A stretch of DNA of 64,000 bases from Chloroflexota bacterium (GTDB lineage Bacteria; Chloroflexota; UBA6077; SHYK01). Position numbers and translations under genes: made by a program. The notes below the pieces were generated by a model. That model was given only the letters and a program-made list of their open reading frames with translations, made no database searches and was not told the DNA's origin. The stretch is taken from positions 7,432-71,431 of the forward strand of contig JAXDLH010000288.1 of the NCBI GenBank assembly GCA_034666705.1, written 5' to 3'. This document shows positions 1 through 64,000 of this stretch, in pieces. How positions within the stretch are numbered: position 1 is the stretch's first letter; each line of letters opens with the position of its first letter.

Positions 1-804
1 AATACCTCGGCTCCTCAGGTAGGTGAGCTGCGTTGCGTCGCTGGCGCCGACTGCACCCGGCGCCTCGATCCGCGACTCGTCGTCGAGCAGCAAGCCACGC
101 GTCTCGCCGTTTCCCGAGTACCGGATCCGGCCGCCCTGCTTCGCGATCAGCCGGATGACGGGTGGTGCAATGCTGGATCCCTCACCTGCAACGTCGACCG
201 TGAGCTCGACGGTGCGTACTGAGGCGAAGACCAGCGTCTGAAGCGTGGCCGACGAGCCCGAGCCAAGTGTCATCCTGAGCCGCGCCTCTTCCGACGCGCT
301 GCCCAGTGTGCAGAACGTTTGGCGAATCGCCGCACCTTCGGCGAGCCAGACCGATGCGGTCCGTGATTCCGACGTTGGACCACACACGTTGCGAAGCAGT
401 GTGTAGTCGAGCTCGGCGCCAGCAAGGACCACGACGTCGATTGCCTCGGTGCGCTCACCCCAACCGGAGTAGGCTGGCGCGCTGCACCCATCCACGATGC
501 TGGCGCGCGCACCAGCGTGCACGACGATGACCGTGTGCTGCTGAGATGTGGATGCACGCTCGGAGCGGCTATTGATCTCGATGGCCTGTGGCGGCGCTGC
601 CCCAGCCGCGACGTCCACGAGCCAGCCGTGATCAATCGGCTGCCACTCATTACAATACGCCGCAACCTGCTCCAGTGCCTCGGCGAGCACCGCCGGACAG
701 CGGACCCGTGCCTCGTCGAGCCGACAACGCACGACGCCATACTGCGCCGCGAGGTCGCCCTCGATCATACGAGTGTTGCGGTCGAATATGGTGGAGGTCG
801 CCAT
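1..804 (-). CDS. SufB/SufD-family Fe-S cluster assembly protein (partial; C-terminus lies beyond window start)
   Basis: Minus-strand ORF starting at ATG 804 and running off the window start (absent from the ORF track, presumably because it has no stop). My translation reads MATSTIFDRNTRMIEGDLAAQYG...GETRGLLLDDESRIEAPGAVGASDATQLTYLRSRGI; the terminal YLRSRGI resembles the conserved SufB/SufD C-terminal motif. Confidence 0.45.
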   Translation of the reverse strand, partial: MATSTIFDRNTRMIEGDLAAQYGVVRCRLDEARVRCPAVLAEALEQVAAYCNEWQPIDHGWLVDVAAGAAPPQAIEINSRSERASTSQQHTVIVVHAGARASIVDGCSAPAYSGWGERTEAIDVVVLAGAELDYTLLRNVCGPTSESRTASVWLAEGAAIRQTFCTLGSASEEARLRMTLGSGSSATLQTLVFASVRTVELTVDVAGEGSSIAPPVIRLIAKQGGRIRYSGNGETRGLLLDDESRIEAPGAVGASDATQLTYLRSRGI

Positions 805-874
805 CGTTAAATCCTACTGCGTTAGTAGGATTATAGGCGACATGCCGCAATGGCAGCCACGACGGCCCGCGAAC

Positions 875-1600
875 TCAGCCCACGCGTTCTCGTTCAGGGT
901 CAGTCTTCCAGACCCGGTACGAGTACACGAAGGTAAATGCCACAATGCCAAGCACGCCCAACATGACCACCGCAAAGGTGAGCACCGGCTGGCCGACAAT
1001 CGCGAGCACCATCAAGGCAAGGCCCAGACCGATGAACATTCGGCCGCTGAGCTCGTGCGTGCGCTGCCACGACAGCTCGCTGCTCAGTGTCCACGGCGTA
1101 CGAATCCCGAAGAAATAGTTGCTGTGGACATCGCGCAGTTGGCTGCCAAGCAGGAGGAACAACAGGCCGATTGCGAACGGGATACCAGTGACCGGGCTCA
1201 TCGGGATGCCAAGCGCCGTGAGGACGATCGAGACGTGTGTCGTCGCCATGACGAGCAGCACGGCGATCCACACGGTGGTATAGGCCCGGGCGGACTGCGC
1301 AAGGTGCTCGCGTCGCGGCTCTACACCCGGCAGCGCCGCTAGTAACCCCGCCAGCACGGTGGCAATGATCGGGACCAACAACAGCGCTTCGAATTTGCCA
1401 CCGTAGCGGTCCGCCGACCCGCCAATGCCCCAGTGCACGGGAATCGCCGCGTCGTCGGGCAACTGCGCCCACGCCCAAGCGCTCAACGCCAGCATCGCCC
1501 CGATGATTGCGATAGATGCGAGGACCCCGGCGCGCCGATCGACGGGCGAGCTATTCGGTCCATCTTGATGTTCGGCCTGCATCTGTACCTCCGTCATCAA
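875..1600 (-). CDS. integral membrane protein, DUF1648/SdpI-like
   Basis: 241-aa ORF with four or more hydrophobic helices and an N-terminal WGIGGSADRYG motif similar to SdpI/YhfL-type membrane proteins. The assignment is weak. Confidence 0.4.
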   Translation of the reverse strand: MMTEVQMQAEHQDGPNSSPVDRRAGVLASIAIIGAMLALSAWAWAQLPDDAAIPVHWGIGGSADRYGGKFEALLLVPIIATVLAGLLAALPGVEPRREHLAQSARAYTTVWIAVLLVMATTHVSIVLTALGIPMSPVTGIPFAIGLLFLLLGSQLRDVHSNYFFGIRTPWTLSSELSWQRTHELSGRMFIGLGLALMVLAIVGQPVLTFAVVMLGVLGIVAFTFVYSYRVWKTDPERERVG

Positions 1601-1748
1601 GTCTAGCGAGATTTGAGCCTTGCTGCCCGGAACCGCCGCCCCGGGTGATCCGGGGTGGTTTGCGGCTCACCGTGGCGTCCGGCGCTGGCTTCGTCGCCGC
1701 GCTACAATCGTGCCAACTCGCGTGCCAGTCTCGAATGGTGGAGGGTGT

Positions 1749-3803
1749 GTGAAGAGTCGCTGGAGCGATGCCGAGGCCGGCAGCACGCCGCTCGATCAAC
1801 TGGTCTACATGTCACGCATCATGGGCCAGGATGAAGGCCTCGTGCTCTGGGGCGGCGGTAATACGTCCGTCAAAGTCGATGACACCGACTTGCTAGGGCG
1901 ACCGGTGGAGCTGATGCTCATCAAGGGCTCCGGCTCAGACATGAAAGATGCGCTGCCCAAGCATTTCCCGGCGGTACGACTCGCCGAGATTCGCGCGAGC
2001 TTCGATACTGAAGAGATGACCGACGAGGAGATGGTGGCCTACCTTGGCCGCTGCATGGTCGACCCCGCCGCGCCCCGTCCCTCTATTGAGACGCTCTTGC
2101 ACGGGTATCTCGACGCGCGAGCCATTGCCCACTCCCACGCCGATGCGATTCTGGCGCTGACGAACACCAAAGCTGGCGCCGACCTGGTGGCCGACGCGCT
2201 GGGTGCCAACGTCGCGATCGTCGCGTACCGCCGGCCGGGATTCCGCCTCGCAAAAGAGGTCGCGCGCGCGGTGCGCGCCCAACCCGGAGCGCGCGCGGTC
2301 GTACTCATGAACCACGGCCTCATCACCTGGGGCGACACCGCGCGCGAAGCGTACGAACGGCACATCGAGTACGTGACCCGTGCGGAAGAGGTCGTCACGG
2401 CCAATGCCAATGGACACAGCGTGCCCGGAGCGAGCACACCGCATACGCTCCCGCGTGAGCAGGCGCGATCCACGGCGGCGCTCGTCGCGCCGATTTTACG
2501 CGCCGCGGTGAGCGAGCGTGGGCACAAGATCCTGCGCTTCGACGACGCGCCCGACGTCCTGGAGTTTGCGTCCGCGGAGCGCGTGGCCGAGCTCGCGGCA
2601 CGCGGCGCGGTCACACCGGATCACATGCTCAATACCAAGCGCCAGGCTTGCGTGGTGCAGCCGAGCAACCTCGGCGATCCTGCTTCGATCGCCGAGGCGA
2701 TCCGCCGTGACGTTACTCGTTATGTCGAGGATGCGGTCGCGCACCACGAGCGATTCCGCACCGACGAGCCGCTGCTCGATCCGGCGCCACGGGTGGTCCT
2801 GGTGCCCGGGCTCGGCATGTGGACGGTCGGCCGCAACATGCGCGCGTGCGTGATCCCGGCTGACATCTACCACCATACGATGCAGGTCATGCGCGGCGCG
2901 GAAGCGGTCGACACGTACGCGACCCTCGACGACCGCGAGTCGTTCGATGCCGAGTATTGGCCACTCGAGCTGTACAAGCTCACGCTGGCACCGCCAGAGA
3001 AGGAACTGGCTGGCCGCATTTGCCTCGTCACTGGGGCCGCCCGCGGCATCGGCGCGGCAATCGCACGCCGCCTCGGGGCCGAGGGCGCCCACGTCGTGGT
3101 GACGGATGTCGACGACGACGGCGCGCGCGGTGTTGCAAACGAGATCGTGCGGACGCAAGGGGCAGGTCGTGCGATCGGCGGCTACCTCGACGTTACCTCC
3201 GAGCGCTCGGTCCAGGACGCATTCGAGCTGGCGCGGCTGACGTACGGTGGGCTCGACGTGCTCGTGTCGAACGCGGGCATCGCACACGTGGCGCCGATCG
3301 ACGAGCTCGAGCTCATCGATTGGGAGCGGAGCCTGGCGATCAATGCCACCGGCCACTTTCTCGTCGCCCGCGAGGCGCTGCGGATATTCAAGGCGCAAGA
3401 TATGGGCGGCGCCATGGTGTTCGTCGCCACAAAAAATGTCACCGCCCCCGGCAAGGACTTTGGCGCCTACAGCGCGGCAAAGGCGGCCGAGGCGCAGCTA
3501 GCCCGCGTGCTGGCGATCGAGGGCGGCCCGTTCGGCGTGCGGGTGAACATGGTGAACCCGGACGCGATCTTCGAGGGCTCGGGGCTGTGGTCTGACGACG
3601 TGCGGCAGCAGCGCGCCACGTCGTACGGCATCGGGGTCGACGAGCTGGAAGAGCACTACCGCAAACGGAACCTGCTCCAGGCGAAGGTGACGGCCGACGA
3701 CGTGGCCGAGGCGGCCTTCTGGCTCGCCAGCGACCGTTCTGCGAAAACCACCGGGGCGATGATCCCGGTTGACGGCGGCGTCCGCGAGGCATTCCCCCGG
3801 TAG
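1749..3803 (+). CDS. bifunctional class II aldolase (rhamnulose-1-phosphate aldolase-like) / short-chain dehydrogenase
   Basis: The N-terminal half matches class II aldolase/adducin (WGGGNTSVK...HSH). The C-terminal half is a classical SDR (TGAARGIGAAIARRL...NAGIA...YSAAKAA). The start is taken at GTG 1749 (VKSRWSDAEA), preceded by GGTGGAGGG. The track ORF begins further upstream at 1620. Confidence 0.8.
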   Translation: MKSRWSDAEAGSTPLDQLVYMSRIMGQDEGLVLWGGGNTSVKVDDTDLLGRPVELMLIKGSGSDMKDALPKHFPAVRLAEIRASFDTEEMTDEEMVAYLGRCMVDPAAPRPSIETLLHGYLDARAIAHSHADAILALTNTKAGADLVADALGANVAIVAYRRPGFRLAKEVARAVRAQPGARAVVLMNHGLITWGDTAREAYERHIEYVTRAEEVVTANANGHSVPGASTPHTLPREQARSTAALVAPILRAAVSERGHKILRFDDAPDVLEFASAERVAELAARGAVTPDHMLNTKRQACVVQPSNLGDPASIAEAIRRDVTRYVEDAVAHHERFRTDEPLLDPAPRVVLVPGLGMWTVGRNMRACVIPADIYHHTMQVMRGAEAVDTYATLDDRESFDAEYWPLELYKLTLAPPEKELAGRICLVTGAARGIGAAIARRLGAEGAHVVVTDVDDDGARGVANEIVRTQGAGRAIGGYLDVTSERSVQDAFELARLTYGGLDVLVSNAGIAHVAPIDELELIDWERSLAINATGHFLVAREALRIFKAQDMGGAMVFVATKNVTAPGKDFGAYSAAKAAEAQLARVLAIEGGPFGVRVNMVNPDAIFEGSGLWSDDVRQQRATSYGIGVDELEEHYRKRNLLQAKVTADDVAEAAFWLASDRSAKTTGAMIPVDGGVREAFPR

Positions 3804-4099
3804 GAGCGAGCGCCTCAACGACCGTGATGATCACCAGCGCCAGCACGCTCGGCACCCACGTCGCCCGCACCATGTCGCCGAGCTGAGCCAGACGCTCGAT
3901 CTACATCCCCAACCTTCGAAATGACTCCCCCTTCCCGCGCCGAGCCCTTCGACAAAGCCCGTCCCGAGCCTGTCGAAGGGCTCAGGACGGGCTTTGTCGA
4001 GTGGCTCAGGATGCACGGTGAGGCGGGGGGTTATGTCAAGCTTCGGTCGCTCTCGCGGGTAGGGCTCCAGTACAGAGGCACGCGCATAGTGGAACCCCC

Positions 4100-5650
4100 T
4101 CATAGCTTCTCAGAGATCACCTTGGCCTGCATGAACAGCTTCAGGTACTCGTCGCCGCCGGCCTTCGAGTCGGTGCCGCTCATGTTGAAGCCGCCGAACG
4201 GCTCTACGCCGACCAGCGCGCCGGTGATCTTGCGGTTGAAATAGAGATTCCCCACGTGGAGCTCGCGCCGCGCCTGTGCCAGCTTCATCGGATCCCGGGC
4301 GTAAACGCCGCCGGTGAGTCCGTACACCGTGCCATTGGCGATGGCGAGCGCCTCGTCGAAATCGCTGGCGCGGCACATGGCGAGCAGCGGCCCGAAGATC
4401 TCCTCCTGCATGATTCGCGAGTCCGGCGCCGCATCGGCAATGACCGTCGGCTGTACGAAGTACCCCGTCGAGTCGTCGGCCTCGCCGCCTGCCACGACGC
4501 GCCCCTCGCCCCGCCCGATCCCGATGTACTCGACTACCTTGCGGTATTGCGAGCGGTCCACGACGGGACCGACGTCCGTTGACTGCTCGCGCGCTGGCCC
4601 TACCCGCAGCGCCTCAGTGCGGCGCGCCACGCGCTCGACGAGCTCGTCGTAGAGATGCACATCCGCGATCACGCGCGAGGCCGCCGAGCACTTCTGCCCC
4701 TGGAAGCCGAAAGCGGACGCGACGATGCCGCTGGCCGCCAGCTCGAGATCGGCCGACTGGTCCACGACGATCGCGTCCTTGCCGCCCATCTCCGCAACGA
4801 CGCGCTTCAGCCATTTCTGGCCCGGTTGGACCTTCGCGGCCAGCTCGTTGATGTGGACGCCGACGTCCCGCGAGCCGGTGAAGTTCACGAACCGCACGCG
4901 CGCATCTGCGACGAGCCGGTCACCCACGGTGTCCCCGGGACCCGGCAGGAAGTTCAGCACGCCCGCCGGCAGCCCTGCCTCTTCGAAGACTTCGACGATT
5001 TTCGCCGCGATGATGGGCGCGACACTCGCCGGCTTGAACACCATGGCGTTGCCCGCCAGGATGCCGCTCGAGACGAGGCCCGTGGCGATCGCCAGGGGGA
5101 AGTTCCAGGGCGGAATCGCCAGTCCGACGCCGAGCGGCAGGTAGAGGAGCTCGTTGTCGGTGCCGCGCAGCATCGTGAGCGGCTGCGGGGCGCCGAGCAG
5201 GGCAGCGTGGCGCGAGTAGAACTCGAGAAAGTCGATCGCCTCGGCAGTGTCGGCGTCCGCCTCGATCCAGCTCTTGCCGACCTCCAGCACCATCGTCGCC
5301 GACAACTCGTGGCGCCGCCGTCGCATGACCGCCGCGGCCCGGAGCCCGACGCGTGCCCGCTCTGACGCCGGCACGCGTGACCATCCCTCGAACGCCTTCT
5401 CGGCAGCATGGACCGCCCGGTCTGCCTCCGCCGGCCCGGCCCTTGCCACGCGCCCGACGACCTGCGCGTGCGCGCTCGGATTCAGCGACTCGATCCACTC
5501 ACCCGTCGTGACGCGCTCGCCGCCGATGACCAACGGATACTCGCGCCCGATCTCGCCGTCGACCTGGGCCAGAGCATGCGCGAACGCCTCGCGGCTCTCC
5601 GGCTGCGAGAAATCCGTCAGTGCCTCGTTCACAAAGTCCACCACGCCCAT
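4100..5650 (-). CDS. pruA: L-glutamate gamma-semialdehyde (1-pyrroline-5-carboxylate) dehydrogenase
   Basis: Near end-to-end similarity to the RocA/PruA family (TDFSQPE..., FTGSRDVGVHINELAAKVQPGQKWLKRVVAEMGGKD, QEEIFGPLL, FNRKITGALVGVEPFGGFNMSGTDSKAGG). The start is taken at ATG 5650 (MGVVDFVNE), with GGAGG 7 nt upstream. Confidence 0.85.
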   Translation of the reverse strand: MGVVDFVNEALTDFSQPESREAFAHALAQVDGEIGREYPLVIGGERVTTGEWIESLNPSAHAQVVGRVARAGPAEADRAVHAAEKAFEGWSRVPASERARVGLRAAAVMRRRRHELSATMVLEVGKSWIEADADTAEAIDFLEFYSRHAALLGAPQPLTMLRGTDNELLYLPLGVGLAIPPWNFPLAIATGLVSSGILAGNAMVFKPASVAPIIAAKIVEVFEEAGLPAGVLNFLPGPGDTVGDRLVADARVRFVNFTGSRDVGVHINELAAKVQPGQKWLKRVVAEMGGKDAIVVDQSADLELAASGIVASAFGFQGQKCSAASRVIADVHLYDELVERVARRTEALRVGPAREQSTDVGPVVDRSQYRKVVEYIGIGRGEGRVVAGGEADDSTGYFVQPTVIADAAPDSRIMQEEIFGPLLAMCRASDFDEALAIANGTVYGLTGGVYARDPMKLAQARRELHVGNLYFNRKITGALVGVEPFGGFNMSGTDSKAGGDEYLKLFMQAKVISEKL

Positions 5651-5731
5651 TGCACACCTCCACATGCACACCGAAGCCCGTCCTCACGAAACGCTTCGGT
5701 ACCACCTCGTACAATCCGCCCTGGAGGGAAT

Positions 5732-6517
5732 ATGCACGCTGGATCGTTCGCGGACCAACTTGCGCTCGCGGTCGAAGCCGCCCACGCCGCCGGTGAGCTG
5801 TTGCGCGCGGCGTTCGGCAACGTCCAGCGCATCCGCCACAAGGGCGAGATCGACCTCGTCACCGAGATGGACGAGGCGGCCGAGCGCGCGGTGGTCGAGA
5901 TGATCCGCCGGCGCTTCCCCAACGATTCCATCCTCGCCGAGGAGGGCACAATCGGCGGCGACGATCCCCATCGCCTCTGGATCGTCGATCCGCTCGACGG
6001 CACGACGAACTTCGCCCACGGCTACCCGTGCTTCGACGTATCGATTGCGCTGGAGATCGACGGCTCGGTTCAGCTCGGCGTGGTGTACCAGCCGATTCTC
6101 GATGAGCTATTCACCGCAATTTCGGGCCAGGGCGCTTTCCTGAACGGCGCGCCGATTCACGTCTCGACGACCGACCGACTCCTCCAGAGCCTCCTCGTGA
6201 GTGGTTTTCCTTACGATCGGGCGCAACTGCACCGCGCGCTTGAGTATTGGGAACGCGTGCTGCCGGTGGCGCAGGCAATACGCCGCGACGGTGCGGCGGC
6301 GATCGACCTGTGCTACGTGGCGATGGGCCGCTTCGACGGCTTCTGGGAACGGGACCTGAAACCGTGGGACCAGGCCGCGGGCTCGCTGATCGTGGCGGAG
6401 GCCGGCGGCACGTTGAGCAGCTATCGCGGCGGTCCGTTCGCCATCCGCGACGTCGAGGTGGTCGCTACGAACGGCCGCATCCACGCCGAGTTGCTCGCTG
6501 CCCTGGCAGAAGCATAA
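5732..6517 (+). CDS. suhB: inositol monophosphatase family protein
   Basis: Motifs EEG......WIVDPLDGTTNF and WDQAAG are present. ATG 5732 is preceded by GGAGGGAA. The track ORF starts earlier, at 5408, but that N-terminal stretch looks non-protein-like. Confidence 0.75.
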   Translation: MHAGSFADQLALAVEAAHAAGELLRAAFGNVQRIRHKGEIDLVTEMDEAAERAVVEMIRRRFPNDSILAEEGTIGGDDPHRLWIVDPLDGTTNFAHGYPCFDVSIALEIDGSVQLGVVYQPILDELFTAISGQGAFLNGAPIHVSTTDRLLQSLLVSGFPYDRAQLHRALEYWERVLPVAQAIRRDGAAAIDLCYVAMGRFDGFWERDLKPWDQAAGSLIVAEAGGTLSSYRGGPFAIRDVEVVATNGRIHAELLAALAEA

Positions 6518-6561
6518 CTCGCCGCTCGAACCACTCATACCCTTCGGGCATTCATGAACTG

Positions 6562-7869
6562 CTATTCCGTGAGTGCGTCGCACCGCATGAACATTCCGGG
6601 GTTGCGCTCGATGGAGTACGGAACGAAGCGGGTCGTAGGATCGAGCAGATTCGAGAAAAAGTTGCCGACGAGCGTCGCCTTGACTCGGCCGCCGAGCACG
6701 CCATCGCGGATCGCCAGTGCCTGCGACGCCACGACCGAGTAGTCGCCCTTCGCCGAGTCCTGCGTATGCATCCCCAGCAGCTCGAAGACGAGCAGACCGC
6801 GCTCGATCGAGGCGAGCGCCGCCTCCCAGCTCGGCTCCAGAGCCGCAACGATCTGCAAGGCCGAGCCCTGGCGCGGCAGCGGACTCGGCGGCATCCCCGC
6901 GCGCCGGGCATATTTCAGATCGAGCATCGGGCTCACGAGGCTCCCGTGCTCGACGAGCGGCGTCCGGCCGCCGGGCACACCCTCGCCGCTGCATGGCGAG
7001 GTCCCCGACTCGAACGGCAGCGTCGTATCGAGCACGAAATCAACGTCCGGGCCCGCCACCTGCCGGTGCGTATGAAAGTCGTGGAGCGTGTAGGCCGATT
7101 GGCCGTTCACCACGCCAGCTCCGGCCAGGTTCGCCATCACGAACTTGCCGATGAACGAGCTGGCTGTCGCGGTGGGCATCAGCACCGTGAGTGGTCCACC
7201 TGCCAACGTGTCCTGGTGGGCAAGCCGCGGCACGGTGCGGGCAACGCTGCCGATCACCTCGTCCAACTCGTCCACGGCGATGAGTCGCCGCTTGCTCCAC
7301 GAGCGCGAGTAGACCTCATCGGCGCTGACCCACACGCTGCAACTCGTCTCTTCGTACGTTACGTCCAGCCCATGCGAGCTTCGCAGCACGGCCTCGCCGA
7401 CCGACGCGCCGGCGCCGCCGTCGACCAGCTCACAGCCGGCTGCGCCGCACTCACGCCGCGCCCGCTCGAGCATCGCGAACATGGGCGACGGGTCACCGCC
7501 CACCTGGGCGGCCACCGCCGGGTCGTACACCTCGACGCTCGGCATGGGCTGCGAGCCCAGTACCTCCGGCCGCCACTCGTCGTCATACGCGGCGGCCCGC
7601 CACTCCGTAAGGCGCTGGTCCAACTCTTCGAACGAGCGACTATCGAGGTCGCCGTAGGAGATGCGGCCGTCGTCCCACACCAGGTAAAGGCCGCCGCTCG
7701 TGCCAATCGAGGCCCCCGGCGCATCGTAGGGGCCGCCGATTCGGTTGTGCTTCATGCCGACGCCGACCGAGCGCCGCTCGCTGAGTGCGAGGCGCCACTC
7801 GGCGACGCGCGCGCCATCCACGCTCGGGCTGGTGGCGAGCCGCTCGGTCATGCGGTCGGCCAACTCCAT
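6562..7869 (-). CDS. pmbA: TldD/PmbA-family metallopeptidase (PmbA/TldE-like)
   Basis: TldD/PmbA fold signatures are present. The start at ATG 7869 overlaps the tldD stop (TGATG), and the N-terminus MELADRMTERLA is typical of PmbA. The track ORF extends to 8328. Confidence 0.7.
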   Translation of the reverse strand: MELADRMTERLATSPSVDGARVAEWRLALSERRSVGVGMKHNRIGGPYDAPGASIGTSGGLYLVWDDGRISYGDLDSRSFEELDQRLTEWRAAAYDDEWRPEVLGSQPMPSVEVYDPAVAAQVGGDPSPMFAMLERARRECGAAGCELVDGGAGASVGEAVLRSSHGLDVTYEETSCSVWVSADEVYSRSWSKRRLIAVDELDEVIGSVARTVPRLAHQDTLAGGPLTVLMPTATASSFIGKFVMANLAGAGVVNGQSAYTLHDFHTHRQVAGPDVDFVLDTTLPFESGTSPCSGEGVPGGRTPLVEHGSLVSPMLDLKYARRAGMPPSPLPRQGSALQIVAALEPSWEAALASIERGLLVFELLGMHTQDSAKGDYSVVASQALAIRDGVLGGRVKATLVGNFFSNLLDPTTRFVPYSIERNPGMFMRCDALTE

Positions 7870-9356
7870 CAGCCTTCGCCGCCAATCGACACGTCCGGGT
7901 TGCGCTCGAGGACGAGGAAGGCGTGCGAGCCGCCGCTCGACGGCACCGTCTGCCCGGACTTGCCGCAGAAGCCCATCGCATCGAGATAGAGCGGGCCGAG
8001 GCCAGCAATGATCGACTGCAAGGCCGAGAGCGATCGCCCACTGAAGATGGCCGGCTTGCACGCACGCACACCGTCCGTCAGGTCGTAGATCGCCGCGCAG
8101 TTGAAGACGAAGTCGCCCGTCTTGGGATTGACCTGACCGCCACGATAGCCAGACAGGTAGAGCGTTCGCGCTCTCGTATTCAGCAGACCGTGCTGCTGAA
8201 GCACTCCGCGCAACACCGCTGGCGTAACCTCGTCGAACGGCATGACGAGAGGCAGTGGCTGATCCACCTCGATGCGAATGTTCGTCATGCGGGGCAGCGG
8301 ACCGGAGAATACGCTCTCCGCCCGGCATGCCCCCGAGACTGGCATGCCCGCCTGACCTGCCGAGAAGAGGTCGCCCAGACCGGCGCGGAGCACACCGTGA
8401 TCGACGATGGAGACCGTCTCTCGGGTCAGGCCGTTGGCGCTGATCGGCTGGTAAGCGAAGTCGCCCACGAGCGGCCCGTCGATGATCGACACGTCCGCTG
8501 GCGCGACGCGCTCGCCGACCTTGAGGCGTCCCTCTGCACCGAGGAGGGAGGTCTCCATGCCGTCGCTCTCAGAAGCATGCCCGAACGCTTCGTGGGCCAG
8601 CCCTTTCGCAAGCGCGTAGTCGATCACGAGCCGCGCTGGGCCACTCGGAGCCGACGGCGCATCGACGGTCTGCACCGCCCGGTCGCGCGAAACGCGAAAC
8701 CGCTGCGCCAGCCGCCGCCGCGGTTCGGCATCGGTCAGAATCCTGGCGTCGCCACCAGACAGGCTGGCGCGCGCGGCAACCGCTCCCGAGGACCCACGCA
8801 CGGTCAGCTCGTGCGAAACGTAGGCGTTCGGGGTACTGAACTGCACGTCCGTGCCATCGCTGCGGGCAATCCGCCACTCCACGTCGGTCACACTGTGGCT
8901 GGTCCGCAACGGCGCGGTGCCCGCCTCCCCGCGCGCTTCCTCGTGTACGTCGCGGACGGCACGCTGGTGCGCCTCCATCGAGCGGCCATCCGCGGCTTCC
9001 GCCGGGGACGGGACCAGGTGAACCGGCTGCGCTTCCACCTCGAAGATGGCTCGGTTCACGTCGGCTCCGAACCGCCCGGAGGTACGCGCCGCCGCGGCCG
9101 CCATGTCGACGAGCTGCGCGACGGTGCGCGGATCGGTCGCATCGCTGGAAGCGAAGCCCAACCAACCCTCAGATGTCACGGCGTGGACGCCAATGCCGCG
9201 TGAGCGGCGCCCGCTCTGGCCCTCGATCGTGCCATCCTGAAAGGTGAAGCTGCGATACTGCGCATCTTGAAAGCGGGCAATGACGTGGACGCCGAGCTGA
9301 CTCGCCCGCTGGAGCGCGGCGGTAACCGAGCCGTCGAGTGAGGAGACGCGCATCAT
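7869..9356 (-). CDS. tldD: TldD metallopeptidase
   Basis: Has the HEAFGH zinc motif, GRLKVGERVA and other TldD-family stretches, and is coupled to pmbA. Confidence 0.8.
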   Translation of the reverse strand: MMRVSSLDGSVTAALQRASQLGVHVIARFQDAQYRSFTFQDGTIEGQSGRRSRGIGVHAVTSEGWLGFASSDATDPRTVAQLVDMAAAAARTSGRFGADVNRAIFEVEAQPVHLVPSPAEAADGRSMEAHQRAVRDVHEEARGEAGTAPLRTSHSVTDVEWRIARSDGTDVQFSTPNAYVSHELTVRGSSGAVAARASLSGGDARILTDAEPRRRLAQRFRVSRDRAVQTVDAPSAPSGPARLVIDYALAKGLAHEAFGHASESDGMETSLLGAEGRLKVGERVAPADVSIIDGPLVGDFAYQPISANGLTRETVSIVDHGVLRAGLGDLFSAGQAGMPVSGACRAESVFSGPLPRMTNIRIEVDQPLPLVMPFDEVTPAVLRGVLQQHGLLNTRARTLYLSGYRGGQVNPKTGDFVFNCAAIYDLTDGVRACKPAIFSGRSLSALQSIIAGLGPLYLDAMGFCGKSGQTVPSSGGSHAFLVLERNPDVSIGGEG

Positions 9357-9536
9357 TCCTCCGCTCCCGCGATCATAGAGCATCGCCCTGAGGGTACCAG
9401 CGAACGGGGCCTCGTGGGCAGCTCGATGTTATACTTGCGGGTTGCGTGCATTGTGACCTTTCTGCCCTTGCGCCCGCCGGCCGTCGCACCGGGCCGGGAC
9501 GAGGCCAGGGCAATCCCATAGAAAGGAGGTGCTCTA

Positions 9537-9821
9537 CTGCACGAGTATGAGTTGATGTTCATCCTGCCGACCGATCTAGATGAAGAGGGTGTGACAGGCG
9601 CCACCGACCGCGTCCGCGGCTTCGTCAGCGCGCGCGGTGGCGAGATCCACAGTGTTGACCTGTGGGGCCGACGGCGGCTCTCTTACCCAATCGACCGTCG
9701 CTCCGAGGGCGCGTATCACGTCGCGCGCTTCTCGATGGCTCCAGACCAGACGGCCGATCTCGACCGGATTCTTCGACTGAACGAGCAGATTCTTCGGCAC
9801 ATCATCATTAGCGTTGATTGA
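9537..9821 (+). CDS. rpsF: 30S ribosomal protein S6
   Basis: Translating from the in-frame CTG at 9537 gives MHEYELMFILPTD..., matching the S6 N-terminus (MRHYEI.FI.). GAAAGGAGGT lies 7 nt upstream of that CTG. The first ATG, at 9555, sits 25 nt from the Shine-Dalgarno sequence. An in-frame TAG stop lies at 9519. Confidence 0.8.
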   Translation: MHEYELMFILPTDLDEEGVTGATDRVRGFVSARGGEIHSVDLWGRRRLSYPIDRRSEGAYHVARFSMAPDQTADLDRILRLNEQILRHIIISVD

Positions 9822-9849
9822 CAGGGTGTAAGGAGAGAGGGAGAGAACG

Positions 9850-10254
9850 ATGGCCGGCCTCTGCAAAGCCACGATTATCGGGAATCTCGGCGGCGATCCG
9901 GAGATGCGCTACACACCGAACGGGCGGGCGTTTACAACGTTCAACGTCGCGTGCAATCGCACGTATACGACTCCCGAAGGCGAGCGCCGCGAGGAGACTG
10001 AGTGGTTCCGGGTGACCGCATGGGCCCGCCTGGCCGAGCTTTGCAGCCAGTTCCTGAGCAAGGGCCGCCGCGTGTATATCGAGGGGCGACTTTCGTCTCG
10101 CACCTGGGAAGGTGCGGACGGCCAGCGCCGTTTTAGCCTCGAGATCGCAGCGAGCGAGATGGTTCTGCTCGACTCGCGCCCACGCGGCGAATCCTCGGGC
10201 GAGGGCCACATGGGCATGGAAGAGCCGAGCGATCTGGATTCGATCCCCTTCTAG
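9850..10254 (+). CDS. ssb: single-stranded DNA-binding protein
   Basis: OB-fold SSB signature (IIGNLGGDPEMRYTPNG...WFRVTAWARLAE) and the acidic C-terminal DIPF tail. Confidence 0.9.
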   Translation: MAGLCKATIIGNLGGDPEMRYTPNGRAFTTFNVACNRTYTTPEGERREETEWFRVTAWARLAELCSQFLSKGRRVYIEGRLSSRTWEGADGQRRFSLEIAASEMVLLDSRPRGESSGEGHMGMEEPSDLDSIPF

Positions 10255-10290
10255 CACGCACCACACCACATACGCGAACCGAGGATTTGA

Positions 10291-10704
10291 ATGACAGAAG
10301 AGAACGTAGGTCGCCCAGCGCCCCCGATGGGCCCGGGCGGACCCGGCGGCCCAGGCGGGCCAATGGGTGGCGGGCCCGGTGGACCGGGGGGCCCGGGTGG
10401 CGGACCTGGAGGCCCGGGCGGTCGACCGCCGATGCGCCGTGGCGGAGGCCGCGGTCGCTACCCACCGCGTCGTCGCGTGTGCCAGTTCTGCGTCGATAAG
10501 ATCAAGCACGTCGATTACAAGGACGTGAGTCGGCTCCGCCGCTACCTCTCCGACCGTGCCAAGATCGAGCCGCGACGGAAGACCGGTACGTGCGCACACC
10601 ACCAGCGCCAACTCTCGGTGGCGCTCAAGCGAGCGCGCTTTATGGCGCTGCTGCCGTACACGGCGGAGCATATCCGGCAGAGCGGCATGGTAATGCGGGG
10701 CTAA
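10291..10704 (+). CDS. rpsR: 30S ribosomal protein S18 with Gly/Pro-rich N-terminal extension
   Basis: C-terminal core matches S18 ([60 protein letters not shown]). It is preceded by about 55 residues of GPGGPGG repeats. Confidence 0.85.
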
Positions 10705-10747
10705 CTCCCCGTACACTGCCGCAGCACATTACGTAAGTAGAACCGGG

Positions 10748-12166
10748 TTGGTAGTCCCACCCGGAGGATGGTTAGCTGTGTCTCGCGAGGGAATCGACAA
10801 CGTAGGACGCCGAGGACGACGCCCGGGCGATGCTGCTCAAGCATCGGCGGCGCGTCCGACGGCTCGTGCGCTTTCGCGCCGGGCGCGCGAGCAATTGCAG
10901 CGCCGCATTCTGTTCGCCAGCGCCGGCGCCGTGGGGCTGCTCGCGCTCTCGATCGTCGGCTTCGGCGCGGTCAAGGAGCTCCTCTGGTTCCCGGCGCAGC
11001 CCGTGGCGGTGGTGTTCGGGGACTCGATCACGCTCCGCGGCTATACCGACGCCCTCACAGATCAGATGCGTCAACTGCAGGCGCAGGTAGCGCAGGCGAG
11101 CAATAATGGCCAGAACCCGAATGCCATCAGCGGCTCGGTCGATAAGCTGATCAACGCCCAAGAGACGCTCCCCGAGGACGTGCTCGACCAGCAAATCGAA
11201 CAGTCGGTGATCGCGCACGAGGCGAAGGTGCGCGGGCTCAGCGTCCAGCCGTCGGACATCGACAACCGCGTCAATCAACTGCTCGCCGACCAACGGGCAG
11301 TGCTGAATGCGCCGACGCCCACGCCTACGTCGACGTTCACTCCACGACCGACCGCGACGGAGCTTCCCGAAGGGTTCGTACCAACGCCAACGGCCACACC
11401 GTCGCCAACTCAGGACCCGAACCTTCCGACCCCGGTGCCCAGCCCGACGGCGACGCTCGACCCGCTGACTCCAACGGTCACACGCACGCCGTTCCCAACT
11501 CGCGAGACGTCAACGCCGGTCACCACCGCTACGCCAGCACCGACGCTCCTGCCCGATGAGTTCCAGAAGGCGTACGACACGGTGAAATCGGCACTCAAGT
11601 CGGAATCGACCTATCGCGCCAGCGTGGCGCAGCAACTGCTCCGCGACAAGGTGAAGGACGCTCTCGGCGCCGACCTGCCAACCCATGGCCCTCGAGCGCA
11701 CGTGCTGCGGCTCGCCACCTCGACCAAGGACGAGGCGCGGGTGGCGATCATCCAGCTGGCGCAGGGCTTCCCGGTCGAGACCATTGCCGACGACGCGAAT
11801 GCCCACCCGGTTGAGGGGCGCACGAGCGGCGACCTTGGCTGGGTCGCGAAAGGCGCCGAATCGCCAGAGTTCGACGACATGGTGTTCTCATCGGATACGC
11901 CGCTCAACGATTGGACCGACCCGTTCCCGGTGGGCAATCACTTCGAGGTCATCAGCATCGTCGAACGGCAGGATGACGGCCCCTACGACGGTCTGAACAC
12001 GTCGAAGATGAAAGACCGCCGGTTCAATGAGTGGCTGGCGCAAGCGAAGCAGTCGACTGAGATCATTCGCGACCTCAGCCCGCAGGAGCGCCAGTGGGCC
12101 GTGGATCGTGCCTCAAAGGGCATCTTCAGCACGTCCAACGATACACGCGGCGGTGCGGCCCGCTAA
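10748..12166 (+). CDS. membrane-anchored PpiC-type (parvulin) peptidyl-prolyl cis-trans isomerase with Pro/Thr-rich linker
   Basis: C-terminal parvulin motif (GDLGWVAKGAESPEFDDMVF), an N-terminal transmembrane anchor and a long TPTPT linker. The exact start is uncertain. Confidence 0.6.
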   Translation: MVVPPGGWLAVSREGIDNVGRRGRRPGDAAQASAARPTARALSRRAREQLQRRILFASAGAVGLLALSIVGFGAVKELLWFPAQPVAVVFGDSITLRGYTDALTDQMRQLQAQVAQASNNGQNPNAISGSVDKLINAQETLPEDVLDQQIEQSVIAHEAKVRGLSVQPSDIDNRVNQLLADQRAVLNAPTPTPTSTFTPRPTATELPEGFVPTPTATPSPTQDPNLPTPVPSPTATLDPLTPTVTRTPFPTRETSTPVTTATPAPTLLPDEFQKAYDTVKSALKSESTYRASVAQQLLRDKVKDALGADLPTHGPRAHVLRLATSTKDEARVAIIQLAQGFPVETIADDANAHPVEGRTSGDLGWVAKGAESPEFDDMVFSSDTPLNDWTDPFPVGNHFEVISIVERQDDGPYDGLNTSKMKDRRFNEWLAQAKQSTEIIRDLSPQERQWAVDRASKGIFSTSNDTRGGAAR

Positions 12167-12189
12167 ACGGCAAGCCAGCCACACGAGGG

Positions 12190-12229
12190 CAAGGAAGGCC
12201 GGGACACCAACTGGTGTCCCGGCCTTCCT
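12190..12229. terminator. 18-bp perfect inverted repeat (AAGGAAGGCCGGGACACC-aact-GGTGTCCCGGCCTTCCTT) between the convergent peptidyl-prolyl isomerase gene and tRNA-Leu
   Basis: Perfect stem with a 4-nt loop read directly from the sequence. There is no strong U-tract on either side, so terminator function is an inference. Confidence 0.45.
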
Positions 12230-12335
12230 TGCGTACGCCATTCCTATTGAGCGTCTTGCAGGAGCAATGGCCGTGCAGGTCGATGCCCCTGGAGGGCAAC
12301 ACCGCATCAGCGATCGGCGCGCGTCAGCGTTTGGG

Positions 12336-12416
12336 TGCCGAGGGCGGGACTCGAACCCGCACGCCTTGCGGCCGCGCTTTTTAAGAGCGCTGCGTCTGCC
12401 ATTCCGCCACCCCGGC
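12336..12416 (-). tRNA. tRNA-Leu (anticodon UAA), type II with long variable arm
   Basis: The reverse complement reads GCCGGGGTGGCGGAATGGCAGACGC-A-GCGCT-CTTAAAA-AGCGC-(variable arm)-GCGGGTTCGAGTCCCGC-CCTCGGCA. The acceptor stem pairs (one G-U), the T-loop is GGTTCGAGTCC, and it closely resembles E. coli tRNA-Leu. CCA is not encoded. Confidence 0.8.
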
Positions 12417-12488
12417 ACGGGTGGTGTGCGTCGAGAAGCCCCGAGCGAGCGGTGTGATTATGCCCGAAGGGGAGACCCAGGCTCCGCG

Positions 12489-13268
12489 CTAGCGGTGTGG
12501 TGGTGGCGGTCGACGAGGTCCGCTGGGCGCACCCGTGCGATTCTCGTTCGGTGGGCGATGGTTGTTGTTGCCGCCACCGTCGTTGCGGCGGGGCGGACCG
12601 CTTGGCGTGCGCTGCTGCGGCGGGCGACCCGGCTGCCGGTTGCCGCCGTCGATGCGACCCCGGAAGCCTGTGTTCTGTTGTGGCTGCCGCTCCTGGCGCT
12701 CGCGGAACGCGGGCTGGCGCTCCTCACCCACGAGCGACCGATAGATGTGTGCCACCGTGCACATCTCCTCCAGCAGCGAGAGCACCCGCAGCGCGTCGGC
12801 GAGGTCCTCACCTCGGGCGAACACACCGTGGCCGCGCAACGCGACGACGCGCGTATCCCGGAGCGTGCGTGAGATGATCTGGGCGATGTCCGGCGAGGCG
12901 ATCGTGCGCTGCGAGATCAGCACCGGAACGCTGCCCAACGACTCCACACCCTCGTCCGCCGCTGGTGACAGCCGGTCCTCGATGAGTGAGAGCGCCATCG
13001 TGGACGGCGGGCGGGCGAAGATCACCGCATGGGCGTCCGTTTGCCGGTAAATCGCCTGGTGGACCAGCACCTCATCGGGCGCCGCATCAGGCACCGTATC
13101 TTCGATGCCGAACCCAAGCAGGTCCTCGGCGTCGAGATGGCCCAACATCGCGCCGCGGCGTGAGATGTGGACCTGCCCATCGTCGCGCACGCTCAGCGAG
13201 CCCGAGTGCGAGCTGACGAGGCCCGTCAGGTACATGTCGCGGCCAATCAACTGGAACGAGTCGATCAC
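12489..13268 (-). CDS. class II aldolase/adducin-family protein with disordered Arg/Pro/Gly-rich C-terminal tail
   Basis: The N-terminal roughly 190 aa (SHSGSLSVRDDGQVHISRRGA...) fit the class II aldolase fold. The last ~60-70 aa are low complexity (GGGNNNHRPPNENRTGAPSGPRRPPPPHR). Confidence 0.65.
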   Translation of the reverse strand: MIDSFQLIGRDMYLTGLVSSHSGSLSVRDDGQVHISRRGAMLGHLDAEDLLGFGIEDTVPDAAPDEVLVHQAIYRQTDAHAVIFARPPSTMALSLIEDRLSPAADEGVESLGSVPVLISQRTIASPDIAQIISRTLRDTRVVALRGHGVFARGEDLADALRVLSLLEEMCTVAHIYRSLVGEERQPAFRERQERQPQQNTGFRGRIDGGNRQPGRPPQQRTPSGPPRRNDGGGNNNHRPPNENRTGAPSGPRRPPPPHR

Positions 13269-13404
13269 GAAGACCTCCGGGACAGCAGTCCGGATGATGA
13301 CCGGAGCGGATACAGCAGTGCCGAAGCCCGCTCCGAGGTTGTGACGGTCTAGCGCGTAGGGCAGAACAACGTGCGTCGCGTACGTACCGATGCAAACGTT
13401 ATGG

Positions 13405-13725
13405 AAGGTTGCGCAGGAGGAGAGTAAGCCAGATTCTGTTCATGGCGACCATCTGTCTGTTCGATCCGTGAACCGAACTCCGCTCTGTGCGGATGCCCCG
13501 TACCCTGGCCTCGGCGAGCAGCGTCAACGGCCATGCTTCGGGTTGCAGCGGGGGGGATTACCCTTTTCACTCCCCGATCGAGGTCGAGGCCTTGGTCTCT
13601 GTGGCTCTAACCGCCGGTTACCCGGCCCCGGCTTACGCCAGGCACCCTGCTCTATGCTGTCTGGACTTTCCTCTCCGACGTGGTCGGAGCGGCCGCCCTT
13701 CCTCCCGCTTGGTGACCGACCCTTT
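13405..13725 (-). ncRNA. rnpB: RNase P RNA (bacterial type A-like)
   Basis: Reverse complement contains GGAGAGGAAAGTCCAGAC...ATAGAGCAGGGTGCCTGGCGTAAGCC...ACAGAATCTGGCTTAC. These correspond to the conserved GGAAAGTCCGGGC, AGGGCAGGGTGCC.GGTAACGCC and ACAGAA.CCGGCTTA blocks, and the P4 helix co-varies (GTCCAGA/TCTGGCT). The ends are approximate and were placed by P1 pairing (GCGGGAGGA/TCCTCCTGC). Confidence 0.7.
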
Positions 13726-13782
13726 TCGGGGACGGCCCACGGAGTATACCATGCCAATACATGACGATTTCAGGAGGAGAGG

Positions 13783-14286
13783 TTGTCCACTAACCTCGGG
13801 CCGCATCTCCCGGACGCGCTCGTCGACTTCTTTGCCGGCAACGATCTGCCCGCACGACTGGGCCACGCTTGCCTGCTAGTGACGCAAGGCGCCGATACCT
13901 TTCCGCATCCGGCGTTCGTAACTGCGGGCGAGCTCGTCGCCGGCGACCCGGACACGCTGCGGGTCGCCTTATACGCGAATTCGTCGGCGTCGCGAAACCT
14001 GCGCGAGCGTCCAGCCCTCGCGATCTGCCTCGCACTTGAGGAATGCGCATACTACGTCAAGGCGGAGGCTGAACCGTTCGAGCTGCACGACCCGGCGGTC
14101 GAAGGGCTCGCCGTCTTCACCATCCGGCCGCGCCACGTGCTGCGTGATGCAGAGGAAGGCGCTGAGGTCACGTCGGGCTTCCGGTATCGTGACCTTCGCG
14201 GGGACGAGGCAGTGCTCGCCCAGTGGCGGCCGATCGTGGCTGCGCTGCGGGATAGCTTCGCGCCGAGCGTGGGGACCACGCCTTGA
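13783..14286 (+). CDS. hypothetical protein, possibly PNPOx-like FMN/F420-binding split-barrel family
   Basis: 167-aa ORF with a TTG start preceded by AGGAGGAGAGG. It has weak resemblance to pyridoxamine-5'-phosphate-oxidase-like proteins. Confidence 0.35.
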   Translation: MSTNLGPHLPDALVDFFAGNDLPARLGHACLLVTQGADTFPHPAFVTAGELVAGDPDTLRVALYANSSASRNLRERPALAICLALEECAYYVKAEAEPFELHDPAVEGLAVFTIRPRHVLRDAEEGAEVTSGFRYRDLRGDEAVLAQWRPIVAALRDSFAPSVGTTP

Positions 14287-14342
14287 TGTCACTGGCGGCT
14301 GCATATTGCGCCGATCGGCACGGAGGGTACGACGAGACAGGC

Positions 14343-14351
14343 TGATATAAT
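14343..14351 (+). promoter_or_regulatory. extended -10 promoter element TGATATAAT upstream of guaB
   Basis: Perfect TGnTATAAT lying in an AT-rich pocket about 85 nt upstream of the guaB ATG. No clear -35 element. Confidence 0.4.
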
Positions 14352-14388
14352 CCTTCATGCAAGTAAGGTTTTTGAACGTTTCGTTTTG

Positions 14389-14422
14389 ACGCACGTGCCG
14401 CGCGGCACGTGCGTTTTGTTTT
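14389..14422 (+). terminator. intrinsic-terminator-like hairpin plus U-tract inside the guaB leader
   Basis: ACGCACGTGCCG-cg-CGGCACGTGCGT forms a perfect 12-bp GC-rich palindrome, followed immediately by TTTTGTTTT. It lies between the putative promoter and the guaB ribosome-binding site. Confidence 0.5.
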
Positions 14423-14424
14423 AA

Positions 14425-15909
<1,485 letters not shown>

Positions 15910-16174
15910 GAATACTCTTACCCTGACATCCCCGTCTTGAGCGGCGTTGAATCACCCCTCGATCAAACGGGGACTTGGGGTCACTTGCCTCGCGGCTCGC
16001 TAGCAGCGCAGACGAAACGCATTATCGTGAGGCTGCAGGTTCCTTAGCCGAAGGATCCGTAGCCCCCGGCTATTGGAGGCACGGATCCCACGGCTGCGGC
16101 CTCGAGGATGACGACGCAGTTGTCCGCCAACTGCGTCGTCGCGCGTACCTTCAGCGACGAGTGAGCGGCCGTCG

Positions 16175-17545
16175 CTAGCGAGCGGCGAGTGCGGCAGTGT
16201 CGGCAGGCGTGCCCACGATGCTCTGCAGGTAGTCAACCGCCACTCCGAGCGCGGCGTCATTCCCCGGGGCACCGGGCCGCCGGCCCGCCACCTCGAAGTC
16301 TGGCTGCACCCCGATGTGGTCCAGCGGCTGGCCGAGCCCTGAGTTCACGTGTACCGTGGTGATCTGCATTGCGGAGCCATCCGGCAGCGGGAACACCAGA
16401 CTGCCGGCGACCGCGCCCGCTGACGTCTGGCCGAAGACCGGCGCGGCGCCCGCTTCCTGCATCGCCGCCGCCAGGATCTCGCCCATCGATGCCGTATTGC
16501 CATCGACGAGCACTACGACCGGCTTCTCCCATGTTGGCGCGCCGATCGTGTGTACCGTCGTCGTCCGGCCCCGCCGCGTGGTCTGCTGAAGCAGCGGCGT
16601 GCCATCCGGCAGGAAGAGTGTGGCGATGCGCCCACCGATATCCACACGGCCGCCGGGATTCCCGCGCATATCGAGCACCATCGCGTCGAGACCCAGCACG
16701 TTGAAGCGATTGACCTGCGCCGCAACCTGCTCGTAGGCGGGCGGCCCCGTGAAGCCATTGAGTCGGACATAGCCCACGTTGTCGATAATCTTGGACTCGG
16801 TAATCGGGATCCGCACCACGCCGCGCTTGACAGAGATGTCGCGCGGGGCATCCCACCCTTCACGCAGCACCGTCAGGACGACGATGGTGTCGGCCTCGCC
16901 TCGGAGCTTCGCGCTGAGCTGCTCGGGTGCCAGCCCCGCTATTGGTGCGTGATCGACGGCGAGAAGCAGGTCGCCCTCTTCGAGGCCAGCAACCTCCGCC
17001 GGGCTGTCAGGGAATACGTGGCCAATCGCGAATGGATCACGCGTGAGCGAAGCGCCGATACCGACGTACCGCTGATTGCTCGAACTGAAATCCCTCTGAT
17101 CCCGGTACGCGCTCGGACTGAGGTAGTTGGTGTGCTGGTCGTCGGCGGCTGCGGCCATCGCGCGCATCGCCGCCTGCGACACGCTCGTGGGCGACAGGTT
17201 CGCATCGACGCTTTGATTGAACACTGCACAATACTGACCAGCGAACACATCCCAATCATCATCGGGAGACGCCGGCCAATTCGCAATCTGAATCGCCGCG
17301 TTGACCGTCTTCGACTCTTTTTGGATCTCCAGGTCCGCACCGGTACTGGCAGCACCCAACAACGTCGGCGCCGGCAGCGGGTCCACGAAATAGCGCGTCA
17401 GAAGATCGTATGCCTTCCCGATCGCCGTGAGGCTGTTGGCAGCGGCATCGTCCTGGCACTCGGTGGCCGCGCCAGCCTGAGTCGGCGGAAGGAGCAACGT
17501 GAGAGCGAAGAGGAGCGCGAACACTTTCTGCACGGGACTGTTCAC
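16175..17545 (-). CDS. ctpA: S41-family C-terminal processing peptidase with PDZ domain
   Basis: Signal peptide, PDZ region, and the S41 catalytic block (VLDMRGNPGG...LVDGNTASMGEILAAA). Confidence 0.8.
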   Translation of the reverse strand: MNSPVQKVFALLFALTLLLPPTQAGAATECQDDAAANSLTAIGKAYDLLTRYFVDPLPAPTLLGAASTGADLEIQKESKTVNAAIQIANWPASPDDDWDVFAGQYCAVFNQSVDANLSPTSVSQAAMRAMAAAADDQHTNYLSPSAYRDQRDFSSSNQRYVGIGASLTRDPFAIGHVFPDSPAEVAGLEEGDLLLAVDHAPIAGLAPEQLSAKLRGEADTIVVLTVLREGWDAPRDISVKRGVVRIPITESKIIDNVGYVRLNGFTGPPAYEQVAAQVNRFNVLGLDAMVLDMRGNPGGRVDIGGRIATLFLPDGTPLLQQTTRRGRTTTVHTIGAPTWEKPVVVLVDGNTASMGEILAAAMQEAGAAPVFGQTSAGAVAGSLVFPLPDGSAMQITTVHVNSGLGQPLDHIGVQPDFEVAGRRPGAPGNDAALGVAVDYLQSIVGTPADTAALAAR

Positions 17546-17605
17546 TCCCAGTAAGGATTAATGTCCAGGTAGCAGCTCGACCGGGTGCGGATATGATAGA
17601 CGATT

Positions 17606-18358
17606 GTGACAACCGTATCGTGGCGAAAGACGTTGCGCATAAGCGTAGTCATCGTGATCTTCGCACTTTCGGGTGCGCTCGCAGGGTATGGCTCTCTAAC
17701 GGTCAACGCGCAGGACTCTGCCACGGATCGTTCGCTCGTAGACGTGGCGCTGGATCCAGGCCACTCGACGTGGGATGTCGGCGCGGTGGGCGGCGAACTG
17801 CGTGAGTACGAGTTGACGCTCGACGTCGCCAATCGCGCGCGCGACAGGCTGACCGCCTGGGGCTATTCGGTTCGCATGACGCGCGAGGATTCGACGCGGG
17901 TCGCACCCACCGTGCCCTCGGATCCAACGGCGGCGGTAGCCACCGAGCAAATGGCGCGCATCGCCGCCGCCAGCCCTGCCAGGATATTCGTCTCGATCCA
18001 TTTCAATGGGTTCCCGGATGGGCGGTTACGAGGCACAGAGAGCTACTATGACGCCGAGAATCATGGCGTCGAGAGCTATCAGCTCGCCGCGGCGCTCCAG
18101 GGCGAGGTTCGGTCAGCGCTGGCGAACGCGGGATACGTCGCCGTCGACCGCGGCGTCCATCCGGATCTCGACGCTGGCAAGCCGTATGGCCACTTCTTCT
18201 CGCTGCGTGGCCCCTTCCCCAGCGCCCTGATCGAGAACCTGTTCCTCACCAACGAGCAGGACGCGACCGCCCTTCGCCAGAACGCCGTACGCGACGCGAT
18301 CGGGCTTGGGATCGCTAAGGGGATTGCCTCATACCTGGAATCCAGCTCGGCCGATTGA
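17606..18358 (+). CDS. N-acetylmuramoyl-L-alanine amidase (Amidase_3 family)
   Basis: N-terminal transmembrane/signal segment followed by the Amidase_3 signature (LDPGHSTWDVGA...FVSIHFNGF...ENLFLTNEQDA). Confidence 0.7.
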   Translation: MTTVSWRKTLRISVVIVIFALSGALAGYGSLTVNAQDSATDRSLVDVALDPGHSTWDVGAVGGELREYELTLDVANRARDRLTAWGYSVRMTREDSTRVAPTVPSDPTAAVATEQMARIAAASPARIFVSIHFNGFPDGRLRGTESYYDAENHGVESYQLAAALQGEVRSALANAGYVAVDRGVHPDLDAGKPYGHFFSLRGPFPSALIENLFLTNEQDATALRQNAVRDAIGLGIAKGIASYLESSSAD

Positions 18359-18425
18359 GCGCGCCTGCGTGATGACAGAATTCTAAGCATCAGGCGACGC
18401 TCCTACGCTACAGTGTGACCAATCT

Positions 18426-18743
18426 TTGCAGCGGAGTAGAAGGAAGATGGACCCCATCGAGGACGACGAAGAAGAACGCCTGATCTCGGTCGAGTTCACC
18501 CTGCTGTCAGGCGAGACGGTCACGTCCCGCGTAGTGCTCGATGAAGAAGCAACCGAGGAGAGCGTGCAACGCTACGCCGAACGCTTGATCCGCGAGATCG
18601 GCACCGAGACCGTCCGGACCTTTACTTACTGGTGGGAAGGGGAGTTCTACGTGGACGCCGTCCGCATGCACGAGGTCGCGGCGATCAGCGTATCCACGGT
18701 GGCGCTGGAAGAGGACGACGAGGACGAGGAGTGGGACCGGTAG
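18426..18743 (+). CDS. hypothetical acidic protein
   Basis: 105-aa ORF with Asp/Glu-rich termini and no family recognised. Confidence 0.3.
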   Translation: MQRSRRKMDPIEDDEEERLISVEFTLLSGETVTSRVVLDEEATEESVQRYAERLIREIGTETVRTFTYWWEGEFYVDAVRMHEVAAISVSTVALEEDDEDEEWDR

Positions 18744-18755
18744 GAGCCCCGCTCC

Positions 18756-19223
18756 TTACTCCTTCACGCGGACGATCATCACGGGACAGTGTCCCTGCCT
18801 GACCACGGCGTCGGTTACGCTGCCCAGCACAGCCCGGGCGATACCAGAGCGGCCGTGGCTCGCCATCGCGATCAATCCAATCTGGTGCGCGGTGGCGTAC
18901 TCGACAATCTGGACGGCGGGCTCGCCCTCCGCTACCGCGTAGAAGGCGTTCAGTCCTTGCGCTTTGAGCTGCCCGGCGAGGGTGGAGAGCCGTGTCTTTG
19001 CTTGCTGGGCCAGCGCCTCCTGACCCTCCTCGATGACCTCGACCGTTTCCACCATCGCCGCGGGGGTCTCTTCGACCGCGGAGTACACTAACGGACTCGG
19101 CGGCGGGATCGACTCGAAAAGATGCACTTCGGCGTTCAGCCGTCGGGCGAGCTCGGTCGCATAGGGGAGCACCTGCTCTGCAAAGGGCGAACCGTCGTGC
19201 GGGACGAGGATCCGGTCGTACAA
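18756..19223 (-). CDS. universal stress protein (UspA family)
   Basis: MYDRILVPHDGS...GLIAMASHGRSGIARAVLGSVTDAVVRQGHCPVMIV matches the Usp ATP-binding fold. Confidence 0.8.
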   Translation of the reverse strand: MYDRILVPHDGSPFAEQVLPYATELARRLNAEVHLFESIPPPSPLVYSAVEETPAAMVETVEVIEEGQEALAQQAKTRLSTLAGQLKAQGLNAFYAVAEGEPAVQIVEYATAHQIGLIAMASHGRSGIARAVLGSVTDAVVRQGHCPVMIVRVKE

Positions 19224-19386
19224 GGCGCATCTCCTTCCGCTCGATCACACTATACTTCGCGCGCCCCGTTCGCACCGCCGCCGGGCGCACACGCGTAAGA
19301 GGCGAGCCACGGCTTCCGCTTGCGAATGAAGATCTGCGTTTCTGGGCAGCATCCGGTGATTCTCATTTGCGCCGCGGGAGGGCCAC

Positions 19387-20175
19387 CTGAACCCATTCCG
19401 ACCTGGAGAGTGGGCGCTCCTCATCGACCGCAGTGGCCGCCAGTATCTGGTGCGGCTGGCAGAGGGCGGCGCCTTTCAGTTCCACCGCGGAATCGTGCAG
19501 CATGCCGATATTCTCGGACAGGACGAAGGCATCTGCGTGCACACGAGCCTGGATCGCCTGGTCTGGGCCTACCGGCCACGCATGCAGGACTACGTGATGG
19601 AGATGCAGCGCAACAGTGCCATCGTTTACCCGAAGGACATCGCGTTCGTGCTGGTTTGGGGAGACATCTTCCCTGGCGCGCGCGTCTTCGAGGCAGGCGT
19701 TGGGTCCGGCGCGATGGCCATCGCCATCCTCCGCGCAATCGGGGCCGCCGGCCAGCTTGTGAGCTATGAGCTTCGTGAGGACATGATCGCGCGGGCGCAG
19801 GCCAACGTTCACGCCTTTCATGGCCCGACGGAGAACTGGGCAGTCCATCAGCGCGACGCCTACGAGACGATTGACGACGGGCCGTTCGACCGGATGTTCC
19901 TCGATCTGCCGGAACCCGGCCGCGTCGCGCCGCATGCCGCCGGGGCGTTGAAGCCCGGGGGCATCCTCTGCACCTACCTGCCAAACGCCACGCAAGTCGA
20001 CTCGACGGTAGCGGCACTGCGCGAGAGCGGCGCCTTCGCGGAGATCGAAACGTATGAGACGCTCTATCGGCCGTGGGTGTTTCGCGGGCAGAGCGCCCGG
20101 CCAGCGCACGTCATGGTCGGCCACACCGGCTTTCTCACCTTCGCCCGGCGGTCACTCGATCGGGCTCGTGACTGA
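19387..20175 (+). CDS. trmI: tRNA (adenine58-N1)-methyltransferase TrmI
   Basis: SAM-dependent methyltransferase region (FEAGVGSGAMAIAILRA) and TrmI-type N-terminus. The conserved N-terminal ALLIDRSGRQYLVRL is encoded in frame upstream of the first GTG (19450) and is reachable only from CTG 19387, which has GGGAGGG 5 nt upstream. Confidence 0.75.
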   Translation: MNPFRPGEWALLIDRSGRQYLVRLAEGGAFQFHRGIVQHADILGQDEGICVHTSLDRLVWAYRPRMQDYVMEMQRNSAIVYPKDIAFVLVWGDIFPGARVFEAGVGSGAMAIAILRAIGAAGQLVSYELREDMIARAQANVHAFHGPTENWAVHQRDAYETIDDGPFDRMFLDLPEPGRVAPHAAGALKPGGILCTYLPNATQVDSTVAALRESGAFAEIETYETLYRPWVFRGQSARPAHVMVGHTGFLTFARRSLDRARD

Positions 20176-20490
20176 CCGTCCGGTGGCGTCCCGTTGTGCT
20201 ACACTGTGCGTTGCGAGTCCTACCGGCCGAACTGGCACGGAAGGGGGGCGGGAGCCCAATACCAGCAGCGCGCGAGCGTTCGGGCGCGACTGCTGATTCT
20301 CAATGCGCCGACGCACCATAGCTCGTAATGGGCACCATTTTCTGGGGTTGGCTTCAATGCCAGTCACTGCCTTTGTACCGTGAAGGCGGGACCACCTTGG
20401 GGTGGTGCTTTTGCTTTGGAAGCGGGCCTGCACACTGCCGTTCACGTCGCCACGGCGCTTGGTGGCGGAAGTTACCTGGGGGAATGGTGA

Positions 20491-20838
20491 ATGAAGGGTG
20501 TTGGGACGCATCTCGTCCTCGAGCTCTGGGGCTGTAGCAATCTCAATTCGCCCGAGGTCATCGAACAGGCGCTGCGCGACGTCGTAGACGCCACCGGGGT
20601 GACACTCCTCGACCTCAAGGTGTACCCATTCTCTCCAATGGGTGTGACCGGTGCGGCCATTGTCGCTGAGTCGCACATCATCATCCACACCTGGCCGGAG
20701 CACGGTTACGCAGCGATCGACGTATTCACCTGTGGTGAAGAGCGTGACATGAAGGGCGCGGTCGAGGCCGTACGGGAACACTTCACTCCGGAGCGCGTGC
20801 AGATGATGAACATCCTGCGCGGCATCCTCGTTGACTGA
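20491..20838 (+). CDS. speH: S-adenosylmethionine decarboxylase proenzyme (small SpeH type)
   Basis: HLVLELWGC...VAESHIIIHTWPEHGYAAIDVFTCG carries the ES self-cleavage site and the HTWPE motif. Confidence 0.85.
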   Translation: MKGVGTHLVLELWGCSNLNSPEVIEQALRDVVDATGVTLLDLKVYPFSPMGVTGAAIVAESHIIIHTWPEHGYAAIDVFTCGEERDMKGAVEAVREHFTPERVQMMNILRGILVD

Positions 20839-21709
20839 GCCCTCGACGCCCCCCAGCGTGCGCGACGGCGACTGGTTCTTCGAGATCGACGACAGTGGCT
20901 ACGCGCAGGGCACGCGCGTTCGCCAACGGCTCCTCACCAAGCAGACCCCATTTCAGCGGCTCGAGATCCTGGAGTCTGAGGCATTTGGCCGCACCCTGGT
21001 GCTGGACGACGCACTCCAAACCACGGAGCGCGACGAGTTCATGTACCACGAGATGCTCGTCCACGTGCCACTCATGACCCACCCGGCCCCACAGCGCGTG
21101 CTCATCATCGGTGGCGGAGATGGCGGGTCATTGCGCCGGCTCCTCCAACATCGCGTGCCCGAGCCGATCCAGGTCGAGATCGATCGCGACGTGATCGACG
21201 CATGCAAGGCGCACATCCCAGCTGTTTCAGCCGGCGCCTACGACGATCCCGCGGCGCGCGTCATCGTGGGAGACGGTATTCAGTACATGCGCGAGCATCC
21301 GGGCGGGCTCGACGTCGTCATCGTCGACTCCACCGACCCCGTCGGTCCGGCTGTCCAGCTCTTCGAGGAGCCGTTCTACCAAGACGTGGCCCGCTCACTG
21401 GCGGATGACGGTCTGATGGTGGCACAGAGCAGCTCGCCGCTGTATATGGCCGATGAGCTGCGCAGCCAGGTGCACAACTTGCGCTCGGTATTTCCTATCG
21501 TGCGCACCTACCTCGGCATCGTCATGGGCTACCCAGGCGTGCTGTGGAGCTACTCTATTGGCTCGAAGCGCTACGATCCGCTCGACGCGACGCGGGAGTC
21601 CATCGCCGACCGGCTCGCCGCCAATAGTGTCGCTACCCGCTATTACACGCCGGACGTGCATCACGCGGCCTTCGCGCTGCCGCGCTTCATCGAGGACATC
21701 GTCTCCTGA
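20831..21709 (+). CDS. speE: spermidine synthase
   Basis: PF01564-type signature (VLIIGGGDGG...IVDSTDPVGPA). Overlaps the speH 3' end by 8 bp. Confidence 0.9.
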   Translation: MTEPSTPPSVRDGDWFFEIDDSGYAQGTRVRQRLLTKQTPFQRLEILESEAFGRTLVLDDALQTTERDEFMYHEMLVHVPLMTHPAPQRVLIIGGGDGGSLRRLLQHRVPEPIQVEIDRDVIDACKAHIPAVSAGAYDDPAARVIVGDGIQYMREHPGGLDVVIVDSTDPVGPAVQLFEEPFYQDVARSLADDGLMVAQSSSPLYMADELRSQVHNLRSVFPIVRTYLGIVMGYPGVLWSYSIGSKRYDPLDATRESIADRLAANSVATRYYTPDVHHAAFALPRFIEDIVS

Positions 21710-22581
21710 CCACTGTCCACTTCGTCCCACCTGCCCAGCCCTTCCTTGCGGCCAGCGATGATCCGAGCGTCGAGCCGCGAGCCATCATCATCGGCGCGGG
21801 CCTGGATCTCACCGAGTGCTACCGCAGCGGAACTGCCGCAGCGCCTGACCGCATCCGCGCAGTCTCCGACGTGCTCGAGAGCTACAGCCCGGAGCTGCAG
21901 GCCGATCTGGCAGAGCTGCCCCTCGCCGATTGGGGCAACGTACCGCTCGTTGGTCTCGATATGGATGCGGCCCTCGCGAACGTCGCCGACGCCGTAGAGC
22001 AGGCCGCTGCACGGGCCCTCCCGATCATGATCGGCGGCGAGCATACCGCTACTCTCGGCGCCGTCCGCGGACTGCAGCGGCTGCACCCCGGTCTCGTGGT
22101 GATGCACGTGGACGCCCATACTGACCTGCGCGACAGCTACCTTGGGTTCGAGATATCCCACGCGACGTTCATGCGGCGCGTGGTGGAGGAGCTTGGCATC
22201 GGCCACCTGGCTCAATACGGCATTCGGTCCGGCACGCGCGAGGAGCTCGAGCTTGCTCGCGGCTGCCTGCACTCCGGTCCGGGCCTCGACGTGGGCCGTA
22301 ACGCCCGTGACCGTATCCACCATCGTCCTGTTTACGTCACGATCGATATCGACGTCCTCGATCCGAGTGCGGCCCCCGGTACTGGCTGTCCGGAGCCCGG
22401 GGGGTGCACGTTTCGCGAGCTCGTCGCCTTCCTGCGCTCGCTTCGTGAGCTCAACGTCGTCGGCGTCGACGTCATGGAGGTCTTGCCCGCGGCCGACGTG
22501 AATGACATCACCTCTGCGGCAGCCGCCAAATTGGTGCGGGAAGCGGCGCTCGCGTTCGGTCTCCGAGCGCCGCGCGCCTGA
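21706..22581 (+). CDS. speB: agmatinase (arginase/ureohydrolase family)
   Basis: Mn-binding motifs are present (GGEHTATLGA, HVDAHTDL, DIDVLDP). The conserved N-terminus (AIIIGAGLDLTECYRSGTAAAPDRIR) is in frame upstream of the first GTG (21871) with no ATG/GTG/TTG available. CTG 21706 overlaps the speE TGA stop (CTGA). Confidence 0.7.
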   Translation: MTTVHFVPPAQPFLAASDDPSVEPRAIIIGAGLDLTECYRSGTAAAPDRIRAVSDVLESYSPELQADLAELPLADWGNVPLVGLDMDAALANVADAVEQAAARALPIMIGGEHTATLGAVRGLQRLHPGLVVMHVDAHTDLRDSYLGFEISHATFMRRVVEELGIGHLAQYGIRSGTREELELARGCLHSGPGLDVGRNARDRIHHRPVYVTIDIDVLDPSAAPGTGCPEPGGCTFRELVAFLRSLRELNVVGVDVMEVLPAADVNDITSAAAAKLVREAALAFGLRAPRA

Positions 22582-24046
22582 AGCCGGCCCCGCAACTTCC
22601 GAAGAGCTCCCCGCGTACTACTCTTGCAGACGAACGGCTCTTGCGCACCAACGGCGCGCCGAGTATCGTTTCGCCTACGCAGCCACAACGACGTGGCGAC
22701 GGGTTGGAGATGTGGTGGAAGGGGCGCGAACCGAGCCTCCGCTTGCTGGCTTATCCCGCGCGATCCGGCTCTGCATCGGTGGCAACTTCCTCCTCCGGCT
22801 TGGCAACTCCTGCACGGGCGTGCTCATGGGGTTGCTGCTCGCGAGCCTCAGTCGCAGCGGCATCGACGTGCCCCCTATCGTCTTTGGCCTCGCCGCCGCG
22901 TCGTTCTACCTCGCGGAGCTGCTTGGCGCACCCTGGTTCGGCGCGCTCAGCGACCGCAAGGGACGGCGGCTGTTCCTCGTCATCGGGCCGATGTTCGGGC
23001 TCCTCGCCGTGCAACTCATCGGGTGGCCGAGCCTCGCGCTCGGCTTTCCGCTTCTCCTCGTCCCCATTGCCGTCGGTCGTCTGACCGAGGGACTATCGAC
23101 GGCTTCGACCGCACCTGCGACGTTGAGCTTTCTATCGGCGGCGACGACGAGCTCGACGACGATGCGCGGACGAGTCATGGCCTGGTACGAGATGACGACG
23201 GTCGTGGGTATTGGCGGCGGGTACGTGCTCGCTGGGCCGCTTTGGGATCTCCTTGGTCACGCGGCGTTCTTGCTCGTCACGGCGATCTACGGGCTCAGCC
23301 TCGTCGCGTTCGCGGTGATGCGCGATCCGCACGCCGGCCACGCGCTCGACCGTCCCCACGGATCGCCGTGGAGGGTACTGCGGCGGCGCGCGGTGCTGCG
23401 CTTCGCACCGGCCTGGCTCGCCGTGAATACGATCGTCGGTGCATGGTCGACCCACTCGTCATTCCAGCTCGTTGCCGGCCGTCACCTCGACCAGTACCTG
23501 TCTGGCGGTTTCAGCGCGACGATGCTCGGGGTTGGGTTCGGGATTTTCAGCGCTGCGTTCGTGATCGGCATCTTCTTCTGGGGCGCCACGCTGGGCATGC
23601 GGCGCAAGACGAGCACGATGTTGATCACGATGATGGGCACCTACGTGGTGTGTGGCGCGCTGCTCGCCATCAACCACCTTGCCCAGCACGGACCGGGCTG
23701 GCGGCTCGTGTTCACGCTCTGCTTCGCACTCGGCGTAATGGTGATGAGTGGCTTCACGCCCGTGGCTCTGGCTCACCTCGCCGACATCTCCGAGGAGATC
23801 GCTGAGGAGCGTGGCACCGTGATGGGGCTCTATTCAGTGCTCTTCGGCCTGGGCCAGTTCCTCGGGGCAGCGCTCGGCGGCCCCTTCGCGGAGTTCGGCA
23901 GTATCGACGGGCTGATCGCGCTGACACTGATCCTTGCCACGATCTCCGTAGGCACCGTGCTCTTTCTGCGTCGCGAGGAAGCCCGCGAGCGCGGCGAGCG
24001 CGGCGGTCTCCGAGGTCCGGCCATCGCCGACACCTCCGCGGTCTAA
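22502..24046 (+). CDS. MFS transporter
   Basis: About 12 predicted transmembrane segments and the MFS loop motif (GALSDRKGRR). The true start is probably downstream of 22502, near 22690. Confidence 0.7.
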   Translation: MTSPLRQPPNWCGKRRSRSVSERRAPEAGPATSEELPAYYSCRRTALAHQRRAEYRFAYAATTTWRRVGDVVEGARTEPPLAGLSRAIRLCIGGNFLLRLGNSCTGVLMGLLLASLSRSGIDVPPIVFGLAAASFYLAELLGAPWFGALSDRKGRRLFLVIGPMFGLLAVQLIGWPSLALGFPLLLVPIAVGRLTEGLSTASTAPATLSFLSAATTSSTTMRGRVMAWYEMTTVVGIGGGYVLAGPLWDLLGHAAFLLVTAIYGLSLVAFAVMRDPHAGHALDRPHGSPWRVLRRRAVLRFAPAWLAVNTIVGAWSTHSSFQLVAGRHLDQYLSGGFSATMLGVGFGIFSAAFVIGIFFWGATLGMRRKTSTMLITMMGTYVVCGALLAINHLAQHGPGWRLVFTLCFALGVMVMSGFTPVALAHLADISEEIAEERGTVMGLYSVLFGLGQFLGAALGGPFAEFGSIDGLIALTLILATISVGTVLFLRREEARERGERGGLRGPAIADTSAV

Positions 24047-24056
24047 CGATAGATAA

Positions 24057-25886
24057 CTACCCGGGCCACACGCGCGGCGCGATGAGCGCGACCGTAATCG
24101 CGATCAGCACCGTGAGCGGGGCACCCACCCGCATGTAATCGGTAAACCGATAGCCGCCCGGGCCATAGATGATCAGGTTGTGGTGGCTCATGGGCGTGAG
24201 CACCGCCGTCACCGCGGCCATCGCGACTGTCACAATGTACGGCTCAGGCGGCCGGCCCAGCGCCTGTGCCAGCGCGATAGCCACCGGTCCGAAGAGTGCC
24301 ACCGTCGCGGAGTCGGACCCCATGAATTGCACCACGAGACCCACCGTAGCGAATACGGCGAGCAGGATCGCGACCTCGCTCCAGCCGCCAATAATGCCCT
24401 GCAGCCACCCAGCGAGCAGGTCCGCCGCGCCGGTCGATTTCATCGCCGTGCCGAGTGGGATTGCGCCGGCGATGAAGAGATACATTCGCGCATCGATCGC
24501 GCGGTACGCCTGCCGGACACTCACGCAGCCAGTCAGCACCATGGCGACCGCGCCGGCGAGCGTCGCCATGCCAAGCGTCAACACACCCGTTCCCGCAGCC
24601 GCCACGGTGGCGAGCATCACGGCAGCCGCGACGAGCGCCCTGCGTCGGCGCAGCGGTTCGGCATGAAAGGGCATGAGCATCAGGAAGCTCTCATTCCGGC
24701 CAATCCGCTCCAGTGCATCCTCCGAGCCGTGGAGGACGAGGACGTCCCCCTCGCGCAGGCGAATTCGCGACATCTGTTGCGTGGGCAGCTCGGTCTGGCG
24801 CCAGAGGCTGACGACGAGCGCTCCATAACGGTCGAGAAAGTCGACGTCGCCAAGGGTGCGGCCTACGAGGTTCGAACCGGGGGCAACGACCGCTTGCACC
24901 AGTCGGTCCGCAATTTCCGTATCCGGCTCACTCCCGTGCCCTCCGCTCGCACCATTGCCGCCATCCATGAGCTCGGAAACCTGCGCCTCGTAGCGCTTTA
25001 GCGGGTGGAGCTCGATGCCGGGCTCCTGGTGAACGGCCACGAGTGCATCGGCGCCGGTGCGCACCAGCAGTACGTCGCCAGCTTGCAGCGCGACGCGCTG
25101 GGGAGAGGGCAATTGACGCCCGTGGCGGATCAGACCGACTACCTTGAAGGCTTCCTCACTCGCCTCCTCCACTTCGGCGACGCTCTTGCCGACGAGCTCG
25201 GACTCCGGGAGCACGACCATCTCGATGAAATAGTCGTCGAGCCGAAATGGGTCGGCAATCGTGTCAGCCCCGCGCCGCTCTGGCAGCAGGAAACGGCCGA
25301 GAAGCACCATGAAGAGCGTGCCGACAACCGTAATAGCGAGTCCGATCGGCGCAATCGAGAAGACGCCCAGCCCATCGCGGCCCACCTGACGCAGCAGCTC
25401 GCTCGAGACGAGGAACGAAGGCGCGCCAATAATGGTGATCGTAGTACCGAGGGAGCTGCCGATCGCCACGGGCATGAGCAGCTTGGAGGGCGAGATTCCC
25501 TTGTCGCGGGAGAGTGAAAGCGTAACCGGCAGCATGATTGCCGTGATCGTCACGTGGTGGGTGAACGCGGAGAGGAGGGCCGAGGCCGGCATCAGGACCG
25601 CGACCATCCGGCCGAGCGTCGCCCCCGCGAGCCGGCCAATCCATGCGCCGAGACGGTCGGAAAGTCCCGTATGGGCGAAGCCTGCGCTCAAGACGAAGAC
25701 CGAGGCGATCGCGATTGCCGGCTCGGCTGAGAAGCCGGCGAAGGCGTGTGGCATGTCCAGAATGCGCGTGATGTAGAGCGCCAGGATAATCAGCATGGCG
25801 ACGAGGTCGGCGCGCAGCCGCTCGCTGATAAGCAGGCCGAACGCGACCACAAGGATCGCGAAGAAGACGATCATTTCCAGTGTCAA
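24057..25886 (-). CDS. SLC13/DASS-family permease with two internal TrkA-C (RCK_C) domains
   Basis: N- and C-terminal transporter repeats flank two cytoplasmic RCK_C-like domains. This architecture is common among CitT/ArsB-superfamily permeases. Confidence 0.7.
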   Translation of the reverse strand: MTLEMIVFFAILVVAFGLLISERLRADLVAMLIILALYITRILDMPHAFAGFSAEPAIAIASVFVLSAGFAHTGLSDRLGAWIGRLAGATLGRMVAVLMPASALLSAFTHHVTITAIMLPVTLSLSRDKGISPSKLLMPVAIGSSLGTTITIIGAPSFLVSSELLRQVGRDGLGVFSIAPIGLAITVVGTLFMVLLGRFLLPERRGADTIADPFRLDDYFIEMVVLPESELVGKSVAEVEEASEEAFKVVGLIRHGRQLPSPQRVALQAGDVLLVRTGADALVAVHQEPGIELHPLKRYEAQVSELMDGGNGASGGHGSEPDTEIADRLVQAVVAPGSNLVGRTLGDVDFLDRYGALVVSLWRQTELPTQQMSRIRLREGDVLVLHGSEDALERIGRNESFLMLMPFHAEPLRRRRALVAAAVMLATVAAAGTGVLTLGMATLAGAVAMVLTGCVSVRQAYRAIDARMYLFIAGAIPLGTAMKSTGAADLLAGWLQGIIGGWSEVAILLAVFATVGLVVQFMGSDSATVALFGPVAIALAQALGRPPEPYIVTVAMAAVTAVLTPMSHHNLIIYGPGGYRFTDYMRVGAPLTVLIAITVALIAPRVWPG

Positions 25887-26021
25887 GCCGCAGCTCCCCC
25901 CGCCTAGCCGTCCCTGTGAACAGCATGGCAGGACGGAGGCGACGACCGTAAGCCTGTGGCTGTGACGACTTGGCGTCAGTGCGGGCGTTGGTGCGCGGTT
26001 GCCCGATGCGGGTCGGGGAGG

Positions 26022-27299
26022 TTACGTGCTGGATGCGCTCGCGGAGGCAGACGCGGCTGTGGCAGGGGCATCATTGCTTGGCAGGGTGACGACGAAGCGC
26101 GTCCCCCCTTTGGGCGGTGAATCAGCGCGAATCTCGCCACCGTGTGACTCGACAATCTGGCGCGTTATGTAGAGTCCGAGCCCCATTCCTGATTTGTTCG
26201 TGTCCGCGCTGCCTCGGTAGAAACGCTCGAAGATCCGGTCGCGGGCCTCGGCTGGAATCCCAGCTCCCTCGTCGGTAACAGATAGCTCAATCTGGTCCCC
26301 GATCCGCCGCAGCACCGCGCGAATCTCGCCCCCTGCGGGGCTGTACTTAATGGCGTTATCGATCAAGTTCGTCAGCACCTGATCGATGCGTAGCGGATCG
26401 ACGACCGCATACAGCTCGTCCGGCGTGTCGACCACGATGCGATGCTCGTCCGCGAAGGTTTGCTCGTTTGCGGCGACGTCTCTGAGGAGGCGCACGAGCT
26501 CCGTGCGCTCTGGATTCAGCTCGAGGCGTCCCGCGCGAACCCGCGTGAGGTCGAGCATTTGCGTGATAAGCCGCGCGAGCTTGCCCGATTGCTGCTCGAT
26601 CACGTGCAGACCGCGGCGCATGCTATCTGCGTCGACCGCGTCGTCTCGCCCAAGGCGGCGGAGCATGAGTTGAGCTGAGCCGCGCAGGCTCGTGATGGGC
26701 GTCTTCAGCTCATGGGCGGCCATCGAGATGAACTCTTCGCGGATCTGCGTTGCTTCTTCGAGTTGGCGGTTCGTCTCTGCCAGTTCGTCGACGCTGTGCC
26801 GCAATTTGGCTGTGGCCTGGTCGACTCGCTCCTGGAGGCCTTCCGAGAGCGTCCGCAGCTTGCTGTTTGCCTCGTTCAACTCACCCAGTCGTTCGCGCAG
26901 CGCTCTGCCGAGGACGCCCCGCTCGATCGCCCGCGCCACCGTGGCCTTCAACTCATCGACGTGGCACGGTTTGATCAAGTAATCGTACGCGCCCTCACGA
27001 ATCGCGTCGATCGCGGACTCGAGCGAGGCATATCCGGTCAGCATCACGGACGGTGTCTCTGGCGACCGTTCCCGCAGCGCAGTCAGCAGCTCGAGACCGG
27101 ATGAGCCCTCGATGCGCAAGTCGGTCAAGAGCAGATCGAAGCGCTCATTGCGGATATGCGTCAACGCGTCGGCCGCATTCCCTGCGGCGACGACCTCGTA
27201 CCCCTCCTGCTCCAGGATTGCGGCGAGTGTCGTCAGGACGTTCTCCTCGTCGTCGACCACGAGCAGGCGTGGCGTCTCTGAGCCGAGCGCGGTGTTCAT
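26022..27299 (-). CDS. hybrid two-component protein: N-terminal receiver domain fused to HisKA/HATPase histidine kinase
   Basis: Receiver domain (LLVVDDEENV...DLLLTDLRIEG...MLTGY), a coiled-coil, the H-box AAHELKTPITSL, and the ATPase N/G boxes (NLIDNAIKYS, GMGLGLYI). Overlaps the upstream kinase by 4 bp. Confidence 0.8.
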   Translation of the reverse strand: MNTALGSETPRLLVVDDEENVLTTLAAILEQEGYEVVAAGNAADALTHIRNERFDLLLTDLRIEGSSGLELLTALRERSPETPSVMLTGYASLESAIDAIREGAYDYLIKPCHVDELKATVARAIERGVLGRALRERLGELNEANSKLRTLSEGLQERVDQATAKLRHSVDELAETNRQLEEATQIREEFISMAAHELKTPITSLRGSAQLMLRRLGRDDAVDADSMRRGLHVIEQQSGKLARLITQMLDLTRVRAGRLELNPERTELVRLLRDVAANEQTFADEHRIVVDTPDELYAVVDPLRIDQVLTNLIDNAIKYSPAGGEIRAVLRRIGDQIELSVTDEGAGIPAEARDRIFERFYRGSADTNKSGMGLGLYITRQIVESHGGEIRADSPPKGGTRFVVTLPSNDAPATAASASASASST

Positions 27300-29320
27300 T
27301 GATCACCCTCTGGCGGCAGGGCGATGATGAAGGTCGTGCCGTGGCCAGGAGTACTGCGAACCTTGATCTGGCCACCGTGATTTTGCATGATGCCCTGGCT
27401 TACCCAGAGCCCGAGGCCCGTGCCCTTCACGTCGCTCTTGGTGGAGTAGAACGGCTCAAAGATATGGGGCAGATGCTCCTCGAGGATGCCGGTGCCCGTG
27501 TCCTGAATCTGGACGAGCACGTACCGCCCCGCGAGAAACTCTGGGTCGGTCTCCCGGGAAAGCCAGGTGGAGATTTTCAGCTTGCCGCCATCCGGCATCG
27601 CCTGCTGGGCGTTCAAAATCAGGTTCAAGAACACCTGCTTGAGCTGATCCGCGGGAGCGAGCACTGGCGGCACATCGCGGTCGAGATTGAAATCGACGGT
27701 CATATTGTGGCGCCGCAACTCGCGATCGAGCAGCGACACCGATTCCTCCAGCACCGTATTCACATTCGTCGGCACTTTGACCACCGCCGGCCGGTAGAAG
27801 CCAAGCATCTGTTGGATGATGCCTGACACCCGGTCCGTCTCCTTGCTGGCGATCTGCAGGAATTTGGCGTTCGGGTCGTCCGGCGCCGTGCGTGACACGA
27901 CGAGGTAGAGTGCGTTCTTGATCGCCTCGAGCGGGTTATTGATCTCATGGGCGACCGTAGCGGCGAGTCGACCCACCGCGGCGAGCTTCTCCGACTCGAA
28001 GAGCTGCTGCTCGACGGTGCGGCGCTCGAGCTCGCGAATCTTCGTCAGGTCGTGGAGAATAGACACCAGCGCAGTGGTCTGTCCCAGCTCGTCTACCACC
28101 TCGGTCGCCATGACGCTCATCGTGAGGTTCTCGCCAGTAGTCGGATCGACGAGCTGGATCTCTCCGCGCTGCTCCCGTGGGGCCTCGAGACGAAGCTGGG
28201 AGAGGAACGAGCTAAGCTTCGCTTCGTTGGCCAGCAACACCGTCGACCGGACCCGCACCTCGCGCCGCTCGGTCTGCAGCAGGCGTCCGGCGGGCTGGTT
28301 CATCAAGATGATCTCGCCCGCGGCGTCGGTAACCACGATCGGATCCGCCACGTTGGCCAGAATCAGGTTCAGTCGATCCCGCTCGCGCTGCGCCTCGTCC
28401 CCAGCGTTCTGCAGGTCGGTCAGAATGCGCTGCAACTGGTCGGCCGCGCGCCGCAGGTCGGTAACGTCGCGCAACACGGATACGAGGCCACGCTCCCCCG
28501 TGCGCAGGTTCGTCGCCTGCTGGCAGATCACCTCGAAGAGCAGCTCGGTACCCTCGAGGGGATCGACGAGGGTAAGCTCGCGCGCCAGTCCCGCGCCTTG
28601 ATCGATCGCGAAGCTGGAGAGCGCGGCGGTGAAGAGAAAATAATTGAGCTCAATCGCGCGGCGCTTGCCGGGGCTGTCATCAGGATTGGGCTTGAGCAGC
28701 CGCTCCGCGTGGATGTTGTAGAACATGATGTTGTTCTGCTCATCGCTGAGCATCACCGGGTCATGCACGGCGTTCAGCATCCACCATAGCCATTCTTTCT
28801 CAATGGCGTGCTGTTCACCGGACTCACGCAGGCGCTTCGCCTCGACACGCTCGGCCACCGTCACCACGAGGCGTCCTGCATATGGCAAGAGCTCGTTCAC
28901 CTCGGCTTCGGTAATCGGCCGATCCTTATCGACGATGAGGACCCCTGAGGCAGGGAGCAGCGGCACCGCCGCGAACGCCAGCATGCCGCAGTCGGCGTAG
29001 TACACCCGGTCCGCCTCAGGGATACGGCCATCCCGCAGCGCATCGTCGACGCGCAGCGGTTTGCCGCTCACGAACGCCTCGCGCAGGGGACCCCGCAGCT
29101 CCTCATTCGGCTCGCGCAGCGCCGCGATGAGCTCGTGAGGAACGTTGACGCCGACCGCGCCCTCGACGATTCCCAATTCGCCGTCGATAAGCGCGACGAA
29201 CGCGCGGTTGTAGCCAAGCGCACGCGCTAACTCGTCGAGCGTCGGCACCACCAGCTCATCCAGCTCGGTGAGACGAGCCGCGAGCCCACGCGTCTCATAG
29301 AGCTCAAGCAGGTCACGCAT
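27296..29320 (-). CDS. cytoplasmic GAF/PAS multi-sensor histidine kinase
   Basis: N-terminal GAF-like region, PAS-like repeats, the H-box VAHEINNPL and an HATPase_c domain (DTGTGI...GTGLGLWVSQGI). There are no transmembrane segments. Confidence 0.8.
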   Translation of the reverse strand: MRDLLELYETRGLAARLTELDELVVPTLDELARALGYNRAFVALIDGELGIVEGAVGVNVPHELIAALREPNEELRGPLREAFVSGKPLRVDDALRDGRIPEADRVYYADCGMLAFAAVPLLPASGVLIVDKDRPITEAEVNELLPYAGRLVVTVAERVEAKRLRESGEQHAIEKEWLWWMLNAVHDPVMLSDEQNNIMFYNIHAERLLKPNPDDSPGKRRAIELNYFLFTAALSSFAIDQGAGLARELTLVDPLEGTELLFEVICQQATNLRTGERGLVSVLRDVTDLRRAADQLQRILTDLQNAGDEAQRERDRLNLILANVADPIVVTDAAGEIILMNQPAGRLLQTERREVRVRSTVLLANEAKLSSFLSQLRLEAPREQRGEIQLVDPTTGENLTMSVMATEVVDELGQTTALVSILHDLTKIRELERRTVEQQLFESEKLAAVGRLAATVAHEINNPLEAIKNALYLVVSRTAPDDPNAKFLQIASKETDRVSGIIQQMLGFYRPAVVKVPTNVNTVLEESVSLLDRELRRHNMTVDFNLDRDVPPVLAPADQLKQVFLNLILNAQQAMPDGGKLKISTWLSRETDPEFLAGRYVLVQIQDTGTGILEEHLPHIFEPFYSTKSDVKGTGLGLWVSQGIMQNHGGQIKVRSTPGHGTTFIIALPPEGDQ

Positions 29321-29359
29321 GACCTAGATCGTCTCCCTCATAGGCATGCTGCATCTCCC

Positions 29360-29641
29360 TTACGTCAGGGGTTCGCGGCGGGCCTCCTGGGGCGGCACAA
29401 CCTCTTCCCGAGGGGCCGGCGCCGCAATCTGCGGACGTGCCACCGGCGAGGTAATACCGACCGCCTCCGCGTACTTCAGGTACGTATCGATCGAGGCGAC
29501 GACGATGCGCGCCTCGACGGTGATGAGGTCGATGCCGACCAGCGAGATGCGCACCCACGCATCGATCACGATGCCTTTATCGAGCACCCGATCGAGCACG
29601 TCGATGAGGCTCGTACCTCCGGGATGTCGCTCTACGGCCAT
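29360..29641 (-). CDS. gvpA: gas vesicle structural protein GvpA
   Basis: [51 protein letters not shown] is the canonical GvpA core. Confidence 0.9.
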
Positions 29642-29643
29642 GA

Positions 29644-30006
29644 TTACCTCCTGCCTCTCGGCTGTCGCTGGCGTGTGGGACGAACGGGAGCGGGCTCTGG
29701 CACTGCCGCGCCGGCGACCTGCCGCTCGAGGGCGGCAATCCGCGCCTCCAGGGCGCTAGCGGATTCCACCTCGTCCATTGCGGTGGTACTGAGAAAGTTG
29801 TCGCGTTTCCACCAATCGAGTCCGATCTCCTGCGCTTTGTCGATTGAGCATACGAGCAGACGGATGCGGACGGTGAGCAGCTCGACGTTGGCCAGCGAGA
29901 CCCGGATGTCACCAGCCACGACCAACCCCTTGTCCAGGACGCGGTCAAGAATATCGACGAGGCTCGTCGCGGCAGGTTGATCGCTGCGGCGGGGCTCCAT
30001 CATCAC
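29644..30006 (-). CDS. gvpJ: gas vesicle protein GvpJ (GvpA family)
   Basis: [52 protein letters not shown] matches GvpJ. Confidence 0.8.
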
Positions 30007-30659
30007 AGCAGTTGTCCAAGCGGCCCCAGGTCGACGTTTAGATCCGCGTCAGTCAGGCCGAACTGATCGCGAATCTCGGCGAGTTTCTCCTCAAGCTGCA
30101 TGAGCGCCAGCCCCATCTGTTCTATCTGGGCGTCGGAGAGGCCGGTTCCCTCCATGCGGCGGAGCGCCTGGTGCTCCAGCACCTGACGCAGCAGCTCCAC
30201 GAGCGTCAAGACCAGGCGCGCGAGGCTCGACTCAGGTCGCTCTCCTTCCGGGATCACCACCGGTGCGACCCGCCGTGCCGGCCGGCCGCTCGCAGGGTCC
30301 CCAACGGTTGAAGGCGCGCCGAGGATCTCCCCTGGCTTGACCCTTGCAGATGGCCTCGCGCCCGGTCGCGCCAGGTGCGCTGCGAGCATATCCCCATGTC
30401 GCGGACGCACCGGAGATCGCGGCGTCATTGCGTCACGGCTCCCACCGTCCTCCTCCATCGCTCGCCGCATCGTTTCGACGGACGAGACCACAAGGTTCAG
30501 GCCAAGGTACACGAGATCGACACCCCCGAGTGAGACGACGGCCTGACCGGCGAGCACTGCACCGTTGTCGAGCAGGCCATTGACGGCGTCGACGAGCGCG
30601 ATCCGCTCGGCGAGGGCCCCCTCAAGCTGCGCCACGTTGGCCCTCCACCTTGCGGACAA
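30003..30659 (-). CDS. gvpK: GvpA/J-family N-terminal domain fused through a disordered linker to a GvpK domain
   Basis: The N-terminal ~65 aa are GvpA/J/S-like (LVDAVNGLLDNGAVLAGQAVVSLGGVDLVYLGLNLVVSSVE). The C-terminal ~80 aa match GvpK (LARLVLTLVELLRQVLEHQALRRMEGTGLSDAQIEQMGLALMQLEEKL...[13 protein letters not shown]). It is a single uninterrupted 218-codon ORF. Confidence 0.7.
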   Translation of the reverse strand: MSARWRANVAQLEGALAERIALVDAVNGLLDNGAVLAGQAVVSLGGVDLVYLGLNLVVSSVETMRRAMEEDGGSRDAMTPRSPVRPRHGDMLAAHLARPGARPSARVKPGEILGAPSTVGDPASGRPARRVAPVVIPEGERPESSLARLVLTLVELLRQVLEHQALRRMEGTGLSDAQIEQMGLALMQLEEKLAEIRDQFGLTDADLNVDLGPLGQLL

Positions 30660-31512
30660 ACGAATAGGGCGGCCAAGGACCGCTCAACTCCAGGTCGAGC
30701 CCGGCCGTCTGCGCTCGATCCAGGAGGCCGGCGAACACGGCGCCGAATGCCTCACGATGGTCTCGATCCACGAGGAACGCGAGTTTTGCGACGAGTGGAT
30801 GCGGATCGGGAGTCTCTGATACTACGGCATCCTGTTGCACGTCAACGCTCGCCGCGCCCAATTCCCGGGCCGCGCCGCTGAGCTCCTCGTCGAGGAAGCC
30901 GGATGCCTCAGTGGCGAGCAGCGACTCGCGACGTCGCCGCAGCAGATAGGCCTTGCCGGGCGCGCTGCGCTCGATCTCCACGGCCAGCTCGCGCAGAACC
31001 GCGCTGTTTTGTTCCGCAGCTCGCCACACGCGCGCCGGATCCGCATACGCCTTCAGCCCCCATTCCTCCCGGTCGGCGACCTTTTCAAGCAATGCGTGCA
31101 GCTCACTCTCCTGGCCTTCCAGCATGGCGCGCACTCCCTCCGGGCTGCGATAGACCGCCCCGAAGCCCAGCGGCACGATGGGTCCCGCCTGCTCGAACAG
31201 CGTGCGCACCACCGCCTCGTGGCGTACCGCGTATTCAGCAAGCTTCGGCAGATCGGCCGTCAGTGCGTTCAACGGCTCTTCGTCGAAGACGGCGGCAGGC
31301 ACAAGACTGGTCGCTGCGATCAGGCCAGCATGGTTGATGCCAGTGACAGAGGCAAAGGGCACAATACCGAGCACATTACGGCCCGCCAGCACATCCTTCG
31401 AGCTAGGGCCGGCCAGAAGCACGCCGTACACGTACAGCAGCTCGTCGCGTTTCGTGGCCGCAGATCGAGCGGCGCTCTGGCGCGGGGTGCCGGCTTCCAT
31501 GTGACCTGCCAT
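30622..31512 (-). CDS. gvpL: gas vesicle protein GvpL/GvpF family
   Basis: The LYVYGVL start motif and the SGPWPPYSF C-terminal motif are typical of GvpF/L. Confidence 0.8.
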   Translation of the reverse strand: MAGHMEAGTPRQSAARSAATKRDELLYVYGVLLAGPSSKDVLAGRNVLGIVPFASVTGINHAGLIAATSLVPAAVFDEEPLNALTADLPKLAEYAVRHEAVVRTLFEQAGPIVPLGFGAVYRSPEGVRAMLEGQESELHALLEKVADREEWGLKAYADPARVWRAAEQNSAVLRELAVEIERSAPGKAYLLRRRRESLLATEASGFLDEELSGAARELGAASVDVQQDAVVSETPDPHPLVAKLAFLVDRDHREAFGAVFAGLLDRAQTAGLDLELSGPWPPYSFVRKVEGQRGAA

Positions 31513-31520
31513 TGGGGGAT

Positions 31521-31772
31521 TCAGCGCTGCGCTTGCCGCTGTCGAAAGGCACGCGCGGCACGGAGCCGCGCCATGATCTCAGCTTCGGCTTCGGTGTATT
31601 CGTCCTCGGTGATCTCGCCATCGTCGAGTCGGACTTGCAGCAGGAGCAGGTCTTCGCGAATACGCTCCTCGTCGTACAGCTCACGGTCGGCCATATCGCC
31701 GATGGTATTGAAGACGAATTTGACGCCGGCGACTGGCGCGGTCAGTGGTGCCAACAGCAGCTTGAGCAACAT
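31521..31772 (-). CDS. gvpG: gas vesicle protein GvpG
   Basis: 83 aa with the GvpG pattern (LLL.PL..P...V.....E.YDEERIREDLLLLQVRLDDGEITEDEY). Confidence 0.7.
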   Translation of the reverse strand: MLLKLLLAPLTAPVAGVKFVFNTIGDMADRELYDEERIREDLLLLQVRLDDGEITEDEYTEAEAEIMARLRAARAFRQRQAQR

Positions 31773-32599
31773 CAGGACATGGCCCCGGCGCGCTCGAGCT
31801 TGAGCCGAATGTTCACGAAATTGTAAGGTGGCCAGGGGCCGGTGTACTGAAATCGCAGCTTGCCCTCATATCGTTGCGCGATCTCCTGTACCTTCTGGTC
31901 GAACTCAGTCGATTTATCCCGCTCGACGAGGAAGGCGGCATTCAGGATCATCTTGTCGCCGATTGGCTTGTTGTGCCGCGAGGCCGTCGCACAATCGCGG
32001 AGGTGGTCGTAGACCTCTCGCACGTACGTGTCAGACCGTTCCGCGAGGGCCTGCTCGACGAGCCGGCCAAGCTGCATCCGGGCAAAATAGGTTGACGCGA
32101 GCCGATTCGAGAGGATCTCTTCCTTCAGCCGGCGGATGTCTTCGCTCTCCTGCTCGACTTCCTTCAGCACGGTTTCAGGGTCCCAGTTGACCTTTAGACC
32201 AAACTCGATCTTATCCTTGAGTTTGCGCAATACGTCCTGAAGCGCTTCAGACGTGTCCTTCAAGAACTCCACAACGTCATCTTCCGTGCGGAAAACGGTG
32301 CCGAAGCTCATCGGGATGACCGTGAACTCCTTCATTACGGTTTCAATGGCATGCTCATGGGCGAGCGCGTTCTCGCGTGTGGGGTCGTACATCACGACCG
32401 GAGTGTCCGATACCACTGCGGCAAGTGCGCCACGGTGAATCGTATAAAGCTCGTCGTTTCGGCCGCCGATCCCGAGCGGGCCAAAGCCCTGCGGGGCGTC
32501 GCACTCGATGATGCAGTACACGTACTTGCCCTCATCGGCCACCCGTGGCGATCCCGAATCTTCCGTGACGACGGCCGCGGCACGCTCATCCAGATTCAT
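31772..32599 (-). CDS. gvpF: gas vesicle protein GvpF
   Basis: KYVYCII start motif and the C-terminal TGPWPPYNF; GvpF/L fold family. Confidence 0.85.
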   Translation of the reverse strand: MNLDERAAAVVTEDSGSPRVADEGKYVYCIIECDAPQGFGPLGIGGRNDELYTIHRGALAAVVSDTPVVMYDPTRENALAHEHAIETVMKEFTVIPMSFGTVFRTEDDVVEFLKDTSEALQDVLRKLKDKIEFGLKVNWDPETVLKEVEQESEDIRRLKEEILSNRLASTYFARMQLGRLVEQALAERSDTYVREVYDHLRDCATASRHNKPIGDKMILNAAFLVERDKSTEFDQKVQEIAQRYEGKLRFQYTGPWPPYNFVNIRLKLERAGAMS

Positions 32600-32740
32600 C
32601 TCTTGCCCTCACGAGGAATTCGCGGCTGCGGTCCCCGGGCGGCAGCCCCAGCCATGATACCGGTTGCATATCAACTCGTGGAAGATATGAAAAGCACGGG
32701 CACCGCAAATCGGACGGTCCAAACCATGTACCAGTGGCAA

Positions 32741-32769
32741 TTGATTTTCATTCGTACGTGGCGTATACT
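32741..32769 (+). promoter_or_regulatory. sigma70-like promoter TTGATT-17 nt-TATACT for the aro leader
   Basis: -35 TTGATT (32741-32746), a 17-nt spacer, and -10 TATACT (32764-32769), inside an AT-rich divergent intergenic region. Confidence 0.5.
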
Positions 32770-32800
32770 GCGCCTATTCTGTGCAGGAAGGTCAACTGGC

Positions 32801-32878
32801 GTGAGCCTCGACCAGCACGCATTCGCCTACGCGTACTACTTTAGCTGGCGGCACGGAGGGATGCCGGCGGTCAGGTAG
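32801..32878 (+). CDS. aromatic-rich leader peptide (MSLDQHAFAYAYYFSWRHGGMPAVR)
   Basis: 25-codon ORF starting at a GTG that has AGGAAGG 9 nt upstream. Of codons 8-16, six are Phe/Tyr/Trp (F-A-Y-A-Y-Y-F-S-W). It sits between the promoter and a terminator hairpin upstream of DAHP synthase. Confidence 0.55.
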   Translation: MSLDQHAFAYAYYFSWRHGGMPAVR

Positions 32879-32910
32879 CGCTGATCTTCCACAACCCAGG
32901 TGCCGCGGAA

Positions 32911-32936
32911 GCAGAGGATGAGTCCTCTGCTTTTTT
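32911..32936 (+). terminator. attenuator-type intrinsic terminator (GCAGAGGA-tgag-TCCTCTGC followed by TTTTTT)
   Basis: 8-bp GC-rich stem, a 4-nt loop and a U6 tract, 45 nt upstream of the DAHP synthase start. Confidence 0.6.
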
Positions 32937-32980
32937 GTTGCCCATTGAGGAACGAGATTACAACACATCAGGAGGGACGC

Positions 32981-34024
32981 GTGATCATCGTGATGAAGCC
33001 AACCGCCACCCAGAGCGACATCGACCACATCCTCGATCGATTGCATCAGGACGGTTGGGACGGAGAGGTCTCACATGGGACCGAGCGTACCGTGATTGGC
33101 GTCATCGGCACCGGCTTCCCGCCCGACTACCAGGATCACTTCGAGGTGATGGCGGGCGTCGAGTCGGCCACGCGGATCTCCAAGCCGTACAAGCTCGCCA
33201 GCCGCGACTTCAAACCAATCGACACGGTGATTGACGTCAACGGGATCAAGGTCGGCGGCGGCAGCGACTTCGTGGTGATGGCCGGGCCCTGCTCGGTCGA
33301 GGGGCGCGAGCAGCTTATGACGACGGCGAATGCCGTCCAGGAGCATGGAGCCTGCATGCTGCGCGGTGGCGCCTATAAGCCACGCACGTCGCCCTATAGC
33401 TTCCAGGGGATGGGCGAATCCGGACTGAACCTCCTCTCGGAAGCGCGCGACAAGACTGGCCTGCCCGTGATCACTGAGGTAATGGAGCCAGGCGACGTCG
33501 ATCTGGTCGAGAGCTTCAGCGACGTGCTGCAGATCGGCACGCGCAATATGCAGAACTTCCCGCTGTTGAAGCGCGCGGGCCGGTCGAGCAAGCCGGTCAT
33601 GCTCAAGCGTGGCATGTCGGCCACGATTGAAGAGTGGCTCATGGCCGCGGAGTACGTCCTTTCCGAAGGGAACAAGAACGTCATGCTCTGTGAGCGTGGC
33701 ATCCGGACCTTCGAGCCGATGCTGCGCAACACGCTCGATCTCGCCGTCGTGCCGATGCTACGCCGCTTGACGCACTTGCCGATCATCGTCGATCCGAGCC
33801 ACGGCACCGGCAAATGGTACCTGGTGAAACCAATGGCGCTCGCGGCGGCCGCGTGCGGCGCCGACGGCATCATCGTCGAGGTCCATCCCGATCCGGACAA
33901 TGCCTGGTCTGACGGTCCGCAGGCACTCACGCCAGCCAACTTCGCCGACATGATGCACTCGCTCGACGCCGTGGTCACCGCGACGGGCCGCCGCATGTGG
34001 TCGGCCGCAACGGCAACGGTCTAG
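32981..34024 (+). CDS. aroG: 3-deoxy-7-phosphoheptulonate (DAHP) synthase, type I-beta with N-terminal ferredoxin-like regulatory domain
   Basis: Strong resemblance to the Thermotoga-type DAHP synthase (IIVMKP...ERTVIGVIG...KPYKLASRDFKPIDTVIDVNGIKVGGG...IAGPCSVEGREQL...GADGIIVEVHPDPD). GTG start with GGAGGGA upstream. Confidence 0.85.
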   Translation: MIIVMKPTATQSDIDHILDRLHQDGWDGEVSHGTERTVIGVIGTGFPPDYQDHFEVMAGVESATRISKPYKLASRDFKPIDTVIDVNGIKVGGGSDFVVMAGPCSVEGREQLMTTANAVQEHGACMLRGGAYKPRTSPYSFQGMGESGLNLLSEARDKTGLPVITEVMEPGDVDLVESFSDVLQIGTRNMQNFPLLKRAGRSSKPVMLKRGMSATIEEWLMAAEYVLSEGNKNVMLCERGIRTFEPMLRNTLDLAVVPMLRRLTHLPIIVDPSHGTGKWYLVKPMALAAAACGADGIIVEVHPDPDNAWSDGPQALTPANFADMMHSLDAVVTATGRRMWSAATATV

Positions 34025-34174
34025 GCGGATGGCACGGGCACTCGCACCCCGGGCCCCAACCCTCGAGGCCCGTCGTGGGCACTGGCTGTGGGGTAGAGTG
34101 CTCGTGTGGGGCGACGGGTCGACGTCGCCCGTCGCTGGCTTCGGGGTCGACCCCGAGCGCCGGTCGCTGGGCTG

Positions 34175-35032
34175 ATGCCGCGCCTTGCCTACGTGATCGG
34201 GCACCCGATCCGTCACTCGCTGTCGCCGGTGATGCACAATGCCGCCTTCGCGGCGTGTGCCATCGACGGCGAGTACCGGGCAATAGACCTCATGCCGGAA
34301 CAGGTCGCTGACTGGCTGACGGAGCTCAGGGGGTCGAACGCCTACGGCTGCAACGTCACAGTGCCGCATAAGGAGATGGTGGCGCGCCTCGTCGACGACG
34401 TAGCCGGGGACGCGGTACTTGCCGGCGCTGTGAACACGGTGTGCCGCCACCCCACGGATTCGCGGCGGCTCGTCGGTATCAACACAGATACCATCGGGTT
34501 TCGCCGATCGCTCGCGGAAGAGGGCGGGATCTCGTGCCAGGGCCAGCACGTCGTGCTGCTCGGCGCGGGCGGGGCCGCGCGGGCGCTCGCCGTGGTGGCG
34601 CTGCAAGACGGTGCCGCGGAGCTCGTCGTCGTAAACCGCACGGAGGCAAGGGCCGAAGTGCTCCTCGCATCACTGAATGCGCTTGTTGGGCCGTGCCGAA
34701 CCCGAGCGGTGGCCCTGGGCGACCCAACGCTGGAGGCGGAGCTTGCGAGCGCGACGCTCGTCGTCAACGCGACGTCGGTGGGACTCGGCTCGACCGAGTT
34801 GCCTGCCGATCCAGCATCGGTCTCAACGGGCTGTATGGTAATGGACATTATCTATAACCCGCGCGCCACCGCTTTCCTCATCGCGGCAGCGCGTGCCGGC
34901 GCCCATACCGTCGGTGGCCTGGGCATGCTGGTCCATCAGGCGGGGGCCGCCTTCGAACAGTGGACCGGTGTCCGGCCGCCCGTCGAGGTGATGCGCGCCG
35001 CCGCCGAGCAGGCGCTTAGCATCCCCGCCTGA
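34175..35032 (+). CDS. aroE: shikimate dehydrogenase
   Basis: YVIGHPIRHSLSPVMHNAAF...NVTVPHK...GAGGAARA match AroE. ATG at 34175; the track ORF starts at 34106. Confidence 0.85.
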   Translation: MPRLAYVIGHPIRHSLSPVMHNAAFAACAIDGEYRAIDLMPEQVADWLTELRGSNAYGCNVTVPHKEMVARLVDDVAGDAVLAGAVNTVCRHPTDSRRLVGINTDTIGFRRSLAEEGGISCQGQHVVLLGAGGAARALAVVALQDGAAELVVVNRTEARAEVLLASLNALVGPCRTRAVALGDPTLEAELASATLVVNATSVGLGSTELPADPASVSTGCMVMDIIYNPRATAFLIAAARAGAHTVGGLGMLVHQAGAAFEQWTGVRPPVEVMRAAAEQALSIPA

Positions 35033-35062
35033 GGCACGACTCTCCCAACGCCCGCGAGGTGT

Positions 35063-36694
35063 GTGATGAACGCTCCAGAGGTCGCAATAGCCGACGTCGG
35101 CCGAATATTTCTGGTCGGCCTGAGCGGCAGCGGTAAGAGCACCCTCGGGGTGCTCCTCGCCGAGCGCCTGGGCCTTCCGTTCATCGACACCGACGCGGCG
35201 ATCGAGCGCACGGAGGGAGCATCGGTAGCCAACATCTTCGCGACACGAGGCGAGGCGGCGTTTCGCGCGCTCGAGCGCGACGCCGTGCTCGCCTCGTGCC
35301 GCGGGACTAGCAGCGTCGTGGCCACAGGTGGCGGTGCGGTCTTGAGCGACGAGGTCCGCGACGCCATGCTGCATACCGGACGCGTGATCTGGCTTGACGC
35401 ACCGGTCGAGGTACTGGCGGGGCGCCTCGCGGGGATGACTGATCGACCGCTTCTCGCGGACGATGTGTATTCGCGGCTCGTCGCGCTGGCGGAGCAGCGA
35501 GCATCGCTCTACGCCGCGGCCCACCTCCGGGTGGACGCTGCGGTCCACCCGGAGATCGTGATGAGCACCATTCTGCGCGCCCTCGACCGGCTTCCCGACC
35601 TGAATCCAGTCTGGGTCCAGACGCCGAGTCAAACGTACCCGGTTTACGTCGGGAGCGGGGTGCTGGCGTGCGCCGGGGCCCTGCTGGGGGCGCACGGGCT
35701 CGACGCTCCGCTGCGCATCATCGCGGACGAGCGTGTGGCAGAACTGCACGGCGCGGCGGTGCGCGAGGCGCTCGCCGGCTTCGAAACGAGTTGGTATCTC
35801 GTGCCAGCCGGCGAAGAGCACAAGTCAGTCGCGCAGGCCGTGGAGCTCTATGGTCGTCTGCTGGCTGATCGCCCCGAGCGGCGCGACGTCATTGTGGCAC
35901 TGGGCGGTGGAGTGATCGGCGACCTGGCGGGCTTCATCGCCGCGACCTTGCTGCGCGGCATGCGCTTCATACAAATCCCCACGACGCTCCTTTCACAGGT
36001 CGACTCTAGCGTCGGCGGCAAGGTTGGCGTCGACCACCCCAGCGGCAAGAACCTGATCGGCGCGTTCCACCATCCCAATCTCGTCCTGGCGGACGTAGCC
36101 GTGCTCCGGACGCTGCCACCGCGCGAAGTCGCCGCCGGGTGGGCGGAGGTCGTGAAGATTGCGGTGATCCAGGATCGAGTGCTCTTCGACGATCTCGAGG
36201 CCCACGTCGACGAGATGCGGGTGCTCGAGCCGGATATCACGACCCGCGCCATTCGCCGCGACGTCGAGCTCAAGGCACGGATCGTGGACCAGGATGAACA
36301 TGATCTCTTGGGCCTGCGCGCTATCTTGAACTATGGGCACACTCTCGGCCACGCGATCGAGGCTGCCACAGGCTACGCAGCGTATCGGCACGGTGAGGGC
36401 GTGGCGATCGGTATGGCCGGCGCGGCGCACATCGCCGAGGCGATGGAGCTGCATCCGGCCGCCGACGCGCAACGGCAACGAGCGGTCCTGGAGCGCCTGG
36501 GATTACCGCAGCACGTTGAGGGCGCCACGCGCGAGATGCTGCGTGCCGCGATGGGTCTCGACAAGAAGCGCGAGGGCGGCCGCCAGTTGTGGGTCCTGCC
36601 GACGGGGATCGGCAGTGTGTGCACGTCGAAAGACGTACCCGAGCAGATCGTCGACGAGGCGATCGCGTTGATTACGCGGTCCAGTCACCCATGA
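35063..36694 (+). CDS. aroB: bifunctional shikimate kinase / 3-dehydroquinate synthase (AroK-AroB fusion)
   Basis: N-terminal P-loop shikimate kinase (LVGLSGSGKSTLG...FIDTD) fused to a full AroB domain (VIVALGGGVIGDLAGF...GGKVGVDHP...GHAIE). Confidence 0.8.
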   Translation: MMNAPEVAIADVGRIFLVGLSGSGKSTLGVLLAERLGLPFIDTDAAIERTEGASVANIFATRGEAAFRALERDAVLASCRGTSSVVATGGGAVLSDEVRDAMLHTGRVIWLDAPVEVLAGRLAGMTDRPLLADDVYSRLVALAEQRASLYAAAHLRVDAAVHPEIVMSTILRALDRLPDLNPVWVQTPSQTYPVYVGSGVLACAGALLGAHGLDAPLRIIADERVAELHGAAVREALAGFETSWYLVPAGEEHKSVAQAVELYGRLLADRPERRDVIVALGGGVIGDLAGFIAATLLRGMRFIQIPTTLLSQVDSSVGGKVGVDHPSGKNLIGAFHHPNLVLADVAVLRTLPPREVAAGWAEVVKIAVIQDRVLFDDLEAHVDEMRVLEPDITTRAIRRDVELKARIVDQDEHDLLGLRAILNYGHTLGHAIEAATGYAAYRHGEGVAIGMAGAAHIAEAMELHPAADAQRQRAVLERLGLPQHVEGATREMLRAAMGLDKKREGGRQLWVLPTGIGSVCTSKDVPEQIVDEAIALITRSSHP

Positions 36695-37149
36695 CCACGA
36701 TCCTGGTCCTCCATGGGCCGAACCTGAGCATCCTCGGCCGCAGGCAGCCGGAGATCTACGGCACCACGACGCTCGAGACAATCGACGAGGCGCTGCGCAG
36801 TCGTGCCTCAGCCTGGGGCTGGGAGATCATCGCCGTCCAATCAAACCATGAGGGCGCATTGATCGACACGATCGAGAGCCACTACGAGCGTATCGAAGGC
36901 GTGCTCATCAACCCGGGCGCCCTGACCCACTACGGCCTGTCGCTGCGTGACGCACTCGCGGCGCTGACGGTGCCCATCGTCGAGGTACACCTCTCCAACA
37001 TCCACGCGCGCGCCGAGGAGTGGCGTCACCACTCCATCACCGGCGAAGTCGCCAAAGGGATCGTGTCAGGCTTCGGTTGGCGCTCCTACCTGCTCGGGCT
37101 CGACGCGCTCCGCGGCATCATCGACCCGGGGGCTAGCCCGCCCGCGTGA
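36691..37149 (+). CDS. aroQ: type II 3-dehydroquinate dehydratase
   Basis: ILVLHGPNLSILGRRQPEIYG...INPGALTHY...EVHLSNIHARE match AroQ. The ATG overlaps the aroB stop (ATGA). Confidence 0.9.
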   Translation: MTTILVLHGPNLSILGRRQPEIYGTTTLETIDEALRSRASAWGWEIIAVQSNHEGALIDTIESHYERIEGVLINPGALTHYGLSLRDALAALTVPIVEVHLSNIHARAEEWRHHSITGEVAKGIVSGFGWRSYLLGLDALRGIIDPGASPPA

Positions 37150-38787
37150 GCGGCGCCGCGGTCGTGGCCGCTCTGTCGCTGGCGCTTCATCCGAAGCCTC
37201 GACCGGCTCGCTCGACTGAACCTCCGCTTCCTGAGCCTCGCCCATCGGAAGCGCGAGTGGAGCATCGTGGCCGTTTGTGGTTATGAGCTCATCGTCGGAG
37301 CTGCTTGGGAGCTCTTCCGTTGCGGAGCTCTCTTCTGTCACGGCGCTCACATCGGTTCGCGCAGTGCCCCGGCCTCGTGACCGGCGACGCGGCCTCGGTC
37401 GCTCCGGCGGCGCCTCCGCGCTCGTGCCACTCTCGCCGGCAATTTCCGGCGACGATTCGATCTCGACATCATTGGCAGCGACTGGCTCGATCCCATTGGT
37501 CCCGGGCGGCTCTTCGAGCGCCCGCATGACGAGGGGGTGCCTGCGATTCAACCGGAAGATGTTGATGTCGCGGTACTCGCCGGTGATTCGATCGAGAATG
37601 GTCCGCGTGTCGGTGAGGAACATGCCGTCCTGGATCGCTTGATCGACGAGGTCGCTCAACTCGTTGAGCGTCATCGGGACGAGGCGAGACTCTGCGGCTC
37701 GATTCACGATGTAGTTGAACGACATGAATGGGCTGCCCTGCTCCAGCAGATCGACGAACCGCACGAGCTTCGTGAGACGTTCCTCGTCTACGGGATCGAG
37801 CTTGACCGTGGACCGCTGGACGACGGGATTCCGCAATGGCGGAGGAGGCGGGGTTTCTCCAATCCGCTGCACGGCCTCCTCGGCCTCGCGCTCAACCTCT
37901 TGCGGCGTCTCGACTGCGAGGCCGGTGTCGATCTCCTCGCCCGGCATGTACACGCGATCCGTGAGGCCAACAGTTTGGGTCTTCACGATCCCGCGCCGCT
38001 CGGCCTCCTTCATAAAGTCCTTGAACTTCGAGTAGCCATAGGCCTGCTCGTCGAAGCTGCCAAGGCGGCTGGCCAGGAGCAGCTTGACCTGCGCGAACAC
38101 GTTGGGCCGCCGCTTCTCGCGTACGTACTTCACGACCTCGCCGAGGACCTTGAACGCCTCGTCAACGGCGACGAGAGGTGCGGCCACGGGAGCTGGCGCC
38201 GGTGTGGGTGCATGAGGCGGCGCCGTGCTGGCCGCCACCAGCGGCGCCGGGCGCCGCGCAGGGGCCGGATCGACGTCCACGTCGTACGCGATGTACTGGT
38301 CGGCGCTGCTGGTGAGCATCCAACTCGTGTTCCACGAGGCGCCGATGATGACCACGCGCTTGCCGTGCGTGCGCAGGGTATTGACGAGATGGATAAAGTC
38401 GCCGTCGCCGGTGACAAAGACGAACGTTGCCACGCTGGGGTTCAGGTAGGCGAACTCCACCACGTCGACGGCGAGCTTGATGTCCACGGAATTCTTGCGG
38501 CGGGGCAGTCCGTCGGTCGTGGCATCGCCGGGCCCGACGAAGATCGTGGGGACGTAGATCGGCTCGATGCCCACGGAGTAAAGATCGTTGGGATCGCGGA
38601 GGTTGTGGCCCTCCTGCCAGTTGGCGTACGCCTTAGCGGTCACCACCCGGCCAAATCGCCCGGCCGCATCCTTGAGCGCCTGAACGTTGGGAAGCCGGTT
38701 ATCGCGGTTAAGCAGGCTGTACTTGATGTTCTCCCAGTCGATGAACATCGCGACGTCGCCGGAGGGCGACGACGAGGGAGCAGTCAA
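37066..38787 (-). CDS. NYN (LabA-like) domain plus OST-HTH/LOTUS domain protein with Arg/Ser-rich C-terminal repeats
   Basis: N-terminal NYN fold (MFIDWENIKYS...FVFVTGDGDF), a central OST-HTH-like segment, and a C-terminal acidic region with a duplicated ERPRPRRRSRGRG. The start is taken at TTG 38787, which has GGAGG 7 nt upstream. Confidence 0.6.
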   Translation of the reverse strand: MTAPSSSPSGDVAMFIDWENIKYSLLNRDNRLPNVQALKDAAGRFGRVVTAKAYANWQEGHNLRDPNDLYSVGIEPIYVPTIFVGPGDATTDGLPRRKNSVDIKLAVDVVEFAYLNPSVATFVFVTGDGDFIHLVNTLRTHGKRVVIIGASWNTSWMLTSSADQYIAYDVDVDPAPARRPAPLVAASTAPPHAPTPAPAPVAAPLVAVDEAFKVLGEVVKYVREKRRPNVFAQVKLLLASRLGSFDEQAYGYSKFKDFMKEAERRGIVKTQTVGLTDRVYMPGEEIDTGLAVETPQEVEREAEEAVQRIGETPPPPPLRNPVVQRSTVKLDPVDEERLTKLVRFVDLLEQGSPFMSFNYIVNRAAESRLVPMTLNELSDLVDQAIQDGMFLTDTRTILDRITGEYRDINIFRLNRRHPLVMRALEEPPGTNGIEPVAANDVEIESSPEIAGESGTSAEAPPERPRPRRRSRGRGTARTDVSAVTEESSATEELPSSSDDELITTNGHDAPLALPMGEAQEAEVQSSEPVEASDEAPATERPRPRRRSRGRASPRVDDAAERVEPEQVGAPTEA

Positions 38788-38874
38788 TATGTGCCTCCAG
38801 GAGTTTTCGACAAAAATGGGCAAGTGTCTGGCGGAGGCCGGCGCGACAGTCCGCAACCTCGGCAATCCGCTGCC

Positions 38875-39735
38875 TCATTGTACGACCAGTGCCACCGGAA
38901 GCAGCAGCACGATCAACTGACAGAAGAGCGCCGTGCCGGCGAGCACGTGTGCGACCCGCACGACCCGCCTGCCGAGAGCAAGACTGATCACCGTATTTAC
39001 CAGGAGCACACCCGCTGCGGCCGCAACCCCGTTCATTGGGAGCGGGTGCATGCCAGCCAACTCGGCGGCGCACACCGCGCCCAGGATGACGAACCCCAGA
39101 AGCAGCATCAGGCGCACCGTCCAGGGGCTGTGCCCCAGCACGTCGAGCAGCGACACCGGCGGGCGCACTCTTCCGGCGCGGACGAACGACGTCTCCGTTG
39201 CGGCCCGAACGACCGCCCCGCGAAACGCCTCCGGATCATCCGGACTGACGACGACCTGGGTCCCCGCTACCTCGACGAAGACGAGCGCCGCCACGTCATT
39301 CGTCGTGGCGCGCCAGCACCATTCGTCGCCATCTGCTCCGACGATGCGCCCGACGTAGAAGCCAGGCCAGGCCAGCGGCGCGTCGGCCGCGATCGCCTGG
39401 GGCACGGTCGCAACTCGCTCGATCTGCTCGTAGCGAATTCGCAGGCGGCTGACGCCGCACAGCACGTCGAGGGCGCTTGTCCCTAGCCGGTAGCGCAGCG
39501 TTCCGCACCACCAGCCGCCGACCGCCGCGCCGAGAGCGATGCCCAACCCAAGCAGCGCAGTGAGGAGGAGCACACCCATCGCGAAGATCGAGTTGGCCCG
39601 CAATCCCTCCATCGCCAGCGCGACTCCGGAACTCAGGCTGACCGCGACGATCAACGCACCAAGTCCGACGCCCCGGCCGCGCGTGGCTGCGCCGACCTGA
39701 CCCTCGAGTGGCAGCGTCTGACCAGAGGTCACCAC
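38875..39735 (-). CDS. hypothetical integral membrane protein
   Basis: 286 aa with N- and C-terminal hydrophobic segments flanking a soluble middle domain. No family recognised. Confidence 0.4.
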   Translation of the reverse strand: MVTSGQTLPLEGQVGAATRGRGVGLGALIVAVSLSSGVALAMEGLRANSIFAMGVLLLTALLGLGIALGAAVGGWWCGTLRYRLGTSALDVLCGVSRLRIRYEQIERVATVPQAIAADAPLAWPGFYVGRIVGADGDEWCWRATTNDVAALVFVEVAGTQVVVSPDDPEAFRGAVVRAATETSFVRAGRVRPPVSLLDVLGHSPWTVRLMLLLGFVILGAVCAAELAGMHPLPMNGVAAAAGVLLVNTVISLALGRRVVRVAHVLAGTALFCQLIVLLLPVALVVQ

Positions 39736-39800
39736 GGCGCACGCGAAACGGATGTGCGAACGCGGCGCGTGCAGATTGCACGCAGGTGTAGACTGCGACC

Positions 39801-40970
39801 GTGGCTACCCGACACGCGCCGCCTCCTCGGATCGGCATCAATGCGCAAAAGCTCTCGCTGAGCCAGTCCTACCACGCGGCAGGCTCGAGCCGCTACGTCC
39901 ACAACCTCGTGCGCGAGCTGCGCGCGCTGGATGCGGAGGAGCAGTTCCTCGTCTACGCTCGCGAGAAGGACGTACCGCCCGACCTGGCGTCGACGGCGAA
40001 CTTTCGCGTCGTTGGCACGCGTGCGCCGACGGATCGCCCCATTGCCCGCATCCTGTGGGAGCAACTCAGGCTGCCGCGGCTGCTTCGTCACGACCACGTC
40101 ACACTCTTTCATGGGGCAATCAATGCTTTGCCGCTCGCGTGGGAGGGCCCGCGCATCGCGACCATTCTCGATCTGACCTTCCTGCGGATCCCACAGGCGT
40201 TCAATCGCAGCAATCGGCTGTACTTGACCTGGATGACCCGCTACGTCGCGCGGCATGCCGATCGCATCATCACCATCTCCGAGGCTTCGCGGCGCGATGC
40301 TATCGAGCTCCTGGGGGCTGCCCCAGCGCACGTAGTGGCCATTCCGCTGGGCGTGGACCCGCAGTTCCAGCCGATGAGTGATCATCTTGCCGTCGCTCGG
40401 TTCCGGGAGGCCAATGGCTTGCCGGAGCACTTCATCCTGCATCTGGGCACCATTGAGCCGCGGAAGAATCTGCTGCGTCTCATCGACGCCTACGCCGAGC
40501 TGAGACGCCGCGGGGCGACCGACTGGCCTCTGATCCTGGCCGGTGGCCGTGGCTGGGGAGACCAACCGATATTCGACCGCGTCGCCGCGACCGGGCTCGA
40601 CGGGGCCATCCGTTTTGCCGGTTTTGTGCCGGATAGCGACTTGCCCCTCTGGTACAATGCGGCGTCCCTCTTCACCTATCCCAGTGAATATGAGGGGTTC
40701 GGGCTGCCGGTGCTCGAGGCGCTGGCCTGCGGTACCCCAGTCGTAGCCTCGAATAGCTCCTCTTTCCCGGAGGTAGTGGGAGATGCCGGGATCCTTGTGG
40801 ACCCTGCCGATACCCGGGATATGGCGAACGGCATTGAGCGGGTGCTCGCCGATGATGCATTGCGGGCCCATTATGCAAGCGCCGGGCCGGAGCGCGCGCG
40901 CCGTTTCAGCTGGCGCGCCACGGCGGAACGCACGCTCGCGGTGTATCGCGAGGTGATGGCAGCGACATGA
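39801..40970 (+). CDS. glycosyltransferase family 4
   Basis: GT4 C-terminal signature (EYEGFGLPVLEALACGTPVVASN). Confidence 0.8.
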   Translation: MATRHAPPPRIGINAQKLSLSQSYHAAGSSRYVHNLVRELRALDAEEQFLVYAREKDVPPDLASTANFRVVGTRAPTDRPIARILWEQLRLPRLLRHDHVTLFHGAINALPLAWEGPRIATILDLTFLRIPQAFNRSNRLYLTWMTRYVARHADRIITISEASRRDAIELLGAAPAHVVAIPLGVDPQFQPMSDHLAVARFREANGLPEHFILHLGTIEPRKNLLRLIDAYAELRRRGATDWPLILAGGRGWGDQPIFDRVAATGLDGAIRFAGFVPDSDLPLWYNAASLFTYPSEYEGFGLPVLEALACGTPVVASNSSSFPEVVGDAGILVDPADTRDMANGIERVLADDALRAHYASAGPERARRFSWRATAERTLAVYREVMAAT

Positions 40971-42448
40971 ACGTGTTCCCGGGTGCCGCCGCCGAAGCCG
41001 TTGGGCGGCCCGCGAGTCGGGCCCATCCGAGCAACCGCTGGCTTCGACGTTTCCAGCTCACGGCTCTCGTGGTTTCTGACCTCATTGCCGTCAACCTGGC
41101 GTTTGCGGCTGCTTACTATCTGCGCTACCACCTGCAGTTGGGCGGCGACGTACCGGGCGAGAGTTACGTCGACTGGACCATATACCTGCCGGTGCAGGCG
41201 CTCTTCATGGTGCTTTGTCTCCTCGGCTACCAGGTCCGCAAGAGTTACGCGCTGCCGCGCGGCTCGTCGTTGGCAGGAGAGGGCGAGGCGCTCCTCAGCA
41301 GCACGACCGTTGCGGCGATGGTCACCTTCACGCTCGTCTCGCTGATCCGCTACCCCGCATCGTCGCGGCTGACGCTGATTTATGCCTGGGGCCTCGCGTT
41401 CGTCCTGACGTTCGCGGGCCGTTGCATCATCCGTGCGCTGCGCGCCCAGTTGCACAGCACCGGGTTCGGCATCGAGCGCGTCGTCGTCGTCGGCAACAAC
41501 CGGCTCGCACGCATGGTGATGCAGATGCTGGCTCAGCAGTCGTACCTCGGGTACCGGGTCGTAGGGTTCGTCGACGAGGCGTCGCGTTCGGACTTCGGCC
41601 GGTTCCGCGCGCTCGGCGGCATTCATCGCCTTCCCACCCTGATCGGCGAGCATCAGATCGATCGCGTCATCGTGGCGCTGCCTGCGGCGCAGCACAATGA
41701 CATTCTGTGGGTGCTCGATCACTGCCGGCACGACGGCGTGAGCTTCAGCTTGGTCCCCGACCTGTTCGAGCTCCGGCTGAGCCACGTCGAACTCGACGCG
41801 GTCAACGGCATACCCCTGTTCGCACTCAACGAGACCAACATCGCGGGCTGGAACCTATTCGTCAAGCGCATGCTGGATGCGGTCGTCAGTCTGCTCATCC
41901 TTTCGCTCCTCAGCCCACTCTTCCTCCTCATCGCGATCGCCATCAAGCTGGACTCGCCCGGTCCCGTGTTCTTCCGCCAGACGCGTCTCGGCAAAGACGG
42001 CCGACCCTTCACCTGCTACAAGTTCCGCTCCATGCGCGCCAACGCTGAGCAAGAGCGCGAGGCACTCAACGAGTTGAATGAGGCGGATGGGCCGCTCTTC
42101 AAGATTCGGCGTGATCCCCGGTTAACGCGCGTGGGGCGGATCATCCGGCGCATGAGCATCGACGAGTTCCCGCAATTGTGGAACGTGCTCCAGGGTGACA
42201 TGAGCCTCGTCGGTCCCCGCCCGCCCATTCCCGCCGAGGTCGAGCAGTACGAAGACTGGCACCGCCGGCGGCTCGAGACGGTGCCAGGCATTACGGGGCT
42301 CTGGCAAGTTAGCGGCCGCAGCGAGCTGAGCTTCGACGAGATGGTCATGCTTGACATCTACTACATCGAGAACTGGTCACTCACGCTCGATCTCCAGATT
42401 CTGGCGCGCACCATTCCGGCTGTGCTTCGCACCGCGGGCGCGTTCTAG
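40967..42448 (+). CDS. polyprenyl-phosphate sugar phosphotransferase (WbaP / bacterial sugar transferase family)
   Basis: Multi-transmembrane N-terminus plus the C-terminal bacterial sugar transferase domain (KFRSMR...[18 protein letters not shown]). Confidence 0.85.
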
Positions 42449-42452
42449 GGTC

Positions 42453-43583
42453 GTGCGCGTCGCCCTCGTCCACGACTACCTGAACCAGTACGGCGGCGCG
42501 GAGCGGGTGCTCGAGGTCTTCCACGAGCTCTACCCCAACGCACCCGTGTACACCTCGCTGTACGAGCCGACCGCCATGCCCGCACACTTTCGCGGCTGGG
42601 ATATTCGCACCTCCTTCATGCAGCGGATCCCGCTCGCGCGCGCACACCACCGCCATGCACTGCTGCTCTACCCACTTGCCTTCGAGTCGTTCGATCTCAG
42701 CAGCTACGACGTTGTCATCTCGAACTCCAGCGCGTGGTGCAAAGGGGTGAAAACGCCGCCGGGCACCATGCATCTCTCCTATTGCCTCACGCCGATGCGG
42801 TTCGCGTGGAATCTAGATGCCTACGTCGACCGCGAGCGGCTCGGCAGATCGGCGCGCACGATACTGCCGACGCTGATGCACGGCCTGCGGCGTTGGGACG
42901 TCGCCAACTCCCGACGCGTCGATCGCTTCGTCGGAATCTCGCGCGTGGTGGTCGAGCGCATCCGCCAGTGCTACGGGAGGGATGCCGACCTGCTGATGCC
43001 GCCAGTGGACGTCGAATCAATTCCGCTCAGCCGCGAGGTTGGCGACGAGTACCTCGTGGTCTCTCGGCTGATTCCGTACAAGCGGATCGACCTCGCGATC
43101 GAGGCGTGCAACCGACTCGGCGCTCCGCTCTGCGTCGTCGGCGACGGGCGGGACCGGGCGAGCCTCGAGGCGCTGGCCGGGCCATCGGTACGATTCGCGG
43201 GCTTTGTCGCGGATCAGGAAGCCCGTGCGTACCGCGCGACGTGCCGGGCGTTTCTTTTCCCTGGTGAGGAGGATTTCGGCATTGCGCCCGTCGAGGCAAT
43301 GGCAGCAGGGCGGCCCGTGATCGCCTTTGCCGGCGGCGGCGCGCTCGATACCGTCGTCGATGGGGAGACCGGCGCGCTCTTCAGCCCCCAGAGCGCAGAT
43401 GCGCTCGCGGCAACGCTCGCGGCGTTCGATCCCACCCGATTCGACCCCGAGCGCATTCGGGCACATGCGCTCGGTTTCGCGACCTCGACGTTCAAGAAGC
43501 GCTTCGCGGACCTCGTCGACGATGCGTATCGGGCGCACCGTGCTTCGGTTCGGTTTGCCCAGACCGAAAGGGCGCCGGTATAG
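42453..43583 (+). CDS. glycosyltransferase family 4
   Basis: The start VRVALVHDYLNQYGGAERV and the segment EDFGIAPVEAMAAGRPVIA fit GT4. GTG start 5 nt after the WbaP stop. Confidence 0.8.
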   Translation: MRVALVHDYLNQYGGAERVLEVFHELYPNAPVYTSLYEPTAMPAHFRGWDIRTSFMQRIPLARAHHRHALLLYPLAFESFDLSSYDVVISNSSAWCKGVKTPPGTMHLSYCLTPMRFAWNLDAYVDRERLGRSARTILPTLMHGLRRWDVANSRRVDRFVGISRVVVERIRQCYGRDADLLMPPVDVESIPLSREVGDEYLVVSRLIPYKRIDLAIEACNRLGAPLCVVGDGRDRASLEALAGPSVRFAGFVADQEARAYRATCRAFLFPGEEDFGIAPVEAMAAGRPVIAFAGGGALDTVVDGETGALFSPQSADALAATLAAFDPTRFDPERIRAHALGFATSTFKKRFADLVDDAYRAHRASVRFAQTERAPV

Positions 43584-43625
43584 TTCGCGCCGGCACCGCC
43601 ATCCGGGGTGTCCCCGAGGTCGACG

Positions 43626-44327
43626 ATGGACCTGCATGATGCCGTTGCCATTTTGCTGCGACGCTGGCCAATCATCGCCGCGGTCACAATCCTCGCCCTG
43701 GTGTTCGCCACGGCGTTCAGCCTCCGCGGGCCCAGGGCCTACGAAGCATCGATGCGGCTGGCGGTAAGTGTCACCGACGAGGGAAGCGCCACTTCCGAGA
43801 GCGACGCACCGCCCTACAGCTACTACCGCGACTATTACCTCTGGCTGTCGTCCGAGTACCTGGCCGACGACCTCGCGCAGCTCCTCAAGAGTCAGTCATT
43901 CGGGACCGACGTCGGCCAGCAGCTCGGCGAAGATGCCCGCACGCTGGACCTGTCCAGTCTGACGACGACCAAGAAGACGCATCGGATGCTGGACGTAGCT
44001 GTGCAAGCGCCATCGCCGACGCGTGCCCTGCAGCTCGCGTCCGCTATCGCCGAGCTCGTTCGCACCCAGAGCCCGCGGTATCTGGGTGCGCTCGCCTCCT
44101 CGGGCGGACGGGTCGCGGTGATCGACCAGCCTTCGGTGCACGCCGCGACCACGGTTGGATCCCAGGTGGCGGACGTCGGTCTGCGCGGTCTACTCGGGCT
44201 GCTCGCCGGCCTCTTCCTGGCGTTTGTCGTAGATTACGTCGACTCAACCATTCGAGATGCGGGCGACGTCCGGCGGGCGCTGGGACTGCCGGTGCTGGGA
44301 GAGATTCCGGCTGGCCCACGGCCATGA
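43626..44327 (+). CDS. Wzz-like polysaccharide chain-length determinant / co-polymerase
   Basis: N-terminal transmembrane segment, periplasmic domain and C-terminal transmembrane segment; the Wzz N-terminal motif (LLRRWPIIAAVTIL) is present. Confidence 0.6.
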   Translation: MDLHDAVAILLRRWPIIAAVTILALVFATAFSLRGPRAYEASMRLAVSVTDEGSATSESDAPPYSYYRDYYLWLSSEYLADDLAQLLKSQSFGTDVGQQLGEDARTLDLSSLTTTKKTHRMLDVAVQAPSPTRALQLASAIAELVRTQSPRYLGALASSGGRVAVIDQPSVHAATTVGSQVADVGLRGLLGLLAGLFLAFVVDYVDSTIRDAGDVRRALGLPVLGEIPAGPRP

Positions 44328-44386
44328 CGGCGCAGTCGCCCCACGCGCGATGCTGATCGACACCCCAAAACCGTCTCCGAGGTAGC

Positions 44387-45040
44387 ATGCCACTCCAGGA
44401 ATATGCAGCAATACTCGCCCGGCGCTGGTGGATCGTGCTGCTGCCAGCGCTCGTCGCCGCGGTGCTCGGCTATACCCTCGCGCGGGCCGAGATTCCCGTG
44501 TACCGGTCCTCCATACAGCTCGAAGTCACCGGCCGCATCGACAACGGCCAGGTTCTTGCGATAGAACGGTTGCTCAAGCAGCTTGCGGCGCGTGTGAGCA
44601 CGACCGCCGTGGCGCAAGAGGTCGACCAGCGCCTGCACCTCGAATTGGGGGCAGACGCGGTCCTCGCCCGCATCCGCACCCAGGCCATTCCTGAGACGTT
44701 GCACATCCAGATCGACGTGGACGATTCCTCACCGGAGCGGGCGGAGCAGATCGCCCAGGCAGTCGCGCAAGTCGCGCAAGAGCGGCAGACGGCGCTGATG
44801 GCGATCGTCCCGGAGCAGGAGCGGGTGAACGAGACCGTATTCGACCGACCGGAACACGCGCGACTGGTCGCGCCAGCGTTTCGGTCCATCGTGCTCGCCG
44901 CCGCCATTCTCGGGCTGATGGCGGGCACGGTTCTGGCGTTCGTGTTCGACTCGACTGAGCGCTGGCGAGGCCGCGCCATACGACGCAGCCACCTCAGCGT
45001 CGTGCCACCGGCGCATTCGGCCGAGGGAGAGCAGTTGTGA
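44387..45040 (+). CDS. Wzz-like chain-length determinant (second copy)
   Basis: Same topology and the ILARRWWIVLLPALV motif. Confidence 0.6.
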   Translation: MPLQEYAAILARRWWIVLLPALVAAVLGYTLARAEIPVYRSSIQLEVTGRIDNGQVLAIERLLKQLAARVSTTAVAQEVDQRLHLELGADAVLARIRTQAIPETLHIQIDVDDSSPERAEQIAQAVAQVAQERQTALMAIVPEQERVNETVFDRPEHARLVAPAFRSIVLAAAILGLMAGTVLAFVFDSTERWRGRAIRRSHLSVVPPAHSAEGEQL

Positions 45041-45720
45041 CCCGAGGCAGCAAGAAGGGACCGAGCGGCGGCCCAGCCGATCTCGTCACGCTGCTTGCGC
45101 CGCGGTCGGCCGCCGCGGAAGCATATCGTACCCTCTGGACCAACCTCCGCTTTGGTGGTCTGGAGCAGACGACGCAGCTCGTGCTCGTGACGAGCGCACG
45201 GCCCGACGAGGGGAAGACCACCACGTTGGCAAACCTCGGCGTCGTCGCTGCTCAGGCTGGGGCTCGCGTCATACTCGTGGACGCTGACTTTCGGCGTCCG
45301 CAGCTCCACGAGCTGTTCGGCGTCGACAATAGCCGCGGCCTGACCTCAGTCCTGTTGGGCGATCTCGACCTCGAAGCTGCCGTATCCGAAGTCGGCGTCG
45401 ACGGTCTCCTCGTGCTGGCGACCGGGCCGGTGCCGCCAAATCCAGCGGAGGTCATGCGCGGCACGCGGATCGACGAAGTCTTGACGCGGCTGCGCACGGT
45501 GGCCGACCTCGTCCTGCTCGACTCCCCGCCCGTATCCGCGGCCGCAGACGCGTCCGCGCTCGCGTCACGTGTCGACGGCGTGGTGCTCGTGCTCGACGCG
45601 CGCCGCACGCGACGCGACCCGGCGCGCCGCGCCAAGGAGCAGCTCGAGCGGGTCAATGCGCGACTGCTGGGCGTCGTGCTAAACAATGCGCAACTGGATG
45701 CCGACGCGTATCGTTATTGA
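45037..45720 (+). CDS. BY-kinase cytoplasmic ATPase domain (CpsD/CapB-like tyrosine kinase)
   Basis: Walker A in context VLVTSARPDEGKTTTLANLG, the VILVDADFRRP segment, and a C-terminal Tyr cluster (DADAYRY). The GTG start overlaps the preceding stop. Confidence 0.8.
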   Translation: MTRGSKKGPSGGPADLVTLLAPRSAAAEAYRTLWTNLRFGGLEQTTQLVLVTSARPDEGKTTTLANLGVVAAQAGARVILVDADFRRPQLHELFGVDNSRGLTSVLLGDLDLEAAVSEVGVDGLLVLATGPVPPNPAEVMRGTRIDEVLTRLRTVADLVLLDSPPVSAAADASALASRVDGVVLVLDARRTRRDPARRAKEQLERVNARLLGVVLNNAQLDADAYRY

Positions 45721-45776
45721 GGCGCTGGATGCCTGCGTCATTCTCGCCAACCACAACCCAAGGAGTGCCGAGCGCA

Positions 45777-46534
45777 TGAAGGGTGTCATTCTCGCCGGTG
45801 GCTCGGGGAGCCGCCTCTATCCATTAACGCGTATTACCAACAAGCACCTGCTCCCCGTCTACGACAAGCCGATGATCTTCTACCCGATCGAGACCCTCGT
45901 GCGCGCCGGGATCACCGACATCATGATCGTCACCGGCGGCAACAACGCCGGCGACTTCTTACGGCTGCTCGGGAATGGGCGGGATTTCGGGTTGAAGCAC
46001 CTCAACTATGCCTACCAGGATCGCGCCGGCGGGATCGCCGAGGCGCTCGGCCTCACCCAGGAGTTCGTAGCCGGCGACCGCTGCGCGCTGCTGCTCGGCG
46101 ACAATATCGTCGAGGACAACATCGCCCCCTTCGTCGCGCACTTCAGCGCCCAGCCGAGCGGCGCCCGCATTGTGCTCAAAGAGATCCCGGAGCGCGCGCA
46201 CCTCGTCCACCTCGGCGTGCCGGTGCTGGAGGAGGGCCGGGTGCTGCGCATCGAGGAGAAGCCGGCGATCCCACAGTCCCCGTACGCCGTCACCGGCGTC
46301 TACATGTACGATGCCCAGGTGTGGGAGATCGTGCAGACCCTGCAGCCCTCCGGCCGCGGCGAGCTGGAGATCACCGACGTGAACAACGAATACATCCGCC
46401 GGGGCGGGATGGGCTACGACGTGCTGCAAGGCTTCTGGGGCGACGCGGGGGAGTCGATCGCCGATTACTGGGAGGTGGGCAATTACGTGGCCGCCCACTG
46501 GCCGCACCGCCCGCTCGTGGAGGAGGCCGTATGA
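45777..46534 (+). CDS. rmlA: glucose-1-phosphate thymidylyltransferase-like sugar nucleotidyltransferase
   Basis: MKGVILAGGSGSRLYPLT...LGDNI fits the RmlA/NTP-transferase family. Confidence 0.75.
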
Positions 46535-47559
46535 AGCTCCTGGTCGCCGGTGGGGCGGGCTTCATCGGCAGCAACTACGTGCGGTACGTGTGCGCCACCA
46601 CCGATGACGAAGTCGTCGTGCTCGACAAGCTGACCTACGCCGGCAATCTCGAGAACTTGCAGGAGTTGCTGACCACCCCGCGGGTGCGCTTCGTCCAGGG
46701 CGATATCGCCAACGCCGACGCGGTGGCGACCGCGATGGCGGGCGTCGACGCCGTGGTGAACTTCGCGGCGGAGACCCACGTCGACCGGTCGATCCTCGAT
46801 CCGGGCAGCTTCATCAGCACCGACGTGTACGGCGTCTACGTGCTGCTCGAGGCGGCCCGGGTCGCCAACGTGCAGCGCTTCCTGCACGTGAGCACCGACG
46901 AGGTGTACGGGGTGGTGCACGAGGGCTCGGCGCCGGAGGAGGCGCGCCTGCTGCCACGCAGCCCCTACTCGGCCAGCAAGGCTGGCGGCGAGCTGCTCGT
47001 CTACGCCTACCACGTCACGTACGGGGTCCCGACCCTGGTGACCCGGGGCTCGAATACCTTTGGCCCGTATCAGTATCCCGAGAAGCTGATCCCGGTCGTG
47101 ATCACCGAGGCGATCGACCAGCGGCCGATCCCCGTCTATGGCGATGGGCGGCAGGTGCGTGACTGGCTCTACGTCGAAGACCACTGCGCAGGGATCGACC
47201 TCGTGCTGCGCCATGGCGAGCCGGGCGAGGCGTACAACGTCGGCGGCGGCAACGAGCGCTACAACGTCGACGTGGTGGCGCGCATCCTCGACGCCCTGGG
47301 CCGGCCCCACACGCTGATCGAGCACGTGCCGGATCGCCCGGGCCACGACGTCCGCTACTCCGTGGAGACGCGCAAGCTCGATCGCCTGGGCTGGGATCGC
47401 TCGCGGCCCTTCGAGGACGCGCTGGAGGCGACCGTGCGCTGGTACGTCGACCACGAGCCCTGGTGGCGGCGGATCAAGGAGGGGGCCGAGTATCGCGCCT
47501 ACTTCACCCGCAACTACGGCAGCCGTGGCGAATCGGCGGCGCCGGGCCCCAGCCGCTAG
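46531..47559 (+). CDS. rmlB: dTDP-glucose 4,6-dehydratase
   Basis: GGAGFIGSN...STDEVYG...YSASKA match the extended SDR RmlB. The ATG overlaps the rmlA stop and has GGAGGAGG upstream. Confidence 0.9.
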   Translation: MKLLVAGGAGFIGSNYVRYVCATTDDEVVVLDKLTYAGNLENLQELLTTPRVRFVQGDIANADAVATAMAGVDAVVNFAAETHVDRSILDPGSFISTDVYGVYVLLEAARVANVQRFLHVSTDEVYGVVHEGSAPEEARLLPRSPYSASKAGGELLVYAYHVTYGVPTLVTRGSNTFGPYQYPEKLIPVVITEAIDQRPIPVYGDGRQVRDWLYVEDHCAGIDLVLRHGEPGEAYNVGGGNERYNVDVVARILDALGRPHTLIEHVPDRPGHDVRYSVETRKLDRLGWDRSRPFEDALEATVRWYVDHEPWWRRIKEGAEYRAYFTRNYGSRGESAAPGPSR

Positions 47560-47706
47560 CTGCCGCAGCTCCCCGTACTCGCGGACCTTCGATACCACTA
47601 CCAACGACGCAGGTGAGCAGGCCGAGTGGCCGCTGCGTGCCGCCGGACCAGTCCGTATAATTCGGCGCTTTGCTCGCTGGCCAGGAATTCAGCGGAGAGG
47701 AAAACG

Positions 47707-49002
47707 ATGCCAGTCGTGGCGGTTGTAGGCGGACAGTGGGGCGATGAGGGAAAGGGCAAGGTCATCGACCTGCTCGCCGGTACCGCCGACATGGTGATCA
47801 GGGCCCACGGCGGGGATAACGCGGGGCATACCGTTATCAATCCGCTAGGGGAGTTCGTGCTTCATCTCGTCCCCGCGGGCATCTTCAATCCCGCGGCCAC
47901 TTGCATCATTGCGCCCGGCGTCGTCGTAAATCCCGTCAGCCTTCTCAAAGAAATGGACGCCCTGGAGGCGCGCGGCGTGGCGACCACCGGGCTGCAGGTA
48001 TCCGATCGCGCCCACATGGTGATGCCGTACCACCTCGTACTCGAGCGCGTGCAGGAATCGCTGCGCGGCAAGGGGGCGATTGGGACCACGGGACGGGGGA
48101 TCGGCCCGGCATACGTGGACAAGGCGGCCCGCGTCGGCATTCAGATCGGCGAGCTGCTCGATCCCGACTCCTTCAAGCGTCGGGTGCACGTCGCCGCCGA
48201 GAGTGCCAACCGCTTCCTCCGCTCGGTGGAGCACGAGCCCGAAATCGACGGCGACCAGATCGTGCGCGAGTATCTGCAGATCGCGGAGCGACTCGGGCCG
48301 TACGTCGCCGACGTTTCAGGGCGCGTGGCGGATGCCGTCGATCGCAACGCGCGCATCCTTCTCGAAGGGGCCCAGGCGACCCTCCTCGATATTGACCACG
48401 GGACCTATCCGTACGTCACCAGCTCAGCATGCACGGTGGCGGGGCTGTTGCAAGGCGCAGGCATTCCCCCACGCGCGCTCACTCGCTCCATCGGTATCTA
48501 CAAGGCGTACACCACGCGTGTTGGCTCCGGAGCGATGCCGAGCGAGCTGCGTGACGAGACGGGCGCGTACCTCCGCGAGCATGCGCACGAGTTTGGCGCC
48601 ACCACTGGCCGGGCGCGGCGGGTCGGCTGGTTCGACGGCGTACTGGCCCGGTACACCGCACGCGTGAACGGGTTCGACCAGATCGCGCTGACCCGCCTCG
48701 ACATTCTGGACGAAATGGACTCGATCAACGTCTGCGTGGGATACGAGGTACACGGCCAGCGCGTGGATCGACTGCCGTCCAATCACGCCATGCACGATGA
48801 GTGCCAACCGGTGTTGGAGGAGCTGCCCGGCTGGCGGGAATCGATCTGCGACATCGCCGACTTCGCCGAGCTGCCCGACGAGGCCGCCCGATATGTACGT
48901 CGCATCGAGCAGCTTGTCGGCGCTCCGGCCGATATCATTGGGGTAGGGCCCGCGCGAACACAGACGATTCATCGTGGCGACCTTTGGGGCCGACCGGACT
49001 AG
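47707..49002 (+). CDS. purA: adenylosuccinate synthetase
   Basis: VVGGQWGDEGKGK...GGDNAGHT...TGRGIGPAY matches PurA. ATG has GGAGAGGAAAA upstream. Confidence 0.95.
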   Translation: MPVVAVVGGQWGDEGKGKVIDLLAGTADMVIRAHGGDNAGHTVINPLGEFVLHLVPAGIFNPAATCIIAPGVVVNPVSLLKEMDALEARGVATTGLQVSDRAHMVMPYHLVLERVQESLRGKGAIGTTGRGIGPAYVDKAARVGIQIGELLDPDSFKRRVHVAAESANRFLRSVEHEPEIDGDQIVREYLQIAERLGPYVADVSGRVADAVDRNARILLEGAQATLLDIDHGTYPYVTSSACTVAGLLQGAGIPPRALTRSIGIYKAYTTRVGSGAMPSELRDETGAYLREHAHEFGATTGRARRVGWFDGVLARYTARVNGFDQIALTRLDILDEMDSINVCVGYEVHGQRVDRLPSNHAMHDECQPVLEELPGWRESICDIADFAELPDEAARYVRRIEQLVGAPADIIGVGPARTQTIHRGDLWGRPD

Positions 49003-49075
49003 GCCGGGCCATTCGTCGCGCCCGCCGACAACACATCACGCATCCCCAGCCCTCATCCTCGCCTCGGATTGGCTT

Positions 49076-51316
49076 ATGCTCAACCGCCTCGTGCTCAAGG
49101 AAAATGAGATCTTTGCTGTCACCGATCGCGATGGCAACATCCGTGCGGACGCCATGGATGGCGAAGGCCTGTACTTTCAGGACACGCGATTTCTGAGCAT
49201 CTTCGAGTTCAGCATCGATCACCTGCCGCTGCAGCTCCTCTCCAGCGCGGGCGAGCTGAACTTCATGAGCAATTTCCAGTTTGGCAATCAACCGTCGACC
49301 CTTGACGACGGCAGCGACGTGCCGGGGCGCGTCATTAGCGTGCGCCGCAACCGGTTCATCGATGCCGGGCTGCACGAGCGCATCGGGCTGATGAACTATG
49401 GTCCCACTACAGTGGAGCTCACCATTCGTCTCACGGTTGGCTCCGACTTCCGTGATATGTTCGACGTGCGCGGCTACATGCAACGGCCCCGCCGAGGCAT
49501 GGTCAGTGCGCCGGCGCACGAGGGTGACACGATTCTCCTGCGCTACCTGGGGCTCGACGATGTGACGCGGCGAACCGAGATCACGTTTGACCGAGTGCCA
49601 GACGACGTGGTGATTCTGCACCCCGAGCCAACAGAGGTCGGGATATTGCCGACGGATCCGGCTGAGATCGCGACCATGGACGTCCGAACGGAGGTCCGAC
49701 TCGAACCGCCCTCTGCTCAAGCCTTGTTCCACGCAAAGCTGGAGCCGGGGAAAAGCTGGTCGATGACGGTAAACGTCGAACCCGTCGTTGAGGCGCATGC
49801 ACCGCCACGTCGGCCATTCCCCGCCCTGGACGATGCGTTCGTGCGCATCGCCGACGAATACCGGCAGTGGATGGCATCGTGCACCCGAATTACGACCGAC
49901 CACGACCTCATCAACAATCTGATCGACCGCAACGTGCAGGACCTGCGCCTCACCATCAATAAGGTCGATTCCGGCCTCTTGCCGGTCGCCGGCATTCCGT
50001 GGTTCAGCGTGCCGTTTGGCCGGGACAGCCTCATCGCGTCCCTGCAGACGCTGTCCCTGAACCCGGACATCGCCTACGGCACGCTGCGTTTTCTCGCATT
50101 GCATCAGGGCACGCGGGTCGATCCCTGGTGTGACGAGGAACCGGGAAAGATCCTGCACGAGATTCGGAGCGGCGAGATGGCCGCACTCCATGAAGTCCCG
50201 CAGACCCCGTATTACGGCAGCGTCGACTCGACGCCCCTCTTCGTGGTCGTCTTCACCGAGCTCATGCGCTGGATGGACGACATGGCGCTCGCGGCGGAGC
50301 TGCGGCCCCACCTGGAGCGCGCCCTGCAGTGGATCCGTACCTACGGCGATCCGGACGGCGATGGCCTGTTGGAATATGAGTCCAAGTCAACGCGCGGGAT
50401 TCACAACCAGGGCTGGAAGGATTCGCACGATTCGGTGACCTTTCCGGACGGCAGCTATGCCCAGGCGCCGATCGCCATCGCCGAGGTGCAAGGATACGCA
50501 TACGCCGCGGAACGGGGCATGGCGGAGATGTACGCCCGCTGGGGCGAGCCGGAGCGTACCCAGGAGTGCCTGGCACGAGCGGCGCGCTTGAAACGGCGCT
50601 TCGACGAGGCATTCTGGCTCGAATCGCTCGGCTTTTACGCGGAAGCGCTCGACGCGCATAAAGCTCCAGTACCCGCGCTTACCTCCAACCCGGGTCACTG
50701 CTTGCTGATGGGAATGCTGGATGGGCCTCGGGCCGACCGCTTCGTCGCGCGGCTGATGCAGGACGACATGATGTGCGGGTGGGGCCTGCGCACACTGAGC
50801 GGCGACTTCCCAACCTTCAATCCGATGAGCTACCACAACGGCTCGGTCTGGCCGCACGATAACTCGATCGTGGTCGCCGGGCTGCGGCGCGCAGGGTATG
50901 CGGACGAGGCGGTACGGGTCATCCAGGAGATGTTCGACGCGGGCATCCGGTTGCCCAGCTTCCGCATGCCCGAGCTCTTCTGTGGCTTCAGCCGCGACCG
51001 CCGCTACCAGTCGCTGCCGGCATCGTACCCGGTGTCCTGCAGTCCGCAGGCATGGGCGGCGGGATCGGTGTTCCTCATGCTCCAGCATCTAGTCGGCCTG
51101 GAAGTCGACCTGCCGCACCACCGCATCCGGCTGAGCCCTGCCCTGCTCCCTTCGATGAATGAGATTCACTTCGAGCACCTGCGACTCGGCGGCGGTCGGA
51201 CGATCTCAGTCGACGTGTATCGGCTGGGCGATGAGGTCGCTTGCAAGGTGCACGACGCCGAGGGTCTGCAGGTCGAGATCAGGCCAATTCGCCCGCAGCT
51301 TGTGCGAGCTCGCTAA
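49076..51316 (+). CDS. amylo-alpha-1,6-glucosidase / glycogen debranching enzyme family protein
   Basis: N-terminal GDE_N-like region (FAVTDRDGNI...GLYFQDTRFLS) and a C-terminal six-hairpin glycosidase domain (GWGLRTLS...YHNGSVWPHDN). Confidence 0.7.
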   Translation: MLNRLVLKENEIFAVTDRDGNIRADAMDGEGLYFQDTRFLSIFEFSIDHLPLQLLSSAGELNFMSNFQFGNQPSTLDDGSDVPGRVISVRRNRFIDAGLHERIGLMNYGPTTVELTIRLTVGSDFRDMFDVRGYMQRPRRGMVSAPAHEGDTILLRYLGLDDVTRRTEITFDRVPDDVVILHPEPTEVGILPTDPAEIATMDVRTEVRLEPPSAQALFHAKLEPGKSWSMTVNVEPVVEAHAPPRRPFPALDDAFVRIADEYRQWMASCTRITTDHDLINNLIDRNVQDLRLTINKVDSGLLPVAGIPWFSVPFGRDSLIASLQTLSLNPDIAYGTLRFLALHQGTRVDPWCDEEPGKILHEIRSGEMAALHEVPQTPYYGSVDSTPLFVVVFTELMRWMDDMALAAELRPHLERALQWIRTYGDPDGDGLLEYESKSTRGIHNQGWKDSHDSVTFPDGSYAQAPIAIAEVQGYAYAAERGMAEMYARWGEPERTQECLARAARLKRRFDEAFWLESLGFYAEALDAHKAPVPALTSNPGHCLLMGMLDGPRADRFVARLMQDDMMCGWGLRTLSGDFPTFNPMSYHNGSVWPHDNSIVVAGLRRAGYADEAVRVIQEMFDAGIRLPSFRMPELFCGFSRDRRYQSLPASYPVSCSPQAWAAGSVFLMLQHLVGLEVDLPHHRIRLSPALLPSMNEIHFEHLRLGGGRTISVDVYRLGDEVACKVHDAEGLQVEIRPIRPQLVRAR

Positions 51317-52355
51317 CCACTGCGTCGGCGGCGCTCGCCGGAAGCAACTTCGAAGCGGCCTTTTCGAGCGCGTGCCGCCGACTCGTGTCCGCCAGCAGCT
51401 CACGAACGAGCTCAACCAGGAGCCGCGGCGTCAATTCGCGCTCGTGGGCGACGACACCCGCCTGGTGGCGCGCCACGACGGCGGCATTCGCTTCCTGGTG
51501 TGAATTGGGCATAGGGATCACGATCGCCGCCTTGCCGAGCGCCCCAACCTCGGCCAGCGCCGACATGCCGGCGCGGGTGATCACGACCTCAGCCGCGGCA
51601 AGCACGTCGGGCATCTCAGAGGTCAAGAATTCCACCTGTCGATATCTCGGGTGGTCGATTGCCTCGACCCGCTTGCCTGCGCCGGTAAGGTGGAGTACCT
51701 GCGCTCCCTCGATAAGCTGCGGAGCCGCGCTGGCCACGATCTGGTTCAGGTTCAGGGCGCCCGTCCCACCGCCGGTGGCCAGGACCAACGGCACGCCAGA
51801 CTCCAGTCCGAGCGTCTCACCCGCGCGCACCGCACTCGCCGCAGCGAACGCGTCACGGACCGGATTACCGACAATCCGCGCGTTCGCATGGCGCAGCAGG
51901 CCGACCGTCTCCGGAAAGGCGACTGTCACTCGCGTCGCAAACGGCACCAGAATCCGATTGGCGAGGCTCGGGAGGACATCTTGCTGATGGATGACGAGTG
52001 GCACGCCAAGCACGCGTGCGGCCAGAAGGGGGGGAACCGTCGCGAACCCGCCGGCGCCAAACGCGACATCCGGCCAAAAACGACGCACGATTCGAATTGA
52101 TTGCGCAACCCCGGCGGCGACGAGCGCCGGGTCGGTGAGGTTGCGCCAGTCGGCGTAGCGGCGAAGCTTGCCGGTGCGCACGGCGATGAATGGGAGCCCC
52201 GCGTCGCGCACCAATGCGGCCTCGGGCCCGCCACGGGTGCCGACGTACAACATCTCGGCGTGCGGCCAACGGCGACGCGCGGCCTGGGCGACCGCAATGA
52301 CCGGCGCCGCCGAACCGCCAGAGCCACCCCCTGCGCAAAGGATCCGCACGTGCAC
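51279..52355 (-). CDS. MurG-like GT28 glycosyltransferase
   Basis: MHVRILCAGGGSGGSAAP...GGFATVP...the C-terminal UDP-sugar binding region matches MurG/GT28. Located away from any dcw genes. Confidence 0.65.
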   Translation of the reverse strand: MHVRILCAGGGSGGSAAPVIAVAQAARRRWPHAEMLYVGTRGGPEAALVRDAGLPFIAVRTGKLRRYADWRNLTDPALVAAGVAQSIRIVRRFWPDVAFGAGGFATVPPLLAARVLGVPLVIHQQDVLPSLANRILVPFATRVTVAFPETVGLLRHANARIVGNPVRDAFAAASAVRAGETLGLESGVPLVLATGGGTGALNLNQIVASAAPQLIEGAQVLHLTGAGKRVEAIDHPRYRQVEFLTSEMPDVLAAAEVVITRAGMSALAEVGALGKAAIVIPMPNSHQEANAAVVARHQAGVVAHERELTPRLLVELVRELLADTSRRHALEKAASKLLPASAADAVVSELAQAAGELA

Positions 52356-52619
52356 CTCCCGCAGGATTGGTACCTAAGTCTATGTGCCAGCCGTCGCCCC
52401 TTGCAGCGCAGCGCCCGGGCGCTGCGCCACAGTCGGCTCGGCCTCAACATTCGCGGCATCCCAATCGTAGTGAAGGCTCCATGACTCAACGCCTGGACGG
52501 CAGATCATTGCTGCTGCACTCTCTGGGATGGCAGAGCCCATGAGTTTGCACCGTTCGTATTTCCAGTGCTAACGTGTGGAAGTCGATTTTTCAAGAATCT
52601 GTAGATTTCTGTAGGTTTC

Positions 52620-53276
52620 ATGGCTGAGAGTCTCGTCACTCCCGCGCCGGAGTGGGTCTCCATCGGACGAGCCTGCCAGATGCTCGGGGTCAATCCCGCC
52701 ACGTTGCGGCAATGGACCGACGCTGGCAGGCTTGGTGTGTATCGAACACCAGGCGGGCACCGGCGCTTCAGCGCTGCCGAGGTCGCAGCACTCCGCCGGG
52801 CGCCAGATGCCCACCGCGGCGCGGATCTTCCGGCCGCCCTGGTCGCGCAACTGCAAGCGCGGTACCGGGCGCTTGGCCACTCATCCTCCACGCATCACGG
52901 ATGGCTCGCGGAGTTGGGCACTGACACGCGCGACGAGCTGCGCGCGCTCGGAGACGAGCTGCTGGCGGAGCTCGGGCAACTGATCGGTACCCCTTCACCC
53001 ACCGGTCGTCGCACCGGGCTTGCGGCCGCCCGGCGCATCGGCGCGCGGTACGCGGCGATCGCGGCTCGGGCGGGTGTGGACGTCGGACAGATCGTCGAGG
53101 CGTATGTCATGTTCCGACGTCCGCTGCTCGAGGTACTAGCGAACAGCATTACGCGCTATCCGGAGACGGGCGCGGAGATCGGCCCAATCATGCGCCGCGC
53201 CGAGCGCCTCATGGACGAGGTACTCGAGGGGATCACGGCGTCGAGCACGTCCGGCCGCGAGACGCCGCACGCATGA
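52620..53276 (+). CDS. MerR/excisionase-type HTH transcriptional regulator with uncharacterised C-terminal domain
   Basis: N-terminal helix-turn-helix (VSIGRACQMLGVNPATLRQWTDAGRLGVYRTPGGHRRF). The ~140-aa C-terminal domain matched no family I recognise. The stop overlaps the hemA start (ATGA). Confidence 0.6.
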   Translation: MAESLVTPAPEWVSIGRACQMLGVNPATLRQWTDAGRLGVYRTPGGHRRFSAAEVAALRRAPDAHRGADLPAALVAQLQARYRALGHSSSTHHGWLAELGTDTRDELRALGDELLAELGQLIGTPSPTGRRTGLAAARRIGARYAAIAARAGVDVGQIVEAYVMFRRPLLEVLANSITRYPETGAEIGPIMRRAERLMDEVLEGITASSTSGRETPHA

Positions 53277-54559
53277 TCACGCTGCTTGGCATCGACCACC
53301 ATTCCGCGCCAGTTGCTCTCCGCGAGCGCCTCGCTTTCGTCGAGGACGAGATTCCCGGGGCACTCCGCGAGCTGACCTCTACAGCCGACGAGGCCTACCT
53401 CCTTTCCACGTGCAATCGGACGGAGATCTACGCAGTAGGCGCCGAACACCCCATCTCTTCCCTGATTGGATTTATCGCCGAGCAGCGCGGCGTCAATCCG
53501 AACGAGCTCACAGGCCACAGCTACGCGCGCGAAGGGAGCGCCGCCGTCGAGCACCTGCTGCGCGTGGCCTCCGGCATCGAGTCCATGGTGCTTGGCGAGA
53601 CACAGATCCTGGGCCAGGTCCGTGATGCATACCAGACCGCACGCGACGCCGGGACCATTGGTCGGGTGTTGGGCCGGGCGCTGCCGCTCGCACTCGAGGC
53701 GGGGAAGCGCGCTCGGACCGAAACCGCGATCAGCCGGGGCGCGCTCTCGGCGAGCTCGGTAGCCGTCGACCTCGCCCATCGCCTCCTCGACGGCCTCGGC
53801 GGAAGAGCGGTGCTCGTCATCGGTGCCGGGGAAGCCGGCGAGGCGACCGTGCGAGCCCTCATCGAGGGCGGCGCGGGGGACATTATCGTGGCCAACCGGT
53901 CGCCGGAGCGCGCCGAGCGCCTGGCGAGCACGCTGCAAGGCCGTGCCGTCCCGTTCACGGATCTCCAGCACGCGCTGGAGCAGGTGGACATCGTCATCAG
54001 CTCCACCGGTGCCCCGGAGCACATCGTCACGTACGACCTCGTCCGCCGAGCGATGGACGAGCGTCCCGACCGGCCACTCTTCTGTATCGACATCGCGGTA
54101 CCACGCGACGTCGATCCCGCAGTGGTGGAGCTGCCAAGCGTCGTGCTCTACAACATCGACGATCTCGAGGCGCTCTGCGCAGCCAACCTCCAGGTGCGCA
54201 AGCGCGAGGCCACGGCCGTCGAGCGCATCATCGGCGAGGCGCTCGACGACTTCCGCCAGTGGGAGACCACCGAGCAGGTCATCCCGATGATCGGTGAGCT
54301 CTACCAGCGCGCGGAGACTATCCGCCAGACTGAGCTGGAACGCACGCTGCGCCGTCTGCCGTCGCTTTCCGACGAGGAGCGCGCGATGCTCGACGCGATG
54401 ACCGCCTCGATCGTGCGGCGCCTCCTCCATACGCCGGTCTCGGTGTTGAAATCCAGCCAGGAGGGCCCGGACGGCGACGCGATCGCGAGCGCCATGCAGC
54501 AGCTCTTCAAACTAGCCCGCGAGGAAGTCGCCGGGGTAGGCGCCGAGCGGGCGCCGTGA
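53273..54559 (+). CDS. hemA: glutamyl-tRNA reductase
   Basis: STCNRTEIY catalytic Cys motif and the NADPH-binding GAGEAG. Confidence 0.9.
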   Translation: MITLLGIDHHSAPVALRERLAFVEDEIPGALRELTSTADEAYLLSTCNRTEIYAVGAEHPISSLIGFIAEQRGVNPNELTGHSYAREGSAAVEHLLRVASGIESMVLGETQILGQVRDAYQTARDAGTIGRVLGRALPLALEAGKRARTETAISRGALSASSVAVDLAHRLLDGLGGRAVLVIGAGEAGEATVRALIEGGAGDIIVANRSPERAERLASTLQGRAVPFTDLQHALEQVDIVISSTGAPEHIVTYDLVRRAMDERPDRPLFCIDIAVPRDVDPAVVELPSVVLYNIDDLEALCAANLQVRKREATAVERIIGEALDDFRQWETTEQVIPMIGELYQRAETIRQTELERTLRRLPSLSDEERAMLDAMTASIVRRLLHTPVSVLKSSQEGPDGDAIASAMQQLFKLAREEVAGVGAERAP

Positions 54560-55479
54560 CGTCGACAGCCGCGCGCACGCTCCGAGTGGGGACCCGCGGG
54601 AGCGCGCTGGCCCGCGCCCAGACCGGCCTGGTGCTCGCCGCCCTCCAGCGCGCTCACCCAGCCAGCGCGTTCGAGGTGCAGATCATCTCGACGCATGGCG
54701 ACGAGACCGCGGGACGCGACGACAGCCGACTCGACGGTCAGGGTGCATTCGTGCGGCGAATCGAGGCGGCGCTTCGTGCCAACGAGATCGACGTCGCGGT
54801 GCACAGCGCCAAGGACATGCCGTCCGCCGACCCCGAGGGTCTCGTAATCGGCGCCTTCCCGACGCGCGAAGACCCGCGGGACGCACTCATCACCACAACA
54901 GGGATGACTCTTGCAACCTTGCAGCCCGGGGCTGTCGTCGGCACCGGCAGCCCGCGACGACGCGCGCTGCTGCTCGATGAGCGCCCGGATATCATCGTAC
55001 GCCCGATTCGAGGCAACGTCGATACCCGCCTGCGACGCATTGGCCAGGGCGAGATCGCGGGCGTCGTGCTGGCGGCGGCGGGTCTGCGGCGGCTCGGTCG
55101 CGACCCGCAAGCACGGGAGATCTTCGAACCGACCAGATTCGTACCCGCGGTCGGCCAGGGCATCCTCGCCGTGCAGATACGCGCCGCTGACGAAATGGTC
55201 CTCAGGATGCTGAGCGCCATCGACGATCCAACGACGCGTGCCTGTGCCCTCGCCGAGCGCGGCGTAGCCCTCGCGTTCGGCGCCGGCTGCCAGACGCCCC
55301 TCGGCGCCTACGCCCGCCTCGAGAACGGCAGCATCACTCTCGATGCCTTTGTCGCACCGGACGACAGCGGCGCGCTGGTTCGCGCGCACCGGTCCGGCCC
55401 GATCGGCGATGCGGCGTCCCTGGGTCGCACCGTGGGCGAGGCACTGCGCGCAGCGCTCCGGGCGACGGGGGCGGCGTGA
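54556..55479 (+). CDS. hemC: hydroxymethylbilane synthase (porphobilinogen deaminase)
   Basis: RVGTRGSALA...RGNVDTRL signature. Confidence 0.9.
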   Translation: MTSTAARTLRVGTRGSALARAQTGLVLAALQRAHPASAFEVQIISTHGDETAGRDDSRLDGQGAFVRRIEAALRANEIDVAVHSAKDMPSADPEGLVIGAFPTREDPRDALITTTGMTLATLQPGAVVGTGSPRRRALLLDERPDIIVRPIRGNVDTRLRRIGQGEIAGVVLAAAGLRRLGRDPQAREIFEPTRFVPAVGQGILAVQIRAADEMVLRMLSAIDDPTTRACALAERGVALAFGAGCQTPLGAYARLENGSITLDAFVAPDDSGALVRAHRSGPIGDAASLGRTVGEALRAALRATGAA

Positions 55480-56270
55480 GCAGGTCACTCGTCGGCATCA
55501 CGGTGCTCGTAACTCGGCCACCGGACCAGGCATCACGGCTCGCGCAGGCGCTGCGTGCCGAAGGAGCGCGGGCGCTCGAGGTACCGGCGATCGCTATCGA
55601 GCCGCCAGAATCGTGGGAGGCTGCAGATTGGGCGATTGCGCATGGCGGCTACGATTGGGCGGTCTTCACCAGCGCGAACGGCGTGCGATTCTTTCTGGAC
55701 CGCCTCGCCACGACGCACAGTCCCAGCGATTGGTTCCGCGCCACCCGACTTGCCGCAATCGGCCCAGCCACGACGCGGGCGCTCGCCGATGCGGGCCTCA
55801 AGGTCGACCTCATGCCAGACGAATTCGTGGCCGAGGCGCTCGTGGCCTGCCTGCTCGACGCCGGTGATCTCACGGCACGCCGCATATTGCTCCCCCGGGG
55901 GAATATTGCGCGCGAGACGTTGAGCCGTGAGCTGCTGCGCGCTGGGGCTCTCGTAGACGCACCGGTCGTCTATCGCACCGTCTCGGCCCGGGCACCGGCA
56001 GGGCTGCGGGAGCAACTCGATGGTGGCGCGATTGACGCGGCCACGTTTACCTCGTCGTCGTCGGTGCGGGGGCTCCTCGAGATGATGGACAGCGACGTCG
56101 CTGCGCTGCGCCGACTCGCGATCGCCTGCATTGGCCCGGTCACCGCCGCCACGGTCCACGAGCTGGGACTCGAGCCTGCCATCATCGCCGAGACGGCCAC
56201 GATCGACGGTCTCGTGCGTGCGCTCTGTACCCACTACGCCACAGTTTCGGCCAGGGGAGATACGAAATGA
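55476..56270 (+). CDS. hemD: uroporphyrinogen-III synthase
   Basis: HemD-fold repeats (VLVTRP...AVFTSANGV). The GTG start overlaps the hemC stop. Confidence 0.8.
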
Positions 56271-57274
56271 TTGCGCAACAGGCGCCAACCGGCGCCGCGG
56301 CCTTCCCGATCGCTAGGCCACGTCGCCTGCGGCGAACCGCGGCCCTCCGCGCGCTGGTGCGGGAAACCGAGCTGCGGCCGACCGACTTTATCCTGCCGCT
56401 CTTCGTGGTCGAGGGGCGGGACGTACGAATGCCCGTGAGCTCGATGCCAGGGGTGTTCCAGTTGTCCATCGCGCACGCCGTCGCCGCAGCACGCGAGGCG
56501 CACGATTTGCACATCCCAGCAGTCATCCTGTTCGGAATCCCCGATGCGAAGGACGAACGGGGCAGCGGCGCATACGACCGCGACGGCATCGCCCAACGCG
56601 CGGTGCACGCCATCAAGGATGCGGTGCCTGAGCTGCTCGTTATCACGGACGTATGCCTCTGTGAGTACACGAGCCATGGCCACTGCGGGCTCGTGCAGAA
56701 CGGCGAGGTGCTGAACGATCCGACGCTCGAGCTGCTGGCGCAGACCGCGATTTCGCACGCCGAGGCTGGGGCAGACGTGGTGGCCCCGTCGGACATGATG
56801 GACGGCCGGGTAGCAGCAATCCGCGGCGGACTCGACGCCAGCGGACTGGCTGACATACCGGTCCTGGCGTACGCGGCGAAGTACGCCTCGTCGTTCTACG
56901 GCCCCTTCCGCGAAGCAGCCGAGTCGGCGCCCAAGTTTGGCGACCGCCGCGCGTACCAGATGGACGCGGCCAACGTGCGCGAGGCGCTGCACGAGGTGGC
57001 GCTCGACCTGCAAGAGGGCGCCGACATGGTTATGGTCAAGCCGGCTCTGGCATTTCTCGACGTGCTCGCCAAGGTCAGAGAGATGAGCCCGGTGCCGGTC
57101 GGCGCCTACAACGTGAGCGGTGAGTACGCGATGGTCAAGGCTGCGGCGGCGAATGGCTGGGTCGACGGCAACGCGATCATGCTGGAGATTTTGCACTCGA
57201 TCAAGCGCGCCGGCGCGGACTTCATCCTGACCTACCATGCCGTGGAGGCTGCCCGCCTCCTGGCCTGGTCATAG
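56267..57274 (+). CDS. hemB: porphobilinogen synthase (delta-aminolevulinic acid dehydratase)
   Basis: ARPRRLRR...[12 protein letters not shown]...active-site Lys region matches HemB. The Cys-rich zinc site [12 protein letters not shown] is present. Confidence 0.9.
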
Positions 57275-57278
57275 CGGC

Positions 57279-58571
57279 GTGGACGGCGCGCGCTCCCGCC
57301 AACTCTTCGCCCGTGCCCTCGATCTCTTCCCCGGCGGCGTCAACAGCCCGGTCCGTGCGTTCCGCGCCGTCGGCGGCGAACCTCCATTCATCGAATCCGG
57401 CAGCGGCGCACGCGTCCGCGACGCGGACGGCCGTACGTATCTCGACTTCGTCAGCTCGTGGGGGCCGTTGATCCTCGGGCACGCGCACCCCGCGGTCGTC
57501 GCGGCGATCGAGGAGGCGGCGCGCCGTGGGACGACGTTCGGCGCGTCGACCGAGCGTGAAGTCGAGCTCGGCGAGCTGGTGCGCCTGGCTTTCCCATCAA
57601 TGGAGCGCATGCGATTCGTCTCGTCCGGAACCGAGGCCACCATGAGCGCGTTGCGCCTCGCGCGCGCCTTCACCGGGCGCTCCCTCGTGCTGAAGGTCGA
57701 CGGAGGCTACCACGGCCACAGCGACGCGCTGCTCGTGGCGGCAGGCTCGGGGCTGATGACGCTCGGCGTACCGGCCAGTGCGGGTGTGCCCGAAGCAGTG
57801 GCCGCTACGACGCTCAGCGTGCCCTACAACGACCTCGAGCTCGCCGAGCGTGCCTTTCGCGAGCACCAGGATGCAATCGCGGCGCTGATCGTCGAACCGG
57901 TCGCCGGCAACATGGGAGTCGTGCCACCACAGCCAGGCTTTCTGAGAGGGCTGCGCGAGCTGACGGAGCGCCGCGGCGCCCTGCTGGTCTTCGACGAGGT
58001 CATCACTGGCTTCCGAGTCGCGTGGGGTGGGGCGCAGCAGATGTACGGCGTTGTCCCCGACCTTACCTGCCTCGGCAAAATCATCGGCGGCGGCCTACCC
58101 GTCGGCGCGTACGGCGGCCGGCGCGAGATCATGGGACTGATCGCGCCCGAGGGGCCCGTCTACCAGGCGGGCACGCTCTCTGGGAACCCGCTCGCCATGG
58201 CTGCGGGCGCCGCGACGCTTCGCGAATTGCAGAAACCGGAAACCTACGAGCGCCTCGAGGCGCTCGGGGCCACGCTCGGAGATGGCATCGCCGCCGCGGC
58301 GGCTCGAGCCGAAATCCTCATACAGCTCCAGCGGGTCGGCTCGATGCTCACGCCGTTCTTCACGGATGCGCCCGTCACCGATTACGTCTCCGCGCAACGG
58401 GCGGATACACGCGCCTATGCCCGCCTCTTTGGTGGTGCGCTCGCTCGTGGCATCTACCCGCCACCGTCACAGTTCGAGGCGTGGTTCGTCTCGCTCGCGC
58501 ACACGGATGTCGACGTGGCGCAGGCCGTTCAGACCGTGGGCGCCGCGCTGGCTGAGGCCGCGTCGGACTGA
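57279..58571 (+). CDS. hemL: glutamate-1-semialdehyde 2,1-aminomutase
   Basis: LFPGGVNSPVRAF...FDEVITGFR match HemL. The start is taken at GTG 57279, 5 nt after the hemB stop; an upstream ATG at 57237 is the alternative. Confidence 0.85.
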   Translation: MDGARSRQLFARALDLFPGGVNSPVRAFRAVGGEPPFIESGSGARVRDADGRTYLDFVSSWGPLILGHAHPAVVAAIEEAARRGTTFGASTEREVELGELVRLAFPSMERMRFVSSGTEATMSALRLARAFTGRSLVLKVDGGYHGHSDALLVAAGSGLMTLGVPASAGVPEAVAATTLSVPYNDLELAERAFREHQDAIAALIVEPVAGNMGVVPPQPGFLRGLRELTERRGALLVFDEVITGFRVAWGGAQQMYGVVPDLTCLGKIIGGGLPVGAYGGRREIMGLIAPEGPVYQAGTLSGNPLAMAAGAATLRELQKPETYERLEALGATLGDGIAAAAARAEILIQLQRVGSMLTPFFTDAPVTDYVSAQRADTRAYARLFGGALARGIYPPPSQFEAWFVSLAHTDVDVAQAVQTVGAALAEAASD

Positions 58572-60469
58572 GCTCCGAGCTCGACGGCTGGTGGAACCCG
58601 CGCGATGCGATGGACGCGGACCACCCGCGCAATTCCCTTCAGCCGTACCTCCTGGGACTCGGCATCCAGCCGCTCACGCGCGAGTGTCTCTTCCACGCCT
58701 GGGTCCCACCGCGCGTCGTCGCTGATCACGATCTCGCCACCGTGCGCCTCGGATTCGACCCGCGCCGCAATGTTTACCGCGGTTCCAAAGTAGTCCAGGC
58801 GCCCATCGAGGTTTACTGCGAGGCATGCTCCCGCATGAATCCCCACTTTGAGCAATCGTGTCGGGTCGACCTCAGCAACCTGCAGCTCGAGGATACGCCG
58901 CTGCATGTCCGCGGCGGCCCGCAAGGCGAGCGGTACCGTCGGAAAGGCGGCCATCACGGCGTCGCCAATCGTCTTGATTTGCGCGCCGCCGTTACCTCGA
59001 ATCGACGCGTCGAGCAGCCGGAAGTGATCCTGCACGAGTCGGAAGGCGCGTGCCTGCCCAATCCGCTCGTACAGCTCTGTGGAGCCCGCCAGATCGGTAA
59101 AGAGCAGCGCCAGCCGCTCGATCCCGACCTGGAGCCCGGGCGCGAGCACTTCCGCCGAGAAGAGGTCACGGAATTCTTGAAGCGAGCTCACGATCGCCGC
59201 CGTCGCCGCCGTGTCGGACCAGAACCGCTCCTCCAGCGCCACAATGGCCGGCGTGTCGAGCCGGTTCACGATCCTCATCGCGACTGCGGCGCCGTCCACC
59301 TGCGCAAGGGGCGGCGCGATGCCAGCGCTTTCCACGGCGAACTCGGCCTGATCCGGTCCGCCCGCGTCCACCTCCAGAATGGCGGCGCCACGGCTCTGCG
59401 GTGAGCGAAGTCGGAACGCGGTCCCGGTGAGCGGCACCTGCCAGGTTAGGGCGGCGCCGGGCTCCAGCTCCGCCTGGGCGACCACATGGGGGATATTTTG
59501 CGGTCCACCGACGCAGAAGACGCCGACCGAGGTCGCCCGCACGGCTGACGAGACCTTGAAGCGCACTTCGACGAGGCGATCGAAGTTGGCATCAAAGGTG
59601 ATGTTGCAGGTCTCGCAGTGGGCCCGAAGCTCGAGATCCGCAAGCGTGCTGTACTCGGCTTTCGGGATTCGGCAATTGGGACAGAGCACATCCCACTTCA
59701 AATCCAGGAGCCCAACTGTCGTTGCCCGCAAGAAGCCGATCAGCGTCGTCTCGCGCGATACACCCCACGCATCGGCCAGCTCAAAGGGCCGCATGCTGGC
59801 GGTCTGCTCTTCCGGCGCCTCGGCGAGGTGCGCCCGCAGCCGCTCGACGACCACTCGTTCCGCTCCGCTGCCGATGAGCCGCGCCGTGAGCTCGTCGAGG
59901 CGGCGCGCATCGACACCTCCGCGCGGCGCGAGCTGCGGGAACGGCGAGGTGACTTTGCCGTTCAGGTATTCCTCGAAGATCTGACACTGTGCGAGGACAC
60001 GCGAGGTAGACGATGGACCGACCAGCCGCTTGGCCAGGATCCAGCCCAGGGGGTTGCGCGGGAGAATGTCCGCAAAGACGCGCACCTGGGTGGCTTGGCC
60101 GCCATCTTCGGGTATGAGCTCCACGCCGCCATCGAGGCTGGCGAGGGGACCGAGGCTGTACTCACGGAGCACACGATAGCGCTGAGGACGGACAAAGTCG
60201 AAGGCGTGCTCGGTCCAGCGGGCGAATGTGCGACCGAAGCGCCGAAACTCGCCGGTGACGACACTGCCGCCATCCGCGCGGGCAGCGTACGCGAACTCAA
60301 CATCCTGGAGTCCGATGACTCGGTTCATGAGCACGGTATTCGACACGAGCGGCCACAGCGCCTCGGGGGCGACGCCAAAGCGGCGGGTCGCTTCGAACCG
60401 CATCAGCTCCACAACATCTCCGCCAGCTTCAGTCGGTGTAGCGAGTGCGGTTGCGCGACTCGTCAGCAT
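58529..60469 (-). CDS. class III adenylate/guanylate cyclase with large N-terminal domain of unknown function
   Basis: C-terminal cyclase homology domain (LLFTDLAGSTELYE...IKTIGDAVMAAF...GIHAGACLAVN...FGTAVNIAARVE). The N-terminal ~400 aa contain two Cys pairs (CPNCR...CETC). The start may be the internal ATG at 60403, because 60469 overlaps ddl. Confidence 0.75.
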   Translation of the reverse strand: MLTSRATALATPTEAGGDVVELMRFEATRRFGVAPEALWPLVSNTVLMNRVIGLQDVEFAYAARADGGSVVTGEFRRFGRTFARWTEHAFDFVRPQRYRVLREYSLGPLASLDGGVELIPEDGGQATQVRVFADILPRNPLGWILAKRLVGPSSTSRVLAQCQIFEEYLNGKVTSPFPQLAPRGGVDARRLDELTARLIGSGAERVVVERLRAHLAEAPEEQTASMRPFELADAWGVSRETTLIGFLRATTVGLLDLKWDVLCPNCRIPKAEYSTLADLELRAHCETCNITFDANFDRLVEVRFKVSSAVRATSVGVFCVGGPQNIPHVVAQAELEPGAALTWQVPLTGTAFRLRSPQSRGAAILEVDAGGPDQAEFAVESAGIAPPLAQVDGAAVAMRIVNRLDTPAIVALEERFWSDTAATAAIVSSLQEFRDLFSAEVLAPGLQVGIERLALLFTDLAGSTELYERIGQARAFRLVQDHFRLLDASIRGNGGAQIKTIGDAVMAAFPTVPLALRAAADMQRRILELQVAEVDPTRLLKVGIHAGACLAVNLDGRLDYFGTAVNIAARVESEAHGGEIVISDDARWDPGVEETLARERLDAESQEVRLKGIARVVRVHRIARVPPAVELGAQSDAASASAAPTV

Positions 60470-61520
60470 GGCGCTCGACGGCCAGCTCGATCAGCCGGTC
60501 GATGAGCTGCGAGTATGGCACGCCGGACGCGGCCCAGAGGCGTGGGTACACGCTCATCTTCGTAAAGCCCGGGATCGTGTTGATCTCGTTGAGGTAGAGC
60601 TCGTCAGTCCCGCGATCCAGAAAGAAATCGACGCGCGCCATCCCTGCGGCGCCCACCGCCTTGAACGACTGAACGGCGAGACTCTGGACTCGCAGCATGG
60701 TCGCTGCATCCAGGTGGGCTGGAATGTCGAATTCTGTCTCGGCATCGGCGTATTTCGCTTCGTAGTCGTAATACTCGCGGTGCGGGATGACTTCGCCGAC
60801 GACGGACGCCGCCGGCTCATCGTTCCCGAGCACACCGCACTCGAGCTCGCGGGCATTGGCGGCCCGTTCGACCAGGATTCGGCTCCCGAACTCGGCGGCG
60901 AGGCTCAGCGCCGCCGGGAGCTCACGGGCCGAATGAACCTTCGAGATCCCCACACTCGACCCCAGAGCCGCGGGCTTGACGAAGCACGGGAAACCGAGGT
61001 TCTCGGCAACCTCGTCACACACCTCGTGCGGCGAGCGCTCCCAGTGAGCCCGGAGCACCTCCACGTGGTCGACGACCGGCAACCCATGCGCCTTGAATAC
61101 CGCCTTCATGGTGATCTTGTCCATCCCCACCGCCGACGCAAGGACGCCGGAACCCACGTACGGCAGGCTCGCGAGCTCGAAGAGTCCCTGCAGGCAGCCG
61201 TCCTCCCCGTATGTGCCGTGCACCAGGGGGAATACCACGTCAACTTGCCCGCCGAGCGACGCCAGGTCGCCGTTGTTTCGCTCGGTGCGTACCAGCTCGC
61301 GGCTCGAAGGCTCTGCCGTCGGCAGGATGCGCGGGCGGGTCTGCTGCCCCCCGGCGAGCAGGGCGTCTGGCTCCGCGGCCAGCCAGGCCCCCTCGTGGGT
61401 GATGGCTACCGGCACTACGTCGTGCTTCGTGCGGTCGATGGCTGCGATGACCGAGCGCGCTGACTCGACGGATACCTCATGCTCGCCGGACCGGCCGCCG
61501 TACACGATGGCCACTCGCAT
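60429..61520 (-). CDS. ddl: D-alanine--D-alanine ligase
   Basis: MRVAIVYGGRSGEHEVS...HGTYGEDGCLQGLFEL...the ATP-grasp motifs match Ddl. Confidence 0.9.
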   Translation of the reverse strand: MRVAIVYGGRSGEHEVSVESARSVIAAIDRTKHDVVPVAITHEGAWLAAEPDALLAGGQQTRPRILPTAEPSSRELVRTERNNGDLASLGGQVDVVFPLVHGTYGEDGCLQGLFELASLPYVGSGVLASAVGMDKITMKAVFKAHGLPVVDHVEVLRAHWERSPHEVCDEVAENLGFPCFVKPAALGSSVGISKVHSARELPAALSLAAEFGSRILVERAANARELECGVLGNDEPAASVVGEVIPHREYYDYEAKYADAETEFDIPAHLDAATMLRVQSLAVQSFKAVGAAGMARVDFFLDRGTDELYLNEINTIPGFTKMSVYPRLWAASGVPYSQLIDRLIELAVERHADESRNRTRYTD

Positions 61521-61722
61521 CCGCCTCGCGGTCACACTCGTACCTCAGGTACCTGATTCAGAGGGGAAGGCTACCAGCAGTATAGAGCCCGCCGGGACTC
61601 CCGAGGCGCTGTTATCCACCGGGAATCGCCCGCCGGGCATGTACAATCAGTGAAATTCTGTAGTAACGCATGGCGCGAGCGGTTCCTGCACGATTGCTCG
61701 GCGGCGAAGGAGGTCCCTTAGA

Positions 61723-62259
61723 GTGATCGGTCGAGTCATGCGGCGTGCGGTCGGGCGGCTGGTTCTTGCCGCACTGCACCGGGGCACGCTGCTCATCATC
61801 ACCTTCGTCGTGGCGCTTGGCGTCGTCGGCTCGCTGCTGTTCACCTCAGGACGGGTCGCGCTGCCGAATCCTGCTGGCACCGTCGGTGGAGGCAACGCCA
61901 GCAACGGGCCCGCCGAGGCCCAGCGCGCCAACGGCGAGCCTGATGCAACGTACAACTACCTCCGCGGCAACCAGACCTTCGATGCGAAACTGATGTGGAC
62001 CGCGTATAGCGACCGTTTCACGCGCTCCCTCCAGCAGAGTGGCGTGACGATGGATTCGCTGCAGGCTCAGCTCGATCAGAGCCGGCAACGCGGCCGGCAG
62101 GTCCTGAAGACGCAATACATCGGCTCGTACCCCATCGCAAATGGCTCGAGCATGCATTTCTATGTCGTGACGGAGACCGCCTTCACGCGAGGGCCGGTTC
62201 AGTATGTCCCCTACACGTTTACGCTCGATTCGAGCGGCAAGATCGTGCGGACGGAATAG
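61723..62259 (+). CDS. hypothetical membrane-anchored/secreted protein
   Basis: N-terminal hydrophobic helix and a ~140-aa soluble domain with no family recognised. GTG start with GGAGG upstream. Confidence 0.35.
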   Translation: MIGRVMRRAVGRLVLAALHRGTLLIITFVVALGVVGSLLFTSGRVALPNPAGTVGGGNASNGPAEAQRANGEPDATYNYLRGNQTFDAKLMWTAYSDRFTRSLQQSGVTMDSLQAQLDQSRQRGRQVLKTQYIGSYPIANGSSMHFYVVTETAFTRGPVQYVPYTFTLDSSGKIVRTE

Positions 62260-62272
62260 GCAGGAGAACATC

Positions 62273-64000
62273 GTGGAGAAAACTGTATCCAGTGAGAGCT
62301 ATGACGAGCTCGACAAGAAGATCGACAGTGCGCTCGATCGCGTCGGCAAGTTCCTCGGCTTTTGGCTCCGCTTAGCTCTCGTCCTCGGTGCATTGGTGTG
62401 GGTCATGTATTACGCACCATTCGCCGACGCGATACGACTGCCGCTCTTCGACGGCGTTTTGCAGATCAAGGACAATTGGTTCACCTATGTGTTCCAACTT
62501 TTCTTTGCGATTTTATTCATGATCGTGCAGTTCGGTGCGCTATTCTGGTTCCTCGGCCGGGCTCGGGTCTACTGGATGATGCCGGGAGAGATCGGCTTCG
62601 GATTCAAGGACTACAAGGGCAACCCTGAGATTCTGGGCCTCGCCTGGCGGATCGTCACGCTGCTGAAGGGGGTCAAGCACTTCAAGGATATGGGCGGCGA
62701 GACCCATCGCGGCCTGCTCATGGTAGGGCCGCCCGGCACCGGCAAGTCCTACCTCGCGCAGTGTATCGCCACCGAGGCCGGGGTACCGTTCGCCTACGCA
62801 AGCGCGCCGAGCTTCCAGAACATGTTCATGGGCATCGGCAACGTACGGGTCATGATGCTGTTCGGAAAGGCGCGCAAGCTGGCGCGAAAATATGGCGCCT
62901 GCATCATCTTCATCGACGAGATCGATGCCATTGGCGCCTCGCGCGGCGCTCAGTCCGGAGGGGCGCCGATGGGCTTGCTCGGGGGCATGATGGGTGGTGG
63001 CAGTGGCTTGCTCAACGAGCTGCTCATGCAAATGGACCCGCCGCCCATGGACCAGAGCATGCGGGCGCGGCTCCTTCGCAGCATGGGTCTCCGCGCGAAG
63101 CCCGCAGAGCGCCCATCGGTCCTCACGATGGGCGCGACGAACCTTCCGCAGATCCTGGACCCGGCACTCTTGCGGCCGGGCCGTTTCGACTGGAAGATCA
63201 CGATCGACAACCCTGACTTCGATGGCCGCAAGGAGATCCTCGAGTACTACCTCAACAAGGTCAAGCACGCTCCCGAGCTTTCGGTCGACCGAATGGCGCT
63301 CGATACGATTGGCTACACACCGGTAGCCATTAAATACATCGTCAATGAGGCCGTGGTCGTGGCCCATTTCGAGGACCGGGACGCCGTCGAGTACAGGGAC
63401 CTCCAGTTGGCAATGGAGATGTACGAGACGGGACTTCGGCAGCCGATCAATAGTATGAACTGGGAGGAACGCCGCCGCATCGCCTACCACGAGGCTGGCC
63501 ACGCGATCGCCCAGGTCAAGGTCATGCCGAAGGAGCGCATCGTCCAGCTTACGATCATTCGGCACGGCGGTGCGCTCGGCTACATGATGCCGAAGCCCAT
63601 CGAAGAGGTCTGGGGCTACAGCGTCGACGAATTGCTGTCCGATATCCAGGTCTGTCTCGCCGGCAAGGCTGCCGAGCAGGTGTATCTGGGCACCGAGTTC
63701 ACGGGCGCCACGAGCGATCTGCAGAAGGCAACGGCGATCGCCGGCGCGATAATCGGCGTCTACGGTATGCACGGCACGCTGTACACATATCCCGGCATTC
63801 CGGCGAACGGCCCAGATCCCAAGGAAAAGCGCGAGATCGAGAAGCTGCTCGACGAGCAATTCACGCGGGTGAAGAGTCTCTTAGCCGAGTACCGAGAGGC
63901 CGCCGACGAATTGGTCGACCGGTTGCTCGAATCCGGAAACCTCACCGGCGATGAAGTCATCGAGATCATTCGCCACTTCGAGGAGCGAAGGTACGGTCAG
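62273..64000 (+). CDS. ftsH: FtsH-family AAA+ zinc metalloprotease (partial; continues beyond window end)
   Basis: Open frame from GTG 62273 (AGGAGAA upstream) to the window end, not in the ORF track because it has no stop. Two N-terminal transmembrane helices, Walker A GPPGTGKS, Walker B IIFIDEIDAIG and the zinc motif HEAGHA. Confidence 0.8.
   Translation, partial: MEKTVSSESYDELDKKIDSALDRVGKFLGFWLRLALVLGALVWVMYYAPFADAIRLPLFDGVLQIKDNWFTYVFQLFFAILFMIVQFGALFWFLGRARVYWMMPGEIGFGFKDYKGNPEILGLAWRIVTLLKGVKHFKDMGGETHRGLLMVGPPGTGKSYLAQCIATEAGVPFAYASAPSFQNMFMGIGNVRVMMLFGKARKLARKYGACIIFIDEIDAIGASRGAQSGGAPMGLLGGMMGGGSGLLNELLMQMDPPPMDQSMRARLLRSMGLRAKPAERPSVLTMGATNLPQILDPALLRPGRFDWKITIDNPDFDGRKEILEYYLNKVKHAPELSVDRMALDTIGYTPVAIKYIVNEAVVVAHFEDRDAVEYRDLQLAMEMYETGLRQPINSMNWEERRRIAYHEAGHAIAQVKVMPKERIVQLTIIRHGGALGYMMPKPIEEVWGYSVDELLSDIQVCLAGKAAEQVYLGTEFTGATSDLQKATAIAGAIIGVYGMHGTLYTYPGIPANGPDPKEKREIEKLLDEQFTRVKSLLAEYREAADELVDRLLESGNLTGDEVIEIIRHFEERRYGQ

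Follow-up and report, generated by a model that had tools for sequence, protein, structure and literature searches.

Do the two histidine kinases that directly follow a gas-vesicle (gvp) gene cluster in a soil bacterium form a control circuit dedicated to it? The locus lies in a 64-kb stretch of DNA, hereafter the window, from the metagenome-assembled genome of an uncultured soil Chloroflexota bacterium. It comprises eight minus-strand genes in the order gvpF, gvpG, gvpL, a GvpS/J-like–GvpK fusion, gvpJ, gvpA and two kinase genes, HK1 and HK2. All eight are intact ORFs whose identities are backed by Pfam matches, and no intergenic gap exceeds 39 nt. Listed from the upstream border, the features are:

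32600..32899, no strand assigned: intergenic region between gvpF and a divergent DAHP-synthase gene; presumed promoter region of the eight-gene unit
31772..32599, minus strand: gvpF, GvpF/L family, 275 aa; Pfam PF06386 (GvpL_GvpF), E = 2.7e-78
31521..31772, minus strand: gvpG, 83 aa; Pfam PF05120, E = 2.4e-21, above the gathering score
30622..31512, minus strand: gvpL, a second GvpF/L paralogue, 296 aa; Pfam PF06386, E = 5.7e-51
30003..30659, minus strand: GvpS-like–GvpK fusion; Pfam PF00741 (aa 21–59) and PF05121 (aa 139–218) in one ORF
29644..30006, minus strand: gvpJ, GvpA/J/M family, 120 aa; Pfam PF00741 (Gas_vesicle), E = 4.9e-17
29360..29641, minus strand: gvpA, shell protein, 93 aa; PF00741 and NCBIfam PRK09371 GvpA
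29321..29359, minus strand: gvpA–HK1 spacer, 39 nt, with a GGGAGA Shine-Dalgarno-like motif and no terminator
27296..29320, minus strand: HK1, soluble GAF-PAS-PAS-HisKA-HATPase histidine kinase, 674 aa; Pfam GAF, PAS, HisKA and HATPase_c
26022..27299, minus strand: HK2, receiver-HisKA-HATPase hybrid kinase, 425 aa; Pfam Response_reg, HisKA and HATPase_c

The preliminary description of this DNA had the gvp genes lying head-to-tail with overlapping or abutting boundaries, and the eight ORFs bear this out, with junctions of −38 to +8 nt among the gvp genes. gvpF and gvpG overlap by 1 nt, 8 nt separate gvpG from gvpL, gvpL overlaps the S–K gene by 38 nt when the longest ORF is taken, S–K overlaps gvpJ by 4 nt, and 2 nt lie between gvpJ and gvpA. 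The short gap between gvpA and HK1 also holds, although it reads as 39 nt and not the 40 nt originally counted, and the 4-nt overlap between the HK1 stop and the HK2 start is present as ATGA. The presumed promoter region is the sole non-coding stretch longer than 40 nt that adjoins the module upstream; no sigma-70-like site was found on its minus strand, and inspection by eye revealed no motif that it shares with the corresponding regions of related loci.

An internal terminator, which would set the kinases apart on a separate transcript, was not detected between gvpA and HK1, and the spacer RNA is no more stably folded than its shuffled versions (z = −0.46). In 105 of 109 related loci, the earliest potential HK1 start falls 0–149 nt past the gvpA stop, at a median of 18 nt. 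From this arrangement we infer one operon-like unit whose eight genes would be co-transcribed.

We then compared the locus with its relatives. Seeding with HK1 gave 80 metagenome loci with HK1 relatives of 43–84% identity; counting only loci with room for the neighbouring gene, gvpA immediately precedes HK1 in 68 of 68 and the hybrid kinase immediately follows it in 67 of 67. Among loci seeded with GvpF, the kinases follow gvpA in all those from Chloroflexota (6/6), Pyrinomonadaceae (20/20) and Blastocatellia (4/4), and in none of the 15 from Thermoanaerobaculia. Their absence from these related clusters indicates that the kinases are accessory and not needed for vesicle assembly. The full eight-gene set recurs with different neighbours at 71%, 61% and 52% identity, and flanking genes vary between related loci, so the module has been kept while its neighbourhoods changed; it has probably moved between phyla. 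Because the arrangement recurs in more than 100 independent loci, it is far beyond chance. In Pyrinomonadaceae, a single-domain receiver and a STAS protein are inserted between the two kinases, and the kinase segment thus behaves as a signalling cassette. In none of the HK1-seeded loci with room for a neighbour, down to 43% identity, do the kinases sit beside unrelated genes. The proposal that the kinase pair is dedicated to the gvp genes is thus upheld in two phyla with differing flanks, and because the kinases, wherever they turned up in soil Chloroflexota and Acidobacteriota, sat beside gvp genes, they most likely form a dedicated gas-vesicle control circuit. We found no published description of this module of gvp genes and two kinases; the circuit is so far undescribed, while cluster-encoded regulators and gvpN-less clusters are already known.

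HK1 was originally described as a cytoplasmic GAF/PAS sensor kinase of 674 aa. Its Pfam domains agree with this, and no transmembrane segment was found, the hydrophobic maximum falling within the GAF domain. An AlphaFold model of residues 155–440 (pLDDT 87) contains two PAS domains, the second visible at residues 170–300. HK1 carries the H-box histidine and the N, G1, F and G2 boxes of the HisKA class, and the H-box AHE.NNPLEA together with LNL.LNA, D.G.GI, IFEPF and GTGLGLWV is at least 95% conserved in 102 orthologues. Across the same set, the first PAS domain is as conserved as the kinase core, and the GAF domain is not. The closest solved kinase cores are those of ZraS and KinB. A fold search with the PAS region matched oxygen, redox and light sensors at only 14–19% identity, and HK1 could be assigned neither cofactor nor ligand. 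HK2 consists of a complete receiver followed by a complete kinase core, as in hybrid receiver-kinases. In 66 orthologues its receiver conserves LvVDDE, LtDL, LTGyAS and KP, corresponding to the acidic pocket, phospho-acceptor Asp, Thr and Lys, and conservation extends to the H-box HEL.TP and the ATP-lid motifs.

The six gvp genes supply seven Gvp domains (GvpA, GvpJ, GvpS, GvpF, GvpL, GvpG and GvpK), the core common to all gas-vesicle systems. Pfam assigns PF06386 twice, PF05120 and PF05121 once each, and PF00741 three times, with every match exceeding its gathering score; the core accessory set is therefore gvpF, gvpL, gvpG and gvpK plus two further GvpA-like paralogues (J, M/S). GvpA scores 117.3 bits against the NCBIfam PRK09371 cut-off of 100 and retains the conserved hydrophobic core of the shell protein, with residues 1–70 aligning to Anabaena flos-aquae GvpA (PDB 8GBS, E = 1.5e-26) and residues 1–64 to the Bacillus megaterium protein (7R1C). 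The gvpJ product falls under the NCBIfam cut-offs for both GvpJ and GvpA, and the gvpL product under that for GvpL. GvpF is 62–80% identical to GvpF of 80 genome loci from Chloroflexota and Acidobacteriota, and GvpA is 66–95% identical across most related loci. The gene previously labelled J/K is resolved as a fusion of a Gas_vesicle domain and a GvpK domain, joined by a low-complexity linker of about 80 aa. The fusion also occurs in 9 related loci; in 69 others, a third GvpF/L gene stands between separate S and K genes. The locus would presumably produce gas vesicles.

The reported absence of gvpN and gvpO from the 64 kb is confirmed by two empty searches. Pfam detects neither GvpN nor GvpO among the approximately 48 further ORFs of the window (approximately 56 in all), where the only AAA+ protein is FtsH (62204–64000), and tblastn of the window with two GvpN, three GvpO, GvpC, GvpH, GvpI and Hsp20 queries returned no matches. 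GvpC is poorly conserved, and a divergent analogue is possible. An ArsA-type ATPase is likewise absent from the window, and 163 related loci, including flanks reaching as far as 8–10 kb, contain neither gvpN nor gvpO. According to a review, all clusters conserve gvpA, gvpC and gvpFGKLN (PMC9501494).

These features are best accommodated, we think with reasonable though not high probability, by a minimal gvpN-less gas-vesicle operon with its own two-kinase cascade, running from HK1 to HK2 to an unlinked regulator. In such a cascade, the highly conserved first PAS domain of cytoplasmic HK1 would sense a cue from inside the cell, HK1 would autophosphorylate its H-box histidine, and HK2, whose gene appears translationally coupled to HK1, would probably take up the phosphoryl group on its receiver aspartate. 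The state of the receiver would switch the HK2 kinase, which would act on a response regulator encoded elsewhere, and this regulator would set transcription of the gvp operon, kinases included, closing a feedback loop. The kinases would thereby control buoyancy; what is sensed (light, oxygen or redox) and in which direction control runs are proposed on the same conditional footing. A search for a cognate DNA-binding response regulator gene was negative: no response regulator with a DNA-binding or any other output domain is encoded across the ORFs of the window, and none with an output domain lies consistently near related loci. The step from HK2 to a regulator is for this reason unsupported, and such a regulator may be encoded elsewhere in the genome.

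The missing output would also fit kinases that exert no transcriptional control and act post-translationally, phosphorylating or binding Gvp proteins, or driving or gating assembly as ATPases that partly replace GvpN or ArsA. The Chloroflexota clusters lack both GvpN and the ArsA-type ATPase of acidobacterial clusters, the kinase genes close the structural operon, so that their products would be made together with the Gvp proteins, and a first PAS domain conserved like the catalytic core would suit a conserved protein partner. Yet both kinases keep complete canonical two-component motifs, receiver included, which points to His-Asp phosphotransfer, and since Blastocatellia have ArsA and the kinases while Thermoanaerobaculia have ArsA only, there is no either/or pattern of ATPase versus kinases. 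To our knowledge, histidine kinases acting on Gvp proteins have no precedent. We regard this mode of action as improbable, and give the same low weight to its fullest form, a self-sufficient ATPase-free system (without GvpN, GvpO, GvpC and ArsA) whose assembly or collapse is governed by a kinase cascade acting directly on Gvp proteins; were it true, soil bacteria would exercise fast post-translational control over a protein organelle. Somewhat less doubtful, but still unlikely, are kinases that control another regulon, such as a stress or redox response, and ride on the gvp operon for co-expression only, the gvp genes not being their target. Their position downstream of gvpA in one apparent transcript means that the gvp promoter would set the kinase level, and the output regulator is unlinked; the strict association over two phyla, to 43% identity and through changing flanks, is nevertheless difficult to account for without a vesicle-tied function, and on this reading too the kinases would remain part of the gas-vesicle programme, the two accounts differing only in direction.

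A third reading takes the locus for a leftover, decaying or silent, that has stopped making vesicles, the kinase linkage being inherited synteny. It draws on the missing gvpN, gvpO and gvpC, two of which are on the review's list of universally conserved genes, on the lost third GvpF/L gene and the fusion of S to K, and on Streptomyces coelicolor, whose gvpN-less cluster is reported to yield no detectable vesicles (PMC4982088), a precedent that counts against vesicle production here. All eight ORFs are nevertheless intact, here and in more than 100 loci; the GvpA identities are high, the catalytic motifs are kept, and the module has been retained despite changed neighbourhoods and probable movement between phyla. 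We consider decay very unlikely, although we know of no cultured relative that makes vesicles.

Returning to the dedicated two-kinase circuit, its principle works elsewhere. In Serratia sp. ATCC 39006, GvrA, GvrB and GvrC, dedicated regulators encoded within the gas-vesicle cluster as the kinases are here, are each needed for gvpA1 transcription (PMC4982088). Compared by description, Serratia uses the sigma-54 NtrC-like DNA-binding activator GvrA, whereas no ORF of the window has a Sigma54_activat or DNA-binding response regulator domain. The Serratia regulators lie in a second operon with gvpH, gvpZ, gvpF2 and gvpF3, whereas the kinases here end a single structural operon and one of them is a receiver-kinase hybrid; Serratia also has gvpN, gvpC and gvpV (PMC4982088). 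Haloarchaeal GvpD and GvpE (Halobacterium p-vac and c-vac) are likewise cluster-encoded gvp-specific regulators, but GvpE activates transcription and is antagonized by GvpD, neither belongs to the two-component proteins, and no homologue of either occurs in the window or the 163 related loci. The claimed distinction from both systems therefore stands.

The actinomycete gvpOAFG-JLSK clusters (Streptomyces; PMC9501494) share with this locus a soil host, the absence of gvpN and gvpC, and the core families A, F, G, J, L, S and K. The gene order does differ, as proposed, but the layouts are not wholly unrelated, since S directly precedes K in both, overlapping in Streptomyces and fused here. Actinomycete clusters begin with gvpO, which this locus lacks, and gvpA is near the start there and the last gvp gene here, where J follows K; the locus thus falls outside the actinomycete type, though it matches in gvpN absence and S–K adjacency. 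The Streptomyces locus examined has no adjacent kinases and protein identities of only 31–61%. The closest gvp-protein relatives are the acidobacterial clusters (Castillo and Saier 2010, PMC2963123), with GvpF 62–71% identical, a common order F-G-...-L-S-...-K-J-A and, in Pyrinomonadaceae and Blastocatellia, gvpA followed by the same two kinases, HK1 and the hybrid. Unlike the window, they place a tandem ArsA-like ATPase of 600–685 aa between gvpG and gvpL and separate S from K by a third GvpF/L gene, and some add receiver and STAS genes. Their published description mentions the ArsA link and not the kinases (Castillo and Saier 2010, PMC2963123).

Gas-vesicle control is largely unknown outside haloarchaea, Serratia and a few cyanobacteria, and in two dominant soil phyla the module provides a circuit of sensor kinase and receiver-kinase that is compact, widely conserved and open to testing. 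Its six gvp genes, 3.3 kb without GvpN, GvpO, GvpC or ArsA, are about the smallest natural set seen. If vesicles are made, the view of GvpN as universally conserved would need revision, and engineers of acoustic reporter genes would find the six-gene set appealing. Uncultured soil Chloroflexota and Acidobacteriota commonly carry gas-vesicle genes, which reopens the old question of the role of this organelle in soil.

The module lies on an 80.8 kb contig of a Chloroflexota metagenome-assembled genome, where reading of the ORFs places eight genes head to tail on the minus strand from 26022 to 32599, with gas vesicle (gvp) genes leading into two histidine kinases.

Genes of the gvp-kinase module, with Pfam assignments
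31772-32599, minus: gvpF (GvpF/L family, E 2.7e-78)
31521-31772, minus: gvpG
30622-31512, minus: gvpL (second GvpF/L)
30003-30659, minus: S-K fusion (gvpS-like and gvpK), 218 aa, with a Gas_vesicle (GvpA/J/M-type) domain at aa 21-59 and GvpK at aa 139-218
29644-30006, minus: gvpJ-like
29360-29641, minus: gvpA
27296-29320, minus: HK1, 674 aa, GAF-PAS-HisKA-HATPase histidine kinase
26022-27299, minus: HK2, 425 aa, receiver-HisKA-HATPase hybrid kinase

GvpA scores above the NCBIfam GvpA cut-off and can be aligned with the cryo-EM structure of Anabaena GvpA (8GBS) over residues 1-70. The gene left as gvpJ or gvpK in the preliminary description is a single ORF carrying both a Gas_vesicle and a GvpK domain. 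All junctions within the module are overlaps or gaps of at most 39 nt; gvpA and HK1 are spaced by 39 nt, and HK1 and HK2 share an ATGA overlap. At the gvpA-HK1 junction there is neither a terminator-like site nor RNA structure of unusual stability, in keeping with the tight linkage first noted.

More than 100 full-length relatives of HK1 (NCBI protein MEA2641112.1) share 50-77% identity with it; all those labelled with a taxon come from Chloroflexota or Dehalococcoidia metagenome-assembled genomes. Three relatives located by exact-sequence look-up (71%, 61%, and 52% identity) each lie directly behind the same gvp genes and are followed by a receiver-kinase hybrid, in surroundings entirely unlike those of the window. 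Seeding an unbiased scan of metagenome contigs with HK1 gave 80 loci (43-84% identity). gvpA is directly upstream of HK1 in 68/68 of these with enough upstream sequence, and the hybrid kinase is directly downstream in 67/67, which supports the dedicated kinase pair suggested from the sequence alone, its relatives not being found beside unrelated genes. In 78 of 109 loci, the distance from the gvpA stop to the earliest possible HK1 start is 0-49 nt. A second scan, seeded with GvpF in species-representative genomes, gave another 80 loci, with HK1 located behind gvpA in every locus from Chloroflexota (6/6), Pyrinomonadaceae (20/20), and Blastocatellia (4/4), and in none of 15 from Thermoanaerobaculia. 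This strict adjacency, and its absence from Thermoanaerobaculia, make the kinase pair an accessory that specifically accompanies this type of gvp cluster in two phyla. In L003 (58-17462), from a Chloroflexota contig of 1.35 Mb, the module together with a PMT_2 and an MFS gene separates the beta and epsilon genes of ATP synthase; the synthase genes there are fragmented, probably by frameshifts of the long-read assembly.

The cluster is minimal. Pfam searches of the ~48 further ORFs in the window (64 kb of the 80.8 kb contig) reveal no GvpN, GvpO, or ArsA-type ATPase, and AAA+ proteins are represented by FtsH alone, at the right edge. Likewise, tblastn with GvpN, GvpO, GvpC, GvpH, GvpI, and Hsp20 from annotated Octadecabacter, Halobacterium, and Streptomyces gvp loci finds no match in the window or any of 163 related loci, which bears out the reported absence of gvpN and gvpO from the 64 kb; GvpD and GvpE are also without a match in the window and these loci. 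Clusters lacking gvpN are already known from actinomycetes, whose gvpOAFG-JLSK layout (PMC9501494) is a precedent and has the S-before-K order in common with the window. In Chloroflexota, gas vesicles have been described only in the phototrophic Chloroflexales, which carry gvpN (PMC7332563).

Most Chloroflexota-type loci read F-G-L-S-F′-K-J-A-HK1-HK2, where F′ is a third GvpF/L gene. In 69 other loci (including L009, L094, and L096) S and K are 600-1200 nt apart with this gene between them, whereas in the window and nine related loci S is fused to K and F′ is lost. The window therefore holds the most reduced form of the module. The 80-aa linker between S and K retains no detectable similarity to GvpF/L, and we rejected it as a remnant of the lost gene. 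Acidobacterial loci follow the order F-G-[tandem ArsA-type ATPase]-L-S-[third GvpF/L]-K-J-A, with further insertions in Pyrinomonadaceae.

Additional genes in acidobacterial loci
L012 11153-13210, L026 11120-12922, and 68 other acidobacterial loci: tandem ArsA/GET3-type ATPase
L012 18572-19021 and 18966-19433: single-domain receiver and STAS (anti-sigma-antagonist-like) genes

The ATPase (600-685 aa) separates gvpG from gvpL in every acidobacterial gvp locus and is absent from the window and all Chloroflexota-type loci; it may take the place of GvpN in chaperoning the hydrophobic shell protein. ArsA-containing gvp clusters are already known in Acidobacteriota, the association having been published in 2010 without mention of the kinases (PMC2963123). 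The receiver and STAS protein are inserted between HK1 and the hybrid kinase in Pyrinomonadaceae, with STAS present in 19 loci. This stand-alone receiver shares 57% identity with that of the window HK2, and the pair hints at a partner-switching output in that lineage.

The flanking genes of the window are unrelated to the module: a CitMHS/TrkA-C transporter gene follows 136 nt downstream on the same strand, and a divergent shikimate-pathway operon lies upstream. A few kb downstream, past the transporter gene, is a polyamine operon (20491-22581; S-adenosylmethionine decarboxylase, spermidine synthase, agmatinase), then an MFS transporter. The window also carries a polysaccharide synthesis cluster (39801-47559) with two GT4 glycosyltransferases, an initiating sugar transferase, two Wzz-like chain-length proteins, a ParA-like tyrosine-kinase-type ATPase, and a nucleotidyl transferase and dehydratase (RmlA/RmlB-like). 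A 599-aa NYN-domain protein (predicted RNase; 37066-38865, minus) ends in a Pro/Ala/Glu-rich low-complexity tail of ~400 aa. Rfam matches above gathering score are limited in the window to a tRNA-Leu (anticodon TAA; 12332-12417, minus) and a bacterial class A RNase P RNA (13409-13708, minus; 132 bits).

Both kinases retain their catalytic features. The H-box of HK1 (AHE.NNPLEA) and its N, G1, F, and G2 boxes hardly vary among 102 orthologues, and its kinase core is akin to the AtoS, ZraS, and NtrB group. Conservation across 66 HK2 orthologues covers the acidic pocket of the receiver, its phospho-acceptor Asp, Thr, and Lys, and the H-box HEL.TP. Neither kinase has a membrane segment. HK1 residues 170-300 have no Pfam match in the window protein, and an AlphaFold model (pLDDT 87) shows them to be a PAS domain (PAS1) that forms a tandem with the PAS domain already annotated. 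PAS1 equals the catalytic core in conservation across the 102 orthologues, and the GAF domain is poorly conserved. Foldseek neighbours of the tandem-PAS region are tandem-PAS oxygen, redox, and light sensors (DosP, Brucella LOV-HK, FixL, NifL, and MmoS), at only 14-19% identity. The tandem PAS has no His in its F-alpha helices and no conserved Cys; with the haem ligand and LOV Cys missing or unconserved, haem or LOV-type sensing by HK1 is unsupported, and neither model nor neighbours indicate another ligand. An adenylate/guanylate cyclase with DUF5939 (646 aa; 58529-60469, minus) might supply a cyclic nucleotide as ligand for a GAF domain like the one in HK1.

We looked for an output around the module. 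The window encodes no response regulator with an output domain by Pfam, so the cognate DNA-binding partner that the preliminary description suggested looking for did not emerge there, and receiver-domain matches around the module in related loci are sporadic (OmpR-type, single-domain, and unrelated hybrid kinases). Comparison of 107 regions upstream of gvpF reveals no shared promoter or operator motif, and their flanks differ; good sigma-70 boxes occur in some relatives, not in the window. Clustering of flanking ORFs within 2.5 kb gave only housekeeping genes (uracil-DNA glycosylase, MutY-like) and an XRE-type HTH protein with an alpha/beta hydrolase, placed in convergent orientation immediately behind HK2 in 14 close relatives (L113 5001-5885, minus, and 13 others). 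The latter pair is absent from the window and is probably shared local synteny, not part of the module. Correlations of identity to the window between kinases and Gvp proteins are weak (rho 0.03 to 0.29; negative for F versus HK2, rho -0.32) and uninformative on co-evolution, since the distance to the window is much the same for most loci.

The architecture, in which a soluble sensor kinase is translationally coupled to a receiver-kinase and no output domain is present, fits a two-tier cascade that, judging from sequence, probably controls gvp through a regulator encoded elsewhere. The parts list, conserved residues, and linkage are observed directly; from these we infer that HK1 would set the phosphorylation state of the HK2 receiver, which would gate HK2 kinase activity toward the unlinked regulator. 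This regulator would act on the predicted gvp promoter within the 300 nt that precede gvpF. The circuit would also feed back on itself, the kinase genes standing at the end of the unit that holds the gvp genes. The kinases might instead serve a different regulon, which we consider unlikely, or act post-translationally on Gvp proteins, which appears somewhat less likely again. Least probable is that the cluster is a silent remnant, since the ORFs are intact and the motifs conserved in more than 100 loci.

Cluster-encoded gvp regulators are known elsewhere: in Serratia, GvrA (NtrC-like), GvrB, and GvrC are all required for gvpA1 transcription (PMC4982088), a system set beside the window kinases here by description, and haloarchaea encode GvpD and GvpE. 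For kinases linked to gvp in Chloroflexota or Acidobacteriota, full-text searches of the literature yielded no description, and the kinase-gvp module is therefore apparently undescribed. The kinase pair is real and strongly conserved as a regulatory companion of a minimal gvp cluster in soil bacteria.

Follow-up and report, generated by a model that had tools for sequence, protein, structure and literature searches.

A Chloroflexota gas vesicle operon encodes a GvpS-type domain and GvpK in a single open reading frame

GvpS, called GvpM in haloarchaea, is a small hydrophobic GvpA paralogue and GvpK a soluble helical protein; both take part in gas-vesicle assembly, as a rule as two separate polypeptides. 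GvpS/M is believed to have its role in nucleation, and GvpK is, to our knowledge, essential in every gas-vesicle system tested and without an assigned role. In a 64-kb stretch of DNA from a Chloroflexota metagenome-assembled genome (MAG), hereafter the window, a GvpA-family domain and GvpK were predicted to share one open reading frame (ORF). Here we ask whether this ORF is a natural gene or an artefact, which GvpA paralogue it contains and what the arrangement may mean for GvpK.

Domain organization of the fusion gene

The longest form of the ORF spans 30003–30659 and encodes 218 amino acids (aa) from a TTG at 30659; it lies on the minus strand, which the original prediction did not state. 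Pfam places PF00741 (Gas_vesicle) at aa 21–59 (34.4 bits, cutoff 25, profile positions 1–39 of 39) and PF05121 (GvpK) at aa 139–218 (107.5 bits, cutoff 25, profile positions 6–85 of 85) in a continuous frame, bearing out the predicted joining of a GvpA-family domain to GvpK. The GTG at 30635 is the most probable start, and from it the gvpS~gvpK fusion gene (30003–30635, minus strand, stop codon TGA at 30003–30005) encodes 210 aa. A GGTGGAGGG Shine–Dalgarno sequence sits 6 nt before this GTG, and the start agrees with the JGI gene call (P0001, 210 aa) as well as with where homologues begin. The GenBank protein from the MAG, MEA2641115.1, likewise has 210 aa and is labelled 'hypothetical protein'.

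Three parts follow one another along the minus strand: a GvpS-type domain of the GvpA family, recognized by its PF00741 match (30435–30632, Pfam core 30483–30599); a variable spacer (30246–30461, 72 aa by HMM boundaries) made up of 15% Pro, 15% Ala, 14% Arg and 11% Gly; and the GvpK domain (PF05121, 30006–30245), with two long helices and short C-terminal helices. The GvpK part forms the C-terminal third of the 210-aa protein, unlike the stand-alone GvpK (about 100–130 aa) of characterised systems. The frame contains no stop codon between the two Pfam domains, and both alternative frames across the spacer are interrupted by stops.

AlphaFold2 modelled the GvpK domain as helices at pLDDT 84–91 and the spacer (model residues 68–133, approximately 30237–30434) without secondary structure at pLDDT 45–51, in line with the disordered, Pro/Arg/Gly/Ala-rich, stop-free linker that had been described. 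The N-terminal domain was modelled, at a low-confidence pLDDT of 48–60, as a helix (2–23), β hairpin (26–52) and helix (53–67). The model as a whole has a pTM of 0.43 and contains no confident intramolecular contact between the GvpS-type and GvpK domains; given the low pLDDT of the N-terminal domain and an output without inter-domain error, it speaks neither for nor against docking of the two. A Foldseek search of this model against the PDB returned generic helical hairpins only (best E 0.97). The family profile of the N-terminal domain, compared with PDB sequences, matched the GvpA chains 8gbs (E 2e-8) and 7r1c (E 6e-8); because the PDB sequence search yielded GvpA chains only, there appears to be no solved GvpK structure.

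Independent assemblies and homologues carry the same fusion

A single ORF of this kind could result from a sequencing or assembly error in which a stop or frameshift between separate gvpS and gvpK genes was lost in the MAG. Two properties of the spacer are compatible with such an error. Its third-position GC content (GC3) of 0.69 is below that of both domains (0.79–0.80), and, estimated from base composition, a stretch of 72 codons at 71% GC has a probability of about 27% of staying open by chance, so the single sequence alone is not significant. Several lines of evidence argue against an artefact.

First, the same gene is present in two further independent JGI metagenome assemblies from different samples, in which the DNA is 99.9% identical and free of indels and the protein is identical. 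Second, one product holds both domains, in the N-to-K order, in 254 of 255 retrieved homologues that have diverged to about 42–59% identity, and PF05121 and PF00741 occur together in 120 of 120 among the matches listed. The family alignment conserves the domains and keeps their invariant residues, with most invariant columns in the GvpK domain; the spacer is not conserved in sequence, and its length has a median of 72 aa and a range of 30–158 (254 homologues). Third, the fused form is found in 408 cluster representatives (50% identity clusters) at E ≤ 1e-30. Among these, the top 150 are fused and, five shortened or partly matched entries apart, align nearly end to end. Fourth, a fused RefSeq protein, WP_197732044.1, is encoded in the genome of the cultured bacterium Methylocella tundrae.

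Because it is conserved across homologues, the fusion is more than a chance opening of the frame. An artefact, which the original prediction had offered as the alternative, is effectively refuted and has a negligible probability; comparison of these assemblies and homologues confirms the ORF as a genuine natural in-frame fusion. The fusion had also been called unusual. This holds beside characterised model systems and only there, since the fused form is common in sequence databases, where, besides the 408 representatives, it accounts for 42 of the 80 genome loci retained.

The N-terminal domain is of the GvpS/GvpM type

The original prediction had left the N-terminal domain as GvpA/J/S-like. 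Pfam supports its membership of the GvpA family, and profile comparison and gene position narrow it to a GvpS/GvpM-type paralogue rather than GvpJ. An HMM of the N-terminal domain, built from fused proteins only, scored the paralogue upstream of gvpK at 54–75 bits in 13 split genome loci, against 31–44 bits for GvpJ and GvpA. The same preference for the S-position paralogue was seen in every split cluster examined, including those of Spartinivicinus (57 versus 29 bits) and of Nonomuraea, with its J-L-S-K order (49 versus 36 and 26 bits). The fused domain also stands between gvpL and gvpK, the position of gvpS in Bacillus and actinomycetes, for which the published orders are gvp...FGLSKJ (Bacillus) and gvpOAFG-JLSK (Streptomyces) (PMC9501494).

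The NCBI pipeline names fused proteins differently: PGAP calls P0037, P0088, P0108 and WP_197732044.1 'gas vesicle protein GvpJ', which would make the N-terminal domain a copy of GvpJ (or GvpA). NCBIfam scores for the domain are weak and close enough to accommodate this (GvpM 22.9, GvpA 21.3 and GvpJ 16.2 bits); the best of the four weak matches is haloarchaeal GvpM, whose model (halo_gas_GvpM, NF046091) is haloarchaea-specific and has a cutoff of 109, far above the score of the domain. Against a GvpJ identity, and in addition to the HMM preference and the gene position, the window contains three PF00741 domains, of which the fused N-terminal domain is one, and a separate J-type gene and gvpA directly follow the fusion. 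The J-type GvpA paralogue (29644–30006, minus strand, 119–120 aa) scores 62 bits to PF00741 and 46.7 bits to the haloarchaeal GvpJ model, covering positions 6–70 of 73, its C-terminal part included. The gvpA gene for the major shell protein (29360–29641, minus strand, 93 aa) scores 117 bits to NCBIfam GvpA (cutoff 100) and 62 bits to PF00741. We therefore regard the GvpJ name as very improbable for the fused domain.

A compact six-gene operon

The fusion belongs to a compact six-gene operon with overlapping genes, gvpF-G-L-S~K-J-A, in which it fills the gvpL-gvpS-gvpK-gvpJ slot. All genes are on the minus strand. The first gene is gvpF (31772–32599; PF06386, 264 bits; NCBIfam best match GvpF), followed by gvpG (31521–31772; PF05120, 76 bits) and gvpL of the GvpL/GvpF family (30622–31512; PF06386, 174 bits; GvpL the sole NCBIfam match). 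The gvpL stop overlaps the fusion start by 14 nt, an overlap that is identical in a related locus (L001), and the gvpJ start overlaps the fusion stop (TGATG). Seven domains in six genes thereby cover gvpA together with F, G, J, K, L and M/S. The fusion is the sole gvpK and the sole gvpS-type gene in the 64-kb window; a Pfam scan of 36 ORFs there found no second copy of either.

Downstream of gvpA, Pfam identifies a GAF-PAS histidine kinase (27296–29320) and a receiver-HisKA-HATPase hybrid (26022–27299), both on the minus strand. The same pair follows gvpA in Chloroflexota relatives (loci L001/L002 and L088); the two kinases, syntenic with the gvp operon, are candidate regulators of it. As the proposed comparison with gvp loci of relatives brought out, two relatives from Chloroflexota, with identities of about 50%, carry the same fusion and keep the synteny of operon and kinase pair. 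In a promoter and terminator scan, no candidate promoter on the minus strand was convincing, and the terminator-like hairpins that turned up were weak and lay within genes; an Rfam scan of the window gave an RNase P RNA and one tRNA only, with nothing near the gvp cluster.

The gene content bears on a second alternative, that the gvp genes here are a relic, either decaying or not serving buoyancy, in which the fused ORF is tolerated and not selected. Among the 36 ORFs covered by the scan of the window we found no gvpN, gvpC or gvpO, nor did we find them in L001 and L088, which share its synteny; gvpN, which encodes an AAA+ ATPase, is listed as conserved in all clusters (PMC9501494). Carriers of the fusion are mostly soil or sediment MAGs, and no reports of gas vesicles in fusion-bearing lineages were found in the literature searched. 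Decay is nevertheless improbable given the state of the genes: all seven domains score far above the Pfam cutoffs, invariant residues are kept across homologues at about 45–59% identity, the spacer is constrained in length while its sequence drifts, diverged Chloroflexota share the six-gene operon and the kinases beside it, and overlaps typical of translational coupling are preserved. Taken as a whole, the data are very probably best explained by a real, selectively maintained Chloroflexota gene that places GvpS and GvpK on one polypeptide, for which we infer the origin and mechanism set out below.

Comparison with described gas vesicle clusters

The closest described local order is that of the Bacillus (Priestia) megaterium pNL29 cluster, gvpAPQBRNFGLSKJTU, which shares F-G-L-S-K-J with the window. 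There GvpS, small and GvpA-like, and GvpK, small and helical, are both essential, and their ORFs are adjacent (PMC11445434, PMC9501494), indeed overlapping (PMC11445434). They are two polypeptides in B. megaterium, compared with one chain and a disordered spacer of about 70 aa here, and the B. megaterium cluster has gvpN, R, T and U, none of which is in the cluster of the window.

The clusters of Streptomyces coelicolor (gvpOAFG-JLSK) and Nonomuraea gerenzanensis are, as here, high-GC soil clusters with L-S-K adjacency, and actinomycete clusters resemble the window in a listed gene order without gvpN or gvpC. They differ from it in having separate S and K genes, in the presence of gvpO and in an A...J-L-S-K order as opposed to F-G-L-SK-J-A. 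Soil-bacterial gvp clusters were suspected earlier of being relics. In the haloarchaeal gvpFGHIJKLM cluster, GvpM is the GvpS homologue, and K/M/J with L have been proposed as a nucleation complex (PMC7688916, PMC9501494); K, L and M are not adjacent there and are never fused in described systems, unlike in the window.

The same architecture as in the window, a Gas_vesicle domain, a Pro-rich spacer and GvpK in about 200–210 aa, is found in M. tundrae WP_197732044.1 and in the Chloroflexota/Dehalococcoidia MAG proteins P0037, P0088 and P0108. The Chloroflexota fused proteins share the whole operon with the window; the Methylocella cluster, unlike it, adds gvpN and an Hsp20 gene.

Distribution and probable recurrent origin

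The fusion occurs in Chloroflexota (the source of the window), in a clade of Gemmatimonadaceae, in one Acidobacteriota MAG and in cultured M. tundrae. In a distance-method bootstrap analysis of 41 taxa, with trees on 80–132 aligned columns only, 186 of 200 bootstraps placed the fused Gemmatimonadaceae clade within split genes of Gemmatimonadota, and 0 of 200 joined all fused forms in one clade. Judged from these trees, the fusion probably arose at least twice. The fusion may have come about when a gvpS gene and its gvpK neighbour lost the stop codon that separated them: several species with split genes have the two in the same frame with one stop plus two codons between them, and in Nonomuraea S and K share a frame with one stop between.

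A natural S–K or J–K fusion was not described in the literature searched, and no paper linking Gemmatimonadota to gvpK was found there (most subscription journals lay outside the scope of both searches); Hurt et al. (2023) do not mention an S–K fusion. Fused proteins in the databases carry no annotation other than 'GvpJ' or 'hypothetical protein', and we found no discussion of them in the literature searched.

Candidate internal starts are not conserved

A continuous frame could still yield two functional proteins if GvpK were also, or instead, made from a start within the spacer, in which case the fusion would be of little consequence. The codon suggested for such a start, a GTG encoding VKPGEIL, proved to be GTC, which is not a start codon. 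The proposed check for an internal start and Shine–Dalgarno sequence did uncover an in-frame GTG GTG at residues 134/135, just ahead of the GvpK domain and preceded by a weak GGCGGG, and at least a 4/5 match to GGAGG lies at some in-frame spacer start in 21 of 42 fused genes. However, true starts score no better than spacer positions in the same crude Shine–Dalgarno scan, which thus has no discriminating power, and across the family neither the spacer nor the boundary to GvpK has a conserved Met or Val column. Moreover, with no stop codon in the frame, translation from the upstream start must yield the full-length protein. A functional division of the ORF into two proteins is accordingly unlikely.

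A possible tether for GvpK at the nascent shell

What might be gained from a single chain? Under our main explanation, and by analogy with what has been proposed for GvpS/J in Bacillus, the GvpS domain would insert into, or seed, the nascent shell at the bicone tip. The flexible spacer of about 70 aa would leave the GvpA fold at its C-terminal side, which faces outward, and tether GvpK on the cytoplasmic face, keeping it at 1:1 stoichiometry and high local concentration, and the tethered GvpK might, with GvpL and GvpJ, help to recruit GvpA. So tethered, S and K would have their partnership hard-wired by the fusion, where split systems use gene adjacency and translational coupling. We tentatively go one step further, to an idea that we consider possible but rather doubtful: the fusion would be a single-chain module for nucleation that evolved more than once, in which GvpK acts while tied to a GvpA paralogue embedded in the shell and the spacer serves as a tether or ruler. 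Independent fusions in at least two phyla, and a spacer that stays near 70 aa as its sequence drifts, are what lead us to suggest that GvpK is tied 1:1 and that the spacer sets its reach on the cytoplasmic face of the vesicle tip.

Published interaction data bear on this proposal in both directions. In Bacillus, the GvpA2–GvpL interaction needs each of GvpS, GvpK and GvpJ, for which the authors proposed a seeding role, and vesicles still form with every GvpS tag fusion and with most of those made to GvpK (PMC11445434). In haloarchaea, CBD-tagged GvpK pulled down GvpM, and GvpK, GvpM and GvpJ all bind GvpL; split-GFP assays detected no direct K–M interaction (PMC7688916). GvpK was not found in purified Halobacterium vesicles (PMC11445434, PMC7688916), an observation that fits poorly with a GvpK permanently tethered to the shell. 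The fusion agrees with the Bacillus and Halobacterium interaction maps and with the evidence for a GvpS/M–GvpK–GvpJ–GvpL nucleation complex, and it gives modest extra support to GvpS and GvpK working as a pair. As a widespread and probably recurrent natural fusion, it is 'Rosetta-stone' evidence that S and K act together, in equal amounts and nearby.

Were the tether-or-ruler idea true, the site of action of GvpK would be fixed at the vesicle tip, and engineered gas-vesicle operons could be shrunk to six genes without gvpN; a compact operon of this kind could interest engineers of acoustic reporter genes. The fusion also exposes an annotation problem, as the names 'GvpJ' and 'hypothetical protein' hide the only gvpK of these clusters.

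A GvpS–GvpK fusion in a compact gvp operon

The open reading frame at 30003..30659 on the minus strand (218 aa counted from a TTG) carries two Pfam domains, each exceeding its gathering score: Gas_vesicle (PF00741, residues 21–59, 34.4 bits) and GvpK (PF05121, residues 139–218, 107.5 bits), with the latter model almost fully covered. The stretch between them is stop-free in frame, with stops in both other spacer frames, upholding the original prediction of a single ORF that joins a GvpA-family domain to GvpK. The most plausible start is a GTG at 30635, because GGTGGAGGG lies 6 nt upstream and the 210-aa JGI and GenBank calls and the homologue N-termini agree. GenBank holds the gene as MEA2641115.1, 'hypothetical protein', on a Chloroflexota MAG contig of 80.8 kb.

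The fusion is the fourth gene of a six-gene, minus-strand operon: gvpF (31772–32599), gvpG (31521–31772), gvpL (30622–31512), the gvpS~gvpK fusion (30003–30635), a gvpJ-type gene (29644–30006) and gvpA (29360–29641). Its genes abut or overlap: the end of gvpL runs 14 nt into the fusion, whose stop in turn shares TGATG with the start of gvpJ. Across the window there is a single GvpK domain, against three of the Gas_vesicle type. Neither the 36 window ORFs scanned nor the syntenic Chloroflexota loci L001 and L088 include gvpN, gvpC or gvpO; one review counts gvpN and gvpC among the genes conserved in every gvp cluster (PMC9501494). The fusion operon may point to a minimal operon of six genes that dispenses with gvpN. 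The six genes span 29360–32599 in the window, 5983–9270 in L001 and 5937–9283 in L088. In GvpA (93 aa, 29360–29641, minus strand), a Pro/Ala/Glu-rich tail extends a standard core of about 65 aa; the GvpA chain of 8gbs, by comparison, has 71 aa. The longer form here occurs in a cluster lacking gvpC.

Directly after gvpA come a GAF-PAS histidine kinase and then a receiver-HisKA-HATPase hybrid kinase (26022–29320, minus strand). Both L001 (9305–12590) and L088 (9334–12673), from Chloroflexota relatives about 50% identical, keep the pair beside the gvp operon, and the two kinases are likely regulators of the operon.

Evidence for a real gene

The fused frame might have been an artefact, a stop codon lost in sequencing or assembly. 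From base composition, we estimate the chance of an open 72-codon stretch at 71% GC at about 1 in 4, so the window sequence taken singly is weak proof of a fusion. We regard the comparative evidence for a real fusion as decisive.

First, the region recurs in two further metagenome assemblies, independent and from different samples, at 99.97% (3.4 kb) and 99.88% (2.6 kb) DNA identity with zero indels. Second, when 1.84 billion cluster representatives were searched with a profile, 408 matched at E ≤ 1e-30; among the best 150 of these, 5 were truncated or partly matched and the others aligned nearly end to end. Both Pfam domains are present in 120/120 listed homologues (42–59% identity to the window protein) and in 254 of the 255 retrieved proteins, with the order N-domain to GvpK kept without exception. 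The indel-free assemblies and these two-domain proteins effectively refute the artefact. Third, the same fusion recurs in relatives, as one of eight genes, kinases included, whose arrangement is common to the window and the two Chloroflexota loci (about 50% identity).

The original prediction also placed a possible internal GvpK start at a GTG encoding VKPGEIL; that codon reads GTC. Extra GvpK made from some other internal start is possible, but a start codon is conserved at no position, and the full-length product is obligatory in any case.

The N-domain as GvpS

Because gvpA and a J-type gene stand separately in the operon, the N-domain is a third GvpA paralogue. It occupies the slot between gvpL and gvpK, as does gvpS in B. 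megaterium (gvp...FGLSKJ) and actinomycetes (gvpOAFG-JLSK) (PMC9501494). When an HMM built from fused N-domains was applied to split-gene loci, the paralogue upstream of gvpK scored 54–75 bits, compared with 31–44 bits for the J and A paralogues; in cultured species the values were 57 versus 29 bits (Spartinivicinus ruber) and 49 versus 36 and 26 bits (Nonomuraea gerenzanensis, order J-L-S-K). The top NCBIfam match, below threshold, is haloarchaeal GvpM, the GvpS homologue. Position, HMM scores and NCBIfam match all favour GvpS, making the PGAP name GvpJ misleading. NCBI calls four fused proteins 'gas vesicle protein GvpJ': P0037, P0088 and P0108 from Chloroflexota/Dehalococcoidia MAGs, and WP_197732044.1 from Methylocella (L086 5536–6171). 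Names such as this or 'hypothetical protein' therefore hide the sole gvpK of these clusters.

Predicted structure and mechanism

Homologue alignments show conservation of both domains, many residues being invariant; the spacer is unalignable, Pro/Ala/Gly/Ser-rich and mostly 50–100 aa long (median 72 aa; 72 aa in the window). The linker had been described as disordered, in agreement with an AlphaFold2 model made from 120 homologues, which predicts no secondary structure for residues 68–133 (pLDDT 45–51). The GvpK domain is modelled confidently as helical (pLDDT 84–91; helices 134–162 and 168–192), and the N-domain, at low confidence (pLDDT 48–60), as a helix-hairpin-helix of GvpA-like topology. 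Against solved structures, the family profile matched GvpA chains 8gbs (E 2e-8) and 7r1c (E 6e-8) through the N-domain and nothing through the GvpK domain; hence, GvpK appears not yet to have a solved structure.

The GvpA2–GvpL interaction in B. megaterium needs each of GvpS, GvpK and GvpJ, which are proposed vesicle seeders at the bicone tips; the gvpS and gvpK ORFs overlap, and vesicles still formed with all GvpS and most GvpK tag fusions (PMC11445434). In Haloferax/Halobacterium, tagged GvpK pulled down GvpM, and GvpL bound all these proteins (PMC7688916). As a hard-wired S–K pair, the fusion fits these published interactions, and it offers independent, if modest, evidence of an S–K functional unit. 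The C-terminal side of the GvpA fold faces outward in published shell structures. In any vesicles that these soil Chloroflexota make, the hydrophobic S-domain would insert into the nascent shell, with the spacer exiting on that outward side and tethering the soluble GvpK domain close by, in equal amount, to help GvpL and GvpJ recruit GvpA. Some findings speak against permanent tethering of GvpK to the shell: no GvpK was detected in vesicles purified from Halobacterium (PMC11445434, PMC7688916), split-GFP did not show direct K–M contact (PMC7688916), and the AlphaFold2 model has no confident packing between the S and K domains.

Distribution and origin

Each half alone is an ordinary member of a known family; what varies is the architecture. 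The fused form is common in nature: among the 80 best loci from GTDB species representatives, 42 encode the fusion, in Chloroflexota (including Limnocylindria and Dehalococcoidia), a large Gemmatimonadaceae group and one Acidobacteriota MAG. Split loci belong to other Gemmatimonadota, Longimicrobiales, Acidobacteriota, Dormibacterota, Methylococcales and Desulfomonilaceae. A plasmid of the cultured alphaproteobacterium Methylocella tundrae encodes a fused RefSeq protein of 211 aa, in which both Pfam domains and a spacer rich in Pro are present. One JGI product name, 'Gas vesicle protein K/Gas vesicle protein', indicates that automated pipelines had already seen the architecture. The main reviews, interaction papers and other literature searched, with incomplete coverage, contained no description of a natural S–K fusion or of gvp clusters in Gemmatimonadota.

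In Spartinivicinus and Nonomuraea, gvpS and gvpK share a frame with one stop between them (in Spartinivicinus, a TAA and two codons), so loss of a single stop codon would fuse them. This arrangement could be a precursor or a remnant of the fusion, and stop-codon readthrough could in principle yield some fused protein in split species too. In-frame split pairs lie at L085 5980–6516 (Spartinivicinus ruber plasmid pA), L087 5950–6486 (Nonomuraea gerenzanensis), L033 6015–6554 and L038 7800–8597.

In neighbour-joining bootstraps of concatenated S and K domains (132 columns, 41 taxa, 200 replicates), the Gemmatimonadaceae fused clade grouped with split Gemmatimonadota genes in 186/200 replicates, and all fused forms made a single clade in 0/200. 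The pattern favours two or more independent fusions, or else fusion and later fission; given a short alignment and a simple method, it is suggestive rather than proven. In Longimicrobiales/Gemmatimonadota split loci L037 (7080–8228), L060, L073 and L052, the stop-to-stop GvpK ORF spans 315–383 aa and carries the domain at the very C-terminal end; some split loci may thus encode GvpK with a long N-terminal extension and no GvpS fusion.

Genomic surroundings

The operon sits among chromosomal housekeeping genes, including a shikimate pathway row, IMPDH, PurA, HemA and MurG. The shikimate row (32900–37149), divergent from gvpF, comprises DAHP synthase, shikimate dehydrogenase, type II dehydroquinase and a 543-aa ORF (35063–36694, plus strand) fusing AroK (shikimate kinase) to AroB (3-dehydroquinate synthase). 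Rfam and tRNA matches in the window were confined to RNase P RNA class A (13409–13708, minus strand, 132 bits) and tRNA-Leu(TAA) (12332–12417, minus strand). A 599-aa protein (37066–38865, minus strand) combines an N-terminal NYN (predicted RNase) domain with a long, low-complexity, Pro/Ala/Glu-rich C-terminal half containing two near-identical 'ERPRPRRRSRGR' motifs.

Follow-up and report, generated by a model that had tools for sequence, protein, structure and literature searches.

The 64-kb window, by which we mean the whole stretch of DNA analysed, carries on its plus strand an operon of the shikimate pathway that opens with a type I-beta DAHP synthase gene. Pfam domains were found for this enzyme (DAHP_synth_1, PF00793, at 3.4e-79; DAHP_snth_FXD, PF18152, at 1.9e-18) and for the genes that follow, in agreement with the order DAHP synthase-aroE-aroKB-aroQ proposed in a first-pass annotation of the same DNA. 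Gas-vesicle genes are located upstream of the leader, with divergent transcription. The leader and the operon comprise the following features.

32741..32769, plus strand: sigma-70-type promoter, TTGATT (-35, 32741-32746), 17-nt spacer, TATACT (-10, 32764-32769)
32785..32791, plus strand: Shine-Dalgarno (SD) sequence of the leader ORF, AGGAAGG, 9 nt ahead of its GTG
32786..32890, plus strand: long alternative hairpin predicted for the untranslated leader, in which the SD region (32786-32794) pairs with 32882-32890 (-44.7 kcal/mol)
32801..32878, plus strand: leader ORF of 25 codons and TAG (GTG 32801, TAG 32876-32878), product MSLDQHAFAYAYYFSWRHGGMPAVR
32822..32848, plus strand: regulatory aromatic codon run (F8, Y10, Y12, Y13, F14, W16)
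32848..32854, plus strand: 5' strand of helix P1, GCGGCAC, within the leader ORF, partner 32900-32906
32869..32886, plus strand: apical hairpin of P1, GGUCAG/CUGAUC, whose loop holds the leader stop codon UAG (32876-32878)
32900..32906, plus strand: 3' strand of helix P1, GUGCCGC, adjoining the terminator stem with a spacer of 0 nt
32907..32939, plus strand: intrinsic terminator, consisting of the hairpin GGAAGCAGAGGA-UGAG-UCCUCUGCUUUU with loop UGAG (32907-32934), a U-run to 32936, then GUU
32970..34024, plus strand: type I-beta DAHP synthase with its SD sequence AGGAGGG, GTG at 32981, N-terminal ferredoxin-like regulatory domain
34106..37149, plus strand: remainder of the operon after DAHP synthase (Pfam), made up of the next three genes
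34106-35032, plus strand: shikimate dehydrogenase, aroE (Pfam; start uncertain)
35063-36694, plus strand: shikimate kinase/3-dehydroquinate synthase fusion, aroK-aroB (Pfam)
36691-37149, plus strand: type II dehydroquinase, aroQ (Pfam)

The leader region of the window

The first-pass annotation had described a promoter, a 25-codon GTG ORF with an SD sequence and six Phe, Tyr or Trp residues out of nine, and a GC-rich hairpin followed by a U-run ahead of the DAHP synthase gene. All three elements are present. The end of the U-run lies 45 nt from the DAHP synthase GTG, and the isolated terminator hairpin has a folding energy of -16.8 kcal/mol. The window contains its motif GCAGAGG-N-CCTCTGC a single time and none of 100 shuffled sequences contains it; the terminator is formed in all minimum-energy folds of the window. 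It was overlooked by a consensus terminator scan, because extension of the stem consumes the T-run.

The six aromatic residues lie in the segment FAYAYYFSW of the leader peptide. When all six frames of the 64-kb window were searched, a stretch of nine residues with at least six aromatics was found only once, in the leader ORF, for an expectation of 0.025 such stretches per window in Markov-1 random windows. The promoter match TTGATT-17-TATACT is the sole promoter-like site between 30000 and 40000, but carries little weight alone, since about one site (mean 1.2) is predicted there by chance. Transcription would start at about 32776-32778, giving a 5' UTR of 24 nt that includes the SD sequence. 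The frame of the leader ORF is free of stop codons from 32351 on and is thus part of a longer open stretch typical of high-GC DNA. The open frame and the chance-level promoter match are what a coincidence would predict, with a spurious small ORF in GC-rich intergenic DNA lying beside an ordinary terminator or structural hairpin.

A family of aromatic leaders upstream of DAHP synthase genes

Relatives of the locus were collected with the DAHP synthase protein as query, from 80 genome and 80 metagenome loci. The closest DAHP synthase relatives, at 62-66% identity, belong to Chloroflexota MAGs; no identical protein was found in public assemblies with either of two alternative starts of the window enzyme. 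The first-pass annotation had pointed to related aro leaders as the place to look for conserved F/Y/W-rich small ORFs, and a homologous leader of this kind was indeed found upstream of DAHP synthase in about 58 of the 160 loci, mostly from Chloroflexota, with enrichment of UUU and UAU codons and covariation in both of its helices (see below). Many high-GC relatives harbour a short aromatic ORF between a promoter and a terminator, and their promoters read TTGACA-17-TAnnnT at the equivalent position. The ORFs contain 3-6 aromatic codons each and are often leaderless; in most Chloroflexota relatives the ATG is located 10-13 nt past the -10 box. Most relatives are therefore leaderless or nearly so; the window copy has its SD sequence within a 24-nt UTR.

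Three classes can be distinguished among these leaders, which are designated here by L numbers. The short class comprises 41 distinct sequences with a nearly leaderless ORF of 10-12 codons ending in Pro-Ala-stop, the peptide following the pattern M-x-x-[FYW]2-5-R-x-P-A-stop (for example MSHYFYFRCPA*). The long class contains the window, L084 (MQVNFWYYFTSRHGGVPV*, the leader most similar to that of the window), L007, L003 and the L001 group (MRQxAYSYWFT...R*). In the L093/L153 class (MNKFWFYV*) the end of the ORF coincides with the base of the hairpin. A covariance model, R1, trained on short-ORF relatives only and with the window excluded, matches the window over its full length (32822..32940, plus strand) with a score of 41.7 bits and E = 1.9e-10. 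The model also matches L003, L084, L093, L083 and L153, and its plus-strand matches are all located upstream of DAHP synthase. No relevant match to Rfam models (Phe_leader, Trp_leader, other amino-acid leaders, T-box) was obtained at E <= 10 in the region 32000-34000, none in the whole window at the gathering threshold, and none in the relative L041.

The codon content of the leaders differs strongly from that of the genes they precede. The aromatic share of codons is 27% in the leaders, as compared to 4.4% in the DAHP synthase genes next to them. TTT accounts for 53% of Phe codons in the leaders and 3% in these genes, and TAT for 35% and 8% of Tyr codons, respectively. The last aromatic codon, usually one of these rare UUU or UAU codons, starts exactly 8 nt before the 5' strand of P1 in 40 of the 41 members of the short class. 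In the window, the rare UUU codon at 32840-32842 likewise starts 8 nt ahead of the P1 5' strand.

Helix P1 itself is formed in the short class by the strands CCCGGCAUGAcc (5') and ggUCGUGCCGGG (3'), and the window version differs by a single swapped pair (C-G to G-C). In all classes the 5' strand lies within the ORF or at its end. In 38 of 41 short-class members, the frame that crosses P1 ends within the apical loop, all three stop codons being used, as compared to 0 of 41 for the other two frames. In this class the stop of the first ORF overlaps an AUG (AUGA), and it is the second frame that ends in the apical loop (38/41). In the long class, including the window, the leader ORF itself stops there. 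The 8-nt codon spacing and the position of the stop codon in the apical loop together predict that P1 is switched by the position of the ribosome.

P1 is immediately followed by the terminator. In their maximal extension the two stems are separated by -4 to +4 nt among the 41 short-class members: they share 1-4 nt in 13 cases when extended, abut in 5, and leave 1-4 unpaired nucleotides between them in 23. Pairing of P1 and of the terminator is maintained in 98.8% of alignment cells, divergent members included, with changes on both sides in 10 of 17 pairs and none of 500 shuffles performing as well, on an alignment that had, however, been fitted to the model. Judged by this comparison of sequences, P1 and the terminator are real, covarying helices. 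The terminator core GCAGAGG/CCUCUGC is common to most relatives; the L001 class has a wholly different terminator sequence, and a GC-rich stem followed by U6 is kept in all classes even where the sequence differs.

Chance thus accounts poorly for the locus. The uniqueness of the aromatic stretch in the window, the approximately 58 homologous loci, the codon bias, the covariation and the fixed 8-nt spacing effectively refute the idea of a coincidence.

The conservation of P1 also bears on the possibility that the leader peptide acts as a nascent-chain sensor similar to TnaC, in which a ...F-Y-F-R-x-P-A-stop peptide would respond, within the exit tunnel, to free aromatic amino acids by arresting the ribosome at its stop codon. 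In favour of such a sensor, the C-terminal R-x-P-A-UGA hardly varies within the short-ORF class. However, the P1 motif that is read Pro-Ala-stop in the short class is read Gly-Met-Thr in L007 and L001, and more generally the long class reads it in another frame (P-G-M-T...), the window peptide being devoid of the short-class C-terminal motif. Since CCCGGCAUGA is kept while the reading frame differs between classes, it is constrained as RNA and not as peptide. The bias towards rare codons moreover favours sensing through tRNA, and we consider arrest by the peptide very improbable.

The degree of conservation is striking in the short class. The lower stem of P1 (CCCGGCAUG/CGUGCCGGG) and the terminator core are invariant in all 41 leaders, the DAHP synthases of which have a median identity of 76%, and the inner hairpin and the loops vary freely. 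One reading of this pattern is that a trans-acting factor (either a protein or a ligand, or RNA polymerase in the manner of put RNA) binds P1 and/or the terminator, translation only gating access. This would fit the invariance, which is not accounted for by cross-pairing of the conserved segments, and the recurrence of the motif AGCAGAGG, unpaired, within P1 of the L093/L153 class. On the other hand, P1 lacks the conserved bulges or internal loops that are typical of aptamers, both helices tolerate compensatory changes in divergent classes, the terminator of the L001 class is entirely different, and no candidate factor gene is linked to the locus. A dedicated factor therefore seems improbable to us, though not to the same extent as a peptide sensor.

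Pairing of the terminator under ribosome masks

By analogy with pheA and trp leaders, the first-pass annotation had proposed ribosome-mediated attenuation, with an antiterminator that pairs the peptide-coding region with the 5' arm of the terminator and excludes the latter. To look for such a structure, pairing of the terminator 5' arm was computed before the 3' arm exists, with a ribosome modelled on the leader. In the window the 5' arm is paired with a probability of 0.05-0.36 for ribosomes stalled at Y12 to W16, and of 0.10 with the ribosome at the stop codon. Family means are 0.24-0.34 for stalled ribosomes and reach 0.39 with the ribosome at the stop. The corresponding values were 0.88 when stalled versus 0.25 at the stop for E. 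coli pheL, 0.71 versus 0.05 for E. coli trpL, and 1.00 versus 0.21-0.33 for L146, an unrelated metagenomic leader (MSRSNVSLGFWFGWYFYPPCKCAF*). The negative result obtained with our leaders is meaningful because these three controls give the canonical signal under identical conditions. In equilibrium ensembles of all relatives, the terminator forms under every ribosome mask. Thus, no shared-strand antiterminator is detectable by ribosome-mask folding, either in the window or in the family. The proposed fold, the lack of which the first-pass annotation had counted as a refutation, is absent, the 5' arm being mostly unpaired and its pairing with the coding region not exceeding the level of shuffled sequences.

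Several candidate pairings were considered and rejected. In truncated folds computed without a ribosome, the terminator 5' arm pairs with the aromatic codons, and this pairing had looked convincing there and in L001. Across the relatives, however, the duplex amounts to -6.6 kcal/mol against -6.4 kcal/mol for shuffled sequences (z = -0.13), which makes the complementarity a matter of base composition, and no consistent partner was found in the long class. A stalled ribosome would also conceal this pairing, and the logic of such a switch would be inverted. Extension of the P1 flank, in register, into the terminator 5' arm was likewise at the shuffle level (z = -0.04), and no cross-pairing was found among the four invariant segments, the strands of the P1 lower stem and of the terminator core. 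The 5' UTR segment UUCUGUGC (32777-32784) is predicted to pair with the terminator arm in every ribosome state and is not conserved in L084; the match, at 7 of 8 positions, is presumably one expected by chance, according to our own estimate. A GUG within the 3' strand of P1 could start a 374-aa ORF from 32900 that extends across the terminator; its frame is inconsistent among relatives, and it is therefore a chance ORF of GC-rich DNA. By inspection, the terminator 3' arm could form just 4-5 bp as an anti-SD with the DAHP synthase SD. Apart from these rejected candidates, the long hairpin 32786..32890 is only a prediction of the folding model and would be specific to the window.

These results bear directly on a textbook attenuator of the trp/pheA type, in which RNA located past the stalled ribosome captures the 5' arm as a 2:3 antiterminator and so prevents the terminator from forming. 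The layout of the locus, with its promoter, aromatic ORF, terminator and biosynthetic operon, is the one expected. The window even offers a weak helix between 32881-32890 and 32907-32914 (8 bp with a 2-nt bulge, about -9.6 kcal/mol); a ribosome positioned at the stop codon would mask the 5' strand of this helix. This helix is nevertheless incompatible with the conserved P1, and the low occupancy of the 5' arm in stalled states, where pheL, trpL and L146 behave canonically, together with shuffle-level pairing of both the aromatic codons and the P1 flank, makes the textbook arrangement unlikely. The earlier proposal is therefore retained as to its kind, a conserved unit of aromatic leader peptide and terminator, and abandoned as to the pheA/trp architecture.

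P1 could alternatively exert its effect after transcription. Its state would then determine the formation of a helix P0, between the P1 3' strand and sequence past the terminator, or of another pairing, and thereby access to the DAHP synthase ribosome binding site or the stability of the read-through mRNA, the terminator being a constitutive damper. Pairing of the P1 3' strand with the 24 nt past the U-run is stronger than in shuffled sequences in part of the family (mean z = -1.0, with z < -2 in 22% of members), and in many members the DAHP synthase SD lies just 10-30 nt past the U-run. Translational attenuation is also established for leaderless Cys sORFs of mycobacteria (bioRxiv 10.1101/834739). 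However, P0 is present in a subgroup only and missing in about half of the members, which led us to reject it as a general switch, and in the window it is weak and located 27 nt from the SD. In predicted folds the DAHP synthase SD is not sequestered. A GC-rich stem and U6 are also kept in every class despite sequence differences, which speaks against this view. We regard control after transcription as about as unlikely as the textbook antiterminator.

A model for the Chloroflexota leader and its relation to known attenuators

Taken together, our data favour the view that the window element is probably a member of a conserved family of Chloroflexota leader-peptide attenuators, in which the DAHP synthase operon is controlled through charged Phe/Tyr/Trp tRNA and an intact P1 means read-through. 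In the proposed mechanism, the promoter fires and a ribosome translates the short leader ORF. When aromatic aminoacyl-tRNA is ample, the ribosome would cross the 5' strand of P1 and reach the stop codon in the apical loop; P1 being melted by the ribosome, the adjoining terminator would form and transcription would stop short of the DAHP synthase gene. Under scarcity of aromatic aminoacyl-tRNA, the ribosome would pause at the aromatic codons, usually at the last rare UUU or UAU. A position about +12 from the P site corresponds to the edge of the ribosomal mRNA channel, as known from footprint and helicase data. When the last aromatic codon occupies the A site, P1 would start at about +12, such that the starved ribosome abuts P1 without melting it, and progression by one more codon would start the melting. 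The intact P1, which either lies within 0-4 nt of the terminator stem or has 1-4 nt in common with it, would then reduce termination and the operon would be transcribed.

The direction of this switch is suggested by physiology and geometry: the operon directs the synthesis of precursors for the amino acids that are sensed, so that an intact P1 should correspond to read-through and a melted P1 to termination. As for the manner in which an intact P1 would hinder the terminator, we favour a minimal overlap or a steric exclusion at the base of the stem, and a ribosome docked at the P1/terminator junction may add to the interference. Against this picture, folding energetics allow P1 and the terminator to coexist, which speaks against the proposed interference, and a model based on steric exclusion alone is weakened by the members with unpaired nucleotides between the two stems (23/41). 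Nor does the favoured model account for the fact that the terminator core and the P1 lower stem are invariant among short-class leaders; this could be due to a trans-acting factor or to a put-like action on RNA polymerase.

A more specific proposal, to which we give only tentative credit, is that P1 acts as a non-overlapping antiterminator, that is, a translated hairpin that suppresses the adjacent terminator without sharing a strand with it. This could occur sterically, if the rigid helix and the ribosome docked at +12 bar the base of the terminator stem from the RNA exit channel, or through a put-like effect on RNA polymerase.

Leader-peptide attenuation is a textbook mechanism, and the element of the window displays most of its features: an ORF with regulatory codons, a terminator, a match between the codons and the pathway and, judging from the geometry, helix switching that depends on ribosome position. 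It lacks the overlapping antiterminator. The likeness to E. coli pheL-pheA and trpL-trpE lies in the succession of an ORF with codons for the end products, an intrinsic terminator and biosynthetic genes. In E. coli, however, the regulatory codons are located in region 1 and the 2:3 antiterminator shares a strand with the terminator, whereas in the Chloroflexota leader the codons are located just upstream of a hairpin that shares no strand with the terminator. The mycobacterial whiB7 uORF and L146, both two-hairpin attenuators, resemble the Chloroflexota leader in that a hairpin at the end of the ORF, the position occupied by P1, is melted by the finishing ribosome and preserved by an upstream stall. 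In these two leaders the 3' strand of the antiterminator is nevertheless the 5' arm of the terminator, whereas the 3' strand of P1 lies 0-4 nt away from it or shares 1-4 nt. In the trp leader of Bacillus subtilis, antiterminator and terminator overlap by just 4 nt, which indicates that a small overlap at the base of a terminator can suffice. That leader is controlled by a protein, TRAP, which binds GAG/UAG repeats, with no translating ribosome involved; such repeats are absent from the Chloroflexota leader.

Leader peptides encoded by leaderless mRNAs have been reported in Deinococcus deserti (PMC4007540). Mycobacteria have leaderless poly-Cys sORFs, which regulate at the level of translation, an SD being sequestered (bioRxiv 10.1101/834739). 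In both cases, as in most Chloroflexota relatives, the ORF is located at or near the 5' end of the transcript, the window copy with its SD-led 24-nt UTR being an exception. The parts of these two sources considered here report no aromatic or DAHP synthase example among leaderless leaders.

The closest precedent is the aroR leader of Corynebacterium glutamicum, which contains Phe-Tyr-Phe and controls aroF, encoding a DAHP synthase (Neshat 2014, reviewed in PMC11802643); stalling at its Phe and Tyr codons raises read-through (PMC11802643). Judging from its description, aroR shares with the commonest Chloroflexota leaders the same Phe-Tyr-Phe core (..FYF..), a DAHP synthase gene downstream and a high GC content. 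It belongs, however, to another phylum and is described as a classical attenuator, whereas the Chloroflexota leader has no detectable antiterminator. We also take aroF to encode a type I-alpha enzyme, in contrast to the type I-beta DAHP synthase of the window with its ferredoxin-like domain. The first-pass annotation knew of no such attenuator in front of a type I-beta DAHP synthase operon from a high-GC lineage. In the literature searched, such a leader is described neither in Chloroflexota nor for any type I-beta DAHP synthase; as regards high-GC lineages the remark has to be qualified by the aroR-aroF precedent (PMC11802643).

The leader family extends leader-peptide attenuation to Chloroflexota and sets the control at the first committed step of aromatic biosynthesis as a whole. 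It departs from the textbook scheme by the lack of a shared-strand antiterminator, the stop codon at the tip of a hairpin, the AUGA overlap in the short class and the exact 8-nt spacing. Large and well defined, the family would lend itself to curation as a new group of cis-regulatory RNAs in its own right and to the annotation of MAGs. If P1 does act as a non-overlapping antiterminator, it would represent a mode of attenuation distinct from alternative pairing, and this simple system of about 110 nt makes the signalling from ribosome position to terminator directly testable.

Start of the DAHP synthase gene and surroundings of the operon

The 3' strand of P1, the hairpin whose 5' strand is translated as part of the aromatic leader ORF, contains a GTG from which an ORF of 374 codons (32900-34024) runs in the DAHP synthase frame across the terminator. 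Because this frame is not kept in relatives, the ORF is probably an artefact of the high GC content. Gene callers could mis-start DAHP synthase at this GTG. Further into the operon, the aroK-aroB fusion and the type II dehydroquinase gene share an ATGA (36691-36694), in which the stop codon of the first overlaps the start codon of the second, an arrangement consistent with translational coupling. A gas-vesicle gene cluster (30003-32599, minus strand) is divergent from the promoter of the aro leader.

Features surrounding the aro operon in the window
12332-12417, minus strand, tRNA-Leu (anticodon UAA)
13409-13708, minus strand, bacterial RNase P RNA class A (132 bits)
30003-30659, minus strand, GvpK/GvpA-like fusion, gas-vesicle cluster
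30622-31512, minus strand, GvpL/GvpF gene, gas-vesicle cluster
31772-32599, minus strand, GvpL/GvpF gene, gas-vesicle cluster
37066-38865, minus strand, NYN-domain protein gene, downstream of the aro operon and opposite to it

Predicted alternative helices and the second frame of short leaders

When the window sequence is folded alone, a 105-nt hairpin (-44.7 kcal/mol) is predicted for the untranslated leader, in which 32882-32890, just past the leader stop codon, pairs with the leader Shine-Dalgarno region (32786-32794). It is in competition with the inner pairing of P1. Another long helix is found at related DAHP synthase loci (L027, L041, L042, L012 and others), where about 24 nt past the U-run are complementary to the P1 3' strand; the resulting hairpin encloses the terminator and reaches up to -45 kcal/mol, the complementarity reaching significance in roughly one quarter to one half of members only.

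In the short class of leaders, the stop codon of the leader ORF overlaps an AUG (GC-AUGA), as at L023, L041 (3474-3560), L053 and 35 other loci. The second frame opened in this way has 6-7 codons and is closed by UAG, UGA or UAA; in 38 of the 41 members this stop lies within the inner hairpin's apical loop. Together, the overlap and the stop position suggest that termination is followed by re-initiation, which would bring translation to the tip of the hairpin.

Other leader designs

A third class of leaders is represented by L093 (992-1105) and L153 (125-239), with the ORFs VNPQFWFYG-stop and MNKFWFYV-stop, respectively, both ending at the base of P1. Here the AGCAGAGG motif, which forms a terminator arm in other leaders, lies unpaired inside P1, and the terminator sequence is a different one.

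The metagenome contig Ga0157372_10373264 (L146, 156-300) carries a two-hairpin aromatic attenuator before a type I-beta DAHP synthase, with the leader peptide MSRSNVSLGFWFGWYFYPPCKCAF. In the predicted fold, the terminator 5' arm pairs with the final codons of the ORF (GCG UUC UGA GC); with the ribosome stalled, this arm is modelled as paired with a probability of 1.00, which falls to 0.21-0.33 once the ribosome stands at the end of the ORF. As modelled, this is the textbook design, and it differs from the leader family of the window.

Loci with other upstream arrangements

Five loci from Chloroflexia MAGs with GC above 0.7 (L018, L021, L034, L078 and L112) have DAHP synthase genes without the leader, directly preceded by a gene whose product ends in ...LFHRVP...; the attenuator is therefore not universal among Chloroflexota. 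At many Bacillota and Nitrospirota loci, an aminotransferase-like gene precedes DAHP synthase instead. Finally, in L066 (2200-2460), from a MAG labelled 'Mycobacterium leprae', a label that looks wrong for this contig, the region upstream of DAHP synthase contains a T-box-like sequence (GGGTGGTACCGCG) and, behind it, a terminator. Judged by this T-box-like sequence, DAHP synthase would be under tRNA-sensing control in another lineage.
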